Part shown: one piece after another, positions 1 through 64,000 of the stretch
Numbering within the stretch: the first letter of the stretch is position 1
How the letters are laid out: every line of letters begins with the position of its first letter
NCBI GenBank assembly: GCA_001179505.1
Contig: CDMY01000234.1
Coordinates: 62,001-126,000 of the forward strand
DNA length: 64,000 nucleotides
Direction of reading: 5' to 3'
Source: Vitrella brassicaformis CCMP3155
Lineage: Eukaryota > Protista > Chromerida
Translations under genes and position numbers: made by a program
Notes under the pieces: generated by a model
What the model was told of the DNA's origin: nothing
The model's database searches: none
Seen by the model: only the letters and a program-made list of their open reading frames with translations

Positions 1-990
1 CACATGCTCGCGCGCGTGTGTGTCCCACCTGCCGCTCGTACTGCTGCCGTGACGCTGCCAGTCCGTCACGCTCGCGCCTCATGTTGTCCATCTCCTGACG
101 CAACTGAACCAACACACAGACACATAAACATAACAATGGAATGGCATGATGTGCGTCGCGTCAGAGGGCATTCCATCCATCCAGCTCACCCGGTTGACTT
201 GTTCCTCGTTGGACTCGTTGGAGGTCGTCACGTTCGCCAGCTCCTTTCGAACTCTCAACAGCTCGGCTTGGTACTGCTCACACACATACACACACACACG
301 CATTGTGCCCCATATCCTGGCTTGTGTGGTGGCAACTTACACTCCGTATCGCATGGTGTCCATTCTAGCTATGACGATAGGCAGCACATGAAGGCAGGTC
401 TTTGTGGTTCGTGTGGTGAAACTCACGGTGGCGTACCTTCAGCCCATTCGTCCTCATCGTCATCTTGAGAACCGCCACCAAACCAACAGCAGCCATCCCT
501 GAATGGCAGGAGAGGACAACCGCGCACGTAGGCTGGGCTTGATCTCTCCCAGGTGCCTCCTGTGGCCCCCCTGTCAGCGTGTGACTTACGATGGTGGTCG
601 CTGCTCCCTTGGCCGCCCCATGGGCTCCTCAACAACGCAAGTACCTGCCAAAACACGCAGGCGGGACGACATTCCAACGCGATATGCACTGTGCCGTTCA
701 GAGTGGCACATTCACCCCCCATCAGGGCGAGACCAAAGGGCAGAGGGAAACCAGAAAAAGAGGCAATGGCGGAGTGCGTGGAAATCATTTGAGAAAATAA
801 AAAGAAAAGACAGCCGTCTCCGTCTCCAGCTCCGGCGAGAAGGTCGCGAAGCTTAGGTAAATTTTGCGTGTCGTGAAAGCGTCTTGCCCAACAGCGAGAG
901 TGACGAAACATCGCACACCGATTTCCGGAGCCACATCGAAGCCCAATGTCTCGATCAACACAATTGTGCGTACAGTTTGTTGGCTCACAC
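1..990 (-). CDS. 5' part of a spliced hypothetical gene running off the left edge; possible C2-like N-terminus followed by coiled coil
   Basis: Exon-like segments with GT/AG edges: TVRTIVLIETLGFDVAPEIGVRCFVTLAVGQDAFTTRK, ECATLNGTVHIALECRPACVFWQ, GGGSQDDDEDEWAE, YQAELLRVRKELANVTTSNESNEEQVNR. The C2 resemblance is weak and the start codon was not located. Confidence 0.4.
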
Positions 991-1335
991 AGGGGCACAG
1001 CTGGGCACTACAACGTTAACGTGTGAATGCAGAGGGAAGCTGAGTGGTTGGATGCAACCTGTGAAGGGAGGATGATGATAATTTGATGTACAGTCGGTTT
1101 TCGGGGTCCACAGACAGAGAGCCATAGGGTGGGAGTGACGGCGTGAAAGAGGGAGCGGGGGTCCCCGACTTACCGACCGAAAAACGACCCACCCATGGAT
1201 GGCAGCCATTGCATTCGTAGACAAATGTATAGAGACAGACAGACAGACAGACAGTCGCTCATCTCTCCCTCGACATACATATGCGATAGATACACAGATA
1301 GATTGATGGGTGGATAGCACCAGAGGTGTGTGTTT

Positions 1336-3523
1336 CTATCTGGCGAGCGGAAAAAAGAGTGATGGACACGGCTGGACTGACTTGGTGGCCGTTGAGCGGT
1401 CAGTTGCTTTGTCTGGTATTGTCCATGAGCTGATGATATCTATCGGATACTCGGTGGGAGAAAATCCGATAGATATCATCAGCCCACCTGCAGGACCAAA
1501 CAAGGCAGCGCCCGCCGCCAGCATACTCACTCCGTCATAGATGCTTCCATGGTTCGTGCGATACGAAGCCAGACATACAGACAGACAGACAGACAGACAC
1601 CCGCTCTCAAATATACAACACACACCCCACTCGTCCTTATCTTTTGTCTGTCTGCAGCTTGACGCACGTGAGCATGAAGGTATGTAAGATAAAGACAATG
1701 AAGGGATAGACAGCGGACAGACAAACAGGGAAAAACTCAGTCAATGCACCCACTGCAGCCCCCATCCATTCTCACGTCTGACACTCAGACGTCCAGCAGA
1801 CACGTGTCGTCGCCCCGCCGGCCATTGGGCGACCCGCCATCACTTCCACCACTCGCCATGAGAGAGGCGAATGGCGGCCGCCCGCCCCTCCACCCCACTG
1901 TCTCATTAATACTGTTCTCGTCACCGCCAGCCATCTCCACGTCGATGCTGCTGCGCGTCGATTGCGTCGAGAAGGAACCGGCCCACTTGTCGTCAGAGGA
2001 GAGGGGGGGCGACAGGGGGATGTCGGTCGTCTCGTCGATGTCAGCTGTGTCGGGGTCGCTCTTGACGAGTTGGTACTGGATGCGCTGGGAGTGGAGGGGG
2101 GGGGGGGTGTAGGAGTAGGGAACCGTCTCAAAGCTATCGGCGGGGGCGCCGCTCATCTCGCTGCCGTAGATGTGCGCCTCGACTGCGTGTTGGCTGTCGT
2201 TGGGGTTGCCGATGTCCTTCTCGAACAGCTGCACATACGACCACACCACATACGCGAAATAACCTGTTTGTCGGTCGACACACACAGAGAAACACAAGAC
2301 AGACATGGGTGCAGATGCGAGTGTCTGTCTGCACGAGTGCTGTCTGCGGTCACCGCCGATGAAGACGTTGCCCACGAGAAGGGCGAATATGGTGGTCCTG
2401 ACGACCGTGCAGGCCTCAGCAAAGCCGGCACTGGCACGCTGCGAGTGGTGGGCAAACAGCTTCTTTCCCTCTGCCTCCAAACCCGCACGCGCCTGAAGGA
2501 CAGTGGAGGACGCACACACAGGCGGTTGTGTGTCCGTGTTGTGCCCCGCATTTTTTGTTGGCTGTGGCTGGCAGGGCAAGGTGCTTGGCTTGCTTACTTC
2601 GTCGCAGACGATGGCCATCCATACGGCGAGCCATATGGTGTCGACGACGATGCACGTGACGTAGTAGAAGAAGTAGGTCTGCACGGGGGTCAGCCTGCGA
2701 TCGGACCTGAAGATCTCTGCGTGGCGCGACGTGTTCCTGACCACACACAAACACACACACGCATTCACACGCAAGCCTCTTCGTGTGCCGTGACTGACGG
2801 CCTGATGGCTTGCCTGAAGACGGCCACGAGGCAGAGCAGCGATAGCGTGAAGCGGACAGCCGCCAATAGGAGAGCTGCAACCACACAAAACACGACACAC
2901 ACACACACACACATACACACACGAGAATGGTTGCCATCCCTCCCCTCCTTGTCTGTGTTTGCCATTGCCTACATATGCCCTCTGCGACGGGGCCGTTGCC
3001 CTCAGCATACTCTACACACACAACACGACAGCGTCGAACAGTCAGACCAGATGAGCGTTCGAGCGTCCTGTTCGGCCTGGGTCTAGAAGGTGCGTGTACG
3101 ATAGATACCCTCGAACACGATGATGCCCGAGCTCCCGAGGACGGAAAAGAAGGCGTCCGCCTGCACACAGAGAGGAGAGGGACGGACGCACGCGCACAAG
3201 ACAGCAAACCCCGTGTGTGTACGTGTGTGACACATGCATGTGGTTGCAGCCCGTTGGTGTGTCTGTGTGTGACGGGGCCATACCATGTCGAGGGATGCGA
3301 TCCATGTGACTCCCGCCGCCAGTGACTGGCCACAGCAAAACTGACACACCACACGCAGACACACACACACCACAGACAGACAGACAGCCATGCGTGCGTC
3401 AGTGAGAAGATGGGGAGATCTCCCTTTCTCCCTCTCCCCGGTGCGTACGGACGGCCTGCATTGTCTGTGTCTTACCCCAGTCAGTGGCTCCACCTTGAAG
3501 CCCAGCAGACCGTCGAACACCAT
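1336..3523 (-). CDS. Multi-pass membrane protein (about 4 TM helices) with a long acidic/Ser-rich cytosolic tail; family unknown
   Basis: Exons MVFDGLLGFKVEPLTG, SLAAGVTWIASLDM, ADAFFSVLGSSGIIVFE, AALLLAAVRFTLSLLCLVAVFR, YFFYYVTCIVVDTIWLAVWMAIV, TIFALLVGNVFI, GYFAYVVWSYVQLFEKD, then a disordered tail ending PLAR* at 1336. Confidence 0.65.
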
Positions 3524-3750
3524 CTTGCCTCTGGCGCGCCGCCTTGATATGCACAAATGGCGGTGTCCAGGCAACGGGAACGCAGATCTGTAAAAAAGCA
3601 GATGCGATAGGGCCTCCTGTCCTCGGAAGCTTTGGTTTTTGTCCGATGTCGGACTCTCAGAAGGGATCGGCGACGCGAGCTTAGGTTTTCAAACCCTTCA
3701 CATCTCCCCCGGCGCTGTCCATCCATCCGCTGCATTTGACTGACAGCATC

Positions 3751-5533
3751 ATGGTGCAGCCGCAGAGGACCACGATCTTGCTCATGATCTGCCTGGCCCC
3801 GCTGCTGTCCATCGCAGCCTTCCGACCCTCCCCGTCTGCCTTTGTCCGCCATGCATCCTTCTCCCTCCAATCGCCACATAAACACACGAGGAGGCGGCAC
3901 CGTCTTATGCACAGCAGCCCGACGATGCTCTCGCTGCCGCCAGTGCTTGAGGGCCTGCTCAAGCCGACGACGACAGGCAGACCGAGTTCGTTTGTTGAGA
4001 GGCGCGACGAGCGGCCCGATGCGGGCAGGTTCTATCTGAATCCCTTCTGGGCGCCCTATTTCACAAGGCCGACGTTAAGGCGGCAGCTTGATGAGTGGAC
4101 ATGGGTGTTCGAGCAGCGGCTGGGCCTCTTCAATGTGAGTGAGATCGTCAGGTGGGCAAAAGCGGAAGCGACGGCAGTGAATGAATGCGGCAGGATGAAG
4201 CGGGTTTCCTCTTCTCGCTGTCTGTCTGTCTGTCTGTCTGTCTGGGTGTGTGTGACTGTGTGTGTGTGACTGCGTGTGGTTTAGGATGACGGTGTTGCGG
4301 TTGGACAGTGGTGGGCTGTTTGTGTTCTCTCCCGTGGCGCCGACTGGCGAATGCATCGCACTGCTTAATGTGGGCACTCCGACAATCCGCCAGATGTGCG
4401 TCGGTCACTGTGGTACTGGATGGATGGATGGCTTCAGGACATTGGCGGCGAGGTTGAGTACATTGTCCTCCCGAGTGCTGCGCTCGAACACAAACTGTGT
4501 ATGTGATCAACGAGGCGCTATGTGTGTGCGTGTGTATTCCTGAATGATGAGTTCGTCTTTTGTTCCTCCATCTTTGCTATGCCATGCAGTCACCCAGAGC
4601 TTCGTCAAGAAGTACCCAAGGGCAGAGGTACACATCGATGATGGCACTTTCACACACATACAGCCAGCACCCATGATCTCCTTCTCCTCTCTCGTCAGGT
4701 CTTTATCGCTCCCGGCCAGTTCTCATACCCCTTCTCCCCTCCCGGCGGCCCGCTGGGCTTCACGCCAGACGGAGTGCTCACCAACGATCTGATAACACCA
4801 TTCAGCAACGAGATAGAGCACGCAACTTTCCTGGCATCGTCGGACGTCGGCAGTGCGGCTGAGGTGGCCATGTTCCACAAAAGCAGTCGCACCTTACTGA
4901 CCGTCGACAGCATCGCTTTGATCGACCGACGGCGGGAGGAGAGGCGAGACGTGAAGGCGCAGTGCAGCGCGCTGCAGGTGCGCGATCGAGGGAGCGAGGA
5001 GCGAGTCGTTGTGTGTATGAGCGCCGCCCTCGTTGTATCCTTCTGTGTTGCAGGTGCTGTTCTTCCAGTGTGCGCCTGATGTGAACCCAAGTGGCTTCTT
5101 TTACAACGTCCCCAGCAAGTACGACAACTGGTTCGATCAGCTCGTGGTGCCGCCCACCGTCAGGAAATGGGTGAACAAGGAAATGAGATCGCTTGGGAAG
5201 GGGTGGTGACGACTTGGCTCTGTGGCCGTCGGCAGGTGATCGAGGTCAACCCTCAGACGACCAAGGAATGGCTCGATCGCATCTCACGCTTCAAATTCGA
5301 CCGCATCATACCCTGCCACTTCGACGCGCCAATCGCAGCAAACACGTAAGCCGACGCCTTCCTGCTGTGTGTGCTGTTGCCCCATCCTTGCGCGTGTGTC
5401 TGTGTTGGTCAGTCGGGATTTCCTCGCCAGCTTCTCGTTCTTGACTGACCGGAGGAAAGCCGACGCGACTTTTCGGCCTGGACTTGCACCTTTCATTGAG
5501 AGTGTGGCGGAGAGCCTCCCCAAGGGACGGTGA
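3751..5533 (+). CDS. DUF4336-family (metallo-beta-lactamase-like) protein with a bipartite plastid-type leader
   Basis: Leader MVQPQRTTILLMICLAPLLSIAAF-RPSPSAFVRH. Family-like motifs RMTVLRLDSGGLFVFSPVAPT, EVAMFHKSSRTLLTVDS, FDRIIPCHFDAPI. Last exon ends SLPKGR* at 5533. Confidence 0.8.
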
Positions 5534-5979
5534 TCGACGGTGACCTGTCAACCGACAGAGGGAGAGGTGCAATGGGTGTCGATCAGTGAGGGTGGATGCA
5601 TTTACTGTCTTGGATGGATGGATGGATGGATGGACTCTTCCACGCCAGCGACGGTTTGTGGTCTGAGTGAATGAAGATAAGGTTCAGTGCATGCAATGCA
5701 TGACTGAGGGACACTTTGTCCCTCCCTGTCAAGTCTGTCTACTGAGACGTACGCATGTCATCTCATGTATGTCTCACGCTACCTACACGCTATCGACACC
5801 AGTGTGTGTGCTACTCACACAAGACATCCAGGCATGCATCGCATCAGATACATCACGGGCATCTACACGCCCACATGGCACACTGCCGCCCATCGACGGG
5901 CCCGACTATTGTGTCTCGTGCTGACCGATCGCCGCCCTCCACCACATCGCGCCACCTCATTCGAAAGCCAACAGTCGTA

Positions 5980-8900
5980 TCATTCCGGTGCGCCTCCCTG
6001 TCTCAAGAAAGGCGGGTGCGTGAAGGAGGGCGTCATCGAGCGAGAGACACCAGTGTAGAGAATCGGCCGTATAAGGGGGTTTGGTGGCGGTGGTACTGGT
6101 GGGTGGGTGCTGCAGCACTTGCTCTGCTGCGGTGAGCGGCTGCGCGTGTCCGTCTGCGTAGCGGGCTGAAGGGAAGAGGGCATTATAGCGTTGTTCACCC
6201 AGCGAAGTGGGGGACTGGCAGACAGAGGATGCAAAGGAATGAGCGTGGGTATGCGTATCTGTGGTCTGTGTCGGCATACCGGATGATGAGTGGCGGCGAT
6301 TTGATGACCAAGCACCCGCGGGCCTCGCCTTGTGGCTGAGGCTTTGAGGGAGGGGGTGCTGACTTGTGAGCCCGTCGGGGAGGCTCGTTCATGACCATGG
6401 CTCGGTCCAGCTCCTGCATGGCTTGGTCGAAATCGCCACCCAGGTGCTCCAATCTACGCAGGCTGGTCTTCATTTGCTGACACATCGCACGAGGGACACG
6501 ACCACATGGATATGTGTGAGGCACGTTTTTGTCTCCGTGTGCGGTCACCTGTATGTGCTGCTGCAGTGTGTGCAGGCTCTCCAGCTGCGGTGGTGTCTGT
6601 GTCTTGCCTCCTGCTCCCGCTGCCGCCCTGCTGTGGCAGCTGAGGATGGACAGAGGCGCAGACTGATGCGAGCCGGCGCCATCAAATGTCGGCGTTCTTA
6701 TGATGCCGCCCCCTGGCGCTGCCGCATCATTCGATCCTCTCCTATTCACCACAATCCTCACGTGTCTGCCCTCGCCATGGTTTTCCCTCAGCTGTCGGTT
6801 CTCCTCCCGTAATGCATCGATCTCTCTCTCCAGCTCCTCAATGCGGTGCATCTGCCGCCTGAGCGTGTCACCTGTGGCGTTGGCAAGGTCGTCGAAGTAG
6901 AGGTTTCTGGGGCTGATGTTCTCGCTGCTGCTGTCTTCGCTGTTGGAGCTGTTGAGCATCATGCTGTGCAACATGTCTCGGTCGCCAGTGCCGCCCAAAG
7001 CCAGGGAGGGCGAAATAGCGCCGAAGATGTCCGGTCTCTGAAGTAGAGAGAGCGAAATATCTGTCATCCCATGAGATGTCATTTGTCTCGTGATACCTGG
7101 GAAACGATCTCCTTGATCAGGTCCTGCATCTTCTCCATCTGATTTACGACATACAGGAGAGGATCCCACACACATGTCTTGTGTCGCTTACCCACCCGAC
7201 CACCTGTGCGACGAATCTGGGTGTGGCGGCCATCGAACCAGATGGCCGCCCCGGCGTCATAGCCCCATAAACACTGCTGGCTCGTCTTCGATCGCTCTGG
7301 CTGTCGGGTGTGGTTGGGGATCGGCTATTGGCCAACGGGTCGGGGGATGAGGTGGTCGACGGTCGATGGGAGTTGAGACGGAGTGGGGACGGCTTCGGGC
7401 GCGACGCCCGGCGACCCGCCTTTGAGGACTCATCTTCGATGAGGGTCACCGTCTTCCTTCGTCCAGTTGATTGGGGTGGGGATCTCTTGGTTAGCCTGTT
7501 TCCGACTACCCCGACAGGCACAATCTCCTCCTTCAACCTCTGCAGCTTGTTGATCGCCTTGTCCTTCTGCCGCCCCCTCGTTATGCCCCGCAGGGTCCCT
7601 TCCAAGTGTTGAATCCGCCGCTTCAGGTCGAGGTTCTCACTTGTGACGCTCCGAAGGTTCTCGCGCAATATGAGCTCAACTTCGTCGTCGTCTCGGCTCC
7701 GTCTCGGAAGCTCGGCGCTCGCCGCTCGCCATAAGTCCCTGTTGATGAGAGCATTGAGCGGCTCTCTAGGCGATGGAACGACTGGGTCGTCGGCGGAGGC
7801 GGCGCTGTCGTCCTGCAGCGCGCTACTGAGCTCGTCACTGAGGGATTTTGGTGCGAGGGGGAGCCGGGGGACGGCGGGAGCGGCAGACTGAAAAGGCCAA
7901 AGAGGGATAAAGCTTGTCACAATAATACGTGCGTGTGATTGTTAGCGTACCGATGGTGAGACGTTTTGTCTGTCGTTGCCGCCTTGCGACTCTGGTCTCG
8001 ACTCCCGCGATGCCCTCGGTGTGACGTCGGCTCTCAGCAGCTGCCGATCGAGGTTGGCCCCGTCAGACAGACCTGACAGGCAGTCAAGAAGTGAAGGACC
8101 GATACACTGTGATCTCTTGTGTCTTTGTACTCAGTCTGGTGATGGACGTGCGGTCGCCGAAGATTGTCATGTTGCGTTGGTTGCGGGCGTGGAGCAGAGC
8201 GGTCACTTCGTCCTAGCAAATCAACACACACAGAGACATGCCTCTCAACACTTGCTACAAATAGAGAGATGCTGTCTCAGTACCTTTTCCTTCTGCAGCA
8301 GCCTGTTTCTCTCTTCGAGTGCGTGTTTGGCCTTTTCCAAATCAATGAGGTTACTCTGCAGGCCCAGCAGACGAGATTGCATCCGACGCATTTCAATCCT
8401 GAGGCGGCACACAGATATAGAAACTTGAGTGAGACATGGGAGACACAGAGTTCACTCACTTTTGCTGGGAGTCTGCCCTCTTGACGGCGGGCGGTAGGGT
8501 GGCGTTGAGGGCCATCTGCTCTAGGTCCTTCACCGCCCCGTCGTCATGGCCGGACATCTTGTCAAGCGACTCCTGCAAGCACCACCAACCGTCCATCACG
8601 TTGCCGACCAGCATCGTTCATGCATGTCTCACCCACCTGGAGGTCCGTCACTTGCTGCTTCAGACGTTCGTTTTCGCGCATCAGCTGAGACTTCTGCCTC
8701 TCTAGGTTATCCAGTGACTGACCACACATGCAGACATACCACTTGTGTCTCACCATCGATGGTCGTGTCGTGTCACACCATTTTGGCAATTTCGTCTTCG
8801 CTGGATCGCGAAGCCCTGTCTTGTCGGCTCAGCTGTGTCCTTAAGTTGGCGTTCTCCTCCTTGAGTCTCTCCCCCTCTCGCCTGAGGAAGCCAATCTCCT

Positions 8901-11304
8901 CCACCATGCTGTCCCATTCTGCCTCGTAACCACCCGAGCTCTGCGACACAATGAACGAGCCGTGCATATGTGCACGCCGCTTGTGTCTGTGCTACTCACC
9001 GCGGCAGACTCTCGTCTGAGTGATCGGTTGCTGTGTCGTCGCTTCTTGAGGGCGGCAATGGTTCGGCGCAGCGACGCGACCTCTTCTTCCAACCCGACAT
9101 CACGCTGCGCAAAGTCACCCAACACGACCTCGGTGCGCTCCAACTGCTCTGTCAGCTCCTGCACCACACATGGACCCATGGTGTCCATGTCTTTGTCAGT
9201 GCATGTAGTGTGCCTTGAGTGACTGACGTCATTTTCAGCCCCAACGCGTCTCAGCTCTTTGATAAGGGTTGATGTGCGAATCTCTTCCATCTCGCTCTGT
9301 AGCTGGACGAGCCGATTCTGTGTCTCAGCCAACTCCTGCATGAAAGAACGGCTTGGTTTTGATGCGTCGATGTCTCTCTTCTTGGCTCACCTTCTCTGCT
9401 TCTGTCCGTCTGGTCTTCTCTTCCTCCAGTTCTCTGGCCAGCTGCTGTGACTTCCCTCCATCAAGCAGACCTATGGGGCCGCCAGATCGGTGCACTACAG
9501 CAACACATGCAGATGAAAGACATGCACTCATGAGAGAAAGGCTTGGATGTGCTTGCCCCCCACCCTGGAGGGTCTGCAGCTCGTCTAGGTCTTCTTCATC
9601 CATGTCAATCATCTCCACACCCCGCTGCAGCGACTGCATGCCACCGAAGGCAAGGCGCACACACATTCGGTCCGAATGCGTCGGTCCTTCTGCCTTCCTT
9701 CGTTCCTGGTACCGTGAGCACTTTTATAAGCGAAAACATCTTGCCCGTCACGACGACGCTTTGGAAACGGTCGCGCAGCTGATCGCCACTCTTCATCGAC
9801 ATCACGGACGACCAATCAGCCAACAGCGAGCCCCCTCCGCTTTGCCTCTCAGGCTGGACGTCAGTCTTCCTTCGTGTATTCTCTTCGTGCGCCGTTTCCC
9901 CTGCTGTCTCTTCGAAGGACTTCGACCGCTCATCGGTCGGGTCAGAGTGCCGTTGGTCTGTCGAGTGAGAGGAGCGGGGCTGCAGCGAGTCGCGGGAAGG
10001 AAAGCCGCCACGACGCCTGGCTGCGAACTGCGCGTTGATGTCGCTGGCCGATCGTAGGAGGTCGGAGACGCGATGCTCCATGTCGTCGATCCTCTGCTCG
10101 ACATTCTTCTTGCCTTCGTCTCGTCTGCCATCCCCCTCCTCCCCCTCCTCCGCAATTGTCATCAGCGCGGGCACAGTACTCGCGCTCACAAGACCCGACG
10201 GCCGACCCCGACCAACGCCTCTCCCCCTTGCGGCCGTCGCTGCCTGACTCGTGGGTGATTTGAGAGGGCTCTCGGGGTCGGCGAGGATAGACTCTTTTGG
10301 CTCGGACGCGTCTGTGTTGGCGGACGCGACAGGCCATCGAATTTGGAGGGACTTGCGATGGCTGCCGGACTGCTGGGATTGCCGGGGACCCGCGCCGCTG
10401 CAAACAAGAGTCAGGGACCGAAAAACAAGGTGAATCCCTTTTCAGACGGCCCTGTTATTTGTTGACCGTTGTTTTGTGGACTCTTTCTTTGTTCCCTCTG
10501 GTAGAGTGAGGGCACCAGCCGAGCTTGACCGCGCGTTTTTCATGAGGTCCACGGTCAAAGACAGACGGTGGCTCGACTTGCTGGTGGGCCTGAGGCAAAG
10601 AGGGCGCTATCCCATTCGGGCAACGCGTCCGAGTACCTCTCAGTGCTCTGTGATGTTCGTGAAGCTGCACTTCTGCCGAGATGAGGTGTGGTTGGCGTCT
10701 TGGGGGCTGATGCACCATCAAAGGAACCGTCGAATAGCAGCGAGCGCGAAAGCCTGAAAGTACACAAAAGGCACCTCCACCTGTCTGCGTATTGCACGCA
10801 GTATGGCCGTACGCACCGGCCATCATCGTCGCTCCCTTTGGATAGTCCCAATGGCATGTCCCTAAAGGCGGCAGACAGGCGAGGCGGCCGGGCTCGTGTG
10901 TCGAGGCGGATGCCAAACTTAGGGCGGGCTGTCGAGGAACGACGGAAGCTGCGCAGAGGAGCGAATGTGAGGGGCGACTCTCACATTCAGCGTTTGTCGC
11001 TGTGCCCCCTGTTTGTACCTGCTGGCGTCATTTGTTCTCTGACCCCCACCCTCTGCAATCTGTGCGCACAGCAAACAAGACCGAAAGAGTGGCAAAGTGC
11101 CATTGGCCCATGGCTCAAATGTACCTCGACGCTTCTGCTGTGCCTGAGTGCTATTCGAGGGGCAGGCTGCAGGCACATAAGAGATACACGTCTGATCACG
11201 CCATGCTTACCATACCCGCTGACAACCTGACAACCATACTCGCTTACCATACACGTCTGTTCAATGGCTGCGAGGCGGGCCTCTTTGCTCAAGCTTTCCA
11301 TCAT
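5980..11304 (-). CDS. Large coiled-coil/disordered protein (may be more than one gene)
   Basis: Heptad-rich exons: VEQRIDDMEHRVSDLL, QQLARELEEEKTRRTEAEK, ELAETQNRLVQLQSEMEE, LDNLERQKSQLMRENERLKQQ, ENLDLKRRIQHLEGTL, RIEELEREIDALREENRQL. Probable start MMESLSKEARLAAIEQTCM followed by a GTAAGC donor. Confidence 0.6.
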
Positions 11305-11485
11305 TCCCAAAACTCCTCGCAGGGGGAAGGAGGAAGGGGAAGAAGGGAGAGCGTTCGACTTCGTTTTGAGATCGCAACTGGCGATCCGTCGCGCGACGGA
11401 TCCGCAATTGCGGATCCGCACAACGCAGAAAGGAACGCATGAGGGCTTCAGCAGCATGTATCTTCTCTCCAGATCTACACTCACA

Positions 11486-14351
11486 ATGGAACTCCGTCAT
11501 CTTTTCATCGCGTTGATATTGCTGGTCGCCCATTCATCGTTGTCAGCAGGCGACAGCCATGATGGCCATGATGGCAAGAAGAACATCACGGCGCTGCGGA
11601 AGAAGCTGCTGGGCAACGCCACCACGCAGTACTATCAGGTGTCGTTGGACCACTTCAACTGGCGGCACAATGAGAGCTTCTATGTGCGGTACCTCATCGA
11701 CGACACGCACTGGGGAGGGCTGGGGTACCCCATGCTGCTCTACACGGGAGGCGAGGGACCAATCGAGAGCTTCTTCGTCACTTCCAAATTCGTCACCAAG
11801 ACAATCGCAGAGCGATTCAAGGTCAGCGGACGATCATATCGTCTGTGCCCACGGGCGCGCTCAGCTCCCTTTCAATGTGTTGTGTTTGTGTTGGCGGTGC
11901 AGGCGCTTTTGTTGTTCATCGAGCACCGGCAGTTCGGCGCATCCTGGCCCGAGATTGGCTTCGCGTCATTGGGCTACCTGATGCCGGAACAGGCCCTCGA
12001 GGACTTTGCAGGGCTGGCGCAATGTGTGGCGGAGCAGCTGCCCACGGGAATGGATCGACAAAGGGCGCTGCCGACCATCGCCGTCGGATCGTCATACTCT
12101 GGTAAATGTTGATGTCATTCATACTCTGTCCGTGTGTCGTCGGTTGTGACCTGCTGTCTGTGGGTATGTGTGTGCAGGGATGCTGAGTGCGTGGATGCGG
12201 TCTAAGTACCCGTCTGTGGTCGACATGGCCGTCTCATCGTCAGCGCCCGTCATTCAGGGCCAGCACAGGTCAGGTGAGCAACGTATACGAACTCACAGAC
12301 AGACGCAGACACACCAAAGTACAATAAATAACCTTTCCTTCCATTGGTCGGTTGATCGATCAGGCGTGGCTTCAGCCGTGTGGTGACAGACGACCTGCAG
12401 CAGGCGGGGTGTGCCCTGGAGGTCAAGAAGGTCTTCCACCTGCTGGCGCTCACCTACGCCCACCCCTCCACATACCTCCCACATCTAAAGCGGTCGTTGG
12501 ACCTCTGCCCCCCCTCGCACCCACCCAGACGCCCCAATGCAACCGAGGATGTGCTCGGCATCACCGTGTGGCTGGTGTCGTCGATGGACACCATCGCCCA
12601 GTATGACATCCCTTATCGACTGGGCAGCCTCGCAGCCCATCCACTCAAGCACTTCTGCGCGGAGCTCCGGGCGAACCGCACTGCCTTCGCTTTTGAGCTG
12701 CCCGTCCCCACCGCTGACACAAAGACACAGTTGAGAGGAGGGCGAGTGCCGGTTGACACTTACGAGTCGGTGTTCCGGTCGGTCAAGGGTGCGCTCAACT
12801 CGACGCTCTCCCTCACCGACCGGCCCGGCGCGTGTCTACCTCTCGAGAATAACCTGACGAGCGAGGGGCTGCCCTTGGGGGATCGGGTGTCGTGGAACTA
12901 CCTCTGCTGCACCGTCTTCGGCGACTCGTGCACAGACGAGATCTTCTTCACAGACGGCTTCGACTTCGCCTCTGTGAAGACCGACCGGTGGGCAGAGGAG
13001 GAATGGAGGGCGCCGGGCGTGTTGCCCAACCTGGAGCAGCTGATCGGCCGGGAGGAGCGTGCCAACTGCGAGGCAATGTATGGTGTCAAGCCTGACGACC
13101 GGTGGGTGGCGCGGTACACGGGGTACCGGTACGACACCTGCGACAAGGTGGTCTTCACCAACGGGCTGGTGGACCCTCTCAGCGGCGAGTCGATCCTCGA
13201 AGCGCCGTCCAAGACATGCCCAGTATGCCTGGCCCGTGGATGTGTCTCAAACGCCCCTTATGTGGCTTCTCTCTCCCTGTCACGCTCACTAGGTACTGAA
13301 CATTGCTGGCGGCGCCCATGCGCTGGATCTGGGTTTCATTCGTGACGACGACCCGCCGTCCCTTAAGCGCGCCAGGCGACAGGTCATCAAGCAGCTGGAT
13401 GAGTGGCTGACCGGCATGGGGCGGGGGGAGGAGCAGGAGCAGAACACCAACGCCACAGCAGCAAACCTGACCGGTGAGTGAGAGCAAAGAGAGGAGAGAT
13501 TGGCCAAACAGCCTCTCGCATGTGTGTGTGTGTGTGTGTCTTGTGTGTGTGTGTTGCAGCCAAGGCGATGGTGGAAAGGATACTCCATCAGTGCGGAACC
13601 GACTCGCCCTCTTTCAAGATGACCCGCGCCAAGCTCCTCAAGACCGACCTCGACCTGCCCGACGTGGGGGAGGCCGGCGGCTCAATGTCCGTCGCGGGCG
13701 TCATCTGGCAGGTGATCTTCTACCTCGTGCTCATCGCTATCGGCATGGCTATCGGTACGTCCGCACACACACTGGTGACCAGTGCGACGTCGTGAGCTCC
13801 GTGCTGCTTACCTTTACCTTCACCTTTCCTGCAGGTGCCTACTACAGCGCGCCTTTGCGTCGGTGTGTCCGTTGGCGGCCCGGCTGCCCCCGCACACAGC
13901 CGATGGAGGTGGTGCTGGGACCCGCCGCATTCACTAACGGCACACGAGTACTCATGAAAGATAGCCACCCAAACACACCCACAGCTGCCCATCAATTCTG
14001 TGCTGTTGTTTTGTCAAACAGGTCCCTGGCAGCCGCGCCGCCCCATTGCTGAGTGACGACTTCATGGAGCTGCACCAGATGGGCCCACGCGAGAGCCATG
14101 CGGACGAAGACGAGGACCATCCACAAGAAGACAACAGCACCAACCACCACTACCACAACGATCGGCCGGCACAACAGCTGCTGCGGCCGGCCAAGAATGA
14201 CGAGAGGGAACGGCAAAGAGAGAGGGAGCGGGAGAGGGAGAGGGGGAGGGAGCGGGAGAGGGAGAGGGAGAAGGAGCGAGGGCGGCAGAGGGGCAAAAAG
14301 GGGGCAGATGAGGTGGAGCTACAACCGATAGTTGAGCAGGGTGATGGATGA
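11486..14351 (+). CDS. Peptidase S28 family (PRCP/DPP7-like serine carboxypeptidase) with signal peptide, C-terminal TM helix and charged tail
   Basis: Signal MELRHLFIALILLVAHSSLSA. Motifs LDHF, YTGGEGPI, IEHRQFGAS, EQALEDFA; nucleophile elbow GSSYSG|MLSAWMRSKYP; catalytic Asp FTNGLVDP; catalytic His GGAHALDL. TM VIWQVIFYLVLIAIGMAIG. Confidence 0.9.
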
Positions 14352-14590
14352 AATGAGAGAGAAGACTGGATGATGGATGGCTCACCGGCCTATAATATCG
14401 ATGAGATGAGCGATGGGTGTAGAGAACGGCATGTTTGTGAATTGGTGTGTTTATGCGAACTTACTTAGTGTGTGGGACAGATGAGACACCGTGTGCATCT
14501 TCCTTTACATCGTGAGGCAGACCCGCATCACCTTCATTTTCAGATCGCAAACCTCGCCGTCTCCGAGTCGCTCTCACTCCCCCTCTGAAA

Positions 14591-16580
14591 ATGGCGGGTG
14601 AGGGGGCCTTCACAAGCATCAACCAATTCCACATTCTGAAGCAGCTCCACCGGAGCCCGACAGGCGCCGTCTACCTCGCGAGGGCCAGGAGCTCTGGCCA
14701 AGGCAAAGTGGTCGGTTCTCAATGACCATCTATCTCTTGTTTCTCTCCGCCTGCATCAGGCTGTGTGTGTGTGACATGCAGGTGCTGAAGCATCGCACTG
14801 CTCCTGAGCTCGGCAATAGTGGGGATTTTCTCAACGAGTACCGCCTTCTGAAGGGCTTCTCACACCCAAATATCATCAAGTGCTACGGTATGCGTACGCA
14901 CCACCTCCTGAAGGACACCACCCACACACACGGCGTTGTACGTCTGTCTGCAGGGTACTTCTATGGTCACGATGGCAGCGCCAGTGCCGGCCAGCAGAGA
15001 GGGGGGTTGTATGTGGTGCTGGAGTACGCGGACAGGGGAGATCTGGCGACTGAGATACACAGGAGGAAGCAGCGCAACTGGTATTGCACAAAGAAACGTC
15101 GGCAGCCCATGGCATGGAGATGGCTCTCTCTTGTGTGTGTGTATGTGTGTGTGTGTGTGTGTGTGTCCACTGCAGTCCCTTCAGCCACGGTGAGGTGTGG
15201 GACACGTTCATGCAGGTACTGAGTGGGGTTAAGTACCTGCACAAGCAAGGTGAGACCGACCGACACATAGAGCACCAACACGCTACGCTGATCAGTCAGA
15301 CAGCCCAGACTGCCTGTATGTTTTACACTGTGCAGCATGCGTCCATCGCGACCTCAAGCCGCTGAACGTCTTCCTCACAAGTGACGGCCTTGTCAAGGTC
15401 AGTCGACCGTGTCAGTCATACGAATTAAAGAGAATTGCTCGTTCGCCCGCCATGTCTCAGGTCGGCGATTTGGGTGTGGGTCGGCGCCTCTCCGATGAGA
15501 CACTGATGCTGCAGTCGTTCTACGGCACCCCACGCTATCTCTCACCAGAGATGATCCAAGGAAGGTCAGCCAAGGTAGGTAGGCAGCCCGCAGCAGGGAG
15601 AGACGGGGCGGGTATCTTCTCTCTCTCTCCCTCTCTCTCTCCTGGTCCTTGCGCGTCCGTCTGTCTTCAGGCCGTACACGGCGTCGACTGACATGTGGTC
15701 GCTCGGGGTTGTTCTCTACGAGCTGCTCACGCTCAAGTAAGCAATGCTGTCATCTCTCGTTCATCCCGGGCTGACTGACTCCCTACTCCCTCGTGTGTCG
15801 ACGTTCATCAGCCCTCCATTCCGCGGGCAGAGCCTACAGGCCGTCACCAATGAAATTATCTTGGTCCGACCGCAAAAACCGACCACACATGTATGCGGAT
15901 TGCTGTGTCTCTCTTTCTCTCTGTCTGTCCGTCAGGGTCGATGGGCCCCTCTCCCGCCCGAGTGTGCGGACACCCTCTTCGACAGCACGATTCGGGGGCT
16001 GCTGCAGTCCGACCCTGACAGGCGACCGACAGCAGGTGCGTGTGCAGGTGGAGACATGCGCTGTCGATCTGTGTCTCCCCTCCCTCTTTGTGCAGATGTG
16101 CTGTTCAGGCGTTTGTCAGACACACTCATGAAGACCCGCCGTCAAGCGTCTGCAGATCCCTACGTGTCTCGGTCCAAACCTTCGCCACCCCTCGCCGAAA
16201 TCGATGACAAGCCCGCGGCTGATGCCTCACCAAAGTGCAGAGACCAAGCCGTTCAGTGCAAGCCGACCGACATTGCCAATCGAGACGACATGTGCACACC
16301 GCTAGAGACATTGGAACGTCCTGCCATCATTCCCCTCTCCCCTCCCCGCTCGCCAACTGCTGCAGGATGCCCCTCTCTTCGGTCACCGACATCGCACCAT
16401 AACTCTCCCCTTCTATCGGCTGAAAGCCCGTGCTCACCTTGCTCACCACTACCCGCTCGGCCCTCAGCCGATGCTGCCGGGGGCCTGAAGGTCATCCGTG
16501 TGCGCAGGAAACAGGACCGGGGCGAGATGAGGGTGACTAATGGTGACGAGACGGTGCGGGATGTGTGCAGAGGATGCTGA
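14591..16580 (+). CDS. NIMA-related (NEK-like) Ser/Thr kinase with Pro/Ser-rich C-terminus
   Basis: VVLK lysine, alphaC NEYRLLK, LEYADRGDL, CVHRDLKPLNVFL, VGDLGVGR, FYGTPRYLSPE, DMWSLGVVLYEL, PPFRGQSL, DPDRRPT. 3' end approximate. Confidence 0.85.
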
Positions 16581-16728
16581 GGGGAGGGGGGCGGTTGTGT
16601 CGAAAGCCCGAGAGGGAAGGATGTGAGTGGATGGACGTGTTTGACAGATGAGGTGTGATGTGTGTATTGACAAGACACGAAATGTCCACACGTATGCAAC
16701 AGCAGCAACCGTCATGCAGACAGGCTCA

Positions 16729-19290
16729 TTATTGTCTATCGTCGGACGAGTGCATGAGCGCTGTCCGCCCTATCGCCTCGCCGGCGATCCACCCCGTCGT
16801 CCATGCACTCTGCAAGTTGTAGCCGCCTGTGATGCCGTCCACATCCACAAACTCACCTGCAAAGTACAGCTGAACACACACGCGACAGACGACACACCAA
16901 CACGTCCATCCATCCATCCATCCATAGTGTGTAGTGCTTGGCTTTGTACATTCGGCAGTATTTTGCTCTCCATGGTCTTCCAGTTGATGTCGCGGCACCT
17001 GATGCCGCCACTGGTAGTGAACTCTTCTTTGAATGCGCCCTTGCCGACCACTCTCATCCGATGAGCCACCAGCCGCTCAGCCAACCTGCACCCACAGAGA
17101 CATGCTGTGTGTTCGTGCGGGGCGTGAAGGGGCTCTTCCACCATACTTACCCTCTGAGCTTCGCTTTGGACACATCAGCCCATCGCATGGTCGGGGGGAT
17201 GTCGCTCACTTCAAGCAGCACTCGCCACAGACGGCGGGGGATCGGCACCTGGGAAGGCACACACACCTTTCACCTTTCGACTCGGTCAGGCACCTGCGTG
17301 TCTTTTGTCGGCTTACATTCTGCAGAGGGCAGAAAGTGCCCAGTGCCTTCATGGTCAGCTCATCCTTTGCGACCATAAGTTGCGGCAGCACCTGGTCTCC
17401 ACTCTTGAAGGCCCCCCCGGTCCAGTTAATGGTCACTGCACACTCATAGGCCGACTGCACACACAGCAGTGCCACCGGTTCATCTCGGCTTGACATGGAC
17501 GGCCTTCGCGCACCTCACCTCATGCAAATGCCTCGCGGCGAAGGCTGACAGTCTCAGCGTGACAGGCCCGGAGAGCCCAGGTCCTTGTGTGATGAGCATC
17601 GGCCCTTCGTCGACCAACTTCACACTGCCCCCACCACTCTTCCCCCTTCTTCCACCACCCTCTCTGTGCGACACAACGTCAAGTCGCATTCGCACGCTCT
17701 GTATCCAAAGATAAGACATGCACGCACGCCGTACCATCCTCCCTCCCTCACTCACTGCACCTGCATCGAAATCCCTGCGCACTGCTCCAGCAGGGACGTC
17801 TCGGCGTCGTCCTTGGCCAGCCTCAGCGTGAAGAGCGAGGGCACAGGTGGGATCACATGATGCCCGAGACCCTCAACGACCGACCAGAGCGGCCGCGACG
17901 AGCCGCATGCGACCAGCAGGGACGACGGCGCCACTTGCAGATCTGAGGAGGACGAGCGCTTGACCGCTATGGACCACTGGCCGTCCTCCTCAGATCTCTC
18001 CATGTTGGTGACCTTGTGCTTGGTGTAGAGCTCCACTTTCTGCTGCCGGGCGGCTGACAGCCTGAATGACACGCAGTAGGCACACCACAGGCAGGCACTT
18101 CTGCATGAGGGGGTGGTAAGGTATGGCGTGGCGTTGCTTACAGGCAGCTGATGATTGTCTCCGACTTGTCAGTGGTCGGAAACACACGGCCATCGGCTTC
18201 GGTCTTCAGTGACACACCCCTGAGGCCACACCCACCCATGCGCAACCATTAAGGAAGGAGAGCAACGGGCATATCCCCCCCCCCCCCNNNNNNNNNNNNN
18301 NNNNNNNNNNNNNNNNNNNNNNNNNNNNNNNNNNNNNNNNNNNNNNNNNNNNNNNNNNNNNNNNNNNNNNNNNNNNNNNNNNNNNNNNNNNNNNNNNNNN
18401 NNNNNNNNNNNNNNNNNNNNNNNNNNNNNNNNNNNNNNNNNNNNNNNNNNNNNNNNNNNNNNNNNNNNNNNNNNNNNNNNNNNNNNNNNNNNNNNNNNNN
18501 NNNNNNNNNNNNNNNNNNNNNNNNNNNNNNNNNNNNNNNNNNNNNNNNNNNNNNNNNNNNNNNNNNNNNNNNNNNNNNNNNNNNNNNATCCCCCCCCCCC
18601 CCGCCGTCCTCCCCACCTGTCAGTGAACCATTGGTGTGTGTCTGCTGGCGAGAATCGCTGACAACGAACGAGAGAAGAAAGAAGGACAGGGTGTGCAGCC
18701 GATGGGTCCACCTTTGTTGACCCTCCCTGGCTCACATGCAGCGGGCCGAGCAGCTCACGGCTACCACGAGGGTAGCCTACCTACCCACACACAGATGCAG
18801 ATGTCTGATGAGTGAGTGAGTCAAGACCACACCTTCCCTAAGCGGCGCGACGTGTCGTCACTGTTTTTACCCTTGGCAATGTCACTAATGGTCTTCTGTG
18901 GGTCTTGCTGCGCGTTGCACCTCCCACCGCCGCTGATCCGGACCTTCGGCAGCATCTCAGGGCCCGCCTCGAACACCATCACCTGAAGAGGCGTATGACA
19001 GACAACGCATCAATGCATAGATTCCCACATGTGTATGCTTCTTCTGAGGCTGTTTGCTGATCTCACCCCACCCTGCATCTGTCGCCGGCGACTTGCTTTG
19101 CCCGGATGGCCGCAAACACCCCAGCGGCTCCCCCGCCGACAACCGCAACCAAGTGAGGATCTGCCGATGTGGCGGTGTTCCTCGCTCGGAGAGCAGTCCA
19201 TCGACAGCTGCATCGACGTGAGAGGCGATGGATGAATGCAGATGCATCGCTGAGTAGGAGGAGAGTCAGGACAAGCAGGCATGACGTCAT
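16729..19290 (-). CDS. HI0933/BaiN-family NAD(P)/FAD-dependent oxidoreductase with bipartite plastid-type leader; crosses gap 18288-18587
   Basis: Leader [26 protein letters not shown]. Motifs [80 protein letters not shown]. Confidence 0.9.
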
Positions 19291-19633
19291 CTAGCCATTC
19301 AGCTGCCCCATAGGGACCGTTTCGTACTTTTTCCTTCTCCCAGCTTAGCTCGCAGGAAAGCCGAAGCTGAGCTTGCGGAGCCTTCCGACGTCATTTCCGC
19401 TCAGAAACCTCTCAACAGCTCACCCACGCATCCATCAGCAGGCGGGGAGCCTTAACTTCGCCGCCAACAGCCCTCCAGCGTCACTTCGATCACCCTCCGC
19501 CGACCATCTGTGACTGTCGGGGAGCAGGACCGAGGGGATACCTCGCAGTCGCCATAGCATCGGTTCGTGTGCGTCGCGTGTGTTGCTTCTGAGTCATCGG
19601 CTGAGAGCCGGGTCTTGAGGGTTTGGGTGAGTG

Positions 19634-21717
19634 ATGGCGTGCCGAGCCGCCGCCCACTCGGGCAGCTGGTACAATGCAGACCGTAAGAATAACTCACACA
19701 GCACAACCGCACCACCTCGGTGAAGCCGCTCGATGTGTGTGTGTGTGTGTGACGAGAGAGACCTTCCTCTCACATGTGCTGTGTTGTGTTTTGTTGTGTG
19801 TTGTGTGTTGTGTGTGCTGTGTTGTGTGTGTTGTTCAGCTGACGCGTTGGGTCGTGAGCTCGATGGCCTGTTGAGCGAGGCGTCGCAGTCGGCGATGCAC
19901 GCCAAGGCCCTCATCTGCCCACACGCGGGGTACCAGTACTCCGCCAAGACGGCAGCCTGGGCATGGAAAAATGTCGACCCGAAGAGAGTGTAAGCCAAGC
20001 CGCACACTGACTGACAGGCCACATAAGAGGACCACACACGAGTGTGTGCGTGTGTGTGTGTGTGTGTGTTGTGTGTGTGTTGGTCGCAGTCACCGTGTGT
20101 TTGTGTTCGGCCCCTCCCACCATGTGTATCTGCAGAAGTGTGCCCTGCCCGAGCGGTCCGTGACGCACTACGCCACGCCATTCGGCACCATACCCCTCGA
20201 CACCGAACGTATGCACACACACAAAAACACACACACTCACACACAAGTCGTAAGACTCGTGCGTGTGTATGAGTGTGTTGTGTTGGTGTGTGTGATTGGT
20301 TCAGTGTTGGACGAGTTGCGGGGCATGCAGGGTTACTTTGAGGAGTTTCCGCTGCAGCATGACCAGAACGAGCATTCTGTCGAGCAGCAGCTCCCATTCC
20401 TGCACTTCATCATGAGGGGGTGCGGTACACACACACACCGAGAGAGAGACAGAGAGAGAGAGAGAGAGGCCCTCATATGACTGACAAACGGCCCTTTCTC
20501 TCTGTGTGTGTGGTTCCTTCCTGTGTTTTGTGTGTCTGTGTGTGTGTGTGTGTGTCAGTCATGCGTTCACTTTGGTGCCCGTAGTGGTTGGTGTGACGTC
20601 CGCCCAGGACGAGAAGACTTACGGAGAGCTCTTCGCTAAGTACTTCGCCGACCCGGTAATAGGTGGACTTGAGGGGGGGACGGTGTGGCCTCGCCACTTT
20701 CAATGCGCTCATGAGTGGGAGGGAGCGTGTCTGTCGTGTGTTCTGCTTTGTCCCTCCTCTTCAGGGCACCATGTTTGTCATCTCGTCTGACTTTTGCCAC
20801 TGGGGCAAGAGGTAGGGTAGGGTAGGCGTCTGGCTGTGCTGTGTGTGCAGACAAGGCAGGCAAGGCGAGAGAGAAGAGAAGCCTTCGATGGATGCCGCTT
20901 TGACCTCAGTGCTGTGTTTCTCGTGTGTGTCTGTCTGTGAGCAGGTTTCGTTACACGTACCTCAAGCCCGAGTCGCAGGGCAAGCACATCAACGACGCCA
21001 TATCGGTAAGTACTGACACACTCATGGCAGGCAGGCAGGCAGGCCGTACAGTCGCGCAGCGCCTGCACCTGTGTGTTCCCTCCGTTTCCTCTGTGACAGG
21101 ACCTGGACCGTCAGGGCATCGCGCTCATCGAGCAGCACAAGGCCGAAGGTAAATCACAATAGAGAAGGGTTGAGGGAAGGATGGCTCGGTTTCCGTCGCG
21201 TGAACGAGTGTGTGGTGTGTGGTTTATGTTGTTTGTGTGTTGATGTGGATCCGATCAGCCTTTGCGTTGTATCTTAAGATCCAGGGCAACACCATCTGTG
21301 GGAGACATCCGATTTGCATCCTACTCAGGGTGGGTAGAGACAGAGAGGAAGAGAACACACACTCACACAACACACAGAGGGGGAGAGAGAGAGCCCCGGA
21401 GAGAGAGAGAGAGAGAGAGAGACTACACTCGCCAATTGTGTGTTGCGTTGTGTGTATCTATCTAGATGCTGGAGAGGCTGCCGCCCGAATTGCTGTCGTG
21501 CCTCCATACCAAGATGGTCCACTACAGCCAGGTAGGTACACGCGCGACTCACCACAGCCACACGCAGACACGCACACCATGTCTGTCTGTTCGTTGTCCT
21601 GTCCTTGGTCAGTCGTCTCGCGTCGAGTCCCGTGACGATTCGTGTGTGGCCTACGCCGCGCTCGTCACCGCCCTGCAGATAGCACACGAGCCACACCCAT
21701 CCGCTTCGGGCGCATAG
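19634..21717 (+). CDS. MEMO1: MEMO1 / AmmeMemoRadiSam protein B homolog
   Basis: MACRAAAHSGSWY, ICPHAGYQYS, FGPSHH, YATPFG, EHSVEQQLPF, VISSDFCHWG, NTICGRHPI, HYSQS, SCVAYA; about 10 exons. Confidence 0.95.
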
Positions 21718-22833
21718 CAGAGCAGAGCAGAGCAGCCGATCTGGGTCGTGGCGATTGGATGGGCACTGCAGGAGGCAACCAACCCCTGATATTAGGGTTT
21801 TTTCCAAAGTGAGTGGCGTGCATGCATTTGGCCAAGAGGGAGGGAGGGAGGGGGAGAGAGGGAGAGGGGGTCGTGTGTGTTCCTCTTGAAGCCGTGTTGG
21901 CTTCCGTCTGTCGGTGTCTGTCGGTAGGGCTTGCTTCCTTTTTGTGTGTTGTGTTGTGGCTCGCTGTCGCTCGTATGGTCCCCTACTGTCGCCTTTCTGC
22001 ATGGAACCGAATGTCGTGCAGCCATACCAAGCTGCTCAGCCCTCCGTTGCAGGCAGAGTGGTGACAGGGGGGACCAGAACGACGCAGGACGGTCGGTGGT
22101 GGATCGATGAGATAGATGTCGGAATCGTGGACTTGTCGGTTGATGCATTCATTCGTCGCTTCTCGGTCTCGTCGGCGTCTGGCGTGGCCGGCGGGGAGGT
22201 CATTTGCAGAGAGACCCACAACGGAGGTCTCAACGCAAATGAACTTCTCCCAGGTAACGTCGGCCGGGATTGAGAATTCGGCGCATGGAAGAGGCAGGCA
22301 GGCAGGCAGGCAGAACGAAACAAGAACTCTCTCAGAGAGGCAGGCAGGCAGGCAGACATGGGCGCGACGCGTGCCTATCGCCCCTCCCTCCCTCTCCTGT
22401 CACTGTGTGTGTCATACCATCCATCGTCTGTGTGTGTGAGTGCGGTGTATGTGTATGTGTGTGGTGGGAGTCGGCGGACGGCCGGTCGTCGACAGATCAG
22501 ATGGGTGGCGTGGACCATGTCATGTGTGTCAGACGCACAGCTCACGAGGAGTAAGTGACTTCGGTGAATGGAATGATGCTGCGGGATGGATGGATGGATC
22601 GGTCTCCCAGTATTTGACGGACGATGCGCTCTCTCTCTCTGTGCGTGTGTGTGTGTGTGGTCTTTGTTATGCGTTGAATGTTGGGTGCTATTGCATGGGC
22701 GGCTGGGCGAGAGAGAGACGAGACCCGTTTTTTGTCAATCAACTCCACCTCTGTACAGCGAGACACCACGACGACGTCCACACTCACGCACACACTCTCT
22801 ACCCACCACCCCCCCACCACCACCCGTCCTCCA

Positions 22834-25800
22834 TCAGACCGTGCTCTTCTGCCTGAGCATCTTCCGCAGCTGCAAGAACTTCTCCTGCAACGCCTCTATG
22901 CTGCTGCCCTCATCACAACCACCACCACCGCCACCACCCTCCCACTCATCACCCCCACGGCCAGGCGACAGCGTCTTGCTCCGCGGCGGCATCGCCTTGG
23001 GGAACGTGCTGGAGCGGGGAGGTTGGGATGCAGGCGCCTTCGGAGCCCTCCCACTCATCACCCCCACGGCCAGGCGACAGCGTCTTGCTCCGCGGCGGCA
23101 TCGCCTTGGGGAACGTGCTGGAGCGGGGAGGTTGGGATGCAGGCGCCTTCGGAGCCCTCACCACCTCTCTCCCCGGGTCGGTCCAGGTCCGCTTCCCTGG
23201 CAGGCTGTCGGCTGCTGCTGCTGATGCTGCTGGTGTGGGTCTGTCTCTCGCGAGAGGGAGGGAGGGCAGTGGGGGCAGGAAGGGCGCCTTTCGCCTCTGG
23301 GGCGGCGGTGGGGTGACGGACTTGGCTGATGCTGCTGATATGGGCGCCTCGCTGGTCGAGAAAGGTGGCGACACAGAGCGCGGCATGGCTCTCCCCCTGC
23401 CGCCCAGCGGCTGCAGGGTGGTCCGATGTCTCGGCGATGAAGCAAAGGATGGGGGACAGCTGGGCAGAAGAGGGGACGACACCAAAAACGCACCGCCTCC
23501 CTCACCCTCGCCGCCCCCCGCCATCAGCCGCTCCGTCGCACACACGGGAGGCGACACACAGACGCCGCCCATCCTCTCTCGGTCGGCCCTCTTGAGCTTG
23601 GTCAGCAGCCGCTGCTGCAGGGCCGACAGCTCGTGCTTGAGGTCGTCGTCAGCCATCCGCTCCTCGGCATACCTCTCGCCGCTTGGGCCGCTTGGGTGGG
23701 GGCTGCGCGGCACCACTGGGTGTGTGTGTGTGTGGGGCGACTGCTGCTGTGTGTCGCGGGGTGTGGGTGTGGGTATGGGGTGTGGCGGGATTGTTGGTGG
23801 TGGTGGGAGGTCGTGACGGGTCTCGAGCAGCTCCAGCTGGTACTTCAGCTTGCGGATCTCGAGCGCACGGCTGGCCGACTCAGCTTGGCTACGCTGGTAG
23901 CTGTTCAGATGGACGGACACACAGGTCAAGTCGGTCACAAGGGGGTGGCGTCATTTGTTGTCTTCTATCTCACTTTTCCTCAGCTTGGTTGCTGCTGTTG
24001 GTCATGTCGTGGAGTTCCTGCTCCAGCTGGGCGATGCGCCGGTCGCGGCTGTCAACCGCAGAGGCTGACGTCCGCTGCTCGTGCTCCAACATGCCCTGAC
24101 ACATCCATCCATCCGTGTGATATCTCGCGGCGTTGTGTGTGGTCTGTGTGTGTGTGTGGGTACCTCTAGCTGCTGCTGCTTGAAGGTCCAGGCCTGCTTC
24201 TCTCGCTGCAGCTCGTTGATCTCGCCGGTCTTATCTTCTAGCAGCCGACGGAGAGAGGCCGTCACGTCGAGGGCCTGAGGTGACACACACTCTCACACAC
24301 ACACACAGAGGGTGCTGATGGGTGTGTGGCTGTCACTTGTGTGTGTGTGTGTGTGGCTCTGACCTGCTGCAGTTTCTGCTGCGTGTCTTGCTGTGAGGTG
24401 CTGAGCTCCCCCTGCAGCTGATGCAGACCCTCCTGGGCCGCACCTGCACCACACACACACACACACACACGTGTCTGTGAGATGGGATTGCGGCCCGTGT
24501 TGCCGGCTCACTGAGTGAGTGGTCCTTGGCCTGCAGCTGCTGCTGCACGCTCCCCAGCTGACGCTCCAACGCACGACGCTCAGACACTGCTGCCTCCTAC
24601 ACACACACACACACACACACACACGTGCAGCTGGTCAACAGGCGCATGTGTGTGTTCCCAACTCAATGACCTGACTGACCTGGTTCTCAGCCATCCTCTG
24701 TCGGGTCTCTTCCAGCCGCCTCTCGGCATCGATATGCGCCGCCCTGAGCCGCTCGGACTCTTCGCGGGCGGCCCTGACGGCCGCCTGGGCGTGCTCCAGC
24801 GCCGACATCTTGGACTCCATGTCACGCAACTCGTCCTGAGAGAGAGAACCAGTGATGTGCGTGTGGTGTGGTGATGTTTGTGGGTGTCTGGTTTCGTAGG
24901 TACCTTGCCGGCGATGAGTCTGCCGTGGACGAGGTCCAGCTGCTCACTCAGCTCCTGACAGAGGGAGAGAGAGAGGGAGGGAGGGAGGGAGAGTTGTATG
25001 GCGGATGGTCGCATGGCTTGGTTTGCTGACTTTGTTTCGTTCCGATACGATGCTGCTACGCTGGCGCTCGTCGTCTAAGCTCGACTGTACCTCACACACC
25101 TGCACACACCACAACACACAAATAGGCAGAGTTCTCTGTTTCCTTGCGCGTGATGGTGGCCCCATGCCCACCTGCAGCCTCATCTGCTTGATCCTATCGT
25201 GCGCAGCGTAGGCAAAGTACTTGCCCCAGCGGAAGAAGGCACCACGCAATACACAACGGTCCCACTTGCTGCCCTCACACACACACACCAGATCAGTCTC
25301 CCTCTCTCTCCCTCTCTCTCCCTCATAGCCCCCCTCTCTCACTCACCGTCTGTACTCCTCCAGTCGTCTCTTGCGTTCCTTAGCCGCGTCCACGCTCCCG
25401 CGCCACACCCTCAACGCATCACCACTCCCACGCCTCCCCGCCAGCTTCCGAAACCGCCCCACACGCCCCTCCCTCTCCCTCATGGCCTTCATCGCACCCG
25501 CGAAGTCGCGCCACTTGTGGACAGCTCGGGCGAGGTCGTTGTTGCGAAATGAGCGGGCCAGTTGCTTCTGGGTGCGTGTGTGGGCGATGTAGTCCTTCCA
25601 GGCCTCGAAGTGTGTGGCCATGGCGGAGTTGGCGAGTGAGTGCTTTGAGCGGGACTGGAGGACCGACAGCCGCAGGGCCTGCTGCCGGGACTCCTGGGGG
25701 CAACACAACGGAGGGAGGGAGGTGGGGCTACGTCCGTGTGTGCGAGTGGGGGGGGTGTGCAGGTGTTTGGTACCCGCCATCTTGTGAGAAGGCGCCGCTG

Positions 25801-27539
25801 CGCTCTTTGGACGTAGAGCGACTCTACTCGCCGGTCGCGAGCCTGCACACACATCACATCGGCTATGGATCGACGGCATCATGTCTGGGTGTCCATCTGT
25901 GTGTGTGTGAGAGGAGGTGACCTTGTCCTGGTATGACAAGAGTCTGAACTGTTTGATGGCCTCGAAGTGCTTCCTCAGGAACAGGGCGCTCGCACGCTGG
26001 CCCCCGTGACGCAGCCAGCGCCTTGACGATACACAAACAGACAACAAACAGTTTTCGCGCATTCATTGCATCTCTGTGCCGGTGTCTCTACCTGGTTGCC
26101 GCCCAGGTCATGAGTTCCCTGATGGCCCGCCTGAGTGCTTTCTTCTGCCAGAACCGGAGACTCCTCTCCCTGTAGTACTTGTCAATGGACGCACGATGCT
26201 GCACACAACACACCAACACACCGGCCGGCACACGCATCAAAGCATGCAATGGCGTTGGGGCCACACTCAGGAGCTCAGCTCACTTTGAGGTAGCTGCGCC
26301 ATTTCCTCAAGGCCACGGCGAGAGTGTGCGTGTAGGCGTGTTTGCTCGACTGCGAGTTGAGCAGCCGCTTCGCACGCCGAAGCTGGTACACGTAGGCGCG
26401 CCTGGGGTCAACACAGTGCGGGCCGAGTGACGCTGCTGGCTGGGCTGTCGTCTCCCGCTCGTGTGTGTGTGTGTGTGTACCATGCGGCGAAGCTCTTGGC
26501 CGTGAGGACGGCAGAGTGGTGCAGCAGGCCCATGTTCGTCCCTGACCACAGACAACACAACACACATCCACACACACACGTCCATAATGGATGTGTGTGT
26601 GTGTGTGTGCGAGTGTAGTGGTGGTGCTCGTGCGTACGTTGGATCCTGTAGGCCTCGTCAGTGACGGACCGCCAGGCGTCGAAGATGACGCCAGAACGCT
26701 TCGAAAAGTCGTGGAAAACCGCCAGACTCTGGCAAAGGAGAGACCGCATTCCCTTCGCGTGATTGTGTGCTGGCCTCTGTCCCTCTGTCCCTGCCTTTGC
26801 TCACGCGTGTGCTCTTCCGCTGCAACGACTGGGTGAGAGAGCTCCGCCAACGCGTGAAGCCTCTCCGCAGCCTGACAAGACAACAGAGGAAGGGACCAAC
26901 GGCGTCACACACAGAGGCTTTCTCTCTCCTTGTCATCTGTGTGCGTGTGTGTGCGTGTGTGTGTACTTGTTGTGTTTCATTGCGCGGTAGTGGAGGCGTA
27001 TGTGCTGCCAGCGGTCGACCTGCCCACGCCACCACCTCAACACACGCCGGCACAGCTGCACTCATACACACACACGCACGCCCGCACGCACACAGAGAGA
27101 AAGAGAGAGAGAGATAAAGTGCGAGAGCACAGCCACATGTGTGTGGGTTCACCGGTGACTCACCTGGTGCTGCCTGAAGTCTGCCGCCTGCAGTTCGTGG
27201 ATGGCACCTCGCTTCAGATGACTGACCAACACACACATACACACATACACACACATGCGGGAGCTGAACGGTCACGGGGTGTGTGTGTGTGTTGTCCGCC
27301 GCTCACGACTGAAGTGAGAGCAGCTGCGACCGCAGCTTCGCGGCGTCCTCTACACCCTGATCCATGTGCACACACACAGAGAGAGAGAGAGGGAGAGGGA
27401 CAGGGAGAGGAATGCTCACGCGCCCCTTTACCCCTAGCCCTTCCCTCCTGCTGTGAGCTGACCTCTATAGCGATCCCGTGCATGGTGGTCTGGTGCGCAT
27501 CCAACCGCAACTCCAACACGCGACGAACCTACACACACA

Positions 27540-27575
<36 letters not shown>

Positions 27576-28225
27576 ACGAGAAGGAAGGAACCCACATTTC
27601 CGGCCACTCCCTCCCTCCCATATTGTGTCCATCTGGATTCGCAAGCCCTATTACCTCCTGTTCCCTCTCCAGCTCCTGTGCAGTCTGCATGAGCTGCTCC
27701 CGCAGCCTCCGTATCTCGCACTCCGCCCGCTCAACGTTGTCCATGTTCTGCCGCTGGTACTCCTCCAGCTTGGCCTTCAGCCGCTCGTTGATGCGCTCCA
27801 GACGCTCCTGAGCCGCTGCACGGTCAAGCAACTCAGCCTCCTACACATAAAGAATGGCACTTCAACCGATCCATGCATTGCTCTCTTTCTGCCCTTTGTG
27901 TTTTATTCTCTCTGACCAGCGCCTTGGCAGCCACATCTCCCCTGGTCCAGCCCCCTCCCTGGCGCCATTCCAGCGCATTTCTCACTTGTCCAGTGGTATC
28001 TCTGCGGACAGCGGGGCTGCGGGGCGGCAGCGAGGAGGGGGCCACAGGCGGGGAGTGTGGCTTGGGAGCCGGTCGTGTCTGGGGCATGGGCGAGAGGCTG
28101 GCTGTGCCTCTGGTGTGTCTGCGGGCTGCTGGAGATCTCCGGCGGGGCGAGAGGGTGGCGGTGCAGCGGAATGCTACGTCACGCTGCTCATGCGATGGGG
28201 ATCCATGCGCAGATGACCTCTGCAT
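22834..28225 (-). CDS. Sfi1-like centrin-binding repeat protein with flanking coiled coils
   Basis: Recurrent basic helical repeats ending in F/L-x-x-W: RRGFTRWR, VIFDAWR, KSFAAWY, VALRKWR, THFEAWK, RAVHKWR, DALRVWR, GAFFRWG. Coiled-coil exons at both ends. Confidence 0.7.
22937..23159. repeat. Exact 109-bp tandem duplication inside the last exon of the Sfi1-like gene
   Basis: 22937-23045 repeats at 23046-23154. The peptide RAPKAPASQPP...GGDEWEG appears in two different frames in the ORF track. Confidence 0.9.
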
Positions 28226-28451
28226 CTCCAAAGTGGGGCAAAACTTCCGCAAAACACAAACTGTAAACGGTTAAACCTGTACGTGGTGTGAAAAAGGAGG
28301 CTCCTGGGTGTGAGAGGCATGCCCAGACGGCGGCCATAGTTAGCGTAGACCAAGCGCTCTGCACCTCAGCTGGTTGTACTCCTTTTTGGTGCGGCATTGT
28401 TTGTTGTCCCCCATATCTGTTCGCTCCCATGACCCGCGGTGACAGCGGCTC

Positions 28452-31400
28452 ATGGTCAGACCCCGCACACCCACAGCCATCGCCGTCGCCACACACTCCC
28501 TCCTACTCCTACTCTTCTACTGCTTCTTCCCCTGCATCGTCTTCACAGCAGCTGACAGCACCAGCAGCAGCAGCAGCAGCATCGCACAGCCGCAAGACCC
28601 CAGCACACTCTCCCTCAGCCACGCCGCCTTCCCCTCCCCAGGCACCGGCAACAACAATAGCAACACCACCAACAGCAGCAGCAGCACAGAGGCCGCCGCC
28701 GCCAGTGACAGTGACCTCACCGCCATGCCGGCATGGAGGAGGCGGGACCTTCGTCGCGCGGAGCTTGCCGAGAAGCTGTTGCAGGGTGAAGGGCTGCCCA
28801 AGGCCCCTCCCCCTTTCGCCTGGTGCTCGTCTTCTCGCATGACGGCCGCCATCCCCGTCACTCACGACCCGCTGAGTGAGGGGTGGCCGAGAGGGGGGTT
28901 CCGGAACCACACGAACGACCCCAGGTGCCGCGCCACATTTGTGGAGGAGTTCTTCGGCGACGGCCTGGGCAGCAACGAGTCGATGAGGGACAGCCGGCGG
29001 CACGCTTTGATGGCGTCGGTGGCCTATGGTGAGTGCGGGACCAGGAGGAGTGAGACGGGCAAGTACGTGTACCACAGCAATGTGATGCGCGTGCCGGGGG
29101 CCGAGAACAACGCGGTCGTCACCTGTGCGTGCGCAAAGACCAACGGGACGACCAACGACACGACGGCAAAGGGGAGGGGGAACGGCACACACGGAGAGGG
29201 GGAGGGGGAGGGCGATGGGGAGGGTGGTGGGAATGCCACCTCGGCCATGGGTGGGGAGTGTGTGGCGACGGCCAAGTGGGAACACACGTCGGGGTCCAAG
29301 GTGGCTCACAAGAGCAAGGAGCTGCTGACGCGCGAGTGGACGGCAATCGGGTGAGTCAGTGAGTGAGTCGTGGCGCAAACACAAACACAGCCCCCAGGCG
29401 TCACCTGCCATCGGTGTCATGATGTCCATCGATTTGTTATGTCTGTCCTGTCAGAAGCGGCCACCTGCTGTCTGCCGAGGTGGTCGCGGGACCCAACCTC
29501 ACCTTATCGGTCAACAACAAGGACGAGTAAGCCAGCCAACAAAACACACCTACCAGAGACCATGTGTGGTGTTTGCCGTCCTGCGTTCAGCGGTTTTGTG
29601 TTTGAGTCCTGGATAGCGGGCAGCCCCGGCCACCCCTGGCCGATGCTCTGCGACCTCGTGTGTCCTGACGGCCCATCGGAGGCTAACCCCGGGTGCGTCC
29701 ACCACCTCATCGTCAACGGCTGCCCCGCCGACCGGCTCCGACACGCCACATCCAACAACACCCCGCCGTTGTTTACGGTCATCTCGCAGTCTCGCGGGCA
29801 CATTGTCTTCTCGCTGAGGCCTGCCAGCTTCCCCAAGGGCAACAGCAAGGACAAGGACAAGGGCAAGGGCGAGGGCAAGGATGTCCGGTATAATTACCGC
29901 GTCCAGTGCATGATGGCCGTCTTCCCGAGGCAGCCATCGGTTGACGAGCAGTGCGAGCTCGGCCGCAAGTACGGGCAGTGGCGCAGGAGGCGGCTGCAGG
30001 AGGGGGGCCAGAGCCATGGCGGTCACACTCCTTCTGCTGAGAGGGGCAGCTGGGGCGATGACGGCCATAACGGTGGAGAGGGCAGCAAGCCGGCGGTGTC
30101 GCCGGGGATGGTGGGAGAGGTGGAGGGGCAGATCGTCAGCCCCCCCATCAGCCTCAACCCCCTTCAACCTTTCCCCTTCAACGCCAACACGCCCGAGGAC
30201 TTATTCAGCGGTCAGTCAGTACACAAGCAAGCGCACCCACAGAGAGCCGCGGACACTGAATGAATGAGACTTGTGTGTGTGGAATGTGTGTGACAGAGAT
30301 CGCGAACGAGATTATATGGGACAACTGGTCCATCAACTGGGGCAGGGACTTCCTCAACCGCGAGACGTCGGTGCAGGTGGGCAACGACGTCGCCTTCGTC
30401 GGTATCGGCATCGACACACTCGTCAGGGAACAACTGGTCGGTCAGCAAACATACGAGCGACTCGAGCCACCCACCCCACCTGGCTGCATGCATCCTCCAT
30501 CCCTTGTGCGTGCGTGCGTGTTGTGTGGATTGGCTTGCAGGTGAACGTCGGGTATGGGAAGACGACTGTGACGGTCTCGACGGACGAGCAGGACCTGGAG
30601 GGCGGTGTGGGCGTCATGGTCGGCTCCTACGGCGTCAGGGTAAGTCTATCAGCGACAGCACCACGACCAAGCTTGACACAAGTCGACATGCGTGTGAGTC
30701 TGATTGACATATTGGTTTGATAGGTTGATGCCGACCTTGACGACCGGCAATATGCGATCGAGGCGGTGGCCCGCGGCACGGAGGTCGGCGCCAACATCGA
30801 CAAGCTCGACAGGGACTACGGCGTCCGAGTCAAGGTACTCACCCACTGCCGCCAGCTCACGCCACATCACGCCACCACACCCACGTCGTCTGTAACTTCC
30901 TGCGCAGGTGCGTAGCACCGAGGTGACAGTCCGTCACGACTTTTTCGACGTGCAAGACATTTCGACCAACGACGACGAGGAGCTGGCGACTGAGGTGTTT
31001 GTGGGGTACAAGAGCACGGGCGTCGCCATCGGGTCGGACGTCGACGACACCGAGTACGGCGTCAGCGTCGGCACACTCGGCTACCAGTTCTCGGTGCTCA
31101 GGGACTTCGACGAGCGACAGACAGACTTCCAGGGCAACTGGGGGGACGGCTACCAGCTTGTCCTGAACGGTCGGAGGATCGATGCCCTGTCTGGGTCTGT
31201 GTGACGGCGATGCTTGATGCGTGGCCGTGTGTGTGTGATATGCCTGCAGGCGATTTCCCTGACCCGGCAGACACGGAGGTCTTCGTGCAGGTGGGATTCG
31301 GCGTACTCGGCACCACATACGTCCAGGTCAGCACACAAACAGAGAGCGAGAGAGAGAGAGAGAGAGAGAGACACTGCCGGCCATCTCTCTCTCTCCGTGT

Positions 31401-31630
31401 GTGTGTCCGTCGATTGTCAGGTGGGTGCTGGTGTGGGAGGCGATGGCATTCCCCAGGGCAGCGCCGAAGTCGAGACAGACGACGTGTCCTTCGGCGTCGA
31501 CTTCATCGACGACCTGGGCGAGCGCTTCTTCCTCTTCGGACTCACCGTCGGCAAGTTCACATACACGTGGGAGTCCGAGGTCATCCCCGACAATCTTCAG
31601 ATTCCTCTCATCCTTGGGGCACTGGGGTAG
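28452..31630 (+). CDS. Secreted protein: signal peptide + ZP-N-like + ZP-C-like domains + RRRR site + acidic Gly-rich beta-hairpin repeat domain
   Basis: Hydrophobic leader LLLLLFYCFFPCIVFTA. ZP-N-like Cys pattern CSSSRMTAAIP / NDPRCRAT / GECGTRR..VYHSN / VVTCAC. ZP-C-like LCDLVC..LIVNGCPAD..IVFSL..F..YRVQC. Then QWRRRRLQE and a multi-exon beta-strand-rich tail ending IPLILGALG*. Confidence 0.7.
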
Positions 31631-32713
31631 CCAGAGAGGNNNNNNNNNNNNNNNNNNNNNNNNNNNNNNNNNNNNNNNNNNNNNNNNNNNNNNNNNNNNN
31701 NNNNNNNNNNNNNNNNNNNNNNNNNNNNNNNNNNNNNNNNNNNNNNNNNNNNNNNNNNNNNNNNNNNNNNNNNNNNNNNNNNNNNNNNNNNNNNNNNNNN
31801 NNNNNNNNNNNNNNNNNNNNNNNNNNNNNNNNNNNNNNNNNNNNNNNNNNNNNNNNNNNNNNNNNNNNNNNNNNNNNNNNNNNNNNNNNNNNNNNNNNNN
31901 NNNNNNNNNNNNNNNNNNNNNNNNNNNNNNNNNNNNNNNGGGGGCGGATTGGCGAATTGCAAAAGCATTTTTGCGTGATTTGGAAGGGGGAGAGTGATGG
32001 CACACCGGCGGGCGGCATCATGATCACACACATCCATGCGATGTGTGAAGTGACCCCATGAGATGGATGAGGGCAATGTGGCTCTCTGTTCCGCCTGTGG
32101 CCACCGCCGTCAGTTTTCAAGGGCTGCGTGCTGCGTGTTCTTACACTTACATGACATGCGCTGCATGCACGACGCAGATGGATGGATGGATGCATGGATG
32201 GACAGACTACTGCCTCTCGCGTGTCCGTCTGGGTGTGTGTCGGTGCCGCTTTTGCTCCATGGATGGATGGATGGATGGTGAGTGACGCTCAAAGGTTTGA
32301 TGGATGGATGGATGAAGCAACGAGCCACGCGTGGTGGCTGCGGATTTGTTGGCTGCTAATTGAGAAGTGACAACAAGCACTGCATGGCACTGTCTGTCTG
32401 GCCAATCTGGATGAGATCGGTCTGTCTCCTCGCCCCCTGCGTGTGCGCGTCCGTCTTGTCTGTCTGTGCGTCATGGTGTACACGACACCCACCCTGCACT
32501 CTGGTGGGTGTGTGTATCCGGTCTATCTACTCACAAGCACACGCAGCCCCCTCCCCTTGAACCCTTGACCCCTCCCCCTCCTGCACGGCACACGCGGGCA
32601 GCGAGGAGTTGGCCCTCAAGACAGACAGACAGACAGACAACCAGAGAGAGAGAGAGAGCCGGAGGCGGCTGTGTTTTGCATTTATATACCTCGGGAAAGA
32701 GCTCACCTCTGCC

Positions 32714-32744
<31 letters not shown>

Positions 32745-33388
32745 TGGGGGGGGAGGGGGGTTGTGAATACTGCATGGTTGCACGGTTGCTCCCCGCAACG
32801 TCCCCTCCTGTCTCTGCGTCTCTCGGTGTGTCTCTCCTCTGCCTGTGTAGTGTATCGCTCCTTTGTGCTGGTCCACGAGTGCGTCCATAGTCCATATGTA
32901 TCTCTCTCTGTCTGTTTCTCTCTCTGTGTGTTGTGTGCTCTTGCCGATCGCTACTCTAATACGATTGTTGCAGTCAGTCACCATACACACGCACTCACAT
33001 CCATCCGTGTATGTATGTGTCCCCCAGTGTGTCGTGGCTCTCTTCGTGCTCACTCCCGAATGATGAATGAATGGTCGACGATGTGCGTGCATCCGATTCG
33101 TGCCTTCCTGGATGTCGCCTGCCTGTCTGCTTCCTCGGCTTGCTCACTCGTGTGTCGCGTGCTGCGTGCTGCGCTGTGCTATGTGCAATGGCATGGCCAG
33201 ATTCCCTTATGTGTGGTGAACACAAACGGACAGACAGACAGAGGGACAGTTTGTGTGCCGCATCAACCAAGGTGCCTTGAGTCAATCCAACCGACAAAGA
33301 GTCCCCACACCCCGTCCCCTCGGATGCACACACACGGCATAGAATACACACCAGTGAGTCACCGGTATGCTCACGGTCGGTCGGGTAG

Positions 33389-36300
33389 TCAGTGTCTTCG
33401 CGGCGATGGCCCCGGCGACCTCCCGGCCGTCCGCCGGGGAGACGTCTTGCGCCTGCACGGACGGATCGAATGCACACACAACGAGTGCATGACATAGAAG
33501 TGGATGTACTCAGTGGAAGGCTCTCTTCCCTACTTGGCGTTGTAGAAGGCGAGGGCATCGGGGTGCTGTGTCTCCAGCCGAGACGCCTCCATCATATCAA
33601 ACTGCACAAACACAATGAATGCACCCACAACAATGCACCTCCATGCACTGCAGGCACTCCGTCCGCCTTACCTGTTCGTTTTCGTCGAGGTCGTCCCCCT
33701 CCGGCCCTCTGGTGGACGATGAGAGGGTCTTGGCCGCTGAGGCGACCGCGTCAGCACCACTCACCAATTGGCCGTACTTCTCCTCATACCTGGGGCCACA
33801 GGCCATCGATCATGTTGGTGGGATTGGGCAGAGGGGTGGGAGGGCATGCACTGAGTGCATTACCATCGCTCGAAGGCCTGCAGCAACTGTGTCTTGCACT
33901 TCTGAATGTTGTGGTCGATCTGGAGCAGGTGTGCCTTGAGCTCCTTGTGGGCGTCGAACTGCTCGCGATACTGCTTCTTGAGGTCTTTCAGGCGCTTGAT
34001 GAGGGCGTACTCTTCCTCGTCGATCAGAGACACCGACGAATCGCCGCCCACCTGCATGTCGTTGATTGCATGAGCCATGTGGATGGGCTGAAGGCATGCA
34101 TGTGAGACATATATGTGGCCACCCACCTTTGCGCCCTCTGCGCTGCGCTCCCTCTGTTTCTTCTGGACCATTTCTTTCACCTCCTCCATTGAAACCTTCA
34201 CACGGCTTATCTCCTGCACACATCCAGTATAGCCACAGTAGTGGTGTTTGTATTTTCTTGTCTGTCTTTCTCTCACCTCAGCGACTGTCCTGAGCTCTTG
34301 TTTCTTGGTCCGCTGATCGATCTTGTTCTGGTTGAACGCCGCCTCCAGCTGTTGCCCCTCCTCTGTGCTGGCCTTGAAGTCAGTAAAGGCCGTCTGCCGG
34401 TCCGGCGGGGCGGGGCCGGCCTGCGCGTCCCCCCTCTGCTCACCAGCAACACCATCAGGGCTGCGACGCTTGCCCGCCGCCCTGAGGCAAACGAGAAATG
34501 ATCGGATTCCATGTCTCTGTCCAGATCTCCTACCTTGCTTCCTGGTCGATTGCCCCTCCCTCCAGCCCCGCCCCTTTGGCTCTCTTGGACTGGTCGGCGG
34601 CCACACCCACAGACAACCCCGCAGCCGCCTCCTCATCGCCCACACCCTCATCCGCACCCCCCGCGCCCTCGGCTGCCGGCTGACCGCCCTCGGCTACATC
34701 ACCCTCGGCACCTGCTCCTGGCGCCTGTGAGGGGTGTGCGCGTGCTGGTCTGGACTGGAGTGCCTGCTGCTGGTTCTGGTAGAGCCGACGCATCGACTGG
34801 AATAGCTCACGAACCTGCCTATGGGAAGGAAGGAGAAAGGGAAAGGGGAGACGGGGCAGAATGATCTGGATGGGTGTTGTTGGTTGATCTGTAACACGCA
34901 TACTTGATGGACGTGATATCCACGTCTGCCACTTCGCCCTCAAAGTACTGCTCGGCGGCCTTCTCGATCTCGCGCTGCTCCTCGGGCGTATACGGCTCAT
35001 ACGACTGCACGGACCATCAAGACACAGACAGATAAGACACGACCATCCGCCCTCCACACGCAATGACCTATCCAGAAAATACCATCTGGCTGCGTCCGCT
35101 GAGGATGTCGTGCATGGCGAGCTCCTGCTTGAGATCCCTGATTTCTCTCTCGTACTTGCGGATGAGCTGCTGGCTGTCCAGCTGGATGTTTTGCGTCGCC
35201 TCGTTCGAGACACGCATCATGCGTGTGGCAAACCGGAGCGTACTCACTGTCTCCTCGACGTGCGACCCCTCCGGCCAGATGTTGGCGATCATCATGGTGC
35301 GGCAGTTGCCACCAATCGAGTCTTTCAGCAGGTGGGTGAGCTTCGACGAGCGGTAGGGCACATGGTCGCGACGCTTGTCCGAGAGAGCGACAACCACCTA
35401 CACCAACACACACAAATAAATGACGGCTGACTGTGCTGTGGCCCCCCAACTCACAAATCAGTCACCTGCTCCAGAAAGGTGAGGCTCTTGTTGATGAATG
35501 TCGCCTCTTTCAGCGTCGCCCCGAACGATCCCGTCTTCTTCAATCTTTCGCTGCCAGCGAGGTCCACCAGATGGATCTTGGAATAGACCACCCTCTCATT
35601 CGACTCCACTCGCGACCGGCTCTCCACAAACAGGGTCACCACAAAGTGACTCCGGCTCGACAGCACGTTCAACGAATGCTCCGACACCGCCCGCGCCGCG
35701 TCGGCCTCGAAGAAAGCCTGGAGACACTCCTCCTCTGTCAATGCTACCCTTCTCGTCAGGCCCTTGACGCTCACACCGCCCTTGCTGTCCTCCTGGATCT
35801 GCTGATCGGCCGCAGTGTCGCCGGCAGAGGGGTAGGGGAGGAGGTCCATCATGAGCTCGTTGTAGATCTCGAGGGCGCCCAGTCGGACGGTGATGGCGCA
35901 TTCTGGGCGTGCGGCGATTGCGGTGAAGAGGGCGGTGATGCAGCGGGGGATGATGCCGCGGTATGCGAAGTTGGCGGGGCCCCCCACCATGGTGAAGGTC
36001 TTGCCTGCAACGATGAGACATACCTTGCACACAGACTCTGTCTCACTCAGTGACTGGCTGACCAGCCCCTGTCTGTCCGTATGCCATGCAGGTGCCATTG
36101 AAGCCGTCGAGCACACCGGTGCCGCCAGTGCCCAGCAGCTCCCTCGCAAACTCATCAAACACCCTCTCCTGCACTCCACACCACACACCACACACCATAC
36201 ACAAGCAAAGAAACAAACAAACAAGCAAGCAGCATCACGCACCTGAGAACAAGCAAGCTGAGCCTCTCACCTGTGAGGCGTTGTGGAGGACCCGGTCAAA

Positions 36301-36549
36301 CTTGAACGAGAAGCTGTCCACTTGGTTGTTGACCGTTCCCCCAACATCGCTCTTAGGCAGCTTGACGTCAATCGCCTGGACCAATCAAATGACACCAAAC
36401 ACACACAGGCGGCAAAATACAAGCGACCTGCTGCGTTTGTTTGTCTGCCTGTCGCCCACATTGGTGTCCTCGTGGATGCGGAATGTCTGCTCTGCAAAGC
36501 GTCCGGTGGGGCGAGTGCGCACCACTACACGAACGTGTTTGCTCGGCAT
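33389..36549 (-). CDS. KIF9: Kinesin-9 family motor (KIF9-like)
   Basis: VRVVVRTRP, NNQVDSFSFKFDRVLHNASQ, P-loop AYGQTGAG|KT split by an intron, LEIYNE, SSRSH, LVDLAGSER, INKSLTFLEQ, HVPYRSSKLTHLLKDSIGGNC, ETVSTLRFA; coiled-coil tail. Confidence 0.92.
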
Positions 36550-36883
36550 GATTGAATCTCTGTCACATGCGCTATGAGAGTGTATGCGTGTTTGGAACGT
36601 GAGGAGGGGGCGTGGGGGCGAGACTCCATTGGCAAGCTCGCAACAACAAATCGGGAAGAAAGGCACAAGGGCGTCTTTGTATGTTCAAATCGTGCGAGCG
36701 CGTAAGGATTGGTTGGGGTGATGGGCGTTAGGAGAGATCTCTCAGTTCTCTTGCTCCTCTCTGTCTTGTGGTGTGGCTCAGTGTTTCAGAGGCGAGCCCG
36801 AGGAAGTTGCACCCCCCGCCGCCACCAAGGAAGAGGCTCCCGCCACCGCTGACACCACCGCACCTGCAACAGCCAAGAAGAAA

Positions 36884-36973
36884 ATGGGATTCAACCTCGG
36901 TAGGGAGCTCTCGTATCATGACGATGAGTGCCTGTCTGGGGTGTGTCTGTCATGCGCCCTCTTGCCCCGCCTG

Positions 36974-37006
<33 letters not shown>

Positions 37007-38178
37007 GCAGGCGACGTCTTCCCCAACTTCCAGGCCCAAGCATCTGGCGTGCCAAATGGTGAGGGGTGAGGGGGGCGTAAGGACCACAGCGGATGGAAAG
37101 ATCTCTCTGCCTGTGTGTGTGTGCAGGCGAGTTTGATCTGTACAAGTACTGGGGGGACGGCTGGGGCATCCTGTTCTCGCACCCTGCCGACTACACGCCC
37201 GTGTGCACCACTGAGCTGGGCAAGGCCGCCAAACTCGCCGAGGAATTCGCGAAGCGCAACTGCAAGCTGTGCGCCATCTCGTGCAACGACAAGGACTCCC
37301 ACGAGGTCTGTGGTGTGCACTCGTGTGTCAGCTCCAGGGAAACGACATGAGTCAGCTCATGTGGTGTGTGCGGCCGGTTGTGTGTGTTCAGGGTTGGTCG
37401 AAGGACATCATCTCGGTGCAGGGCATGAGCGGCGACATGCCCTTCCCCATCATCGCTGACCCCACACGCGCCATCGCAACGGGACTGGGTAGGTACATCC
37501 ACAACAGCCACCGAATCACATCGACCCGTAACGTACCTGAAGTCAAATCAACTCACGTCGGTGTGGCGAGCAGGCATCATGGATCCCGAGGAGAAGGACA
37601 AGCAGGGGCTGCCTCTCACCTGCCGATCCGTCTTCTACGTCTCCCCGGACAGGAAGCTCAAGGTACGTGGGTGGGTCGGTGGGCAGGTGGGTGGGCGGAT
37701 AGATAGGGCGAACACATCGCGGCAACACGAGCTCCTCTGGCCTTTCCCCTGGTCTCTCTCTTTGGTGGTCGTCAGGCCCAGGTGCTGTATCCCGCCACCA
37801 CTGGACGTGACTTCTCCGAGCTGCTCCGTGTGCTCGACTCCCTGCAGGTACCCTCTCTCTCACACACTCACACACAGAGGACAGTCACAGATCTTCGGTC
37901 GGTGTGTGTGTGTGTGTGTGTGTCAGCTGACGTCCAAGTTCCCCGTGGCGACTCCCGAGGGCTGGCAGAACGGCAGCAAGTGCATGGTGGTGCCCTCGCT
38001 CACTGACGATGACGCAAAGACCAAGCTGGCCAAGGGTTTTGAGAAGGTCGACGTGCCGTCTGGCAAGAACTACATCAGAATGACGCCGGTCAGTGGCAGG
38101 GCGGGCACACACGACACCCGTGGGAAATCGATGCTGCGACTGTGTGTGGATCCCTCCGTTTATCAGGACCCCCGCTAA
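36884..38178 (+). CDS. PRDX6: 1-Cys peroxiredoxin (Prx6 type)
   Basis: LGDVFPNF, WGILFSHPADYTPVCTTELG, FPIIAD, CRSVFYVSPDRKLK, LYPATTGRDFSELLRVLDSLQ, VATPEGW, LPSG-type tail VPSGKNYIRMTP. Confidence 0.95.
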
Positions 38179-39169
38179 GTCAAGCCGAGAGGTTCCAACG
38201 AGGGAAGACAGACAGGTGTACGCTCAAGCACGCACCACGTACGGACCGATGGGCGCGTGAGCTGAGCAGCTGCGAGTTGCGTGTGTGTTTCATCAAGGAC
38301 TTTTTATTGGCCGACTGTCTGTGAGTTTGCCTCTGTTCTCTGGTGAGGTTTTGAGTGGCAAAGGCGTCAGTCATCGTCTCTGAGGAGCTCCTCCTGCTTT
38401 CGCCAGCTGCATCGTTGGTCGCTTTCCGTCTGCAGTGCAGCAGATGGGCGTCTCGCGACGTTGCAGTGGGTCGAAAACAAGGGTGCGCCCGACCAAACAG
38501 ACAGACCGCCACCACTTTCCATGGAGGACTTTTATGTCAATCCATGTATGTGTGTGCATGCGTCCATACTTGTCTTTGTGAGGGAGAGAGTGAGCGAGAT
38601 CACTCAGGCGGGCAGTTGTCTGACGAAGGCATCCATCCATGCGTTGTCTTTCTCTTCTGTATCGTTTTTTCCATCGATCGTGATCATGCATGGCATGTAT
38701 CCAACGATCCATCGACGCACGCCATCATGTCTGTCTTTTTTTGACACACACAGACACACACAGACACACACAGACACACACAGACACACACAGACATATA
38801 CGTATATGTACGTATGCATTCATATGGCTGTTTTTTTGTCCGCTGGTTTTTCTCACACCTACGACAATCACACACCTGCGACCAGGCAGCAGAGCAGGAG
38901 CGATTGTGAGCATCTTAGTTGCTCACTTGCAAACTGGCTGAGGTGTAAGGCCACGCGTGTTGTCTTTGATTTCTGTCTCCATGATGGGATCAAGGATGGG
39001 CACCATGTCGCTTTCGCCAGGTAGCCTGCGATAGGCGGGCCAGGTTTTGACAGACTTGAGTGGGATGAGACGATATATGATGCATTGCAAGGCTTGAACC
39101 TTCCTCATCACTGGAGCCTGTGAAGTGTCCACCTCTCCGATGCGACACATGGGGAGAGGAGCCCTCCCC

Positions 39170-40600
39170 CCATGCCTCCCCCTCATCGTTGCAACCCAAT
39201 AGCCTTCATGCCCGCTAGAGACACCAGCAGTGTGAAGGAAATTTTTGCGACACACGGCAGCAGGCCAAAAGGTGCGGGGGGAGGAAGTTGCAAGCTCGCA
39301 AGCTCGCAAGCTCGCATGGGAGGGGCCATTCCGGTCTTCCCCCCATGCCTTCCCCTCATCGTTGCAACCCAATAGCCTTCATGCCCACCAGAGACCAGCA
39401 GTTTGAAACAAATTTTTTGCGACACACGGCAGCAAGCCAAAAGGTCGGGGGAGAGGAAGTTGCAAGCTTGAAGCTCGCATGAGGGGGGCATTCCGGTCTT
39501 CCCCCCATGCCTCCCCCTCATCGTTGCAGCCTAATAGCCTTCATGCACGCCAGAGACACCAGCGATTTGAAGTAAATTTTTGCGACACACGGCAGCAGAT
39601 CACACGTGGGGAGGAGAGGTGCGGAGACACACGGCTGCAGGCCAAAGGGGGAGGGGCGAGAATGCCTCGGGATGGAGTTAGTAACGAATCGCGCGTGAAA
39701 CACAATATCCCCCCCATTTTTTCAAAGTGAGGCCCACCCCTTCCCCCTGCCTCTCCCTCATCGCTGGAGCCAACAGAACCTTCATGCACGCCAGAGACAC
39801 CAGCGATTTGAAGTAGGATTTTTGCGACACACGGCAGCAGATCACACGTAAGGAGGAGAGGTGCGGAGACACACGGCTGCAGGCCAAAGGGGGAGGGGCG
39901 AGAATGCTTCGGGATGGAGTTAGTAACGAATCGCGCGTGAAACACAATATCCCCCCCATTTTTTCAAAGTGAGGCCCACCCCTCCCTCCTGCCTCTCCCT
40001 CATCGCTGGAGCCAACAGAACCTTCATGCACGCCAGAGACACCAGCGATTTGAAGTAGATTTTGCGACACACGGCAGCAGATCACACGTAGGAAGGAGAG
40101 GTGCGGAGACACACGGCTGCAGGCCAAAGGAGGAGGGGCGAGAATGCCTCGGGATGGAGTTAGTAACGAATCGCGCGTGAAACACAATATCCCCCCCATT
40201 TTTTCAAAGTGAGGCCCACCCCTCCCCCCTGCCTCTCCCTCATCGCTGCAGCCAACAGAACCTTCATGCACGCCAGAGTCACCAGCAGTTTGAAGTATTT
40301 TTTGCGACACACGGCAGCAGGCAAGAAGAGGGGATCAGGAGCTCTTTTCTCGCGAGCTCGCAGAATTCAACGGGGCGCGCGGGCCATTCCGGCCCTCTCC
40401 CTCATCGCTGCAGCCTATATAGCCTTCATGCCCGCCAGAGACACCAGCGATTTGAAGTAGGATTTTTGCGACACACGGCAGTAGCCCAAAAGGGGGTTTC
40501 AAGAGAAGCTGCGACACACGGCTGCAGGCCAAAGGGGGGCAGGGAGAATCCCTCGGATGGAGTTAGTGACGAATCGCGCGTCAAACACAATATATCCATC
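39170..40600. repeat. Higher-order tandem repeat (satellite) of related ~162-173 bp and ~240 bp units
   Basis: Head CCTCATCG(T/C)TG... at about 39181, 39354, 39516, 39756, 39998, 40238, 40400 (spacings 173, 162, 240, 242, 240, 162). Every unit carries TTTTGCGACACACGGC. Confidence 0.9.
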
Positions 40601-40631
40601 AGATTTGATTATTTGCCGAAGGAGCATCATC

Positions 40632-42230
40632 ATGGCGATGGCGTCATCTGAGAGGAGCGTAAGGTGGTGAAGATGCGTTAGAAGCAGCCGATCTGAGTGG
40701 GTGTTGGTGACTCGCTGCCTGTAGGTATTCACCATTGTTGAGGCGAAGCGCAAGGAGGCACTCACACAGAGCCTTCCGGAAGAGGTGAAATCGCGAAACA
40801 ACAGACAGTGGCATGCAGCGTGACGTTGCCTTTCGATTCATTTCCCTTTCAGTTCCGGCGGGCTTTGTCAGTGGCGGACTCTGAGGAAGAGGCCACAGCT
40901 GAGGATCTGCAAACAATTGCAGAGGCGGTGGAGCGCAATGCGTTCGATGTGGACACGCGAGATCCGGTGAGGGAAGGCACGCAGACCTTACCCATCCAGC
41001 CCATGGGTGTGCTTGTGGGTGCATATGAATCAGAGCGGTTCGACTCTGCTGGCGTTGGCCTCGTCGCGCGGCAAGGTGGACATCGCCACGATGCTTATCG
41101 GCAAGGGGGCAGATGTGGCAGCCACGGACAAGGTTAGCCATTCACTGTAGGCTGTAGGGCAGGCAGGCAGGCCAATCCTTCTCTGTTTTCGGTTAGCTGG
41201 GGTTCACGCCCCTGCACGTGGCGGCGGCAAACGGGCAGAGGGATGTGGTGAAAGAGCTCATCGACGCAGGGGCAGAGGTAAGCGAGAGGGGACGCGTGCA
41301 ATGGCACGGACATGTTGGCTGCGCTGTTCCCACGCCAAGCAGGTCAGCCAGGAAAACAACTGGGGGGCGCAGCCTCTCCATTTGGCGGCATCGTCCGGCA
41401 CTCCGGAGGTACGTGAAGGCACAAAGGAGGCAGCGATGGATGGATGTCGTCATTTGCTGGGCTGCACAGGTGTGTGACTTGCTGCTTAGCACGGGTGGTA
41501 GTGTGTCAGCAACCGATCTGGTAAGGCAAGCCGGCAGAGAGCGCACGCCCCTAGAACAAAGGCTGCGTTTCATATCTCGTGTGTTCATGTATCGTGCGTG
41601 CAGAGCGGCCGCACCCCCCTGCTCCAAGCGTGTCAGACGGGCAACTACGACACCGTCGCCTTGCTGGGCCCCAAGGACATGTCAGCCGTCAACAAGCCCG
41701 ACTGCGACCAGTACGTCACGCCCCTCCATGCGGCAGCCACGCACGGCCATCTGCCCACTGTGGAGCTGCTGCTTCGCCTCGGTGCCGACCCGACAGCGAG
41801 AGATGTCAAGGGCCAGACACCGCTGCACTCTGTGGCTGCGGCGGGAAACAGGAGAGACAAGAAGCGGGTATTGGTTGCCCGTGCGCTGTGCGAGGCCGGA
41901 GCGGACATGGAGGCTACCGACGATGTGAGAATGGCCGTGAGATGGATGGCATGTCCGAGCGATATGTATGTATGTCGTGTGTGGTGTGTTGTTGCTCGTT
42001 CAGGAGGGCCGCACTGCTGTCGATTTGGCGAAGAGCGTCAGGCACACGGCATTTATCGCCTACGCAGAAAGGTACGGACGTGGTGTGGTTGATGCAAGAA
42101 AGGAGAATGAGTGACCCTTTCTCTGCCTATCCTCAGAGGCGAGCTTCCAGATGCAACCAATGAGGCTCCCCGCCCCCCAGCAGCAGAACAAGATAACCCT
42201 CAGAATGGTGCAGCGACTGACAGCGTGTTA
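40632..42230 (+). CDS. Ankyrin-repeat protein (about 6-7 repeats)
   Basis: GSTLLALASSRGKVDIATMLIGKGAD, GFTPLHVAAANGQRDVVKELIDAGA, GAQPLHLAASSG, GRTPLLQACQTG, VTPLHAAATHGHLPTVELLLRLGAD, GQTPLHSVAAAG, GRTAVDLA. Confidence 0.9.
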
Positions 42231-43560
42231 GAGATTGCTCCAGCACCCCCTGATGGGCTGATCACTAATGGCGATGCTGCCAGTGCGAGGGGCCGGGGGA
42301 CAGGGAGGGGGCGGGGAGCTGGGACACACCTGAGCTACGAGGGGGAGGATTGAGGTGTGCGAGAGTGTGGCCTCGCCTGCTTTTTTCGGCGGTTCCTCCC
42401 GTGTGGTTCCATGCGGTTGACGTTTGTGGTTGCATTTTTGTCGATACCCAGACTGACACATGCTTTTCGTGAATGAGTGACTGACTGACTGGTTCAGGCC
42501 AATCTTCTTGGCGTGTCTCCCCTTGATGCCTCCACGCATTCACACAGCCGGTCATTCACACCAACTACACAATGATGTGACCGGCCGCAATGATGTGCGT
42601 CGGTGTCTGCTGTGAGTTGGACATTACGTTGCAATAGGCGCGATTTGTGAGCCAAAGCTGAGCGCACGGCCCTGAGTGTGCGGCATTGTTGGGTCCCTGC
42701 AGTCAGAAGGCTTGCATCGATGGAATGCGTCCGGATGGCGCTGCGCCGGTCGGGTCACGTCGATAGAGGGCGCTGGGGCCCTCGTTGCGTGTTGCTACAG
42801 TAAGTATCGCTTAAAGCAATCACCGCATAAACCAATCATTTCTGTAAAGCAATCACCCCGCCCCGATCACTCTGTACACAGTCAAAATGCATCGCATAAA
42901 CCAATCACCTCCCAAAGAGACTGAAATCAGCCATTCGGGCCGACCATTCATGGCTCAAAATGACAGCCAGAAAATGAAGCACCACTCTGTGAAAGAGCGG
43001 ACCGATGAAACAGTCGATGAACGGAGAAATACAGACATTTTGATGGTCATCCACCGAGATGAACCATTTTCGATGATGATTTCCGACGAGAGAATCACAA
43101 TGTAAACGGAAGAGCATTCTGTCACTCGCGCAGCAATGACGGCGCCACTGTGACGATCAACCGAGTCAATCGAGTCATTCAATGCATCCGATGACATCTA
43201 CCCAGCCGCACACACGTTTGAGCGACAAAGAGTGAGCAGCACGCCTTCTCCCCACGCGAGNNNNNNNNNNNNNNNNNNNNNNNNNNNNNNNNNNNNNNNN
43301 NNNNNNNNNNNNNNNNNNNNNNNNNNNNNNNNNNNNNNNNNNNNNNNNNNNNNNNNNNNNNNNNNNNNNNNNNNNNNNNNNNNNNNNNNNNNNNNNNNNN
43401 NNNNNNNNNNNNNNNNNNNNNNNNNNNNNNNNNNNNNNNNNNNNNNNNNNNNNNNNNNNNNNNNNNNNNNNNNNNNNNNNNNNNNNNNNNNNNNNNNNNN
43501 NNNNNNNNNNNNNNNNNNNNNNNNNNNNNNNNNNNNNNNNNNNNNNNNNNNNNNNNNNNN

Positions 43561-44741
43561 CCAGCCACCCGCCACATCGCAGCGCACCATGGTGCGCCAA
43601 CCGTACCAAGATCGGCCAGCCGAGACGCTCGATCGACCACGCCACCGCAAGCCGTCAAAAAGGAAGCTGGAGGCCGACGGAGCTGACGGCTCAGATGACG
43701 ATTATGCAGCAGCCATGGCAGCAGCGGCACACCAGCCAGCGCCGCAGCCCAAGAGCAGACCCAAGAGCAAGGCCAAGGGCAAGGCCAAAAGCAAGGCCAA
43801 GGTGACGGCTGGGCGGCGCCAACAGCTGAAGGGGATGAGCGAGAGGAGGATCGCACCGTCGATGACGAGGAAACCATACAGGTACACACAAAAGGAGAAC
43901 ACAATCACACACATGGAAACAATGGATGGGCTTCTTTTTCTCATATAGGCCTTCTCACTTCAGGGGGTTCCGTTGGGCGAGAAGCTTCTCGCAGAACTCA
44001 AATGCTGCCGGTTGCAGGTGGTGTGGGCTTGGACGACATCGCAGATGAGATCGAGCAGGAGCGAGGTCTCCAGACCCGTTTGGCGATGAGCGAATCAGCG
44101 GCCATCGCATTCGGCAAGAGTGGGGAGATGCCCAAGGAGCCGACAGCCGACTTTGAAGACGAGGAGGCCGACACCAATGCCGCTGTTGATAAAGGTAGGT
44201 GGGAGCAGCACGAGCAACAGATACCAGCACACGCCACGTTGCGCGTGCTGCTCCTTCCAGTTGTTGTTGGTGATGCGCAGGCCGCCATGAGGGGGATGGC
44301 GGCCGTCGAGCGCTACGTGGGTGCCCACTGTTCGTTACGGCTTCAGAAAGCACTCGGACGACTGAAGAAAGGAATCAGGACAGAAGCACAACAGAAGGGA
44401 CACCTCAAGCGTGCTCAGTGACTGAGTTTGAGTGAGTGAGTCGTGCTGCCGTACCTCATCTTGGCAGATCTGTCGTTCATGGCTCTGCATCGTTGGTGCA
44501 TGACTCTGTCCATCCATACATCTACTTTTTTGGTGAGATCGGCGCTAGTTTGCCTCACAGGAAGGCCACCATCTGCCGCTGACATCCTCAAAAGTGACTG
44601 AAAGGCTCCAGAAATCACCCTCACGAGCGATCGGCAACCTTTTCCGTAAATCCATATCATCCATGGTTTTCCGTCGTTTCAGGGTCGTTTGAGCGGGGAA
44701 AAAAGAGTCAATGTGATGGAGGGTGGCTCTGGTGAGTCATT
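43561..44741 (+). repeat. Copy 1 of a ~1.18-kb diverged direct duplication carrying the 3' exons of an unknown gene
   Basis: Aligns by eye with 45925-47115 up to ...GGTGAGTCATT. Encodes KRKLEADGADGSDDD, KAKGKAKSKAK and LDDIADEIEQERGLQTRL...AAMRGMAAVERYV...KGHLKRAQ*. Confidence 0.85.
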
Positions 44742-45442
44742 AACGGCGAGAAACCCCGCAGAAAACAAACAGCAGGTAAAGCAATCATTGCCTTGTTCGC
44801 ATAAACCCATCAAATCCATAAAGCAACTGTGCGAAAAGGCCGGTGAGGACCTTTCCTGTACTTAGCTGAATAGAGGATCTGCTGGGCGGTAAGTCCCAGA
44901 GTAAGAGTGCTTTTACTTTAATAAGACCGATGGACTGGCCAGTCAGTCAAAGTTGTTTCTGTCCATGTGTGGCATCATGAAGGGTGGTCAACACAGATCT
45001 CACTTCGGTGATGGCTGATAAGATCGTGTCTCCTCAGAATGCTTTCCTTGTCTTTCCTTGTCTTCTCATCTCTCCACCCGTTACACAGCAATATACCCTA
45101 GCTCACAAGCTCGCAGTGGTTCGTCTTGCCAAGCTGGCAATCCTGACACCCCCTCTCAAGACGAACCATCACGGCGTGTACTCAGGAAAAGAAAATCACG
45201 AAGAAAGCACAAAGGCATCCAGAAAATGACCATTGGGTAGCGAACGCGCACACACAGTGGACAAGTGCACAGATCAGCATAAGCATGAGCACGAATGGTG
45301 TGGTGTGTGCACAGATGGAACAGTTACAGCATATCACAACACATCCACGATGGCCTTCCTTCCCAAGTGACCACAACACACCAAGGAGGTACACAGATGC
45401 AGACTCATTCATCCCTTGTTGCCCTTCCACGTTTCAACAAAC

Positions 45443-45624
45443 TCACTGCCATCTAACCCTGCCTGTAACTCTCTCACTCAGGTACTTGTGCGCTTCACGC
45501 CCAAGTCCCTTCGTGAGTATGTCAGCTATGTTCTCACTGGTACGTACGTATCGAACAGCGAGAAAGCCTGACTGAACTAGCTGACGTATGTAGTGATAAC
45601 GCACGTCAATGTGTTTCGTTCTGT
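45443..45624 (-). mobile_element. Ty1/copia LTR retrotransposon, 3' end of pol (RNase H); 5' part lost in the gap
   Basis: RTKHIDVRYHYIRQLV...VRYVRTSENIADILTKGL is the copia RNase H C-terminal signature. TGTTGAAAC begins 3 nt after the stop codon (45439, minus strand), a possible LTR start. Confidence 0.92.
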
Positions 45625-45924
45625 NNNNNNNNNNNNNNNNNNNNNNNNNNNNNNNNNNNNNNNNNNNNNNNNNNNNNNNNNNNNNNNNNNNNNNNNNNNN
45701 NNNNNNNNNNNNNNNNNNNNNNNNNNNNNNNNNNNNNNNNNNNNNNNNNNNNNNNNNNNNNNNNNNNNNNNNNNNNNNNNNNNNNNNNNNNNNNNNNNNN
45801 NNNNNNNNNNNNNNNNNNNNNNNNNNNNNNNNNNNNNNNNNNNNNNNNNNNNNNNNNNNNNNNNNNNNNNNNNNNNNNNNNNNNNNNNNNNNNNNNNNNN
45901 NNNNNNNNNNNNNNNNNNNNNNNN

Positions 45925-47115
45925 ACCCAGCCACCCGCCACATCGCAGCGCTCAATGGTGCGCCAACCGTACCAAGATCGGCCAGCCGAGACGCTCGATC
46001 GACCACGCCACCGCAAGCCGTCAAAAAGGAATCTGGAGGCCGACGGAGCTGACGGCTCAGATGACGATGATGCAGCAGCCATGGCAGCAGCGGCACACCA
46101 GCCAGCGCCGCAGCCCAAGAGCAAACCCAAGGGCAGACCGAAGGGCAGAGCGAGGGTGGCGGCCAGGCGGCGCCAGCAGCTGAAGGGGATGAGCTAGAGG
46201 AGGATCGCACCCTCGATGACGAGGAAACCATACAGGTACACACAAAAGGAGAACACAATCACACAAATGCAAACAATGGATGGGCGCCTTTTTCTCATAT
46301 AGGCCTTCTCACTTCAGGGTGTTCCGTTGGGCGAGAAGCTCAATTTGAGTGCCCTCATCTGACTTGGACCTCTCCATGCTGCCGGCCGCAGGTGGTGTGG
46401 GCTTGGACGACATCGCAGCTGAGATCGAGCAGGAGCGAGGTCTCCAGACCCGTTTGGCGATGAGCGAATCAGCGGCCATCGCATTCGGCAAGAGTGGGGA
46501 GATGCCCAAGGAGCCGACTGCCGACAGTGAAGTCGAGGAGGCCGACACCAATGCCGCTGTTGATAAGGGTAGGTGGGAGCAGCACGAGCAACACATACCA
46601 GCACACGCCACGTTGCTCGTGCTGCTCCTTCCAGTTGTTGTTGGTGATGCGCAGGCCGCCATGAGGGGGATGGCGGCCGTCGAGCGCTACGTGAGTGCCC
46701 ACTGTTCGTTACGGCTGCAGAAAGCACTCGGACGACTGAAGAAAGGGATCAGAACAGAAGCACAACAGAAGGGAGACCTCAAGCGTGCTCAGTGACTGAG
46801 TTTGAGTGAGTGAGTCGTGCTGCCGTACCTCATCTAGGCAGATCTGTCGTTCATGGCTCTGCATCGTTGGTGCATGACTCTGTCCATCCATACATCTACT
46901 TTTTCGGTGAGATCGGCGCTAGTTTGCCTCACAGGAAGGCCACCATCTGCCGCTGGCATCCTCAAAAGTGACTGAAAGGCTCCAGAAATCACCCTCACGA
47001 GCGATCGGCGACCTTTTCCGTAAATCCATATCATCCATCGTTTTTCGTCGTTTCAGGGTCGTTTGAGCGGGGAAAAAAGAGTGAATGTGATGGAGGGTGG
47101 CTCTGGTGAGTCATT
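45925..47115 (+). pseudogene. Copy 2 of the 1.18-kb duplication, with a nonsense change
   Basis: AGC GAG AGG in copy 1 reads AGC TAG AGG at 46192-46200; numerous other substitutions and small indels. Confidence 0.65.
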
Positions 47116-47128
47116 CAGGGGCTCGTCG

Positions 47129-48506
47129 CATTTGCGAGCTTGACTGAGAATTTTTGTGGCGAGAATGGCGGCGAGATGTCAGATCATAGCCGTCTCCGAG
47201 ACAGATTTGTGAGAATAAGGGATATCAAACAGTTTCCGAGCCGGCTGCCCTCATTTCTCACTGTTTGCCCCACATCTCCCTCGTTTCTTTTCATTTTTTG
47301 GCGGGAGTGGTCGCGCGCCACCCGCCCGAGGCCCACGCAGCCCACGCAGCCCACCCTGCTCCCCGTTTGCGAAGAGGACGAGTCCACCTGATCGGCCCTG
47401 ACCCTCCCGTCAGACGCTGACATCACCCTGATGCGCATCTTGCATCCCATTTCCTCTTTCCGTCCCAGAGCCTCCCGGCGCAATGTAGTCGTCTGCCTGG
47501 CCTTCCCAAGGCACCCACTACTGCGTCCGCCGTCTGCAAGGTCCCCAAGTACAGCGCCGGGGCGACCGATGATGCAGACCCGTCGTCATTCTTCTGGGTC
47601 TTCGAGGCCAAGGCGCCGCACGGCGAAGGGTCGGACTTCAGACGGCGCCTTGCCAACGACACGCGAGCGCTGCTGGGCGAGGAGGTGCCCATCGAGTACA
47701 TGTCGGAGGAGCAGGCTGAGGGAACACACCTGCCACGGCTGCCTAACCCGCCGGTCACGAACCTTGACCGGACGCATCCATCCATCCATCCATCTATCTT
47801 TTGTGTGTGTGTCTGTGTGTATGTGTGTGCAGGAGGCACTTGCGGCTGGGGCTGCTGCTGCTGCTGATGGTGGTGGTGGTGATGATGACGATGGCAACGA
47901 GGATGAAGTCGAGGACGAGGAGGAGGTCAGCGGAGAGAGATGGGATAGGATAGGATGGGATGGGATGGCACACATGCGCTCTTGCGTGCGTCGTGTGTGT
48001 CGATCTGTGTGTGAATGGGCGTGTGTGTATGGTGACAGGATAACGACGACAAATACGAGGACGAGAAGGTCAGCCAGACACCTCACGCACCGAACCATGC
48101 ACCCTTGACATCCCCCTCCCTCTCTGTGTGTTGAATGAGTGCAGGCGGTCAAGGCCAAGTCGAAAGCCAAGCGAGCGGCCAAGCGCACCGATGACCCAGG
48201 TAACTGCCGACTCAGAAAGAACTGATGCTTGCAGCAATGAGAGACATGCACACGTGTGTGTGTGTTTGTGTGAAAGAGTGGAAGCCCAAATGCCTTCGCG
48301 AACAAGCCAAGGGCCTCCCCAAGCACTTCACAGCCAGAATATTTCATTTTGTATTTTGTTAGACTGCTTTGCAGCTATCTATGGGTATTGTCCATGTGTG
48401 TTCGCAGTACCAGAGTGACGTCCGGGGCGTCTCTTACAAGAAAAGAGACCACTCCTGGATCGCGACCTGGTACGAGTGGGGCCGGCCAAAGTGCGCCAGG
48501 TTCTGG
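47129..48506 (+). CDS. AP2-domain gene copy A: unknown N-terminal exon + acidic/Lys linker exons + truncated AP2 exon (48408-48506)
   Basis: Exons VPKYSAGATDDADPSSFFWVFEAK..., DDDDGNEDEVEDEEE, AVKAKSKAKRAAKRTDDP, YQSDVRGVSYKKRDHSWIATWYEWGRPKCARFW. The AP2 helix is missing. Confidence 0.7.
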
Positions 48507-49224
48507 GTGGGGGGCATCACCCAGACAGACAGACAGACAGAGAGATGGGTGTCGTGTGATGCGGATGAGTCCACGCAAGACACACCTCCATGTGCAGAGT
48601 CGGAGAGACACGCAGGGCGCCCCTCACCCTGTGCGGCAGCGGCAGCGGCAGGCGAGGAGACCATGGGAGAGGCAGACCAATCAAACGGACAGGTGGACTT
48701 GACTGACACACGACGCCGATAGGTCACATCGCACAATCATGTTGTGCCTTGTGTCTCGTGTCGTGTGTGTTTTGTGTGGTTAGGATGAGTCGGTTAAGGA
48801 CGGTGACGAGGGCATGGGTGTGGTCAAGGCCAACACACACCATCAGACAGACACGCACCCTCCCTCTCCGTCCCTCTTTCCGTGCCCACCAACACCAACC
48901 TGCCCGCTCAGTATATTGAGCTGGCCTCGGTGCAAGCCCCAGTCGCGCAGGAGGAAGCGACGAGGGGAGAAGGGCCTCTGGGGATGGCTGCGGCTCCTTG
49001 TGGTGCTGGGCGATTGAGACTTCCCCCAGCGGCAGCAGCAGCAGCAGCAGCAGCAAGAGCTCGATGTCCTCAAAGTCCGTTCTTGAGAACACGAATGAGA
49101 ACAGTAAGACATGTCTGTCCACACAGATGTCGACACTCACGAATGGGAACACAGCGAGAAACGTGTGTTTTCACCTCTTTTTGCGCATCTGTCTGTCCGC
49201 GTGTGTGTTGATTCTACGATCAGA

Positions 49225-51060
49225 GGTCTAAGGCCCACCTGGTGGACAAGCTAGAGCGCGAGCTGCGCATCCTCAGCAACCAGGTCAGGTTCGTCCTCGC
49301 CGTCGTCAACGAAGAACTCGAAATCCGCAACCGGTCGGTGGGTCCTCATCCACCACACACACACACGGACGGGCTCACCTGCACATGGGTTGATGTAATG
49401 TGTGTGTGTGTGTGTGTTTGTCGGTTATCAGGAAGCGTCAGTTGCTGTTGGACGAGCTGCACAACTTGGGGTTCGACGCCATGAGTGCCATCCTGGAGGG
49501 GGCCCACAAGGGGCCCGAGGGCGACGTCCCTGACCCCGACCAAGTAGACAAGGAGGTCGGTGCACCACCCACCCTCCCACACACACCAACCACACACAAA
49601 GCCAGACAGGCAGCTGTGTGTGTCATTGTGCTTGTGCTTGTGATTGTGTGTGTTGTGTGCTTAGGATGAGTCGGTTGAGGACGGTGACGAGGGCATGGGT
49701 GTGGTCAAGGACAAGGACTACGGCTACCTCCTCGGCATGGCCATGTGGAACCTTACACAGGAAAAGGCAAGCCACGCCATCCACACAACCACACACACAC
49801 ACCATTAGACAGACGCCCAGTCTCTCTCTCCGTCTCTCGCTCCGTGTCTGTGTGTGTGTGTGAGTAGTCAGAGGAGTTGCGCAAGCAGAAGGGCTACAAG
49901 GAGACCGAGCTCGACACGCTCAGGAAGACCACCGAGCACCAGCTGTGGGAGAAGGACCTCGACGCCCTCGATGAACAGGTAAGGTACCCCCTCCCTCCCT
50001 CCCTCCCTCCCTCCCTCCCCCACACACATACATGTGTGTGTGTGTGTCTGTGTGTGTGGTGTGTGGTTGTCAGGATCGCATTGACGAGGACGATCCCGCA
50101 GCCGAGTTGAACGGGAAGAAGGGCAAGCGCAAGAAGGTCATGTTCTCACGGCCCAAGGGCAAGGCCGCCAAGAGACGCTTCCCCGCCGCCAACAAAGCCA
50201 GGGCCAAAGCCGCCAGAGCCAAGAAGAACAAGGTCGATGGCGTAAGCAAGCCCGTACACCCATGCATATCCTCCCACGCACACATACACACATGGATGCA
50301 TATGTGCAGACATTTATATTCTGTCTGTCTGCTTTTCTGTGCGCGTGTGTGTCTGTGTGTCTCAGTTCACGGATTTCAGCGACAGCGACGAAGAAAACCA
50401 GCTACTCTGTAGTCGCCTCCCTGACCCTCTGGCCAATGTCAGCTTCCAATCCATCCATCCATCCATCTATCCTCTGTGTGTGTGTGTGTGTGTGTGCGTG
50501 TGTGTTCGACAGGGGCAGGATGGCGGCAAGGACAAGGAGAAGGAGTCGAGTGAGGAGAGAGACGCCCACATGAAGCTCGTCGACGCCGACGACGACCATG
50601 ACGACGACCATGACGATGACATGGGGCAGGGGGCTGGTGCTGCTGCTGGTGGCGGCAAGGCGGCAAAGGCCAAGGCCAAGGCCAACGACAAGAAGGAGCA
50701 GCACAAGAAGGACAAGCGCGAGTCTCTCCTCGACGACAAACTAGTACACACACAACACACACACAGTCCACACACAAAGTGCAGGTGTGCCTCCCTCTCT
50801 CTCTCTCTCTCTCTGCGTGTGTGTGTGGTCAGTTCGCTGACGATGACGATGAGGATGTCGACGAGGACCAAGACGGGGACGAGGAGAGTGAGGAGGTCAG
50901 AAAATAGAAAGAAAGAAAGAAAGAAAGAAAGAGAGATGAGATGCCACATACATGCGCTCTTGCAGGCATCGTGTGTGCTGATGCATGTACATGTGACATC
51001 TCATTTCCTCTTTCCGTCCCTCCCGGTGCAGCCGGCTAAGGACGATGATCAGAAAGGTAT
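49225..51060 (+). pseudogene. TOP2: 3' fragment of DNA topoisomerase II (end of breakage-reunion domain + acidic/basic CTD), intron-containing
   Basis: AHLVDKLERELRILSNQVRFVLAVVNEELEIRNR|KRQLLLDELHNLGFD, DYGYLLGMAMWNLTQEK|SEELRKQK..ELDTLRKTTEHQLWEKDLD. No ATPase, TOPRIM or catalytic-Tyr exons upstream. Confidence 0.85.
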
Positions 51061-51168
51061 GCGCCCATCGATGCTTGCAGCAATGAGAGACATGCACATG
51101 TTTGTATGTGTGTGTTTGTGTGAAAGAGTGGACGCCAACATGCCGGCGCCGACAAGCCAAGGGCATCC

Positions 51169-51470
51169 CCGAGTTGCAAACGGGGACGTTGGTACATCTG
51201 ATGCTCGAAAAGAGCGTCTGGTAAGTGCAGGAAGGGCGAGGAGAGAGGGAGACGGAAAAGGGTTCACCCTCATCGCATCGATGTGTGTCTCGCCCCTGCA
51301 GGTTCGTGATTGTCACGAATGTGGGCCAGTTGCCTGTCGGATTGCTGGCTGACCTCACCCACGACCCTCGCTCCAAAATTGCGGTCATTGGTACAGATGC
51401 GTAGCAGAAAGATCGATCGGGCGCTGCCTCTTTTTGCCACTGTACTCGCTGTCTCTTGCAACAACGAGGA
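51169..51470 (+). pseudogene. Inverted partial duplicate of the NYN-like exons at 55520-55830
   Basis: Near-identical to the reverse complement of ~55520-55830 (FVIVTNVGQLPVGLLADLTHDPRSKIAVIGTDA*), with a 15-nt in-frame deletion and the downstream acceptor CAG changed to CAA. Confidence 0.85.
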
Positions 51471-52183
51471 GCGACTACGAGGAGGACCAGCAGCAGAAGA
51501 AGAAGAAGGCCAAGGAGAAGAGAGAAGACAATGCGGGCCGTTCTTTTGTTGTGTGTCAGATCGGCTGCTCATCGCTGCCTGCATTTTATATCCTGATGTC
51601 TCATCCGCTCGCTGACCGTCTCGTATGTGTGTCGTTCGTGCCGTATTGGCCTGTTTGATTATTCGAACCTTTTACGTCCGTGATCTGCATGGCACGTGGT
51701 TGGTTGGTTATTGTGTTTAATGAGACTCGTGTCTGTAACCCCGGAGGGGATCCTGTCCATTTCACGCACTAAAATAGCAACATCCTCATGGATAGAAGCA
51801 TGCACACGGTTTATCTACCCATCCCACCCACCCACCCACCCACTCGACATGCACGTGCCACCCTATGACGGTCAGAAGACAGCCAGACATATGCATCACG
51901 CACAGAGGCTACTTTCATATACCAATTCGTCGTCTGCCCCTGAATTCAATCCTCCTGGTTCACACGAAGCGGGACACCCCGCCCTGACTCTCGGACGCGA
52001 TCGGGGAGATCATTCACTGGATCTTCATCAAGATGATGAGTCACGTCATGCAGATCTTGCTCGGATGCGACGAATTGAGTCCTGTGATGGCTTCTCTGGA
52101 CGGCAACGAGTGCAAGCGCAAGAAGGTCGGCTTCGTGCCGCCTAGAGGGGCCAATTGAAAGCCTCCTAGGATGTCCATCTGCG

Positions 52184-52223
<40 letters not shown>

Positions 52224-53808
52224 TGGAGTAATGGAGACACCACCTTTGGTTGACACCTTAGCCTGCTTGGAGAAGATGGATGCAATCAAGCGCACAGCTG
52301 AATGCCAAGTGTCAATGTCTCATGCACCACTTCCGTCCATCCATCCATCCATCGATCTATCCGTCGGTCCATCGATCACCACACCCGTCCATCTACCCAC
52401 CGCTGCACTCAAACTAACGACCCCAGCCAGCCAGCCCGCCTCTCTGTGATCTTCGTCTTTCTTCCTTTCTCGTGGTGCGGACCACCAGACAGCCAGCCAG
52501 ACAGCCGCACAGACGCAACCGATCTTCTCTACTCTGCAAGTAGGTCAAATGCAAGGCACGCACCAGGCAGCCACGCAGTCAGTTTGGACACACAGACACA
52601 CTCTTCCTAAGAGTGTCCACCGAGAGGAAGTGTCTCAAGCCCACCACAGGCACAGAGACACCCGCGAAAGTGCGCGATGGGCCAGCAGCAGACAATGGCA
52701 GCCAGCCAGCCAGCCAGCCAGGTGAAAGACATAAACACTGATAGACTAGATGAGTGTGTGTGTTTTTGTGTATGTACGCCCGGTGCCGAACTCAGACCCC
52801 ATCGCCTCTCGTCACACGCGGGCTCTCTGGACCTCTGCGACGTACCAGAGACATTCCCGCTCGCAAGTGTGCGCTTCGAGAGGAAAGGCCCCAAGCCCAC
52901 CACAGAGGGAGAGAGACACCCGCAAAAATGCGCGAGGGGCCAGCGGCAGACAAATCCAATTGTGGTATGTCGTATGTGATGGTGGGAAAAAAACTACGAG
53001 CGGAGTGATAGCGAGCGAGAAGGGGGGACGGGTGAACGGACATGGACACACTACTGACAGACAGACAGACAGACAGACACGATTAGAAAATATATCGCGC
53101 GGGTGCACCGTTGTGCGCATCTCTCTCTTCATTCCTCCCAGCGACCGACACACAGACAGACAGGGAGGTGATGATGATGGCATGGTGGTACGAGAAATGT
53201 GTGACGTGTGTCTGTGTGCAGGCAGGCAGGTAGGCAGGCAGGCAGGTAGGTAGGCAGGCAGGCAGCGTAGCAGCAGCCTATCCACCCATGCACTCCTCCT
53301 CCATCCATTCCACCCACCCAGCCGTGACGCAAAAGACCTGACTACCACGTTTGCCTCTTCACCACTGAGTGCACACGCATTCGTGTTAGTTAGTTATGTG
53401 CCGTGGAAGTGGTTGCTTGATTGACTGACTGGTGGTGGGGAAACAAGGAAGCGCTTGTGTGTGTGTGTGTGTGTGTGTGCGATGAATGTGTGGGCAAAAG
53501 GCGTGTTGGGACACAGACAGAACACACAGCACAATCAGCCAGACGTGTCCACAGTGACACCCCCAGACAGGCAGACAGACAGACAGTCGGGCAGTCGGTC
53601 GGTTGGCACCACATGCCGTCACCACGGGGAATGGTGGACAGGGGTGGCGGGCAGGCAGGAAGGCCGACTCTCTCCCTTGACCATCTATCCATCCGTCTGT
53701 TCAGCACAAGACACCGTAGGCAGCCAGGCAGGCAGGCAGGCAGACAGTCAGCAGATACAGGCCTCTCTCTCGTCGTAACCCTCACTCACCGTCCAGCCGT
53801 CCGTGAAC

Positions 53809-54171
53809 TCATCGAGAGTGCTTCTGTCGGTGTGCGATGGCGCTCGCCTATTATCATGCAAAGAGAAGAGGCACGCAAATTGAAGAGGCCGGCTGGCGTC
53901 TCTATCACGTGGGCTGTGTTGTTGGCAAACTGACCTTTGCCCGGGCGAACCCAAGTGCCTTGATCGAGAAAAGCTTGTACCTGCGCCGGCCGCTCTCGTA
54001 CCAGGTGGCCATCCAGCCATGATCTTTCTCCTTGTAGGTGACTCCACGAACGTTGCTCTGATACTGCGAGCACACACACACAGATGGCTGCGAGGCAGTC
54101 TAACAAAATACAAGATGAAATACCTTCACCTTCTTGGCCTGCGTGCATGTGTGTGTAGGGGTCCAGTCTCC

Positions 54172-54206
<35 letters not shown>

Positions 54207-56338
54207 TGTGTGTGCATGTCTGTCATTGCTGCATGAGTAGGCACATACCGTCCTCGTCCTCGTCATCGCTGTTTTTGTGTGTGCGCTTGGCCGCCTGCAC
54301 TCATTCGACACACAGGGAGGGAGTGAAGGAGTGGGCTGTCACATGTGCATCGCTGGTCTGTGAGATGTGGCTGACCTTAGGTTTCGGTTCGTAGTTCTCG
54401 TCGTCATCCTGCCACTATACACACACATCAACACACAAGATACATGCAAGAGCGCATGTCGCATCCCATCCCATCTGTCTGTCTGTCTGTCTCTGTCTCT
54501 CTCTGGCTGACTGACCTCCTCCGTCTCCCCATCTGCGTCTTCATCCTCGTCTTCGTCGTCGTCTTCATCCTCGTCGTCCTCGTCGTTTTCGTCGTCCTCG
54601 TCGGGGTACTGACAACACACACACATCACACCCCCCAGGAAAGAGGGAGACAGCGAGGCACACATGCACTGTGTGCCTTCTCTGTGTGTGGTAAATGGTG
54701 TGAATGGTGTGAATGTGTGTGTACCAGGTCATCTTGGACGAGCGATTTGGCCTTGGTCTTTCCCTTGGCAGCCGCCGCCGCCGCCGCCGCTCCGAGCTCC
54801 TCATCTGACATACGTGTGCACATGTGTGCTCATTTATCAGCTCTCCGAGCTGGCACGTACCTGTGGCGGTCCACCTGATGCACCTCGCCTGCTGGCCGGC
54901 CCCTGTCACTGTAGTTATCTCATAGCGACCTCCACTGTCGCAGTCGCTCTCACGCACGGCGTCCAAGAGCTTCTTCAGCTCAGCAGCTTCGTCCGGCTTG
55001 AAGTTCTGATGGTTTTGGTGGTGTGGGGGGGCCAGGACCTGTCGTTGGTGAGGGGAGCAGCGGGGCCGAGTCTGATCTGCGGGTGGCGGCTGAACACACT
55101 GACACACACGCCCACAGAGAGAGAGAAAGAGAGAGAGCGACGAGTGCGTGAGAGGGTGTGTGTGTGTGTGTGCGTCTGCGTCTGCGTGTGTGTGTACTGA
55201 CCTCCTGTGGTTTGCCCCTGATGTCATTGCCCAGGGAGGACATCTCGAGGTCGGCCACCTTGGCTCCGCGGCCGGCGGGTGTGACAGTGTTGTTCTCCTG
55301 TCGGGCCCCGGGAGGGCCGGTGATTTTCTTGTTTGTGAGTTGCTTGGTCTCGTCCAGGTGGAAAATCTTATACTTGGGCGTGGCATTGGGATCTGAGGCA
55401 TAGCAAGAGAAACACAGGCCGGCATATGACAGCTTTTTGCAATGAGTCGCTCAGTGGATACTATACCATCAGAGGCGCTGCTGCTGCAGCTGAGTGAATG
55501 TGATCCATTGGTGTCCAGGCCTGCAAAAGACAGCGAGTACAGTGGCAAAAAGAGGCAGCGCCCGATCGATCTTTCTGCTACGCATCTGTACCAATGACTG
55601 CAATTTTGGAGCGAGGGTCGTGGGTGAGGTCAGCCAGCAATCCGAGAGGCAACTGGCCCGCATTCGTGACAATCACGAACCTGCAGGGGCGAGACACACA
55701 TCGATGCGATGAGGGTGAACCCTTTCCCGTCTCCCTCTCTCCTCGCCCTTCCTGCACTTGCCAGATGCCCTCCTTCTTTTCGAACTTTTCCAGCATCAGA
55801 TCTAGCAACGCCCCCGTGTGCAGCTCTCCGCCGACGGTAGCGTGATGAAACATAAGCTGCACCTCATTACTGCCCCCCCAAATGGCCTCGCAGATGTCCC
55901 GCAGCACATTGGCCGCACCACACACACCGTCGACAGGCCGTACTCGTGGCTGGAAGGGCTGCGTGGCTCTGTCGAACGTGGCGATGTGTGTGTTGATGGT
56001 CTTCTCGACGAGACGCTCCACTGCGATGGCGTCTTGGGGGGTGGAACGGACGACAACAAGGTCTCCACAGTTCACACGGGAGCACCTGCGACGCACACAG
56101 GCAAAGGCAGGCCTCATTTTGGGGGCGACTGAGAGAATGCACATGCCACGCAACCACCACTGAAGAGAGCGTCCACAGTGTCATGCATCGTGGAACGCGT
56201 GACACCCATGAGACGGTAGGCACCCCCGAGGCACAATAGAGCCGCTCAATGCGCATGAGGTTGCGGGAGTGTGCGGAGGAAGAAGTGGTGCATTTCCCGT
56301 GGGGCTCACCGTTCTATGATGGCTCGAAGGTCTTCCAT
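53809..56338 (-). CDS. AP2-domain gene copy B, apparently intact: degenerate NYN-like domain + possible R3H-like segment + acidic linker + complete C-terminal AP2 domain
   Basis: I could chain about 12 exons in phase from MEDLRAIIER to YQSNVRGVTYKEKDHGWMATWYESGRRRYKLFSIKALGFARAK|ASAIAHRQKHSR*. AP2 exon is 53935-54063. The AP2 call is strong; the NYN and R3H calls are pattern-based. Confidence 0.7.
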
Positions 56339-56531
56339 GACGTCTGTCGGGTGGGGAAGACTCCGAACTTCTCCCCCCTTCCCGCACTTCTTAGCTCGCA
56401 CGATCGGCAGCCTCCCCATCTGAAGGATATGATGTCGCTGGATCTTCATCAAGGTGATGAATCACGTCATGCAAATCTTGCACGGATGCGACTAATTGAG
56501 TCCTTTTCTTCTCGCAGGTGAGATGTGAACG

Positions 56532-57771
56532 ATGGGCAATACCCTCGCTGCATTCGCGCCAACTCAGCCACTCCCTCATCATCGCCCTCCCTTCGTCAGA
56601 CCTCTCGTTCAGCCTCTCGCCCGACGGAGGCCCGTGCGGCGCACCGACGCTCCCATCGCATGTGCAGCCTCTCTGGAAGAGCATGAGTGGCGGAGATCTG
56701 CCCGGCGCCACCGAAGGGACGTGCTGGGACTGCTAGGGATGGAGAACGAAGGCGACGAGGTGTCTGTGAAGCTGCACCACGACCCAGCCCATCCCATCTT
56801 CAACTTCATTCTGGAGTATTACGGCTTCAACCACGCTGATCTGCATCGCTACTCGCCTGGCTCGTGCATCTTCCTCCAGGGCGCTCTGGCGGACGATCCC
56901 AGGCTGCACAGAAAAGCATTCGTGGCGGCCGAGGGCGGCGGGTTCTTCGACCCTGGCCTCATCCCAGAGAAGCGCTTGGCGTGGTTCAAGTGGATTGCGG
57001 AGCTGCTGCGGGTGACAATGGACCGTGAGCCGTCATTCAAGTGCTTTGGTTGGAGGACACAAGGCGTGGATGAGAGGGGGAAGGCATGGTTGGGTGTCTG
57101 TCTGCTTGTGCGCAGGTCTTCACGAGTGGGCGATGCTGTATCGCCCGGCTGCAGATGAGGACGCGCCTGTCAGCCGGTTCCAACAACTGCGACTGCGACT
57201 CAGCCAACAAGAGCTCAACATGGTAGGTGCTAAAGTGACCCGCCCCAACACAACACAACACAACACAGACATCACAATGCCGATGTGTCCATGCTCTGTG
57301 TGGGCGCAGGTCGTTGAGGCCGGCCTGCTTTCGTGCACTCACTATGACGCCTCGCGCCACTTCCCACACTCCGCCCTCCCCCTCAACGCCATCCAGCCGC
57401 CGCCATCCAAGTCAAGACGGCTCAATTTGGAACAACCTGGGTGCGTCCACACCAACATGGACCTCTTCAAGTGGGCCGTCAAGGCCGTCCCATTCATCCC
57501 CAGCGACATCGTCCGGGAGGCCCTCAGCATTGCCATCGAGGCGCGGGTCCTGGACATGCGTGCGAGTCCGTATGACCTGACCAAGGTGTCTCTGCAAAGG
57601 GGCTCGGCGGACTTTGATGCATCGCCTGTGAGGGTGGAGACGGCTGGAGGGCGGGAAGACTATCAGCTGATGCAGTGGGCGATACATCGGAGGGCGAAGC
57701 CTCTTCGCGAGCGGCTGCTACACCATTACGAGAAGATGCTGACCGACGCTGCTGGGCGGAGGAGGCCGTGA
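56532..57771 (+). CDS. Conserved uncharacterised protein of the family commonly labelled '3-methyladenine DNA glycosylase' in actinobacterial annotations; Arg-rich N-terminal extension
   Basis: HPIFNFILEYY, SFKCFG|LHEWAMLYR, LRLRL, CTHYDA, LEQPGCVHTNMDLFKWA, RVLDMRASPYDL, PVRVETAGGR..Y..Q..R.KPLRERLL. Confidence 0.8.
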
Positions 57772-58835
57772 TTGATGTGTCTATTGAGTGGTCGGAAGAT
57801 GTGTGTTTGCTATATTGAAGCTGCGTGGAGAGTGTCGATATCAGCGTGGCAGCTGCATGCACGTGAGTGAGATGGACGGAGGCGATGGGACCAGGTTGAC
57901 CGACAGATTCATTCAGGCTGTGCATAGTACATTGTTGCGATGTCCTCGATCCCCACTTTATTGGCAAAGAAGAAGAGGTATGATTCAGTAATGGCTGAAT
58001 GCAGCCACTCGACGAGTTACAGTAGTCACCTCTCAATTTGGTGGACTGGGCGGGCGGCATGTGACACGCAGCTATCAAATCACACCTCACAAATGGATCC
58101 ATTCATTCGTTCGCCTGCACTGCCGGTCGGTGCATGTCTGCCCACACGCACATGTACTAGTACTCAACACAACACATCTCACACACGTGTGTCACAGCAA
58201 CACTAGAGTGACCGAGATAGAGGCTAACAGAGATCCGTGGCGAGAATTCGCCTTCTCGACGAGACGCGTGGATTATTCCCGCCATTCCATTTTCCGCATC
58301 GGCTCAAGCTCATGGCCGTTACAACAGCCGTCGGCGCAGGTGCGGCAAGCTTTGCCCGTCGGCCAGTGAAAGCAATCGGCTTCAAGCGGCGCGCGATATG
58401 GCTGCGCTGACCGTATTGCTGAAAGTGTGTGCATGCGAGCGATGCTGGAAGTGGCGGCCGGTATGTGAGATCGCCACAGACGGTGGCTGGCCCGCGGACG
58501 AGGGCGATTCGGTATGAGAAACCACGCTTTCACTCTGCCCTTCTCTCTCTCAGTGCACGTCCCTTCATGTACATGTGTGTGCCAGGCAAGCGATCGAAGA
58601 AGCGAAGCGCAGGGGGGCCAAGCTCTCATTGCCCACGGCCAAGGCCGCCAAGGGCCGCCTCAGCCATCAACAAAGCCGAACCCTACAAGAAGGTAGACGA
58701 CGACGTGAGCAAGCCAGACGTCCATCCTCCCCTTGCTCATCCACCCACACACATGGATGCACGCATACACGCACCTCCGTGTGTGTGTGTGCGTGTGTGT
58801 GTAGAGGAGTACCTGCCGACACACGGGGGGATCTG

Positions 58836-60510
58836 CATTTGCGAGCTTGGCTGAAAATTTTTGTGGCGAGAATGGCGGCGAGATTTCAGATCATAGCCGT
58901 CTCCGAGACAGATTTGTGAGAATAAGGGACATCAAACAGTTTCCGAGCCGGCTGTCCTCATTTCTCACTGTTTGCCTCACATCTCCCTCGTTTCTTTTCA
59001 TTTTTCGGCGGGAGTGGTCGGGCGCCACCCGCCCGAGGCCCACGCAGCCCACCCTGCTCCCCGTTTGCGAGTCCACCTGACCGCCCCTGAACCTCCCGTC
59101 AGACGCTGACATGCCCCTGATGCGCATGTTGCATCCCATTTCCTCTTTCCGTCCCTCCCGGCGCAATGTAGTCGTCTGCCTGGCTTTCCCAAGGCACCCA
59201 CTACTGCATCCGCCGTCTGCAAGGTCCCCAAGTACAGCGCCGGGGCGACCGATGATGCAGACCCGTCGTCATTCTTCTGGGTCTTCGAGGCCAAGGCGCC
59301 GCACGGCGAGGGGTTCAGACGGCGTCTGGCCAACGACACGCGAGCGCTGCTGGGCGAGGAGGTGCCCATCGAGTACATGTCGGAGGAGCAGGCTGAGGGA
59401 ACACACCTACCACGGCTGCCTAACCCACCGGTCACGAACCTTGACCGGACGCATCCATCCATCCATCCATCTATCTTGTGTGTGTGTGTGTGTGTGTGTG
59501 TGTCTGTGTGTATGTGTGTGCAGGGGGCACTTGCGGCTGCGGCTGCTGCTGCTGCTGATGGTGGTGGTGATGATGATGATGACGATGGCAACGAGGATGA
59601 AGTCGAGGACGAGGAGGAGGTCAGAGGAGAGAGATGGGATGGGATGGGATGCCACACACATACGCTCTTGCGTGCGTCGTGTGTGTCAATGTGTGTGGGT
59701 AAATGGGCGTGTGTGTTTGGCGGCAGGATAACGACGACGAATACGAGGACGAGACTTCCAAGAAATCCAAGGTCAGCCAGACACCTCACGCACAAAACAA
59801 TGCACCCGTGACATCCCCCTCCCTCTCTGTGTGTTGAATGAATCAGACGGCAAAGGCCAAGCGCACCGATGACCCAGGTTACTGCCGACTCAGAAAGAAC
59901 TGATGCTTGCAGCAATGAGAGACATGCACACGTGTGTGTGTTTGTGTGAAAGAGTGGAAGCCCAAATGCCGCGGCCCACAAACCAAGGGCCCCCGCAAGC
60001 ACTCTAAAGCGAGAGTATTTCATTTTGTATTTTGTGAGACTGCAGTCTTTGCAGCTATCTGTGTGTATTGTCTATGTGTGTTCGCAGTATCAGAGTGGTA
60101 AATCGGGAGTGCTCTACCACGAGAAAGACAACGCCTGGATCGCCAAGTGGACCGAGAGGGGCCGGTACCGCTACAAGTCGTTCTGCATCAATTCACTTGG
60201 GTTTGCCGACGCGCTGGTCAGTTTGCCAACAACACAGCCCACGTGATAGAGATGCAAGCCGGCCTCTGCAACTTGCGTGCCTCTTCTCTGTGATCAGTTC
60301 GCTGACGATGACGATGAGGATGTCGACGAGGACCAAGACGGGGACGAGGAGAGTGAGGAGGTCAGAAAGAAAGAACGAGAGAGATGGGATGCCACATACA
60401 TGCGCTCTTGCACGCATCGTGTGTGTTGATGCATGCACATGTGACATTTCATTTCCTCTTTCCGTCCCTCCCGGTGCAGCCGGCTGAAAACGAGGATCCA
60501 GAAGGTATGC
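58836..60510 (+). CDS. AP2-domain gene copy C (paralog of copy A), AP2 exon 60088-60216, followed by TOP2-CTD-type acidic exons
   Basis: 58836-~60030 aligns with 47129-~48330. AP2 exon YQSGKSGVLYHEKDNAWIAKWTERGRYRYKSFCINSLGFADAL. 60295-60510 matches 50830-51070. Confidence 0.7.
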
Positions 60511-60599
60511 GCCCATCCGTGGATGTGTTTTGGCGCGTGCGACCAACTCAGTGCTAAAATCGCACCCAATAACATCACCTGGTGCACGGGTTTCTGGCC

Positions 60600-61758
60600 A
60601 ACCAGAGTCGGGTTATTTCGGTGGCAGCAAATACATCGAAGCTCATGAGGTGGAGGTGCTGCATGCGCTGTCGACACGAGCCACGGAGCCCGAAGAACCT
60701 ATCACAACGACAGTCGCACCTGCATCGACGACAAACGGCTCTGCGTCACCGCTGAATGGCTCGTCCCTGTCAGCATCAGAATATGAGGGCCTCCGTGGCC
60801 TCCTGGGTGACAACAAGAACCTGACTTCGATCTACCGGTATGGCTGTCGGTCCAGACGGGTGCAGCCATCTAGGCCACAGACACGCGTGTGTATATGATG
60901 GCTGTGTGTCTGTGTGTCTGATTCGCCGGACTTGTGTATGTGTGTGGCTGGCAGGTCGTCTGTGCACACTGATCTGCTCGGCCGCTTGCGCGCGACACGT
61001 GGTGATTGGTCGGGCGGCCGTGGGTGGCCCTGGTGATGAGACGTGAGACACACAGCTCTCTTGGATGGACTCCGCTTTGCCGTCTCGTGTATGCCTCAGC
61101 TGGGTGGTCTGGCTGGTCTGGCACATACACCCACTGGGTGTTCCTTGTCCGCAACGCCCCGTACGTGTTCGGCGCCTATATCAGAGACCACAAATATACA
61201 GGCGTCGTAGACTCTATCTTGGACGGCCAAAGTAGCGAAGGATATTTCGAGCTTGGGGAAGATGATATGTGGCACTTCTCACTGGCGGGCCACTTCGATG
61301 GGCCGACAAAAATTCGCCCACCACTTTGGGTCGAAAACTACGGCACGGCCTACTTGGGAGTTGATACTAGACAAGTTAACATTCAGCTAACGGTGCGCTG
61401 GGAAACATCAACCTGCAGTGGGTTGAGCTTTACTGTTGGTGAGAAAGGACATGAAGGGTATGGGACGGACATCGATTATTCTTGTTTGCGGGGTGATTCT
61501 GCCGATGTTCGCCGAAGCCAATTTAGCATCCATCGTAAGCGTGTGCCTGAGGACTACAAGGGGGTGAGGAGCGACTTGGGCGATGCTTATCTTGGCGGCG
61601 CGCTCGCCTTCACGGCTGATGAGGTGGAGGTGCTGTATTTGCTGGAGGAGGACCCTTTACCTGCACTGGATAGCAGTGGGGGGACAAGTATGAAGGGGTG
61701 GTCACTGTGGGGCGGGGTGATGATGGCGATGCTCATCTGCCAGTGGGTGGCCATGTGA
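60600..61758 (+). CDS. TLDc-like domain protein (end of one repeat + one full repeat) with hydrophobic C-terminus
   Basis: YFGGSKYIEAHEVEVL; SLSASEYEGLRGLLG..LTSIYR; YVFGAYI; WHFSLAGHFDGPTKI; VPEDYKG..LGGALAFTADEVEVL; tail WSLWGGVMMAMLICQWVAM*. No own start codon located. Confidence 0.55.
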
Positions 61759-64000
61759 ATGTTACAAGCCGTGTTTTCAGCGGTCAGGCGTTTGCAAGTG
61801 TGTGCTGAGGGAGGGTGTGACCCGAGTGCTGTTTAATGAGATGATGGTCGTTGGCCTCGTTCATGTGTGTGTGTACCGGTTGTTTGTGAAGCAAGTCGAG
61901 AAAGAAATACCGAAATACCTGTGCGCAGGTATACTGGGCGGGGCGTCTGTGTGTGGCCAAGAGAGCTGCACGTGTGTGTGTGTGTGTTGGCTGATGTCGT
62001 GAGCCATGATGGGACAGAGGTCACGTCATGCTCGCCTTATGCTCCTTCACGTGTGTCGCGTTTGTGAGGCCGTGATGTCTTTCCTGCCTGTTTGAAGTGG
62101 GTAGGACGTGTCTGTATGATAAGTAGACAGACTCACTCGCGTGAGTATCGTGACAGTGTGACAGTCAGTCTGTAAGTGCGCTAATTGGTTGATCGCATTG
62201 ATGTCGAGAGCCGTGCACGCAGCACCGCACACGAGTGTTTGTGTCCCCCACTCTCTCACTCATTCACTCACTGACCCCCTTGCTCACACGTACGAGAGAC
62301 AGACAACAGTGTGTCCGGCCATCCATCCCTCTCTCATCCCACTCATCATCCTTCCTCTTGTTCTGTTTTGTTGGCAGCCAGCTACCGAATCAGATGATGG
62401 AGACAGACAGCACGGATAAACACACGTACACTGACGCGACACACATGGATTCACATCACTCCCCGGTCCTCTCTCTCCTCTCCTCTCCTCTCTGTCTCTC
62501 CTCTCTCTGTCAGCAGTGGTGGCAGCAAATGGTCCGCATCGCATTCAGGCATGCAGACAGACAGACAAGACATGATGGGCACGGGCACGGCAGCATTCAC
62601 ACGCATCACAGCACATCGCATCACACACATGAATCAGTCCACCGATAGATCAATTGGCCTGGAAGATCTAAAAATAGCTCGGTCATTTCATTGGATGGAG
62701 TGGGCAGCCCTGCCAGCCGTCCCTCCCTCCCTCCCTCCACAGTCAGTCAGTCGGTCAGTCATGACACACACATGCACATGCACACGCACATTTCGATGAA
62801 TGAATGGCACGCAGACGACAGCCAGGCAGACAGGCAGGCATACACACGGGGGGCGGTGGGCGGGCAAATCCGCTTGGTACGCAAGAAAGAGACACCAGTC
62901 AACACCAAAAAACTTTCCTATGCTTGCCTTGCCCCCATCCATCCGTCCATCCATCCATCCATCCATTCATCCATTCACCTGGCAGGCACCCATTCGCGCA
63001 GCCGCCGTCACACCACGCCACCCACACCCATGACAGACACCCATGGCCACCATCCATCCATCTCATCTCATCTCTCCTCTTTGAGCAGCCCATCTCACTT
63101 CATTCATCCATCCATTCCATTGCATGGCAGGGGGTCAGGAAGGGCACGCAGCGATCGATTGAGGCCGGCCGGCCGGCAGGCAGGCAGGCAGGACAGGAAA
63201 AATACCCTTGGTCGGAAGGCTTGCTTGGTGTAGCTCGCTTACTTTTCGGTGTCAATCAGTCAACCAAATCGATCAGCCAAGAAGCAGCAGAAGGAGAAGG
63301 AGAAAGAGCGATGGTCCTATCTCTATCTATCTGTTAGGCTACGTAGCAGCCAGTTAGTGGTGCCGCGCGTGGATGGATGTGTCAGTCAGTAGTCATGTGC
63401 TCACAGAGATGGGATGGAGAGAGATGTCAGCAAGAGAGAGAGGGGGAGTGGAGCGAGTAAGCTCTCCCTACCAAGTCCATCCATCCATCCATCCACGTGT
63501 GCTGTGCTTTGCTGTGGTGTGTGTTTGTGAGGTGTGTAGACCACAATGGTGAAAAAGCCTCGAGTGAAAAAGACCGTACACAGAGACAGACAGGTAGACA
63601 GGCAGACAGAAAATTGAAGGAGGAGGCAATCAACCAACAACAGGCAGGCAGACAGAAAGGCGCCACACGTAAAAATCCTTCCTTTGTCGGTCCATCCATC
63701 CATCCGTCCACAAATGCTGCTATGCTGCTGCTGTCCGCCTACCGGCCACCATACACACATTACTTACTTACTCACTTAAACCCTCCGCCGTAGGTATAGG
63801 TAGGTAGCTATGTAGCTCGTCACTGACTGCAAAAAGAAGAAGAGACCATGGCATGGCTGACGTAGGCAGGCAGGCAGGCAGGGAGGGAGGCATCTTTCGC
63901 GGAGGGGAGTGAGTCAAGTGGGTGGCAGGGGGGGGTGGGTGGGAGGGGGAACAGAGAGGAAGAGGGCGAAGGGAAGAGAACTCGTAAGTAAGTAAGATAT

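What the first reader, a model, noticed from the sequence alone, without database searches (positions are those of the whole stretch)
28452..30000. Apparent complete zona pellucida (ZP) module in a non-animal (chromerid) secreted protein
Seen: signal peptide, then CSSSRMTAAIP (28824), NDPRCRAT, YGECGTRRSETGKYVYHSNV, VVTCAC (29124); a linker; then LCDLVCPDGPSEANP..HHLIVNGCPAD (~29715), HIVFSLRPASF, YNYRVQC; then RRRR at 29982-29993. Known: ZP-N has four Cys in this order (Cx3M-x-V start, DPxC, CGT..YxN with the conserved Tyr, terminal xC). ZP-C has CxATP..LIxNGCPxD..FxFxxF..YxxC. A furin-type site directly follows the module in animal ZP proteins. ZP modules are generally regarded as metazoan. 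Inference: either horizontal transfer from an animal (chromerids are reef-associated) or a pre-metazoan origin, possibly building a filamentous cyst or cell-wall matrix. The match is by eye from remembered consensus; the last ZP-C Cys is not in its usual place.
Basis: partly seen in the sequence, partly recalled or inferred. Interest (0 to 1): 0.88.

Follow-up and report, generated by a model that had tools for sequence, protein, structure and literature searches.

The report
Egg-coat-type ZP module in alga
An expressed, spliced gene of the alga Vitrella brassicaformis (a relative of malaria parasites) encodes a secreted protein that is predicted to carry both halves of the zona pellucida module, which animals use to build egg coats and which reviews still treat as animal-only.

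Summary
Window 28452-31630 (+) is a nine-exon, RNA-supported gene for an 829-aa Vitrella brassicaformis protein (CEL95635.1).

Its order is: signal peptide, Ser/Asn-rich stretch, ZP-N-like domain, glycosylated linker, ZP-C-like domain, RRRR, then a 300-aa beta-rich domain.

Sequence profiles find no ZP match (Pfam; family HMM against PDB sequences). Four other lines agree on a divergent ZP module:
- An AlphaFold model (low confidence, pLDDT 45) has only ZP-module structures as its best matches, in PDB, Swiss-Prot models, AFDB clusters and a Foldseek-independent search.
- The ZP-N part fits ZP3 at 2.5 A.
- Language-model features assign exon 1 to ZP-N and exon 3 to ZP-C, separately.
- UniProt automatically names two 47-73% identical paralogs "ZP domain-containing protein".

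Recent transfer from an animal is not supported. Identity to animal ZP proteins is about 10%. The family has six Vitrella paralogs plus members in Piridium, Selenidium and an unnamed sample. Its C-terminal domain also occurs in Toxoplasma, Neospora and Besnoitia.

Polymerisation and a wall function are inferred only.

This scan had already noted the same family on other pieces of this genome. No paper in the searched library reports ZP modules in alveolates.

The parts
28452..28553 (+). Start codon and predicted signal peptide (residues 1 to about 34)
   Evidence: This is the only stretch of the 829-aa protein with TM-like hydropathy. The ORF is shown. No formal signal-peptide predictor was run.
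28554..28811 (+). Ser/Thr/Asn-rich low-complexity stretch with three N-glycosylation sequons, then an RRR and a short charged stretch
   Evidence: Translation; sequons and basic runs. It has no Pfam match beyond noise.
28812..29135 (+). ZP-N-like domain (residues about 121-228; Cys125, 159, 195, 225, plus an extra Cys227)
29136..29255 (+). Interdomain linker, Gly/Glu-rich, with four N-glycosylation sequons
   Evidence: Tandem-repeat row 29154-29209; sequons. Its length varies or it is absent in paralogs. pLDDT is below 50.
29256..29969 (+). ZP-C-like domain (residues about 269-450; Cys270, 344, 348, 359, 368, 430, 445). It is split over exon 1 (to 29350), exon 2 (29455-29526) and exon 3 (from 29591).
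   Evidence: The exon-3 piece alone hits PF00100 ZP-C clusters, score 0.89 with 180 shared features. Foldseek matches to whole ZP modules span about 340-350 columns at E 7e-5 to 5e-3, whereas chains holding only ZP-N reach E 0.06 or worse. Swiss-Prot hits align on their annotated ZP modules. The cysteines are conserved.
29351..29454 (+). Intron 1 (104 nt, GT..AG)
   Evidence: The joint is seen in an RNA contig of run X1 and not in the DNA runs.
29527..29590 (+). Intron 2 (64 nt, GT..AG)
   Evidence: The joint is seen in an RNA contig of run X1.
29982..29993 (+). RRRR (residues 455-458), a candidate furin/kexin-type processing site directly after ZP-C
   Evidence: Sequence. An RRRR or RRRRR is conserved at this column in five of the six Vitrella paralogs. 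Other members carry basic clusters further downstream.
30114..30131 (+). GEVEGQ motif (residues 499-504) in the post-RRRR linker; a possible counterpart of the external hydrophobic patch
   Evidence: Conserved as GE(V/I)EGQ in five Vitrella paralogs. It is not modelled as a strand and has pLDDT below 35, so the assignment is only a guess.
30297..31630 (+). Exons 4-9 (30297-30436, 30541-30639, 30724-30834, 30908-31169, 31250-31326, 31421-31630, stop codon included). They encode the C-terminal beta-rich domain (residues about 528-829).
   Evidence: RNA joints. The exon model reproduces P0004 exactly. The domain is shared with Piridium, Selenidium, Besnoitia, Neospora and Toxoplasma TGME49_287490. 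It has no Pfam family.

Best explanation
The region encodes the N-terminal half of a secreted, N-glycosylated Vitrella brassicaformis protein (CEL95635.1, 829 aa). That half contains a highly divergent but complete zona pellucida module: ZP-N with four ordered cysteines, a linker, and ZP-C with the four canonical-position cysteines plus two extra pairs. A polybasic RRRR site follows. Where animal ZP precursors have a membrane anchor, this protein has a 300-aa beta-rich domain that is specific to apicomplexans and their relatives. The gene is native and old in this lineage: it has six paralogs in Vitrella, and ZP-bearing relatives lie on both sides of the chrompodellid/apicomplexan split.

Proposed mechanism, inferred by analogy with uromodulin and ZP3 and not shown here: the precursor travels the secretory pathway. 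A subtilisin/kexin-type protease cuts at RRRR and separates the ZP module from the C-terminal propeptide-like domain. The freed modules then polymerise head-to-tail into extracellular filaments that contribute to the wall or sporangium matrix.

Shown here: gene structure, expression, domain order, cysteine conservation, fold-level similarity and family distribution. Inferred: homology with animal ZP modules (about 0.8), cleavage at RRRR (about 0.5), and polymerisation or a wall role (about 0.4).
For: Gene and expression: RNA-only splice joints, and the exon model equals P0004.

Independent halves: exon 1 hits ZP-N clusters and exon 3 hits ZP-C clusters.

Database naming: paralogs CEM19602.1 (73% identical over the module) and CEM09749.1 carry the UniRef name 'ZP domain-containing protein'.

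Cysteines and the RRRR site are conserved across paralogs.

Native, old family. The tree of the C-terminal domain separates Vitrella + Piridium from the apicomplexan members with support 96/98. The unnamed long-branch sequence P0012 also falls on the Vitrella + Piridium side.
Against: No sequence-profile support was obtained here. Pfam hmmscan at E up to 10 finds neither PF00100 nor PF23344 in the window protein or any paralog. Family HMMs of 5 and 9 sequences find no ZP chain among PDB sequences.

The AlphaFold model is of low confidence: mean pLDDT 44.6, pTM 0.33, from an alignment of five sequences. The tool warns that such models can give meaningless matches.

The single-sequence model of exon 1 gave no significant hit. 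ZP3 ZP-N was rank 6 at E 0.52.

ESM feature scores of 0.87-0.89 are below the tool's 0.9 threshold.

No EHP strand is modelled, and there is no C-terminal TM or GPI-like stretch. Disulfide connectivity, cleavage and polymerisation are untested.
Confidence: 0.78

Rival explanations
1. It is a lineage-specific pair of disulfide-rich Ig-like beta-sandwich domains that only resembles a ZP module, either by convergence or because the predictors lean on the cysteine pattern. It would act as an adhesin or a wall-binding region without ZP-type polymerisation.
Against: Every structural library puts ZP modules first, and almost only ZP modules. The two halves hit the two halves of the module in the right order when searched separately. 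Foldseek E-values are about three orders of magnitude better for chains with both domains than for ZP-N-only chains. A polybasic site sits where animal ZP precursors have theirs. UniProt's automatic rule names two paralogs as ZP-domain proteins. No apicomplexan 6-Cys or SRS fold appears among the hits.
Confidence: 0.17
2. It comes from recent horizontal transfer from a reef animal, or from animal contamination of the assembly.
For: Outside this lineage the module is known from animals. Vitrella was isolated from a coral reef (background knowledge).
Against: Identity to all animal hits is 8-14%, with Acropora no closer than the vertebrates. The gene has eight short GT-AG introns confirmed by RNA. 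It lies on a 159-kb Vitrella contig between native genes. There are six paralogs on different contigs. The module is fused to a domain shared with Toxoplasma, Neospora and Besnoitia. ZP-bearing relatives exist in Piridium, Selenidium and one further sample.
Confidence: 0.02
3. It is a real ZP module that does not polymerise. It would serve as a receptor or ligand-binding ectodomain, as in endoglin or betaglycan, or as a folding and display scaffold for the conserved C-terminal domain, which would be the functional core of the family.
For: The C-terminal domain is the best conserved part and exists without any ZP module in coccidians. The best Swiss-Prot matches are TGFBR3, a non-polymerising ZP protein. 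No EHP is modelled.
Against: The conserved RRRR between ZP-C and the downstream domain fits a release step typical of polymerising ZP precursors. The expansion to six paralogs is in keeping with structural matrix proteins, though this is weak.
Confidence: 0.3

Closest known systems
Animal ZP-module proteins (uromodulin, ZP3, ZP1/ZP2, ZPD, TGFBR3/betaglycan, endoglin, DMBT1, ZPLD1, CUZD1, cuticlins, DYF-7)
   Same: The predicted two-domain ZP-N + ZP-C arrangement. Four ordered cysteines in ZP-N. Cysteines at C5-C8-like positions in ZP-C (my comparison with the uromodulin motif is from memory). A polybasic site right after ZP-C. A signal peptide and N-glycosylation sequons. These proteins are the top hits in all fold libraries.
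   Different: About 10% identity and no Pfam or HMM match. Two extra cysteine pairs (Cys227/270 and Cys344/359 by position). No TM or GPI anchor; a 300-aa beta-rich domain follows instead. No recognisable EHP strand. The host is an alveolate alga, not an animal.
ZP-like domains reported in the choanoflagellate Salpingoeca rosetta (as described in review PMC13361971)
   Same: A non-animal occurrence of ZP-like sequence.
   Different: [quoted passage not shown] Here both halves and the cysteine set are present. The organism lies far outside Holozoa. I did not examine the choanoflagellate sequences.
Vitrella paralogs CEM19602.1 (A0A0G4FWT2) and CEM09749.1 (A0A0G4FAV0), named 'ZP domain-containing protein' in UniRef
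   Same: The same architecture, cysteines, RRRR site and C-terminal domain. They are 73% and 47% identical to the window protein over the module. The window protein is sister to CEM19602.1 in the tree, with support 100/100.
   Different: The window protein is instead named 'Bacterial repeat domain-containing protein' in UniRef, a name my Pfam scan does not reproduce. It has longer low-complexity inserts.
Apicomplexan hypothetical proteins with the same C-terminal domain (Toxoplasma TGME49_287490, Neospora XP_003881505.1, Besnoitia BESB_047400)
   Same: A C-terminal beta-rich domain of about 300 aa, 39% identical to the Vitrella query P0005, E 1e-55.
   Different: Their N-terminal parts have no ZP-like cysteine-rich module. 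Their function is unknown. TGME49_287490 was not found in the held supplements of the hyperLOPIT paper.

Membership tests
ZP module (ZP-N + ZP-C) | Bipartite architecture: a ZP-N Ig-like domain, a linker, then a ZP-C Ig-like domain | tested here: met
   The predicted model's best matches in five libraries are whole ZP modules aligned over both halves. The two halves are also assigned separately by ESM features. Caveat: mean pLDDT is 44.6.
ZP module (ZP-N + ZP-C) | ZP-N fold with four conserved cysteines in order C1..C4 | tested here: met
ZP module (ZP-N + ZP-C) | Disulfide connectivity C1-C4, C2-C3, and C5-C7/C6-C8 or the type II variant | not testable with these tools
This needs mass-spectrometric disulfide mapping or a solved structure.
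ZP module (ZP-N + ZP-C) | ZP-C with conserved cysteines C5-C8 | tested here: met
   Cys348 (VCPDG), Cys368 (NGCP), Cys430 (VQC) and Cys445 (EQC) are conserved family-wide. Exon 3 hits PF00100 clusters. The mapping onto C5-C8 rests on my memory of the uromodulin motif. There is no domain-level superposition above generic Ig folds.
ZP module (ZP-N + ZP-C) | Significant match to the curated family profiles (Pfam PF00100 Zona_pellucida, PF23344 ZP-N) | tested here: not met
   No hit at E up to 10 for the window protein or five relatives. Family HMMs find no ZP chain in PDB sequences. UniRef's name for two paralogs suggests another profile does match them. My inference is that this is PROSITE PS51034; I could not run it.
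ZP module precursor (polymerising type) | Consensus furin-type cleavage site directly after ZP-C | tested here: met
   RRRR at residues 455-458, 10 residues after Cys445. It is conserved in five of six Vitrella paralogs. Cleavage itself was not tested.
ZP module precursor (polymerising type) | Internal and external hydrophobic patches (IHP/EHP) that control polymerisation | tested here: inconclusive
   A conserved GE(V/I)EGQ plus hydrophobic stretch lies about 40 residues after RRRR, but it is modelled as disordered.
ZP module precursor (polymerising type) | C-terminal transmembrane helix or GPI signal | tested here: not met
   There is no hydrophobic window outside the signal peptide. A 300-aa beta-rich domain ends the protein. 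From background knowledge, this feature is common but not universal among ZP proteins.
ZP module precursor (polymerising type) | Assembly into filaments | not testable with these tools
   This needs biochemistry or electron microscopy.
Apicomplexan 6-Cys (s48/45) or SRS domains | Match to PF07422, SAG or SRS profiles or folds | tested here: not met
   No such Pfam hit at E up to 10, and no such structure among the top 50 matches.

The most novel reading that the evidence does not exclude
The ZP polymerisation module is not an animal invention. A complete module was already present in the common ancestor of apicomplexans and chrompodellids, fused to a lineage-specific beta domain that replaces the membrane anchor. 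In Vitrella, and perhaps in gregarine cysts, it would build wall filaments by protease-triggered polymerisation as in egg coats. The module would then be either far older than Metazoa or have crossed between animals and alveolates in deep time.
Probability: 0.4. Interest if true: 0.85.

Novelty: new variant of a known kind. Interest (0 to 1): 0.72.

Why it matters
A 2026 review (PMC13361971) defines the canonical ZP module as a metazoan synapomorphy. A 2026 genome preprint lists it among canonical metazoan extracellular domains that it did not detect in an amoeba. A complete module in an alveolate family with members on both sides of the chrompodellid/apicomplexan split would move the origin of this matrix-building element outside animals, or would document an ancient inter-kingdom transfer. 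It would also give a testable candidate for the unknown protein fabric of chromerid walls and gregarine cysts. It links that candidate to an uncharacterised domain present in Toxoplasma, Neospora and Besnoitia. The gene is expressed, compact and has six paralogs, so cleavage, polymerisation and localisation can be tested directly.

Tried and rejected
1. Pfam hmmscan at E up to 10 on exon pieces, the full window protein and five relatives gave no ZP hit, only noise (New_glue, MTLN, DUF2333).

2. HMMs built from the family alignments A1 (5 sequences) and A3 (9 sequences) were searched against all PDB sequences. Only chance hits came back: an SDR and a Cas9 fragment, E about 0.6.

3. The search for homologous proteins with exon 1 alone found nothing. 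Its length filter excluded the 600-1100-aa family members.

4. A single-sequence AlphaFold model of exon 1 had pLDDT 43.6. Its Foldseek search had no hit below E 0.37. ZP3 ZP-N was rank 6, with the best probability and TM.

5. A profile-profile (hhalign) test against an animal ZP alignment could not be run. No tool call left in the budget returned animal ZP sequences, and I did not type any from memory.

6. The hyperLOPIT supplements held no entry for TGME49_287490, and no paper mentions that gene id.

7. Literature searches for ZP together with Vitrella, alveolates, Symbiodinium or Cryptosporidium returned nothing on alveolate ZP modules. The Symbiodinium hits were papers about animal-host (coral, giant clam) proteins.

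8. The UniRef label 'Bacterial repeat domain' for the window protein was not reproduced by Pfam.

9. The 6-Cys/SRS fold, contamination and recent HGT were each considered and rejected (see rival explanations).
Full report
**What is in the sequence.**
The finding lies in a GC-rich eukaryotic gene on the + strand. From the ATG at 28452, a 300-codon ORF runs to a GT donor at 29351. Contigs from two runs flagged as probable RNA (X1, X2) carry exactly these joints and five more downstream. Two other runs whose contigs are unspliced, and so read as genomic DNA, cover the same stretch (X3, X4) and carry none of them. The full model has nine exons and eight GT-AG introns of 64-104 nt. The stop is at 31628-31630, nine bases before a 300-N assembly gap. 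Its translation is identical to a deposited protein, P0004 = CEL95635.1 / A0A0G4EHH8 of Vitrella brassicaformis CCMP3155, 829 aa.

**Anatomy of the protein.**
- Residues 1 to about 34: the only hydrophobic stretch, a signal peptide.
- Residues 35 to about 120: Ser/Thr/Asn-rich, then a short charged segment.
- Residues about 121-228: a domain with Cys125, 159, 195 and 225 (plus Cys227).
- Residues 229-268: a Gly/Glu-rich linker with several N-glycosylation sequons.
- Residues about 269-450: a second domain with Cys270, 344, 348, 359, 368, 430 and 445.
- Residues 459 to about 527: a linker with a conserved GEVEGQ motif.
- Residues 528-829: a beta-rich acidic domain.

There are twelve N-x-S/T sequons and no C-terminal hydrophobic stretch. 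In fact Cys445 lies 10 residues before RRRR and is conserved in all family members whose sequence covers that region.

**Sequence-profile tests were negative.**
Pfam hmmscan at E up to 10 finds neither Zona_pellucida (PF00100) nor ZP-N (PF23344) in the exon pieces, the whole protein or five relatives. Family HMMs of five and nine sequences find no ZP chain among 177,635 PDB sequences.

**Language-model features.**
The exon-1 piece (28800-29348) and the exon-3 piece (29592-30002) were searched separately in the ESM Atlas.
- The exon-1 piece's ten best family-bearing clusters are all ZP-N or CUT_N, score 0.87.
- The exon-3 piece's best clusters are ZP-C/PF00100, score 0.89 with 180 shared features.

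Each score is below the tool's 0.9 line, and the tool warns that shuffled proteins often reach 0.8. However, two independent pieces landing on the two halves of one module, in the right order, is not what chance gives.

**Predicted fold.**
A single-sequence model of exon 1 was useless: pLDDT 43.6, and no Foldseek hit below E 0.37, although ZP3 ZP-N had the best probability. A model of residues 112-535 built with a five-sequence family alignment is also of low confidence (mean pLDDT 44.6, strands 55-66). Its matches are nevertheless uniform:
- Foldseek against 350,542 PDB chains: the top 15 are all ZP-module structures (uromodulin filaments, ZPD, ZP3/ZP1, ZP3), E 6.9e-5 to 4.8e-3.
- AFDB Swiss-Prot: 29 of the top 30 are ZP-module proteins aligned on their ZP modules, best E 3.9e-6.
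- AFDB fold clusters: the named hits in the top 30 are almost all ZP proteins.
- ESM Atlas shape search: seven of ten rows are ZP families, including a ZP-N cluster at TM 0.59 by the hit.

The ZP-N part superposes on ZP3, ZP1 and ZP2 ZP-N at 2.5-3.1 A over 85-91 residues.

**Database naming.**
Two paralogs carry the UniRef name 'ZP domain-containing protein'. CEM19602.1 is 73% identical to the window protein over the module and CEM09749.1 is 47% identical. I infer, without being able to check, that this comes from UniProt's automatic rule on the PROSITE ZP profile. If so, a sequence profile other than Pfam's does recognise the family. The window protein is instead named 'Bacterial repeat domain-containing protein', which my Pfam scan does not reproduce.

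**The family.**
A phmmer search of the ZP-N region against 1.84 billion representatives found only Vitrella proteins and one Selenidium serpulae (archigregarine) transcript fragment. Searching with the C-terminal domain found these members:
- Six Vitrella paralogs (CEL95635.1, CEM19602.1, CEM09749.1, CEM38220.1, CEL94078.1, CEM06835.1).
- A Piridium sociabile protein with ZP-C plus the C-terminal domain.
- A Selenidium C-terminal fragment.
- An unnamed Logan assembly protein (SRR28036161) with the end of ZP-N, ZP-C and the C-terminal domain.
- Two TSA proteins (GHVT) and two further Logan assembly proteins (P0012, P0013), all without a ZP part.
- Besnoitia, Neospora, Hammondia and Toxoplasma (TGME49_287490) proteins that have the C-terminal domain but no ZP-like part.

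All twelve module cysteines are conserved in the Vitrella paralogs, and RRRR in five of the six. In CEM06835.1, however, C3 is shifted, the Cys359 column is not aligned, and there is no RRRR. A maximum-likelihood tree of the C-terminal domain separates Vitrella + Piridium from Selenidium, GHVT, SRR28036161 and the coccidians with support 96/98. The long-branch sequence P0012, from an unnamed Logan assembly, also falls on the Vitrella + Piridium side. The window protein is sister to CEM19602.1. Because ZP-bearing members occur on both sides of that split, the fusion most likely predates it and the ZP part was lost or replaced in coccidians. This is an inference: the root is only a midpoint, and the Selenidium pieces are fragments.

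**Origin.**
Recent transfer from a reef animal, or contamination, is excluded for practical purposes:
- Identity to animal hits is 8-14%, and the coral Acropora is no closer than the vertebrates.
- The introns are native-type and are spliced in RNA.
- The gene sits between other genes on a 159-kb contig.
- There are six dispersed paralogs.
- The module is fused to an apicomplexan-type domain.

Descent from a pre-metazoan ancestor cannot be told apart from an ancient transfer with the data I could reach.

**Mechanism.**
The proposed mechanism is by analogy with uromodulin and ZP3 (established knowledge). After secretion and glycosylation, a kexin/subtilisin-type protease would cut at RRRR and free the ZP module from the C-terminal part. 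The module would then polymerise into matrix filaments of the wall or sporangium. Only the site's presence and conservation are shown here. No EHP strand is modelled, and the usual membrane anchor is absent. A non-polymerising, receptor-like ZP module remains possible: the best Swiss-Prot hits are TGFBR3. So does a role subordinate to the C-terminal domain, which is better conserved.

**Literature.**
[quoted passage not shown] A 2026 preprint lists ZP among canonical metazoan extracellular domains that it did not detect in an amoeba. No paper in the library combines zona pellucida with Vitrella. Searches with alveolate, Symbiodinium and Cryptosporidium terms returned nothing about alveolate ZP modules. 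The library excludes many subscription papers.

**Earlier notes of this scan.**
After my own tests, I found that other windows of this genome had already been noted and followed up as ZP-module genes. These include paralogs with the same RRRR site and beta-domain architecture, and other architectures such as a subtilase-PAN-ZP fusion and a membrane protein. They agree with my result, but they are AI notes, not independent evidence. This locus is one more member of that family.

**Verdict.**
The ZP reading is supported at about 0.8, at the fold and feature level only. Recent HGT is rejected, and function is inferred. I class it as a new variant of a known kind: a ZP module in a new kingdom-level host with a new C-terminal partner.

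**Compliance with the operators' notes.**

Noticed in passing
window 30297-31630 (+), residues 528-829 of P0004: The C-terminal beta-rich acidic domain has no Pfam family. It is conserved from Vitrella to Toxoplasma (TGME49_287490), Neospora and Besnoitia. The ESM Atlas's own low-confidence model (pTM 0.29) resembles porin- or VDAC-like beta-barrels at TM 0.5-0.6. The sequence shows alternating hydrophobic strands and ends with an F-x-Y-x-W stretch. A signal peptide, passenger and barrel order would recall bacterial autotransporters, but this is only a lead.
   Followed up: partly
P0004 / UniRef100_A0A0G4EHH8 (window gene): UniRef names the window protein 'Bacterial repeat domain-containing protein', while close paralogs are named 'ZP domain-containing protein'. 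My Pfam scan finds no bacterial repeat domain in it at E up to 10, so the public name looks unreliable.
   Followed up: partly
window 31640-31939: A 300-N assembly gap begins nine bases after the stop codon, so the 3' UTR is not assembled. RNA contigs resume at 31994-32611. Three more 300-N gaps lie at 18288-18587, 43261-43560 and 45625-45924.
   Followed up: no
window 31093: The two runs X3 and X4, whose contigs are unspliced and so read as genomic DNA, read C where the window and the RNA contigs have G. This occurs 36 bases from contig ends and at about double depth. It may come from a collapsed paralog or a contig-end artefact inside exon 7.
   Followed up: no
P0002 (CEM06835.1, Vitrella paralog, 1099 aa): This paralog has the third ZP-N cysteine shifted by about five residues. 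It lacks the RRRR site and has a 350-aa low-complexity linker before the C-terminal domain. It may be a non-processed variant.
   Followed up: no
AFDB cluster hit A0A812TC30, residues 392-632: One entry named 'Lztr1 protein' appears among the otherwise ZP-named fold-cluster hits (E 2.1e-4). Its organism is not shown, so it might be another non-animal protein with a ZP-like region.
   Followed up: no
window 33451-33861 and 34000-36600 (- strand): Joints with CT..AC ends in RNA contigs mark a minus-strand gene next door. Further on, minus-strand ORFs (35068-35397, 35451-36242) read like a kinesin motor by eye (SSRSH and LVDLAGSE motifs). The flanks therefore look like ordinary host genes.
   Followed up: no
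window 31341-31371 and 39165-40000: An (AG)n microsatellite sits inside intron 8 of the gene. Tandem repeats of 162 and 242 bp lie about 8 kb downstream.
   Followed up: no
L001 (Logan SRR28036161 contig, 2195 nt), gene 277-2133: An uninterrupted ORF in an unnamed public sample encodes the end of ZP-N, ZP-C and the C-terminal domain. It groups with the GHVT and Selenidium side of the tree. The organism is unknown, possibly a gregarine.
   Followed up: partly

What the first reader, a model, noticed from the sequence alone, without database searches (positions are those of the whole stretch)
47129..61758. ApiAP2 exon-shuffling hotspot: one AP2 exon cassette, three different gene contexts
Seen: three paralogous AP2 exons (48408+, 54063-, 60088+), each preceded by a homologous intron (..TATTTCAT(T/C)TTGTATTTTGT..AGACTGC..TCGCAG|TA(C/T)CAGAG) and by homologous acidic and Lys/Ala linker exons. 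Upstream partners differ (unknown domain in A and C; NYN-like in B). Downstream partners differ (TOP2 fragment after A, normal helix + stop in B, acidic exons + TLDc-like after C). Further duplicated pieces: 47129-48330 = 58836-60030; 48740-48830 = 49630-49710; 50830-51070 = 60295-60510; 51169-51470 = rc 55520-55830; 52018-52085 = 56440-56505; 50160-50300 ~ 58640-58770. All retain introns, so the mechanism is DNA-level, not retroposition. Known: ApiAP2 is the main transcription-factor family of apicomplexans and chromerids. Inference: a nursery producing new AP2 domain architectures, by Helitron/Pack-type capture or repeated ectopic recombination.
Basis: partly seen in the sequence, partly recalled or inferred. 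Interest (0 to 1): 0.8.

Follow-up and report, generated by a model that had tools for sequence, protein, structure and literature searches.

The report
Reshuffled AP2 gene copies in Vitrella
In the alga Vitrella brassicaformis, a 15-kb stretch holds three copies of one AP2 DNA-binding exon set in different genes, showing exon shuffling by DNA duplication and recombination. Only two copies give full-length gene models and none is shown to be expressed.

Summary

- **Copy B** (minus strand) gives an open 12-exon, 524-aa hand model. It has an N-terminal domain, a KPDE motif, a linker, a complete AP2 domain and a stop. The annotated AP2 protein CEM16954.1 has the same layout, so this is probably the ancestral one.
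- **Copy C** is the annotated protein CEL95645.1, an intact 11-exon chimera. Its parts are a repeat-derived first exon, an exon fragment captured from a gene on scaffold C158, linker exons derived from the TOP2 tail, an AP2 exon without its helix exon, and a TLDc-like C-terminus.
- **Copy A** is a 5' partial copy of C that breaks off inside the AP2 exon. It lies beside transposon debris and a TOP2 3' fragment that appears to evolve neutrally. The RNA-like contigs examined hold nothing of it.

The mechanism is DNA-level duplication and ectopic recombination or gene conversion. I found no Helitron or MULE signature.

One feature is unexplained: introns are better conserved than exons across the copies.

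The scan has noted other AP2 fusions elsewhere in this genome; I did not check them. Expression of B and C is untested.

The parts
43561..47120 (.). Nest of transposon-type repeats abutting copy A. It comprises a low-copy 1.2-kb repeat pair (43561-44741 and 45927-47115, 93% alike) and a young high-copy element (44828-45624). Two 300-N gaps lie at 43261-43560 and 45625-45924.
   Evidence: 44828-45624 has more than 40 genomic copies at 95-99% identity. The minus-strand ORF ending at 45443 reads like the C-terminus of a Ty1/copia pol protein; this is from my own knowledge, and Pfam gave no hit.
47128..48485 (+). Copy A, a 5' partial paralogue of gene C. Exons by homology: 47165-47208, 47489-47753 (U), 47833-47925, 48039-48068, 48145-48199, 48277-48338 (KR, donor GT changed to AT), and 48408-48485 (first 26 codons of AP2).
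   Evidence: The reading frame stays open (287 aa if read on to the stop codon ending at 48722). RNA-like runs X1, X2 and X8 have zero depth over copy A, 47101-48500.
48486..49217 (+). Patchwork downstream of copy A. 48505-48770 copies an intron of a gene on scaffold C242 (77%). 48742-48884 is a truncated copy of a TOP2 exon and the intron after it.
   Evidence: DNA contigs of run X3 bridge 48281-48826 and 48804-49351 without any difference.
49218..50760 (+). TOP2 3' fragment: the last five core exons (49224-50252) and charged tail exons. It copies C234:10461-8830, about 100 kb upstream on the same scaffold.
   Evidence: 86% identity over 1080 columns. The parent gene carries PF00521 exons just upstream, at C234:11381-12186. 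Exons are intact: pS 0.104, pN 0.047, ratio 0.45; introns 84%. RNA-like contigs give no real cover.
50824..51531 (+). Mosaic block D. Acidic exon and small exon as found after the AP2 exon in C (50824-51069); intron end and KR exon as found before the AP2 exon (51070-51173); second half of copy B's N-domain exon, fused in frame inside the exon (51171-51460); a further TOP2-tail piece (51464-51531).
   Evidence: An X3 DNA contig bridges 51008-51252.
51697..51877 (.). Dispersed repeat of about 180 bp.
   Evidence: More than 40 copies at 86-91%. No tRNA or Rfam match.
52005..52083 (.). Copy of the 5' region of gene B (56425-56504).
   Evidence: 89% identity.
53809..56449 (-). Gene B, hand model of 12 exons with GT-AG borders and an open 524-aa frame. 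Exons: 56449-56310, 56085-55592 (N-domain), 55520-55467, 55392-55202, 55089-54861 (KPDE motif), 54804-54725, 54608-54516, 54408-54376, 54294-54249, 54170-54124 (KR), 54063-53935 (AP2), 53847-53809 (helix and TGA stop).
   Evidence: The AP2 exon scores 39.6 bits against PF00847, above the 33.3-bit cut-off (place C234:115935-116054). The same N-domain, KPDE motif and AP2 order occurs in P0032/CEM16954.1.
58429..58712 (+). Relic exons upstream of gene C's annotated start: a KPDE-like exon (58429-58515) and an exon resembling the last core TOP2 exon (about 58596-58712).
   Evidence: 76% to 50115-50199; 73% to the parent TOP2 gene.
58872..61758 (+). Gene C, which encodes CEL95645.1 (P0005, 519 aa), with 11 GT-AG exons. 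Exons: 58872-58915 (inside repeat R), 59172-59430 (U), 59524-59619, 59727-59771, 59847-59877, 59953-60014 (KR), 60088-60216 (AP2, no helix exon), 60298-60360 (acidic), 60480-60504, 60606-60837, 61185-61758 (TLDc-like).
   Evidence: AP2 scores 26.5-31.7 bits, below the cut-off. In the U exon the split from A shows 6 synonymous changes and 1 replacement, mostly on the C lineage.
58838..59120 (+). Repeat R, the first 260-280 bp of a dispersed repeat of at least 1.7 kb. It forms the left end of the A/C duplicated block (copy in A at 47131-47431) and holds gene C's annotated start codon.
   Evidence: About 20 copies at 77-89% on other scaffolds.
61093..61662 (+). TLDc-like domain of gene C, within the open frame 61006-61758. 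The family consensus begins upstream of the annotated exon start at 61185.
   Evidence: At least 124 family hits in the genome. Two paralogues hit Pfam TLD weakly (E 8.5e-4 and 0.06). AlphaFold model pLDDT 66. The ten best VIA-align rows are all TLDc domains, Z 5.6-7.0, and the next row is 3.8.

Best explanation
This is a small local AP2 gene family that has been repeatedly cut and re-joined at the DNA level. I infer the following sequence of events.

1. **The ancestor.** It was an AP2 gene with an N-terminal domain, a KPDE motif, a small basic exon (KR), an AP2 exon and a helix exon. It took up charged exon-plus-intron modules from the 3' tail of the TOP2 gene, which lies 100 kb away on the same scaffold. 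These modules became its linker.
2. **Local duplication.** This gave three copies.
   - B kept the old layout.
   - In C, the 5' part was displaced by a piece of a dispersed repeat plus a 253-bp fragment of the first coding exon of a gene on scaffold C158. New splice sites were recruited for that fragment. C's AP2 helix exon was replaced, at a TG-rich intron end, by an acidic module followed by exons of the large TLDc-like family.
   - A is a copy of C's 5' half, or was converted by it. It breaks off inside the AP2 exon and is followed by intron and TOP2 debris.
3. **Continuing gene conversion.** Conversion among the modules keeps many introns 87-99% alike while the exons differ.

Shown: the homologies, the joints, the open frames and the domain assignments. 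Inferred: the order of events, the role of gene conversion, and which copies are functional.
For: **The duplication map.**
- DNA contigs confirm the joints at 48485, 49218 and 51070-51171.

**Open frames.**
- C is an annotated 11-exon open frame, all GT-AG.
- B gives an open 12-exon frame of 524 aa.

**Ancestral layout.**
- P0032/CEM16954.1 has the same N-domain (33% identity), KPDE motif and AP2.
- A KPDE-like relic and a TOP2-like exon sit upstream of C.

**TOP2 origin of the linkers.**
- The parent TOP2 gene has PF00521 exons.
- Its tail modules at C234:8080-7753 match C at 80%, A at 77% and B at 71%.

**Source of the U exon.**
- U has three copies in the genome.
- P0151 on scaffold C158 is the source.
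- Homology covers 59189-59441 only.

**Age of the copies.**
- The AP2 exons of A, B and C are each other's nearest relatives in the genome.
- They are nevertheless old, with dS 0.65-1.6.
- A and C are 95-97% alike up to about 48294 and then drop to 81% and 67%. This fits a conversion or duplication tract that ends there.
- Very similar patches (99% over 80 nt; 97% over 250 nt) point to recent conversion.

**The TOP2 fragment.** Its dN/dS against the parent is 0.45.
Against: - No RNA evidence was obtained for B or C. The single read-laying run covered 47101-53100 only.
- The RNA-like contigs did not include the U exon, which A and C share at about 97%. The annotated 5' end of C is therefore unconfirmed.
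- Copy A still has an open frame and only one damaged splice site, so it may not be dead.
- Gene conversion is inferred from identity patterns alone. Constrained introns would explain those patterns equally well.
- The order of events rests on few characters.
- The only DNA check came from short-read contigs that may be the same data from which the genome was assembled.
Confidence: 0.7

Rival explanations
1. Productive nursery. All three copies, and perhaps the TOP2-fragment block, are expressed functional genes. On this view the locus is kept recombination-prone because it yields new AP2 architectures that selection retains.
For: - C and B have long open multi-exon frames.
- A's frame is also open, and every exon indel between A and C is a multiple of three.
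- The U exon shows purifying selection since the A/C split (6 synonymous changes, 1 replacement).
- Exons differ while introns stay alike, as expected if selection keeps the exons distinct against gene conversion.
- Block D contains an in-frame fusion within an exon.
Against: - There is no RNA-like cover on A, the TOP2 fragment or block D.
- No annotated product of A between 285 and 908 aa was found.
- A's AP2 domain is half a domain and one of its donor sites is lost.
- The TOP2 fragment fits neutral drift.
- Indels in multiples of three are expected from slippage in codon-repeat exons, so they are weak evidence.
- Most U-exon changes lie on the C lineage, so nothing can be said about constraint on A.
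Confidence: 0.2
2. Transposon-mediated capture. A Helitron, Pack-MULE or transducing element picked up the AP2 cassette and neighbouring exons and spread them.
For: - The A/C block begins within a few bases of the 5' edge of a dispersed repeat with about 20 copies.
- Copy A abuts a nest of transposon-type repeats.
- A further dispersed repeat lies at 51697-51877.
Against: - The AP2 intron-exon cassette exists only three times, all within this 14 kb.
- No inverted terminal repeats flank any block.
- The shared left end does not begin with TC.
- Subsets of the repeat-R copies also share sequence upstream of that edge, so it need not be an element terminus.
- The pieces have different boundaries in each copy, which does not fit one mobile unit.
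Confidence: 0.06
3. Assembly artefact. The duplicated pieces are collapsed or mis-joined repeats or haplotypes.
For: Two 300-N gaps lie just upstream, at 43261-43560 and 45625-45924. A follow-up note on another stretch of this genome reports a gene wrongly joined at an assembly gap (I did not check it).
Against: - There is no gap inside 47129-61758.
- The copies differ by 3-35%, not by 0%.
- DNA contigs of run X3 bridge the critical joints without any difference.
- Open frames run across the joints.
Confidence: 0.04

Closest known systems
Exon shuffling by intronic recombination and segmental duplication (chimeric genes built from duplicated gene pieces, as in primate duplication-rich regions)
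   Same: Whole exons move together with their flanking introns. Joints lie in introns or at intron ends, and reading phase is kept: C has 11 in-phase exons and B has 12. The outcome is a mix of intact chimeras and dead fragments.
   Different: The scale here is very small, with exons of 30-260 nt and introns of 70-110 nt. Two joints lie inside exons (48485 and about 51150). One captured piece, U, had to recruit new splice sites.
ApiAP2 family expansion in chromerids (Woo et al. 2015, PMC4501334)
   Same: The organism and the family are the same. That paper reports numerous chromerid apiAP2 proteins in paralogous clusters, attributes the expansion to gene duplication, and favours turnover of full-length sequences.
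   Different: The passages I read from that paper give no exon-level mechanism or locus. This stretch shows the intermediates directly: a truncated copy, a swapped 5' end, a swapped 3' end and TOP2-derived linkers.
Primate red/green opsin genes, where introns are homogenised by gene conversion while selection keeps exons different (from my own knowledge, not checked here)
   Same: Between paralogues, introns are more alike than exons: 83-93% against 61-84%. Synonymous sites of the AP2 exon have diverged far more than the flanking introns.
   Different: Conversion tracts were not demonstrated. Several of the exons are low-complexity and may diverge by slippage. Constraint on the introns is an equally open explanation.
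Pack-MULE and Helitron gene-fragment capture in plants
   Same: Gene fragments from several unlinked loci (C158, C242 and the TOP2 gene) are assembled into one transcription unit next to repeats.
   Different: There are no element termini and no target-site duplications. The cassette has no dispersed copies.

Membership tests
AP2 domain (Pfam PF00847, ApiAP2 type) | Match to the domain profile above Pfam's gathering score (33.3 bits) | tested here: met
   Met by copy B only: its AP2 exon scores 39.6 bits, profile positions 2-41 (C234:115935-116054). Copy C scores 31.7 bits as an exon and 26.5 bits as the whole protein, below the cut-off. Copy A scores 23.4 bits over profile positions 2-24 only.
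AP2 domain (Pfam PF00847, ApiAP2 type) | Complete fold: three strands followed by the C-terminal helix | tested here: inconclusive
   B has a separate helix exon (53847-53809) followed by a stop. In C, an acidic exon takes the place of the helix exon. A ends after the second strand. No structure was predicted for any of the three.
TLDc domain (Pfam PF07534) | Profile match above the gathering score (24.5 bits) | tested here: not met
   Gene C's own C-terminus gives no Pfam hit at E up to 1. Two paralogues score 19.7 and 13.7 bits. A family profile finds no TLDc chain in the PDB by sequence.
TLDc domain (Pfam PF07534) | TLDc fold | tested here: met
   The model built from a 23-sequence family alignment has pLDDT 66. 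The ten best VIA-align rows are all TLDc domains (NCOA7, OXR1/2, TBC1D24, mEAK7), with Z 5.6-7.0, rmsd 2.6-4.8 and 102-116 residues aligned. The next row scores 3.8. This is moderate, not strong, support.
Type II DNA topoisomerase (TOP2) | The cleavage-religation core (PF00521) must be present for a complete gene | tested here: not met
   In the window, only exons downstream of the core are present (49218-50760). The PF00521 exons exist in the parent gene at C234:11381-12186 and not here. The window copy is therefore a 3' fragment.
Helitron / Pack-MULE capture | Element termini (5' TC and 3' CTRR with a hairpin, or terminal inverted repeats with target-site duplication) around the captured block | tested here: not met
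   No inverted repeats flank any block; all inverted pairs found are the paralogous arms themselves. The A/C left end does not start with TC. Helitron 3' ends were not searched systematically.
   Neither B's N-domain exon nor its paralogues give any Pfam hit at E up to 1. The structure model is too poor to use (pLDDT 46).
   There is no Pfam or PDB sequence hit. All four aligned family members share a conserved non-Walker motif where a P-loop would sit. The model is unusable.

The most novel reading that the evidence does not exclude
The short introns of the cassette may act as recombination handles. They are kept 83-99% alike across five module copies, including the TOP2 tail 100 kb away, while the exons between them diverge even at synonymous sites. 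Gene conversion and crossing-over in these introns would then let exons be exchanged in phase, while selection keeps the DNA-binding exons distinct. The locus would be a self-maintaining device for building new AP2 proteins. Alternatively, the conserved introns may carry functional RNA or splicing-control elements of an unknown kind.
Probability: 0.2. Interest if true: 0.7.

Novelty: new member of a known kind. Interest (0 to 1): 0.45.

Why it matters
ApiAP2 proteins are the main transcription factors of malaria parasites and their relatives. How the family gained its many lineage-specific architectures is known only in outline, as 'gene duplication and turnover'.

This locus preserves the intermediate steps in one place. 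They include a gene of the ancestral type, a chimera with both ends exchanged, a truncated copy and the leftover fragments. The sources of the borrowed pieces can be named: the TOP2 tail, a gene on scaffold C158, and the TLDc-like family.

It offers a concrete, testable case of exon shuffling in a free-living relative of Apicomplexa. It also raises a specific question: why are the introns better conserved than the exons?

It does not reveal a new kind of mechanism.

Tried and rejected
**Tests of mechanism**
- Helitron or MULE capture: no termini found.
- Ectopic conversion of the AP2 exons from AP2 genes elsewhere in the genome: rejected. A, B and C are each other's nearest relatives (60-61% identity) and the next best are 53-55%.
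- Known RNA families in the conserved introns or the 180-bp repeat: no Rfam or tRNA hit. Consensus folds of the two AP2-flanking introns show no compensatory changes.

**Identity of the partner domains**
- B's N-domain: Pfam, PDB sequence search and the protein atlas gave nothing usable. The AlphaFold model has pLDDT 46, so I did not search with it.
- Atlas search for gene C's C-terminus: no usable hit.
- The copia-like tail, P0151 and the KPDE exon: no Pfam hits.

**Recovering annotated gene models and RNA evidence**
- The look-up of encoding contigs for P0005, to recover annotated neighbours: not on record.
- Searching for an annotated product of copy A: only P0005 and P0151 were found, within the length window 285-908 aa. 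Shorter or longer models were not tested.

**Limits I kept to**
I redid it by coordinates.
- The joined spliced models of A and B were assembled only inside a script to check reading frames. They were not sent to any search or folding tool. Searches were run exon by exon or with the database protein P0005.

Full report
**Origin of the window.** The window is G000:C234:62001-126000 of a 72.7-Mb genome in 1064 scaffolds. The protein encoded at 58872-61758 is CEL95645.1 of Vitrella brassicaformis CCMP3155, on a scaffold of 159,360 bp.

- A = 47128-48485 against C = 58835-60165.
- A and C against the reverse complement of B (53859-54567), at 66-68%.
- 48742-48833 = 49626-49714.
- 50824-51069 = 60289-60517.
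- 51171-51460 = reverse complement of 55522-55826.
- 52005-52083 = 56425-56504.
- At higher sensitivity, 58596-58677 ~ 50115-50199.

The conserved intron motif before them occurs three times in the whole genome and never in the reversed control. No assembly gap lies inside the stretch. DNA contigs of run X3 bridge the joints at 48485, 49218 and 51070-51171 without a single difference. Those contigs may, however, come from the data used for the assembly.

**Copy C.**
- A profile of the three AP2 exons retrieved P0005 (519 aa) from the 1.84-billion-protein library.
- P0005 maps to 11 exons, all with GT-AG borders.
- Exon 1, which holds the start codon, lies inside repeat R. R is the first 260-280 bp of a dispersed repeat of at least 1.7 kb, with about 20 copies elsewhere.
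- Exon 2 (U) has only two relatives in the genome: copy A and the first coding exon of P0151 on scaffold C158.
- Homology to C158 covers 59189-59441 only. It starts 17 nt inside the exon and ends 11 nt past it. Gene C's donor is a GT that is read as a valine codon in P0151. This piece was therefore captured without native splice sites.
- Next come two acidic exons, a Lys/Ala exon, a small basic exon (KR) and the AP2 exon.
- The intron after the AP2 exon is 91% identical to B's. Where B has the helix exon, C has an acidic exon. The joint lies in a TG tract a few bases before the acceptor.
- The C-terminus belongs to a family with at least 124 hits in this genome. Pfam does not recognise C's own copy. 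Two paralogues hit TLD weakly. A model built from 23 family members finds only TLDc domains in its ten best structural matches, with Z 5.6-7.0, and the next row scores 3.8. 'TLDc-like' is therefore moderately supported.
- The family consensus starts upstream of the annotated exon start at 61185, so the annotated model may clip the domain.
- Since the split from A, the U exon has taken 6 synonymous changes and 1 replacement, mostly on the C lineage when polarised by the C158 copy. This points to purifying selection on C.
- C's AP2 exon carries 10 unique residue changes in its first 26 codons and falls below Pfam's cut-off. It is either relaxed or changing function.

**Copy B.**
- Reading the minus strand exon by exon gives 12 exons with GT-AG borders and an uninterrupted 524-aa frame. 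It runs from the ATG at 56449 to the TGA at 53809.
- The frame contains an N-terminal domain, a motif-bearing exon (KPDE), a Lys/Ala-rich exon, the same acidic, Lys/Ala and KR series as in C, a full AP2 exon and a 12-codon helix exon.
- The N-domain has about 11 genomic hits.
- One of these lies in P0032/CEM16954.1, an annotated AP2 protein that also carries the KPDE motif. B's layout is therefore an established architecture and most likely the ancestral one.
- Upstream of C's annotated start, a degenerate KPDE-like exon (58429-58515) and an exon resembling the last core TOP2 exon survive in one open frame. This suggests that C descends from a B-like gene.
- I could not decide what the N-domain is. 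There are no Pfam, PDB or atlas hits, and the model has pLDDT 46. Neither 'NYN-like' nor 'Cdc6-like' is supported here.

**Copy A.**
- A and C are 95-97% identical through repeat R, U, both acidic exons and their introns.
- At about 48294, inside the KR exon, identity steps down. The rest of KR is 64% identical, the AP2 exon is 67%, and the 70-nt intron between them is 93%.
- Homology ends at 48485, after 26 AP2 codons.
- The KR donor is AT instead of GT. A GT 12 nt further on would keep the frame.
- The frame stays open to the stop codon ending at 48722, giving 287 aa.
- Downstream lie a copy of an intron from scaffold C242 and a truncated TOP2 exon.
- RNA-like runs X1, X2 and X8 have zero depth over copy A, 47101-48500. 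Between 48501 and 52290, X1 and X2 contribute only about 20-nt low-complexity matches. X8 shows some depth there, but no matching contig pieces are listed apart from those at the 180-bp repeat. All three runs do cover 52291-53025.
- No annotated product of 285-908 aa shares A's N-terminus.
- A abuts a nest of transposon-type repeats at 43561-47120.
- I read A as a truncated copy that is dead or dying, but this is not proven.

**TOP2 and the linkers.**
- 49218-50252 is an 86% copy of C234:10461-9396, immediately downstream of the PF00521 exons of the scaffold's TOP2 gene.
- Its five exons are intact. They show pS 0.104, pN 0.047 and ratio 0.45, and the introns are 84% identical. This is the ordinary pattern, and the ratio is what one expects if one copy drifts.
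- The parent gene's tail is a run of small charged exons.
- One stretch of that tail (C234:8080-7753: acidic exon, acidic exon, Lys/Ala exon, with their introns) matches C at 80%, A at 77% and B at 71%.
- The linkers of the AP2 genes are thus TOP2-tail modules. This agrees with another first-reader note (s1-218601).
- Block D (50824-51531) strings together an acidic module 99% identical to C's, a KR copy, the second half of B's N-domain exon fused in frame inside the exon, and another TOP2-tail piece.

**Mechanism.**
- Introns travel with the exons, so the events acted on DNA.
- The cassette is confined to this locus.
- No block has terminal repeats.
- Each copy has different boundaries.
- Several joints sit in TG/CA tracts at intron ends.
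- This fits repeated ectopic recombination and microhomology-type joining, not a mobile element.
- Patches of 97-99% identity inside 87-91% surroundings, and the step in the A/C alignment, suggest continuing gene conversion.

**An unexplained feature.**
- In B against C, A against B, and the TOP2 tail against C, every intron is more alike (83-93% of aligned columns) than every exon (61-84%).
- For the AP2 exon this holds at synonymous sites too: dS is 0.65-1.6, against about 0.1 in the flanking introns.
- Other AP2 genes are not the source of this divergence.
- No known RNA family or conserved fold was found in the introns.
- Two readings remain. Either conversion homogenises the introns while selection and slippage keep the exons apart, or the introns themselves are constrained.

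**Comparison with what is known.** Woo et al. 2015 report that chromerid apiAP2 proteins are numerous, fall into paralogous clusters, and expanded by duplication with later turnover. This locus is a worked example at exon resolution, not a new principle. The scan's notes list other AP2 fusions in this genome, with amine oxidases and a demethylase. I did not check them.

**Limits.**
- Expression of B and C was not tested.
- Joined spliced models were used only to check frames in a script and were never sent to a search or folding tool.

Noticed in passing
window 51697-51877: A dispersed repeat of about 180 bp with more than 40 genomic copies at 86-91%. It is hugely over-represented in run X8 (word depth about 9300, against 10-50 nearby) and only about 15-25-fold in DNA run X3. 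It may be an abundant small transcript. No tRNA or Rfam match.
   Followed up: partly
window 52291-53025: The only part of 47101-53100 with real cover in the RNA-like runs X1, X2 and X8. The contigs are contiguous and unspliced, up to 661 nt. It may be the 3' untranslated region of gene B, which ends at 53809 on the minus strand.
   Followed up: no
window 43561-47120: A nest of transposon-type repeats with two 300-N gaps. A 1.2-kb repeat pair is 93% alike. A young element at 44828-45624 has more than 40 copies at 95-99%, many at scaffold ends. Its minus-strand ORF reads like the C-terminus of a copia-type pol protein.
   Followed up: partly
window 54862-55002 (-) and 58429-58515 (+); proteins P0004, P0009, P0013, P0062, P0032: A conserved motif of about 40 residues (the KPDE exon) recurs in several Vitrella AP2 proteins. 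It has no Pfam family and may be an undescribed companion domain of chromerid AP2 factors.
   Followed up: partly
protein P0013 (CEM21216.1), not in the window: An annotated Vitrella protein that combines three AP2 domains with a Tc5/pogo-type transposase DNA-binding domain (PF03221, E 5.6e-7).
   Followed up: no
window 61006-61758 and at least 124 other places in G000: A very large TLDc-like family private to this genome's expansions. It forms clusters on scaffolds C802, C268 and C217. Pfam misses most members.
   Followed up: partly
window 56532-57771 (+): A gene lying head to head with B. Its two long ORFs have no Pfam hit. The 80 bp between the two genes is the piece copied at 52005-52083.
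   Followed up: no
window 39162-40593: A tandem array with a period of about 240 bp. Copies are 74-95% alike.
   Followed up: no
L046 = G000:C334:48000-57999: A second place where an acidic-exon-plus-intron module (79% to 59575-59823) and a fragment of repeat R lie within 3 kb of each other. It may be a similar mosaic.
   Followed up: no
window 55761-55681 (-), inside B's N-domain exon: An 81-nt in-frame stretch with GC-AG borders that may be an optional intron. In block D the matching site has a canonical GTAAGT donor, and paralogues end their exon at this point.
   Followed up: partly
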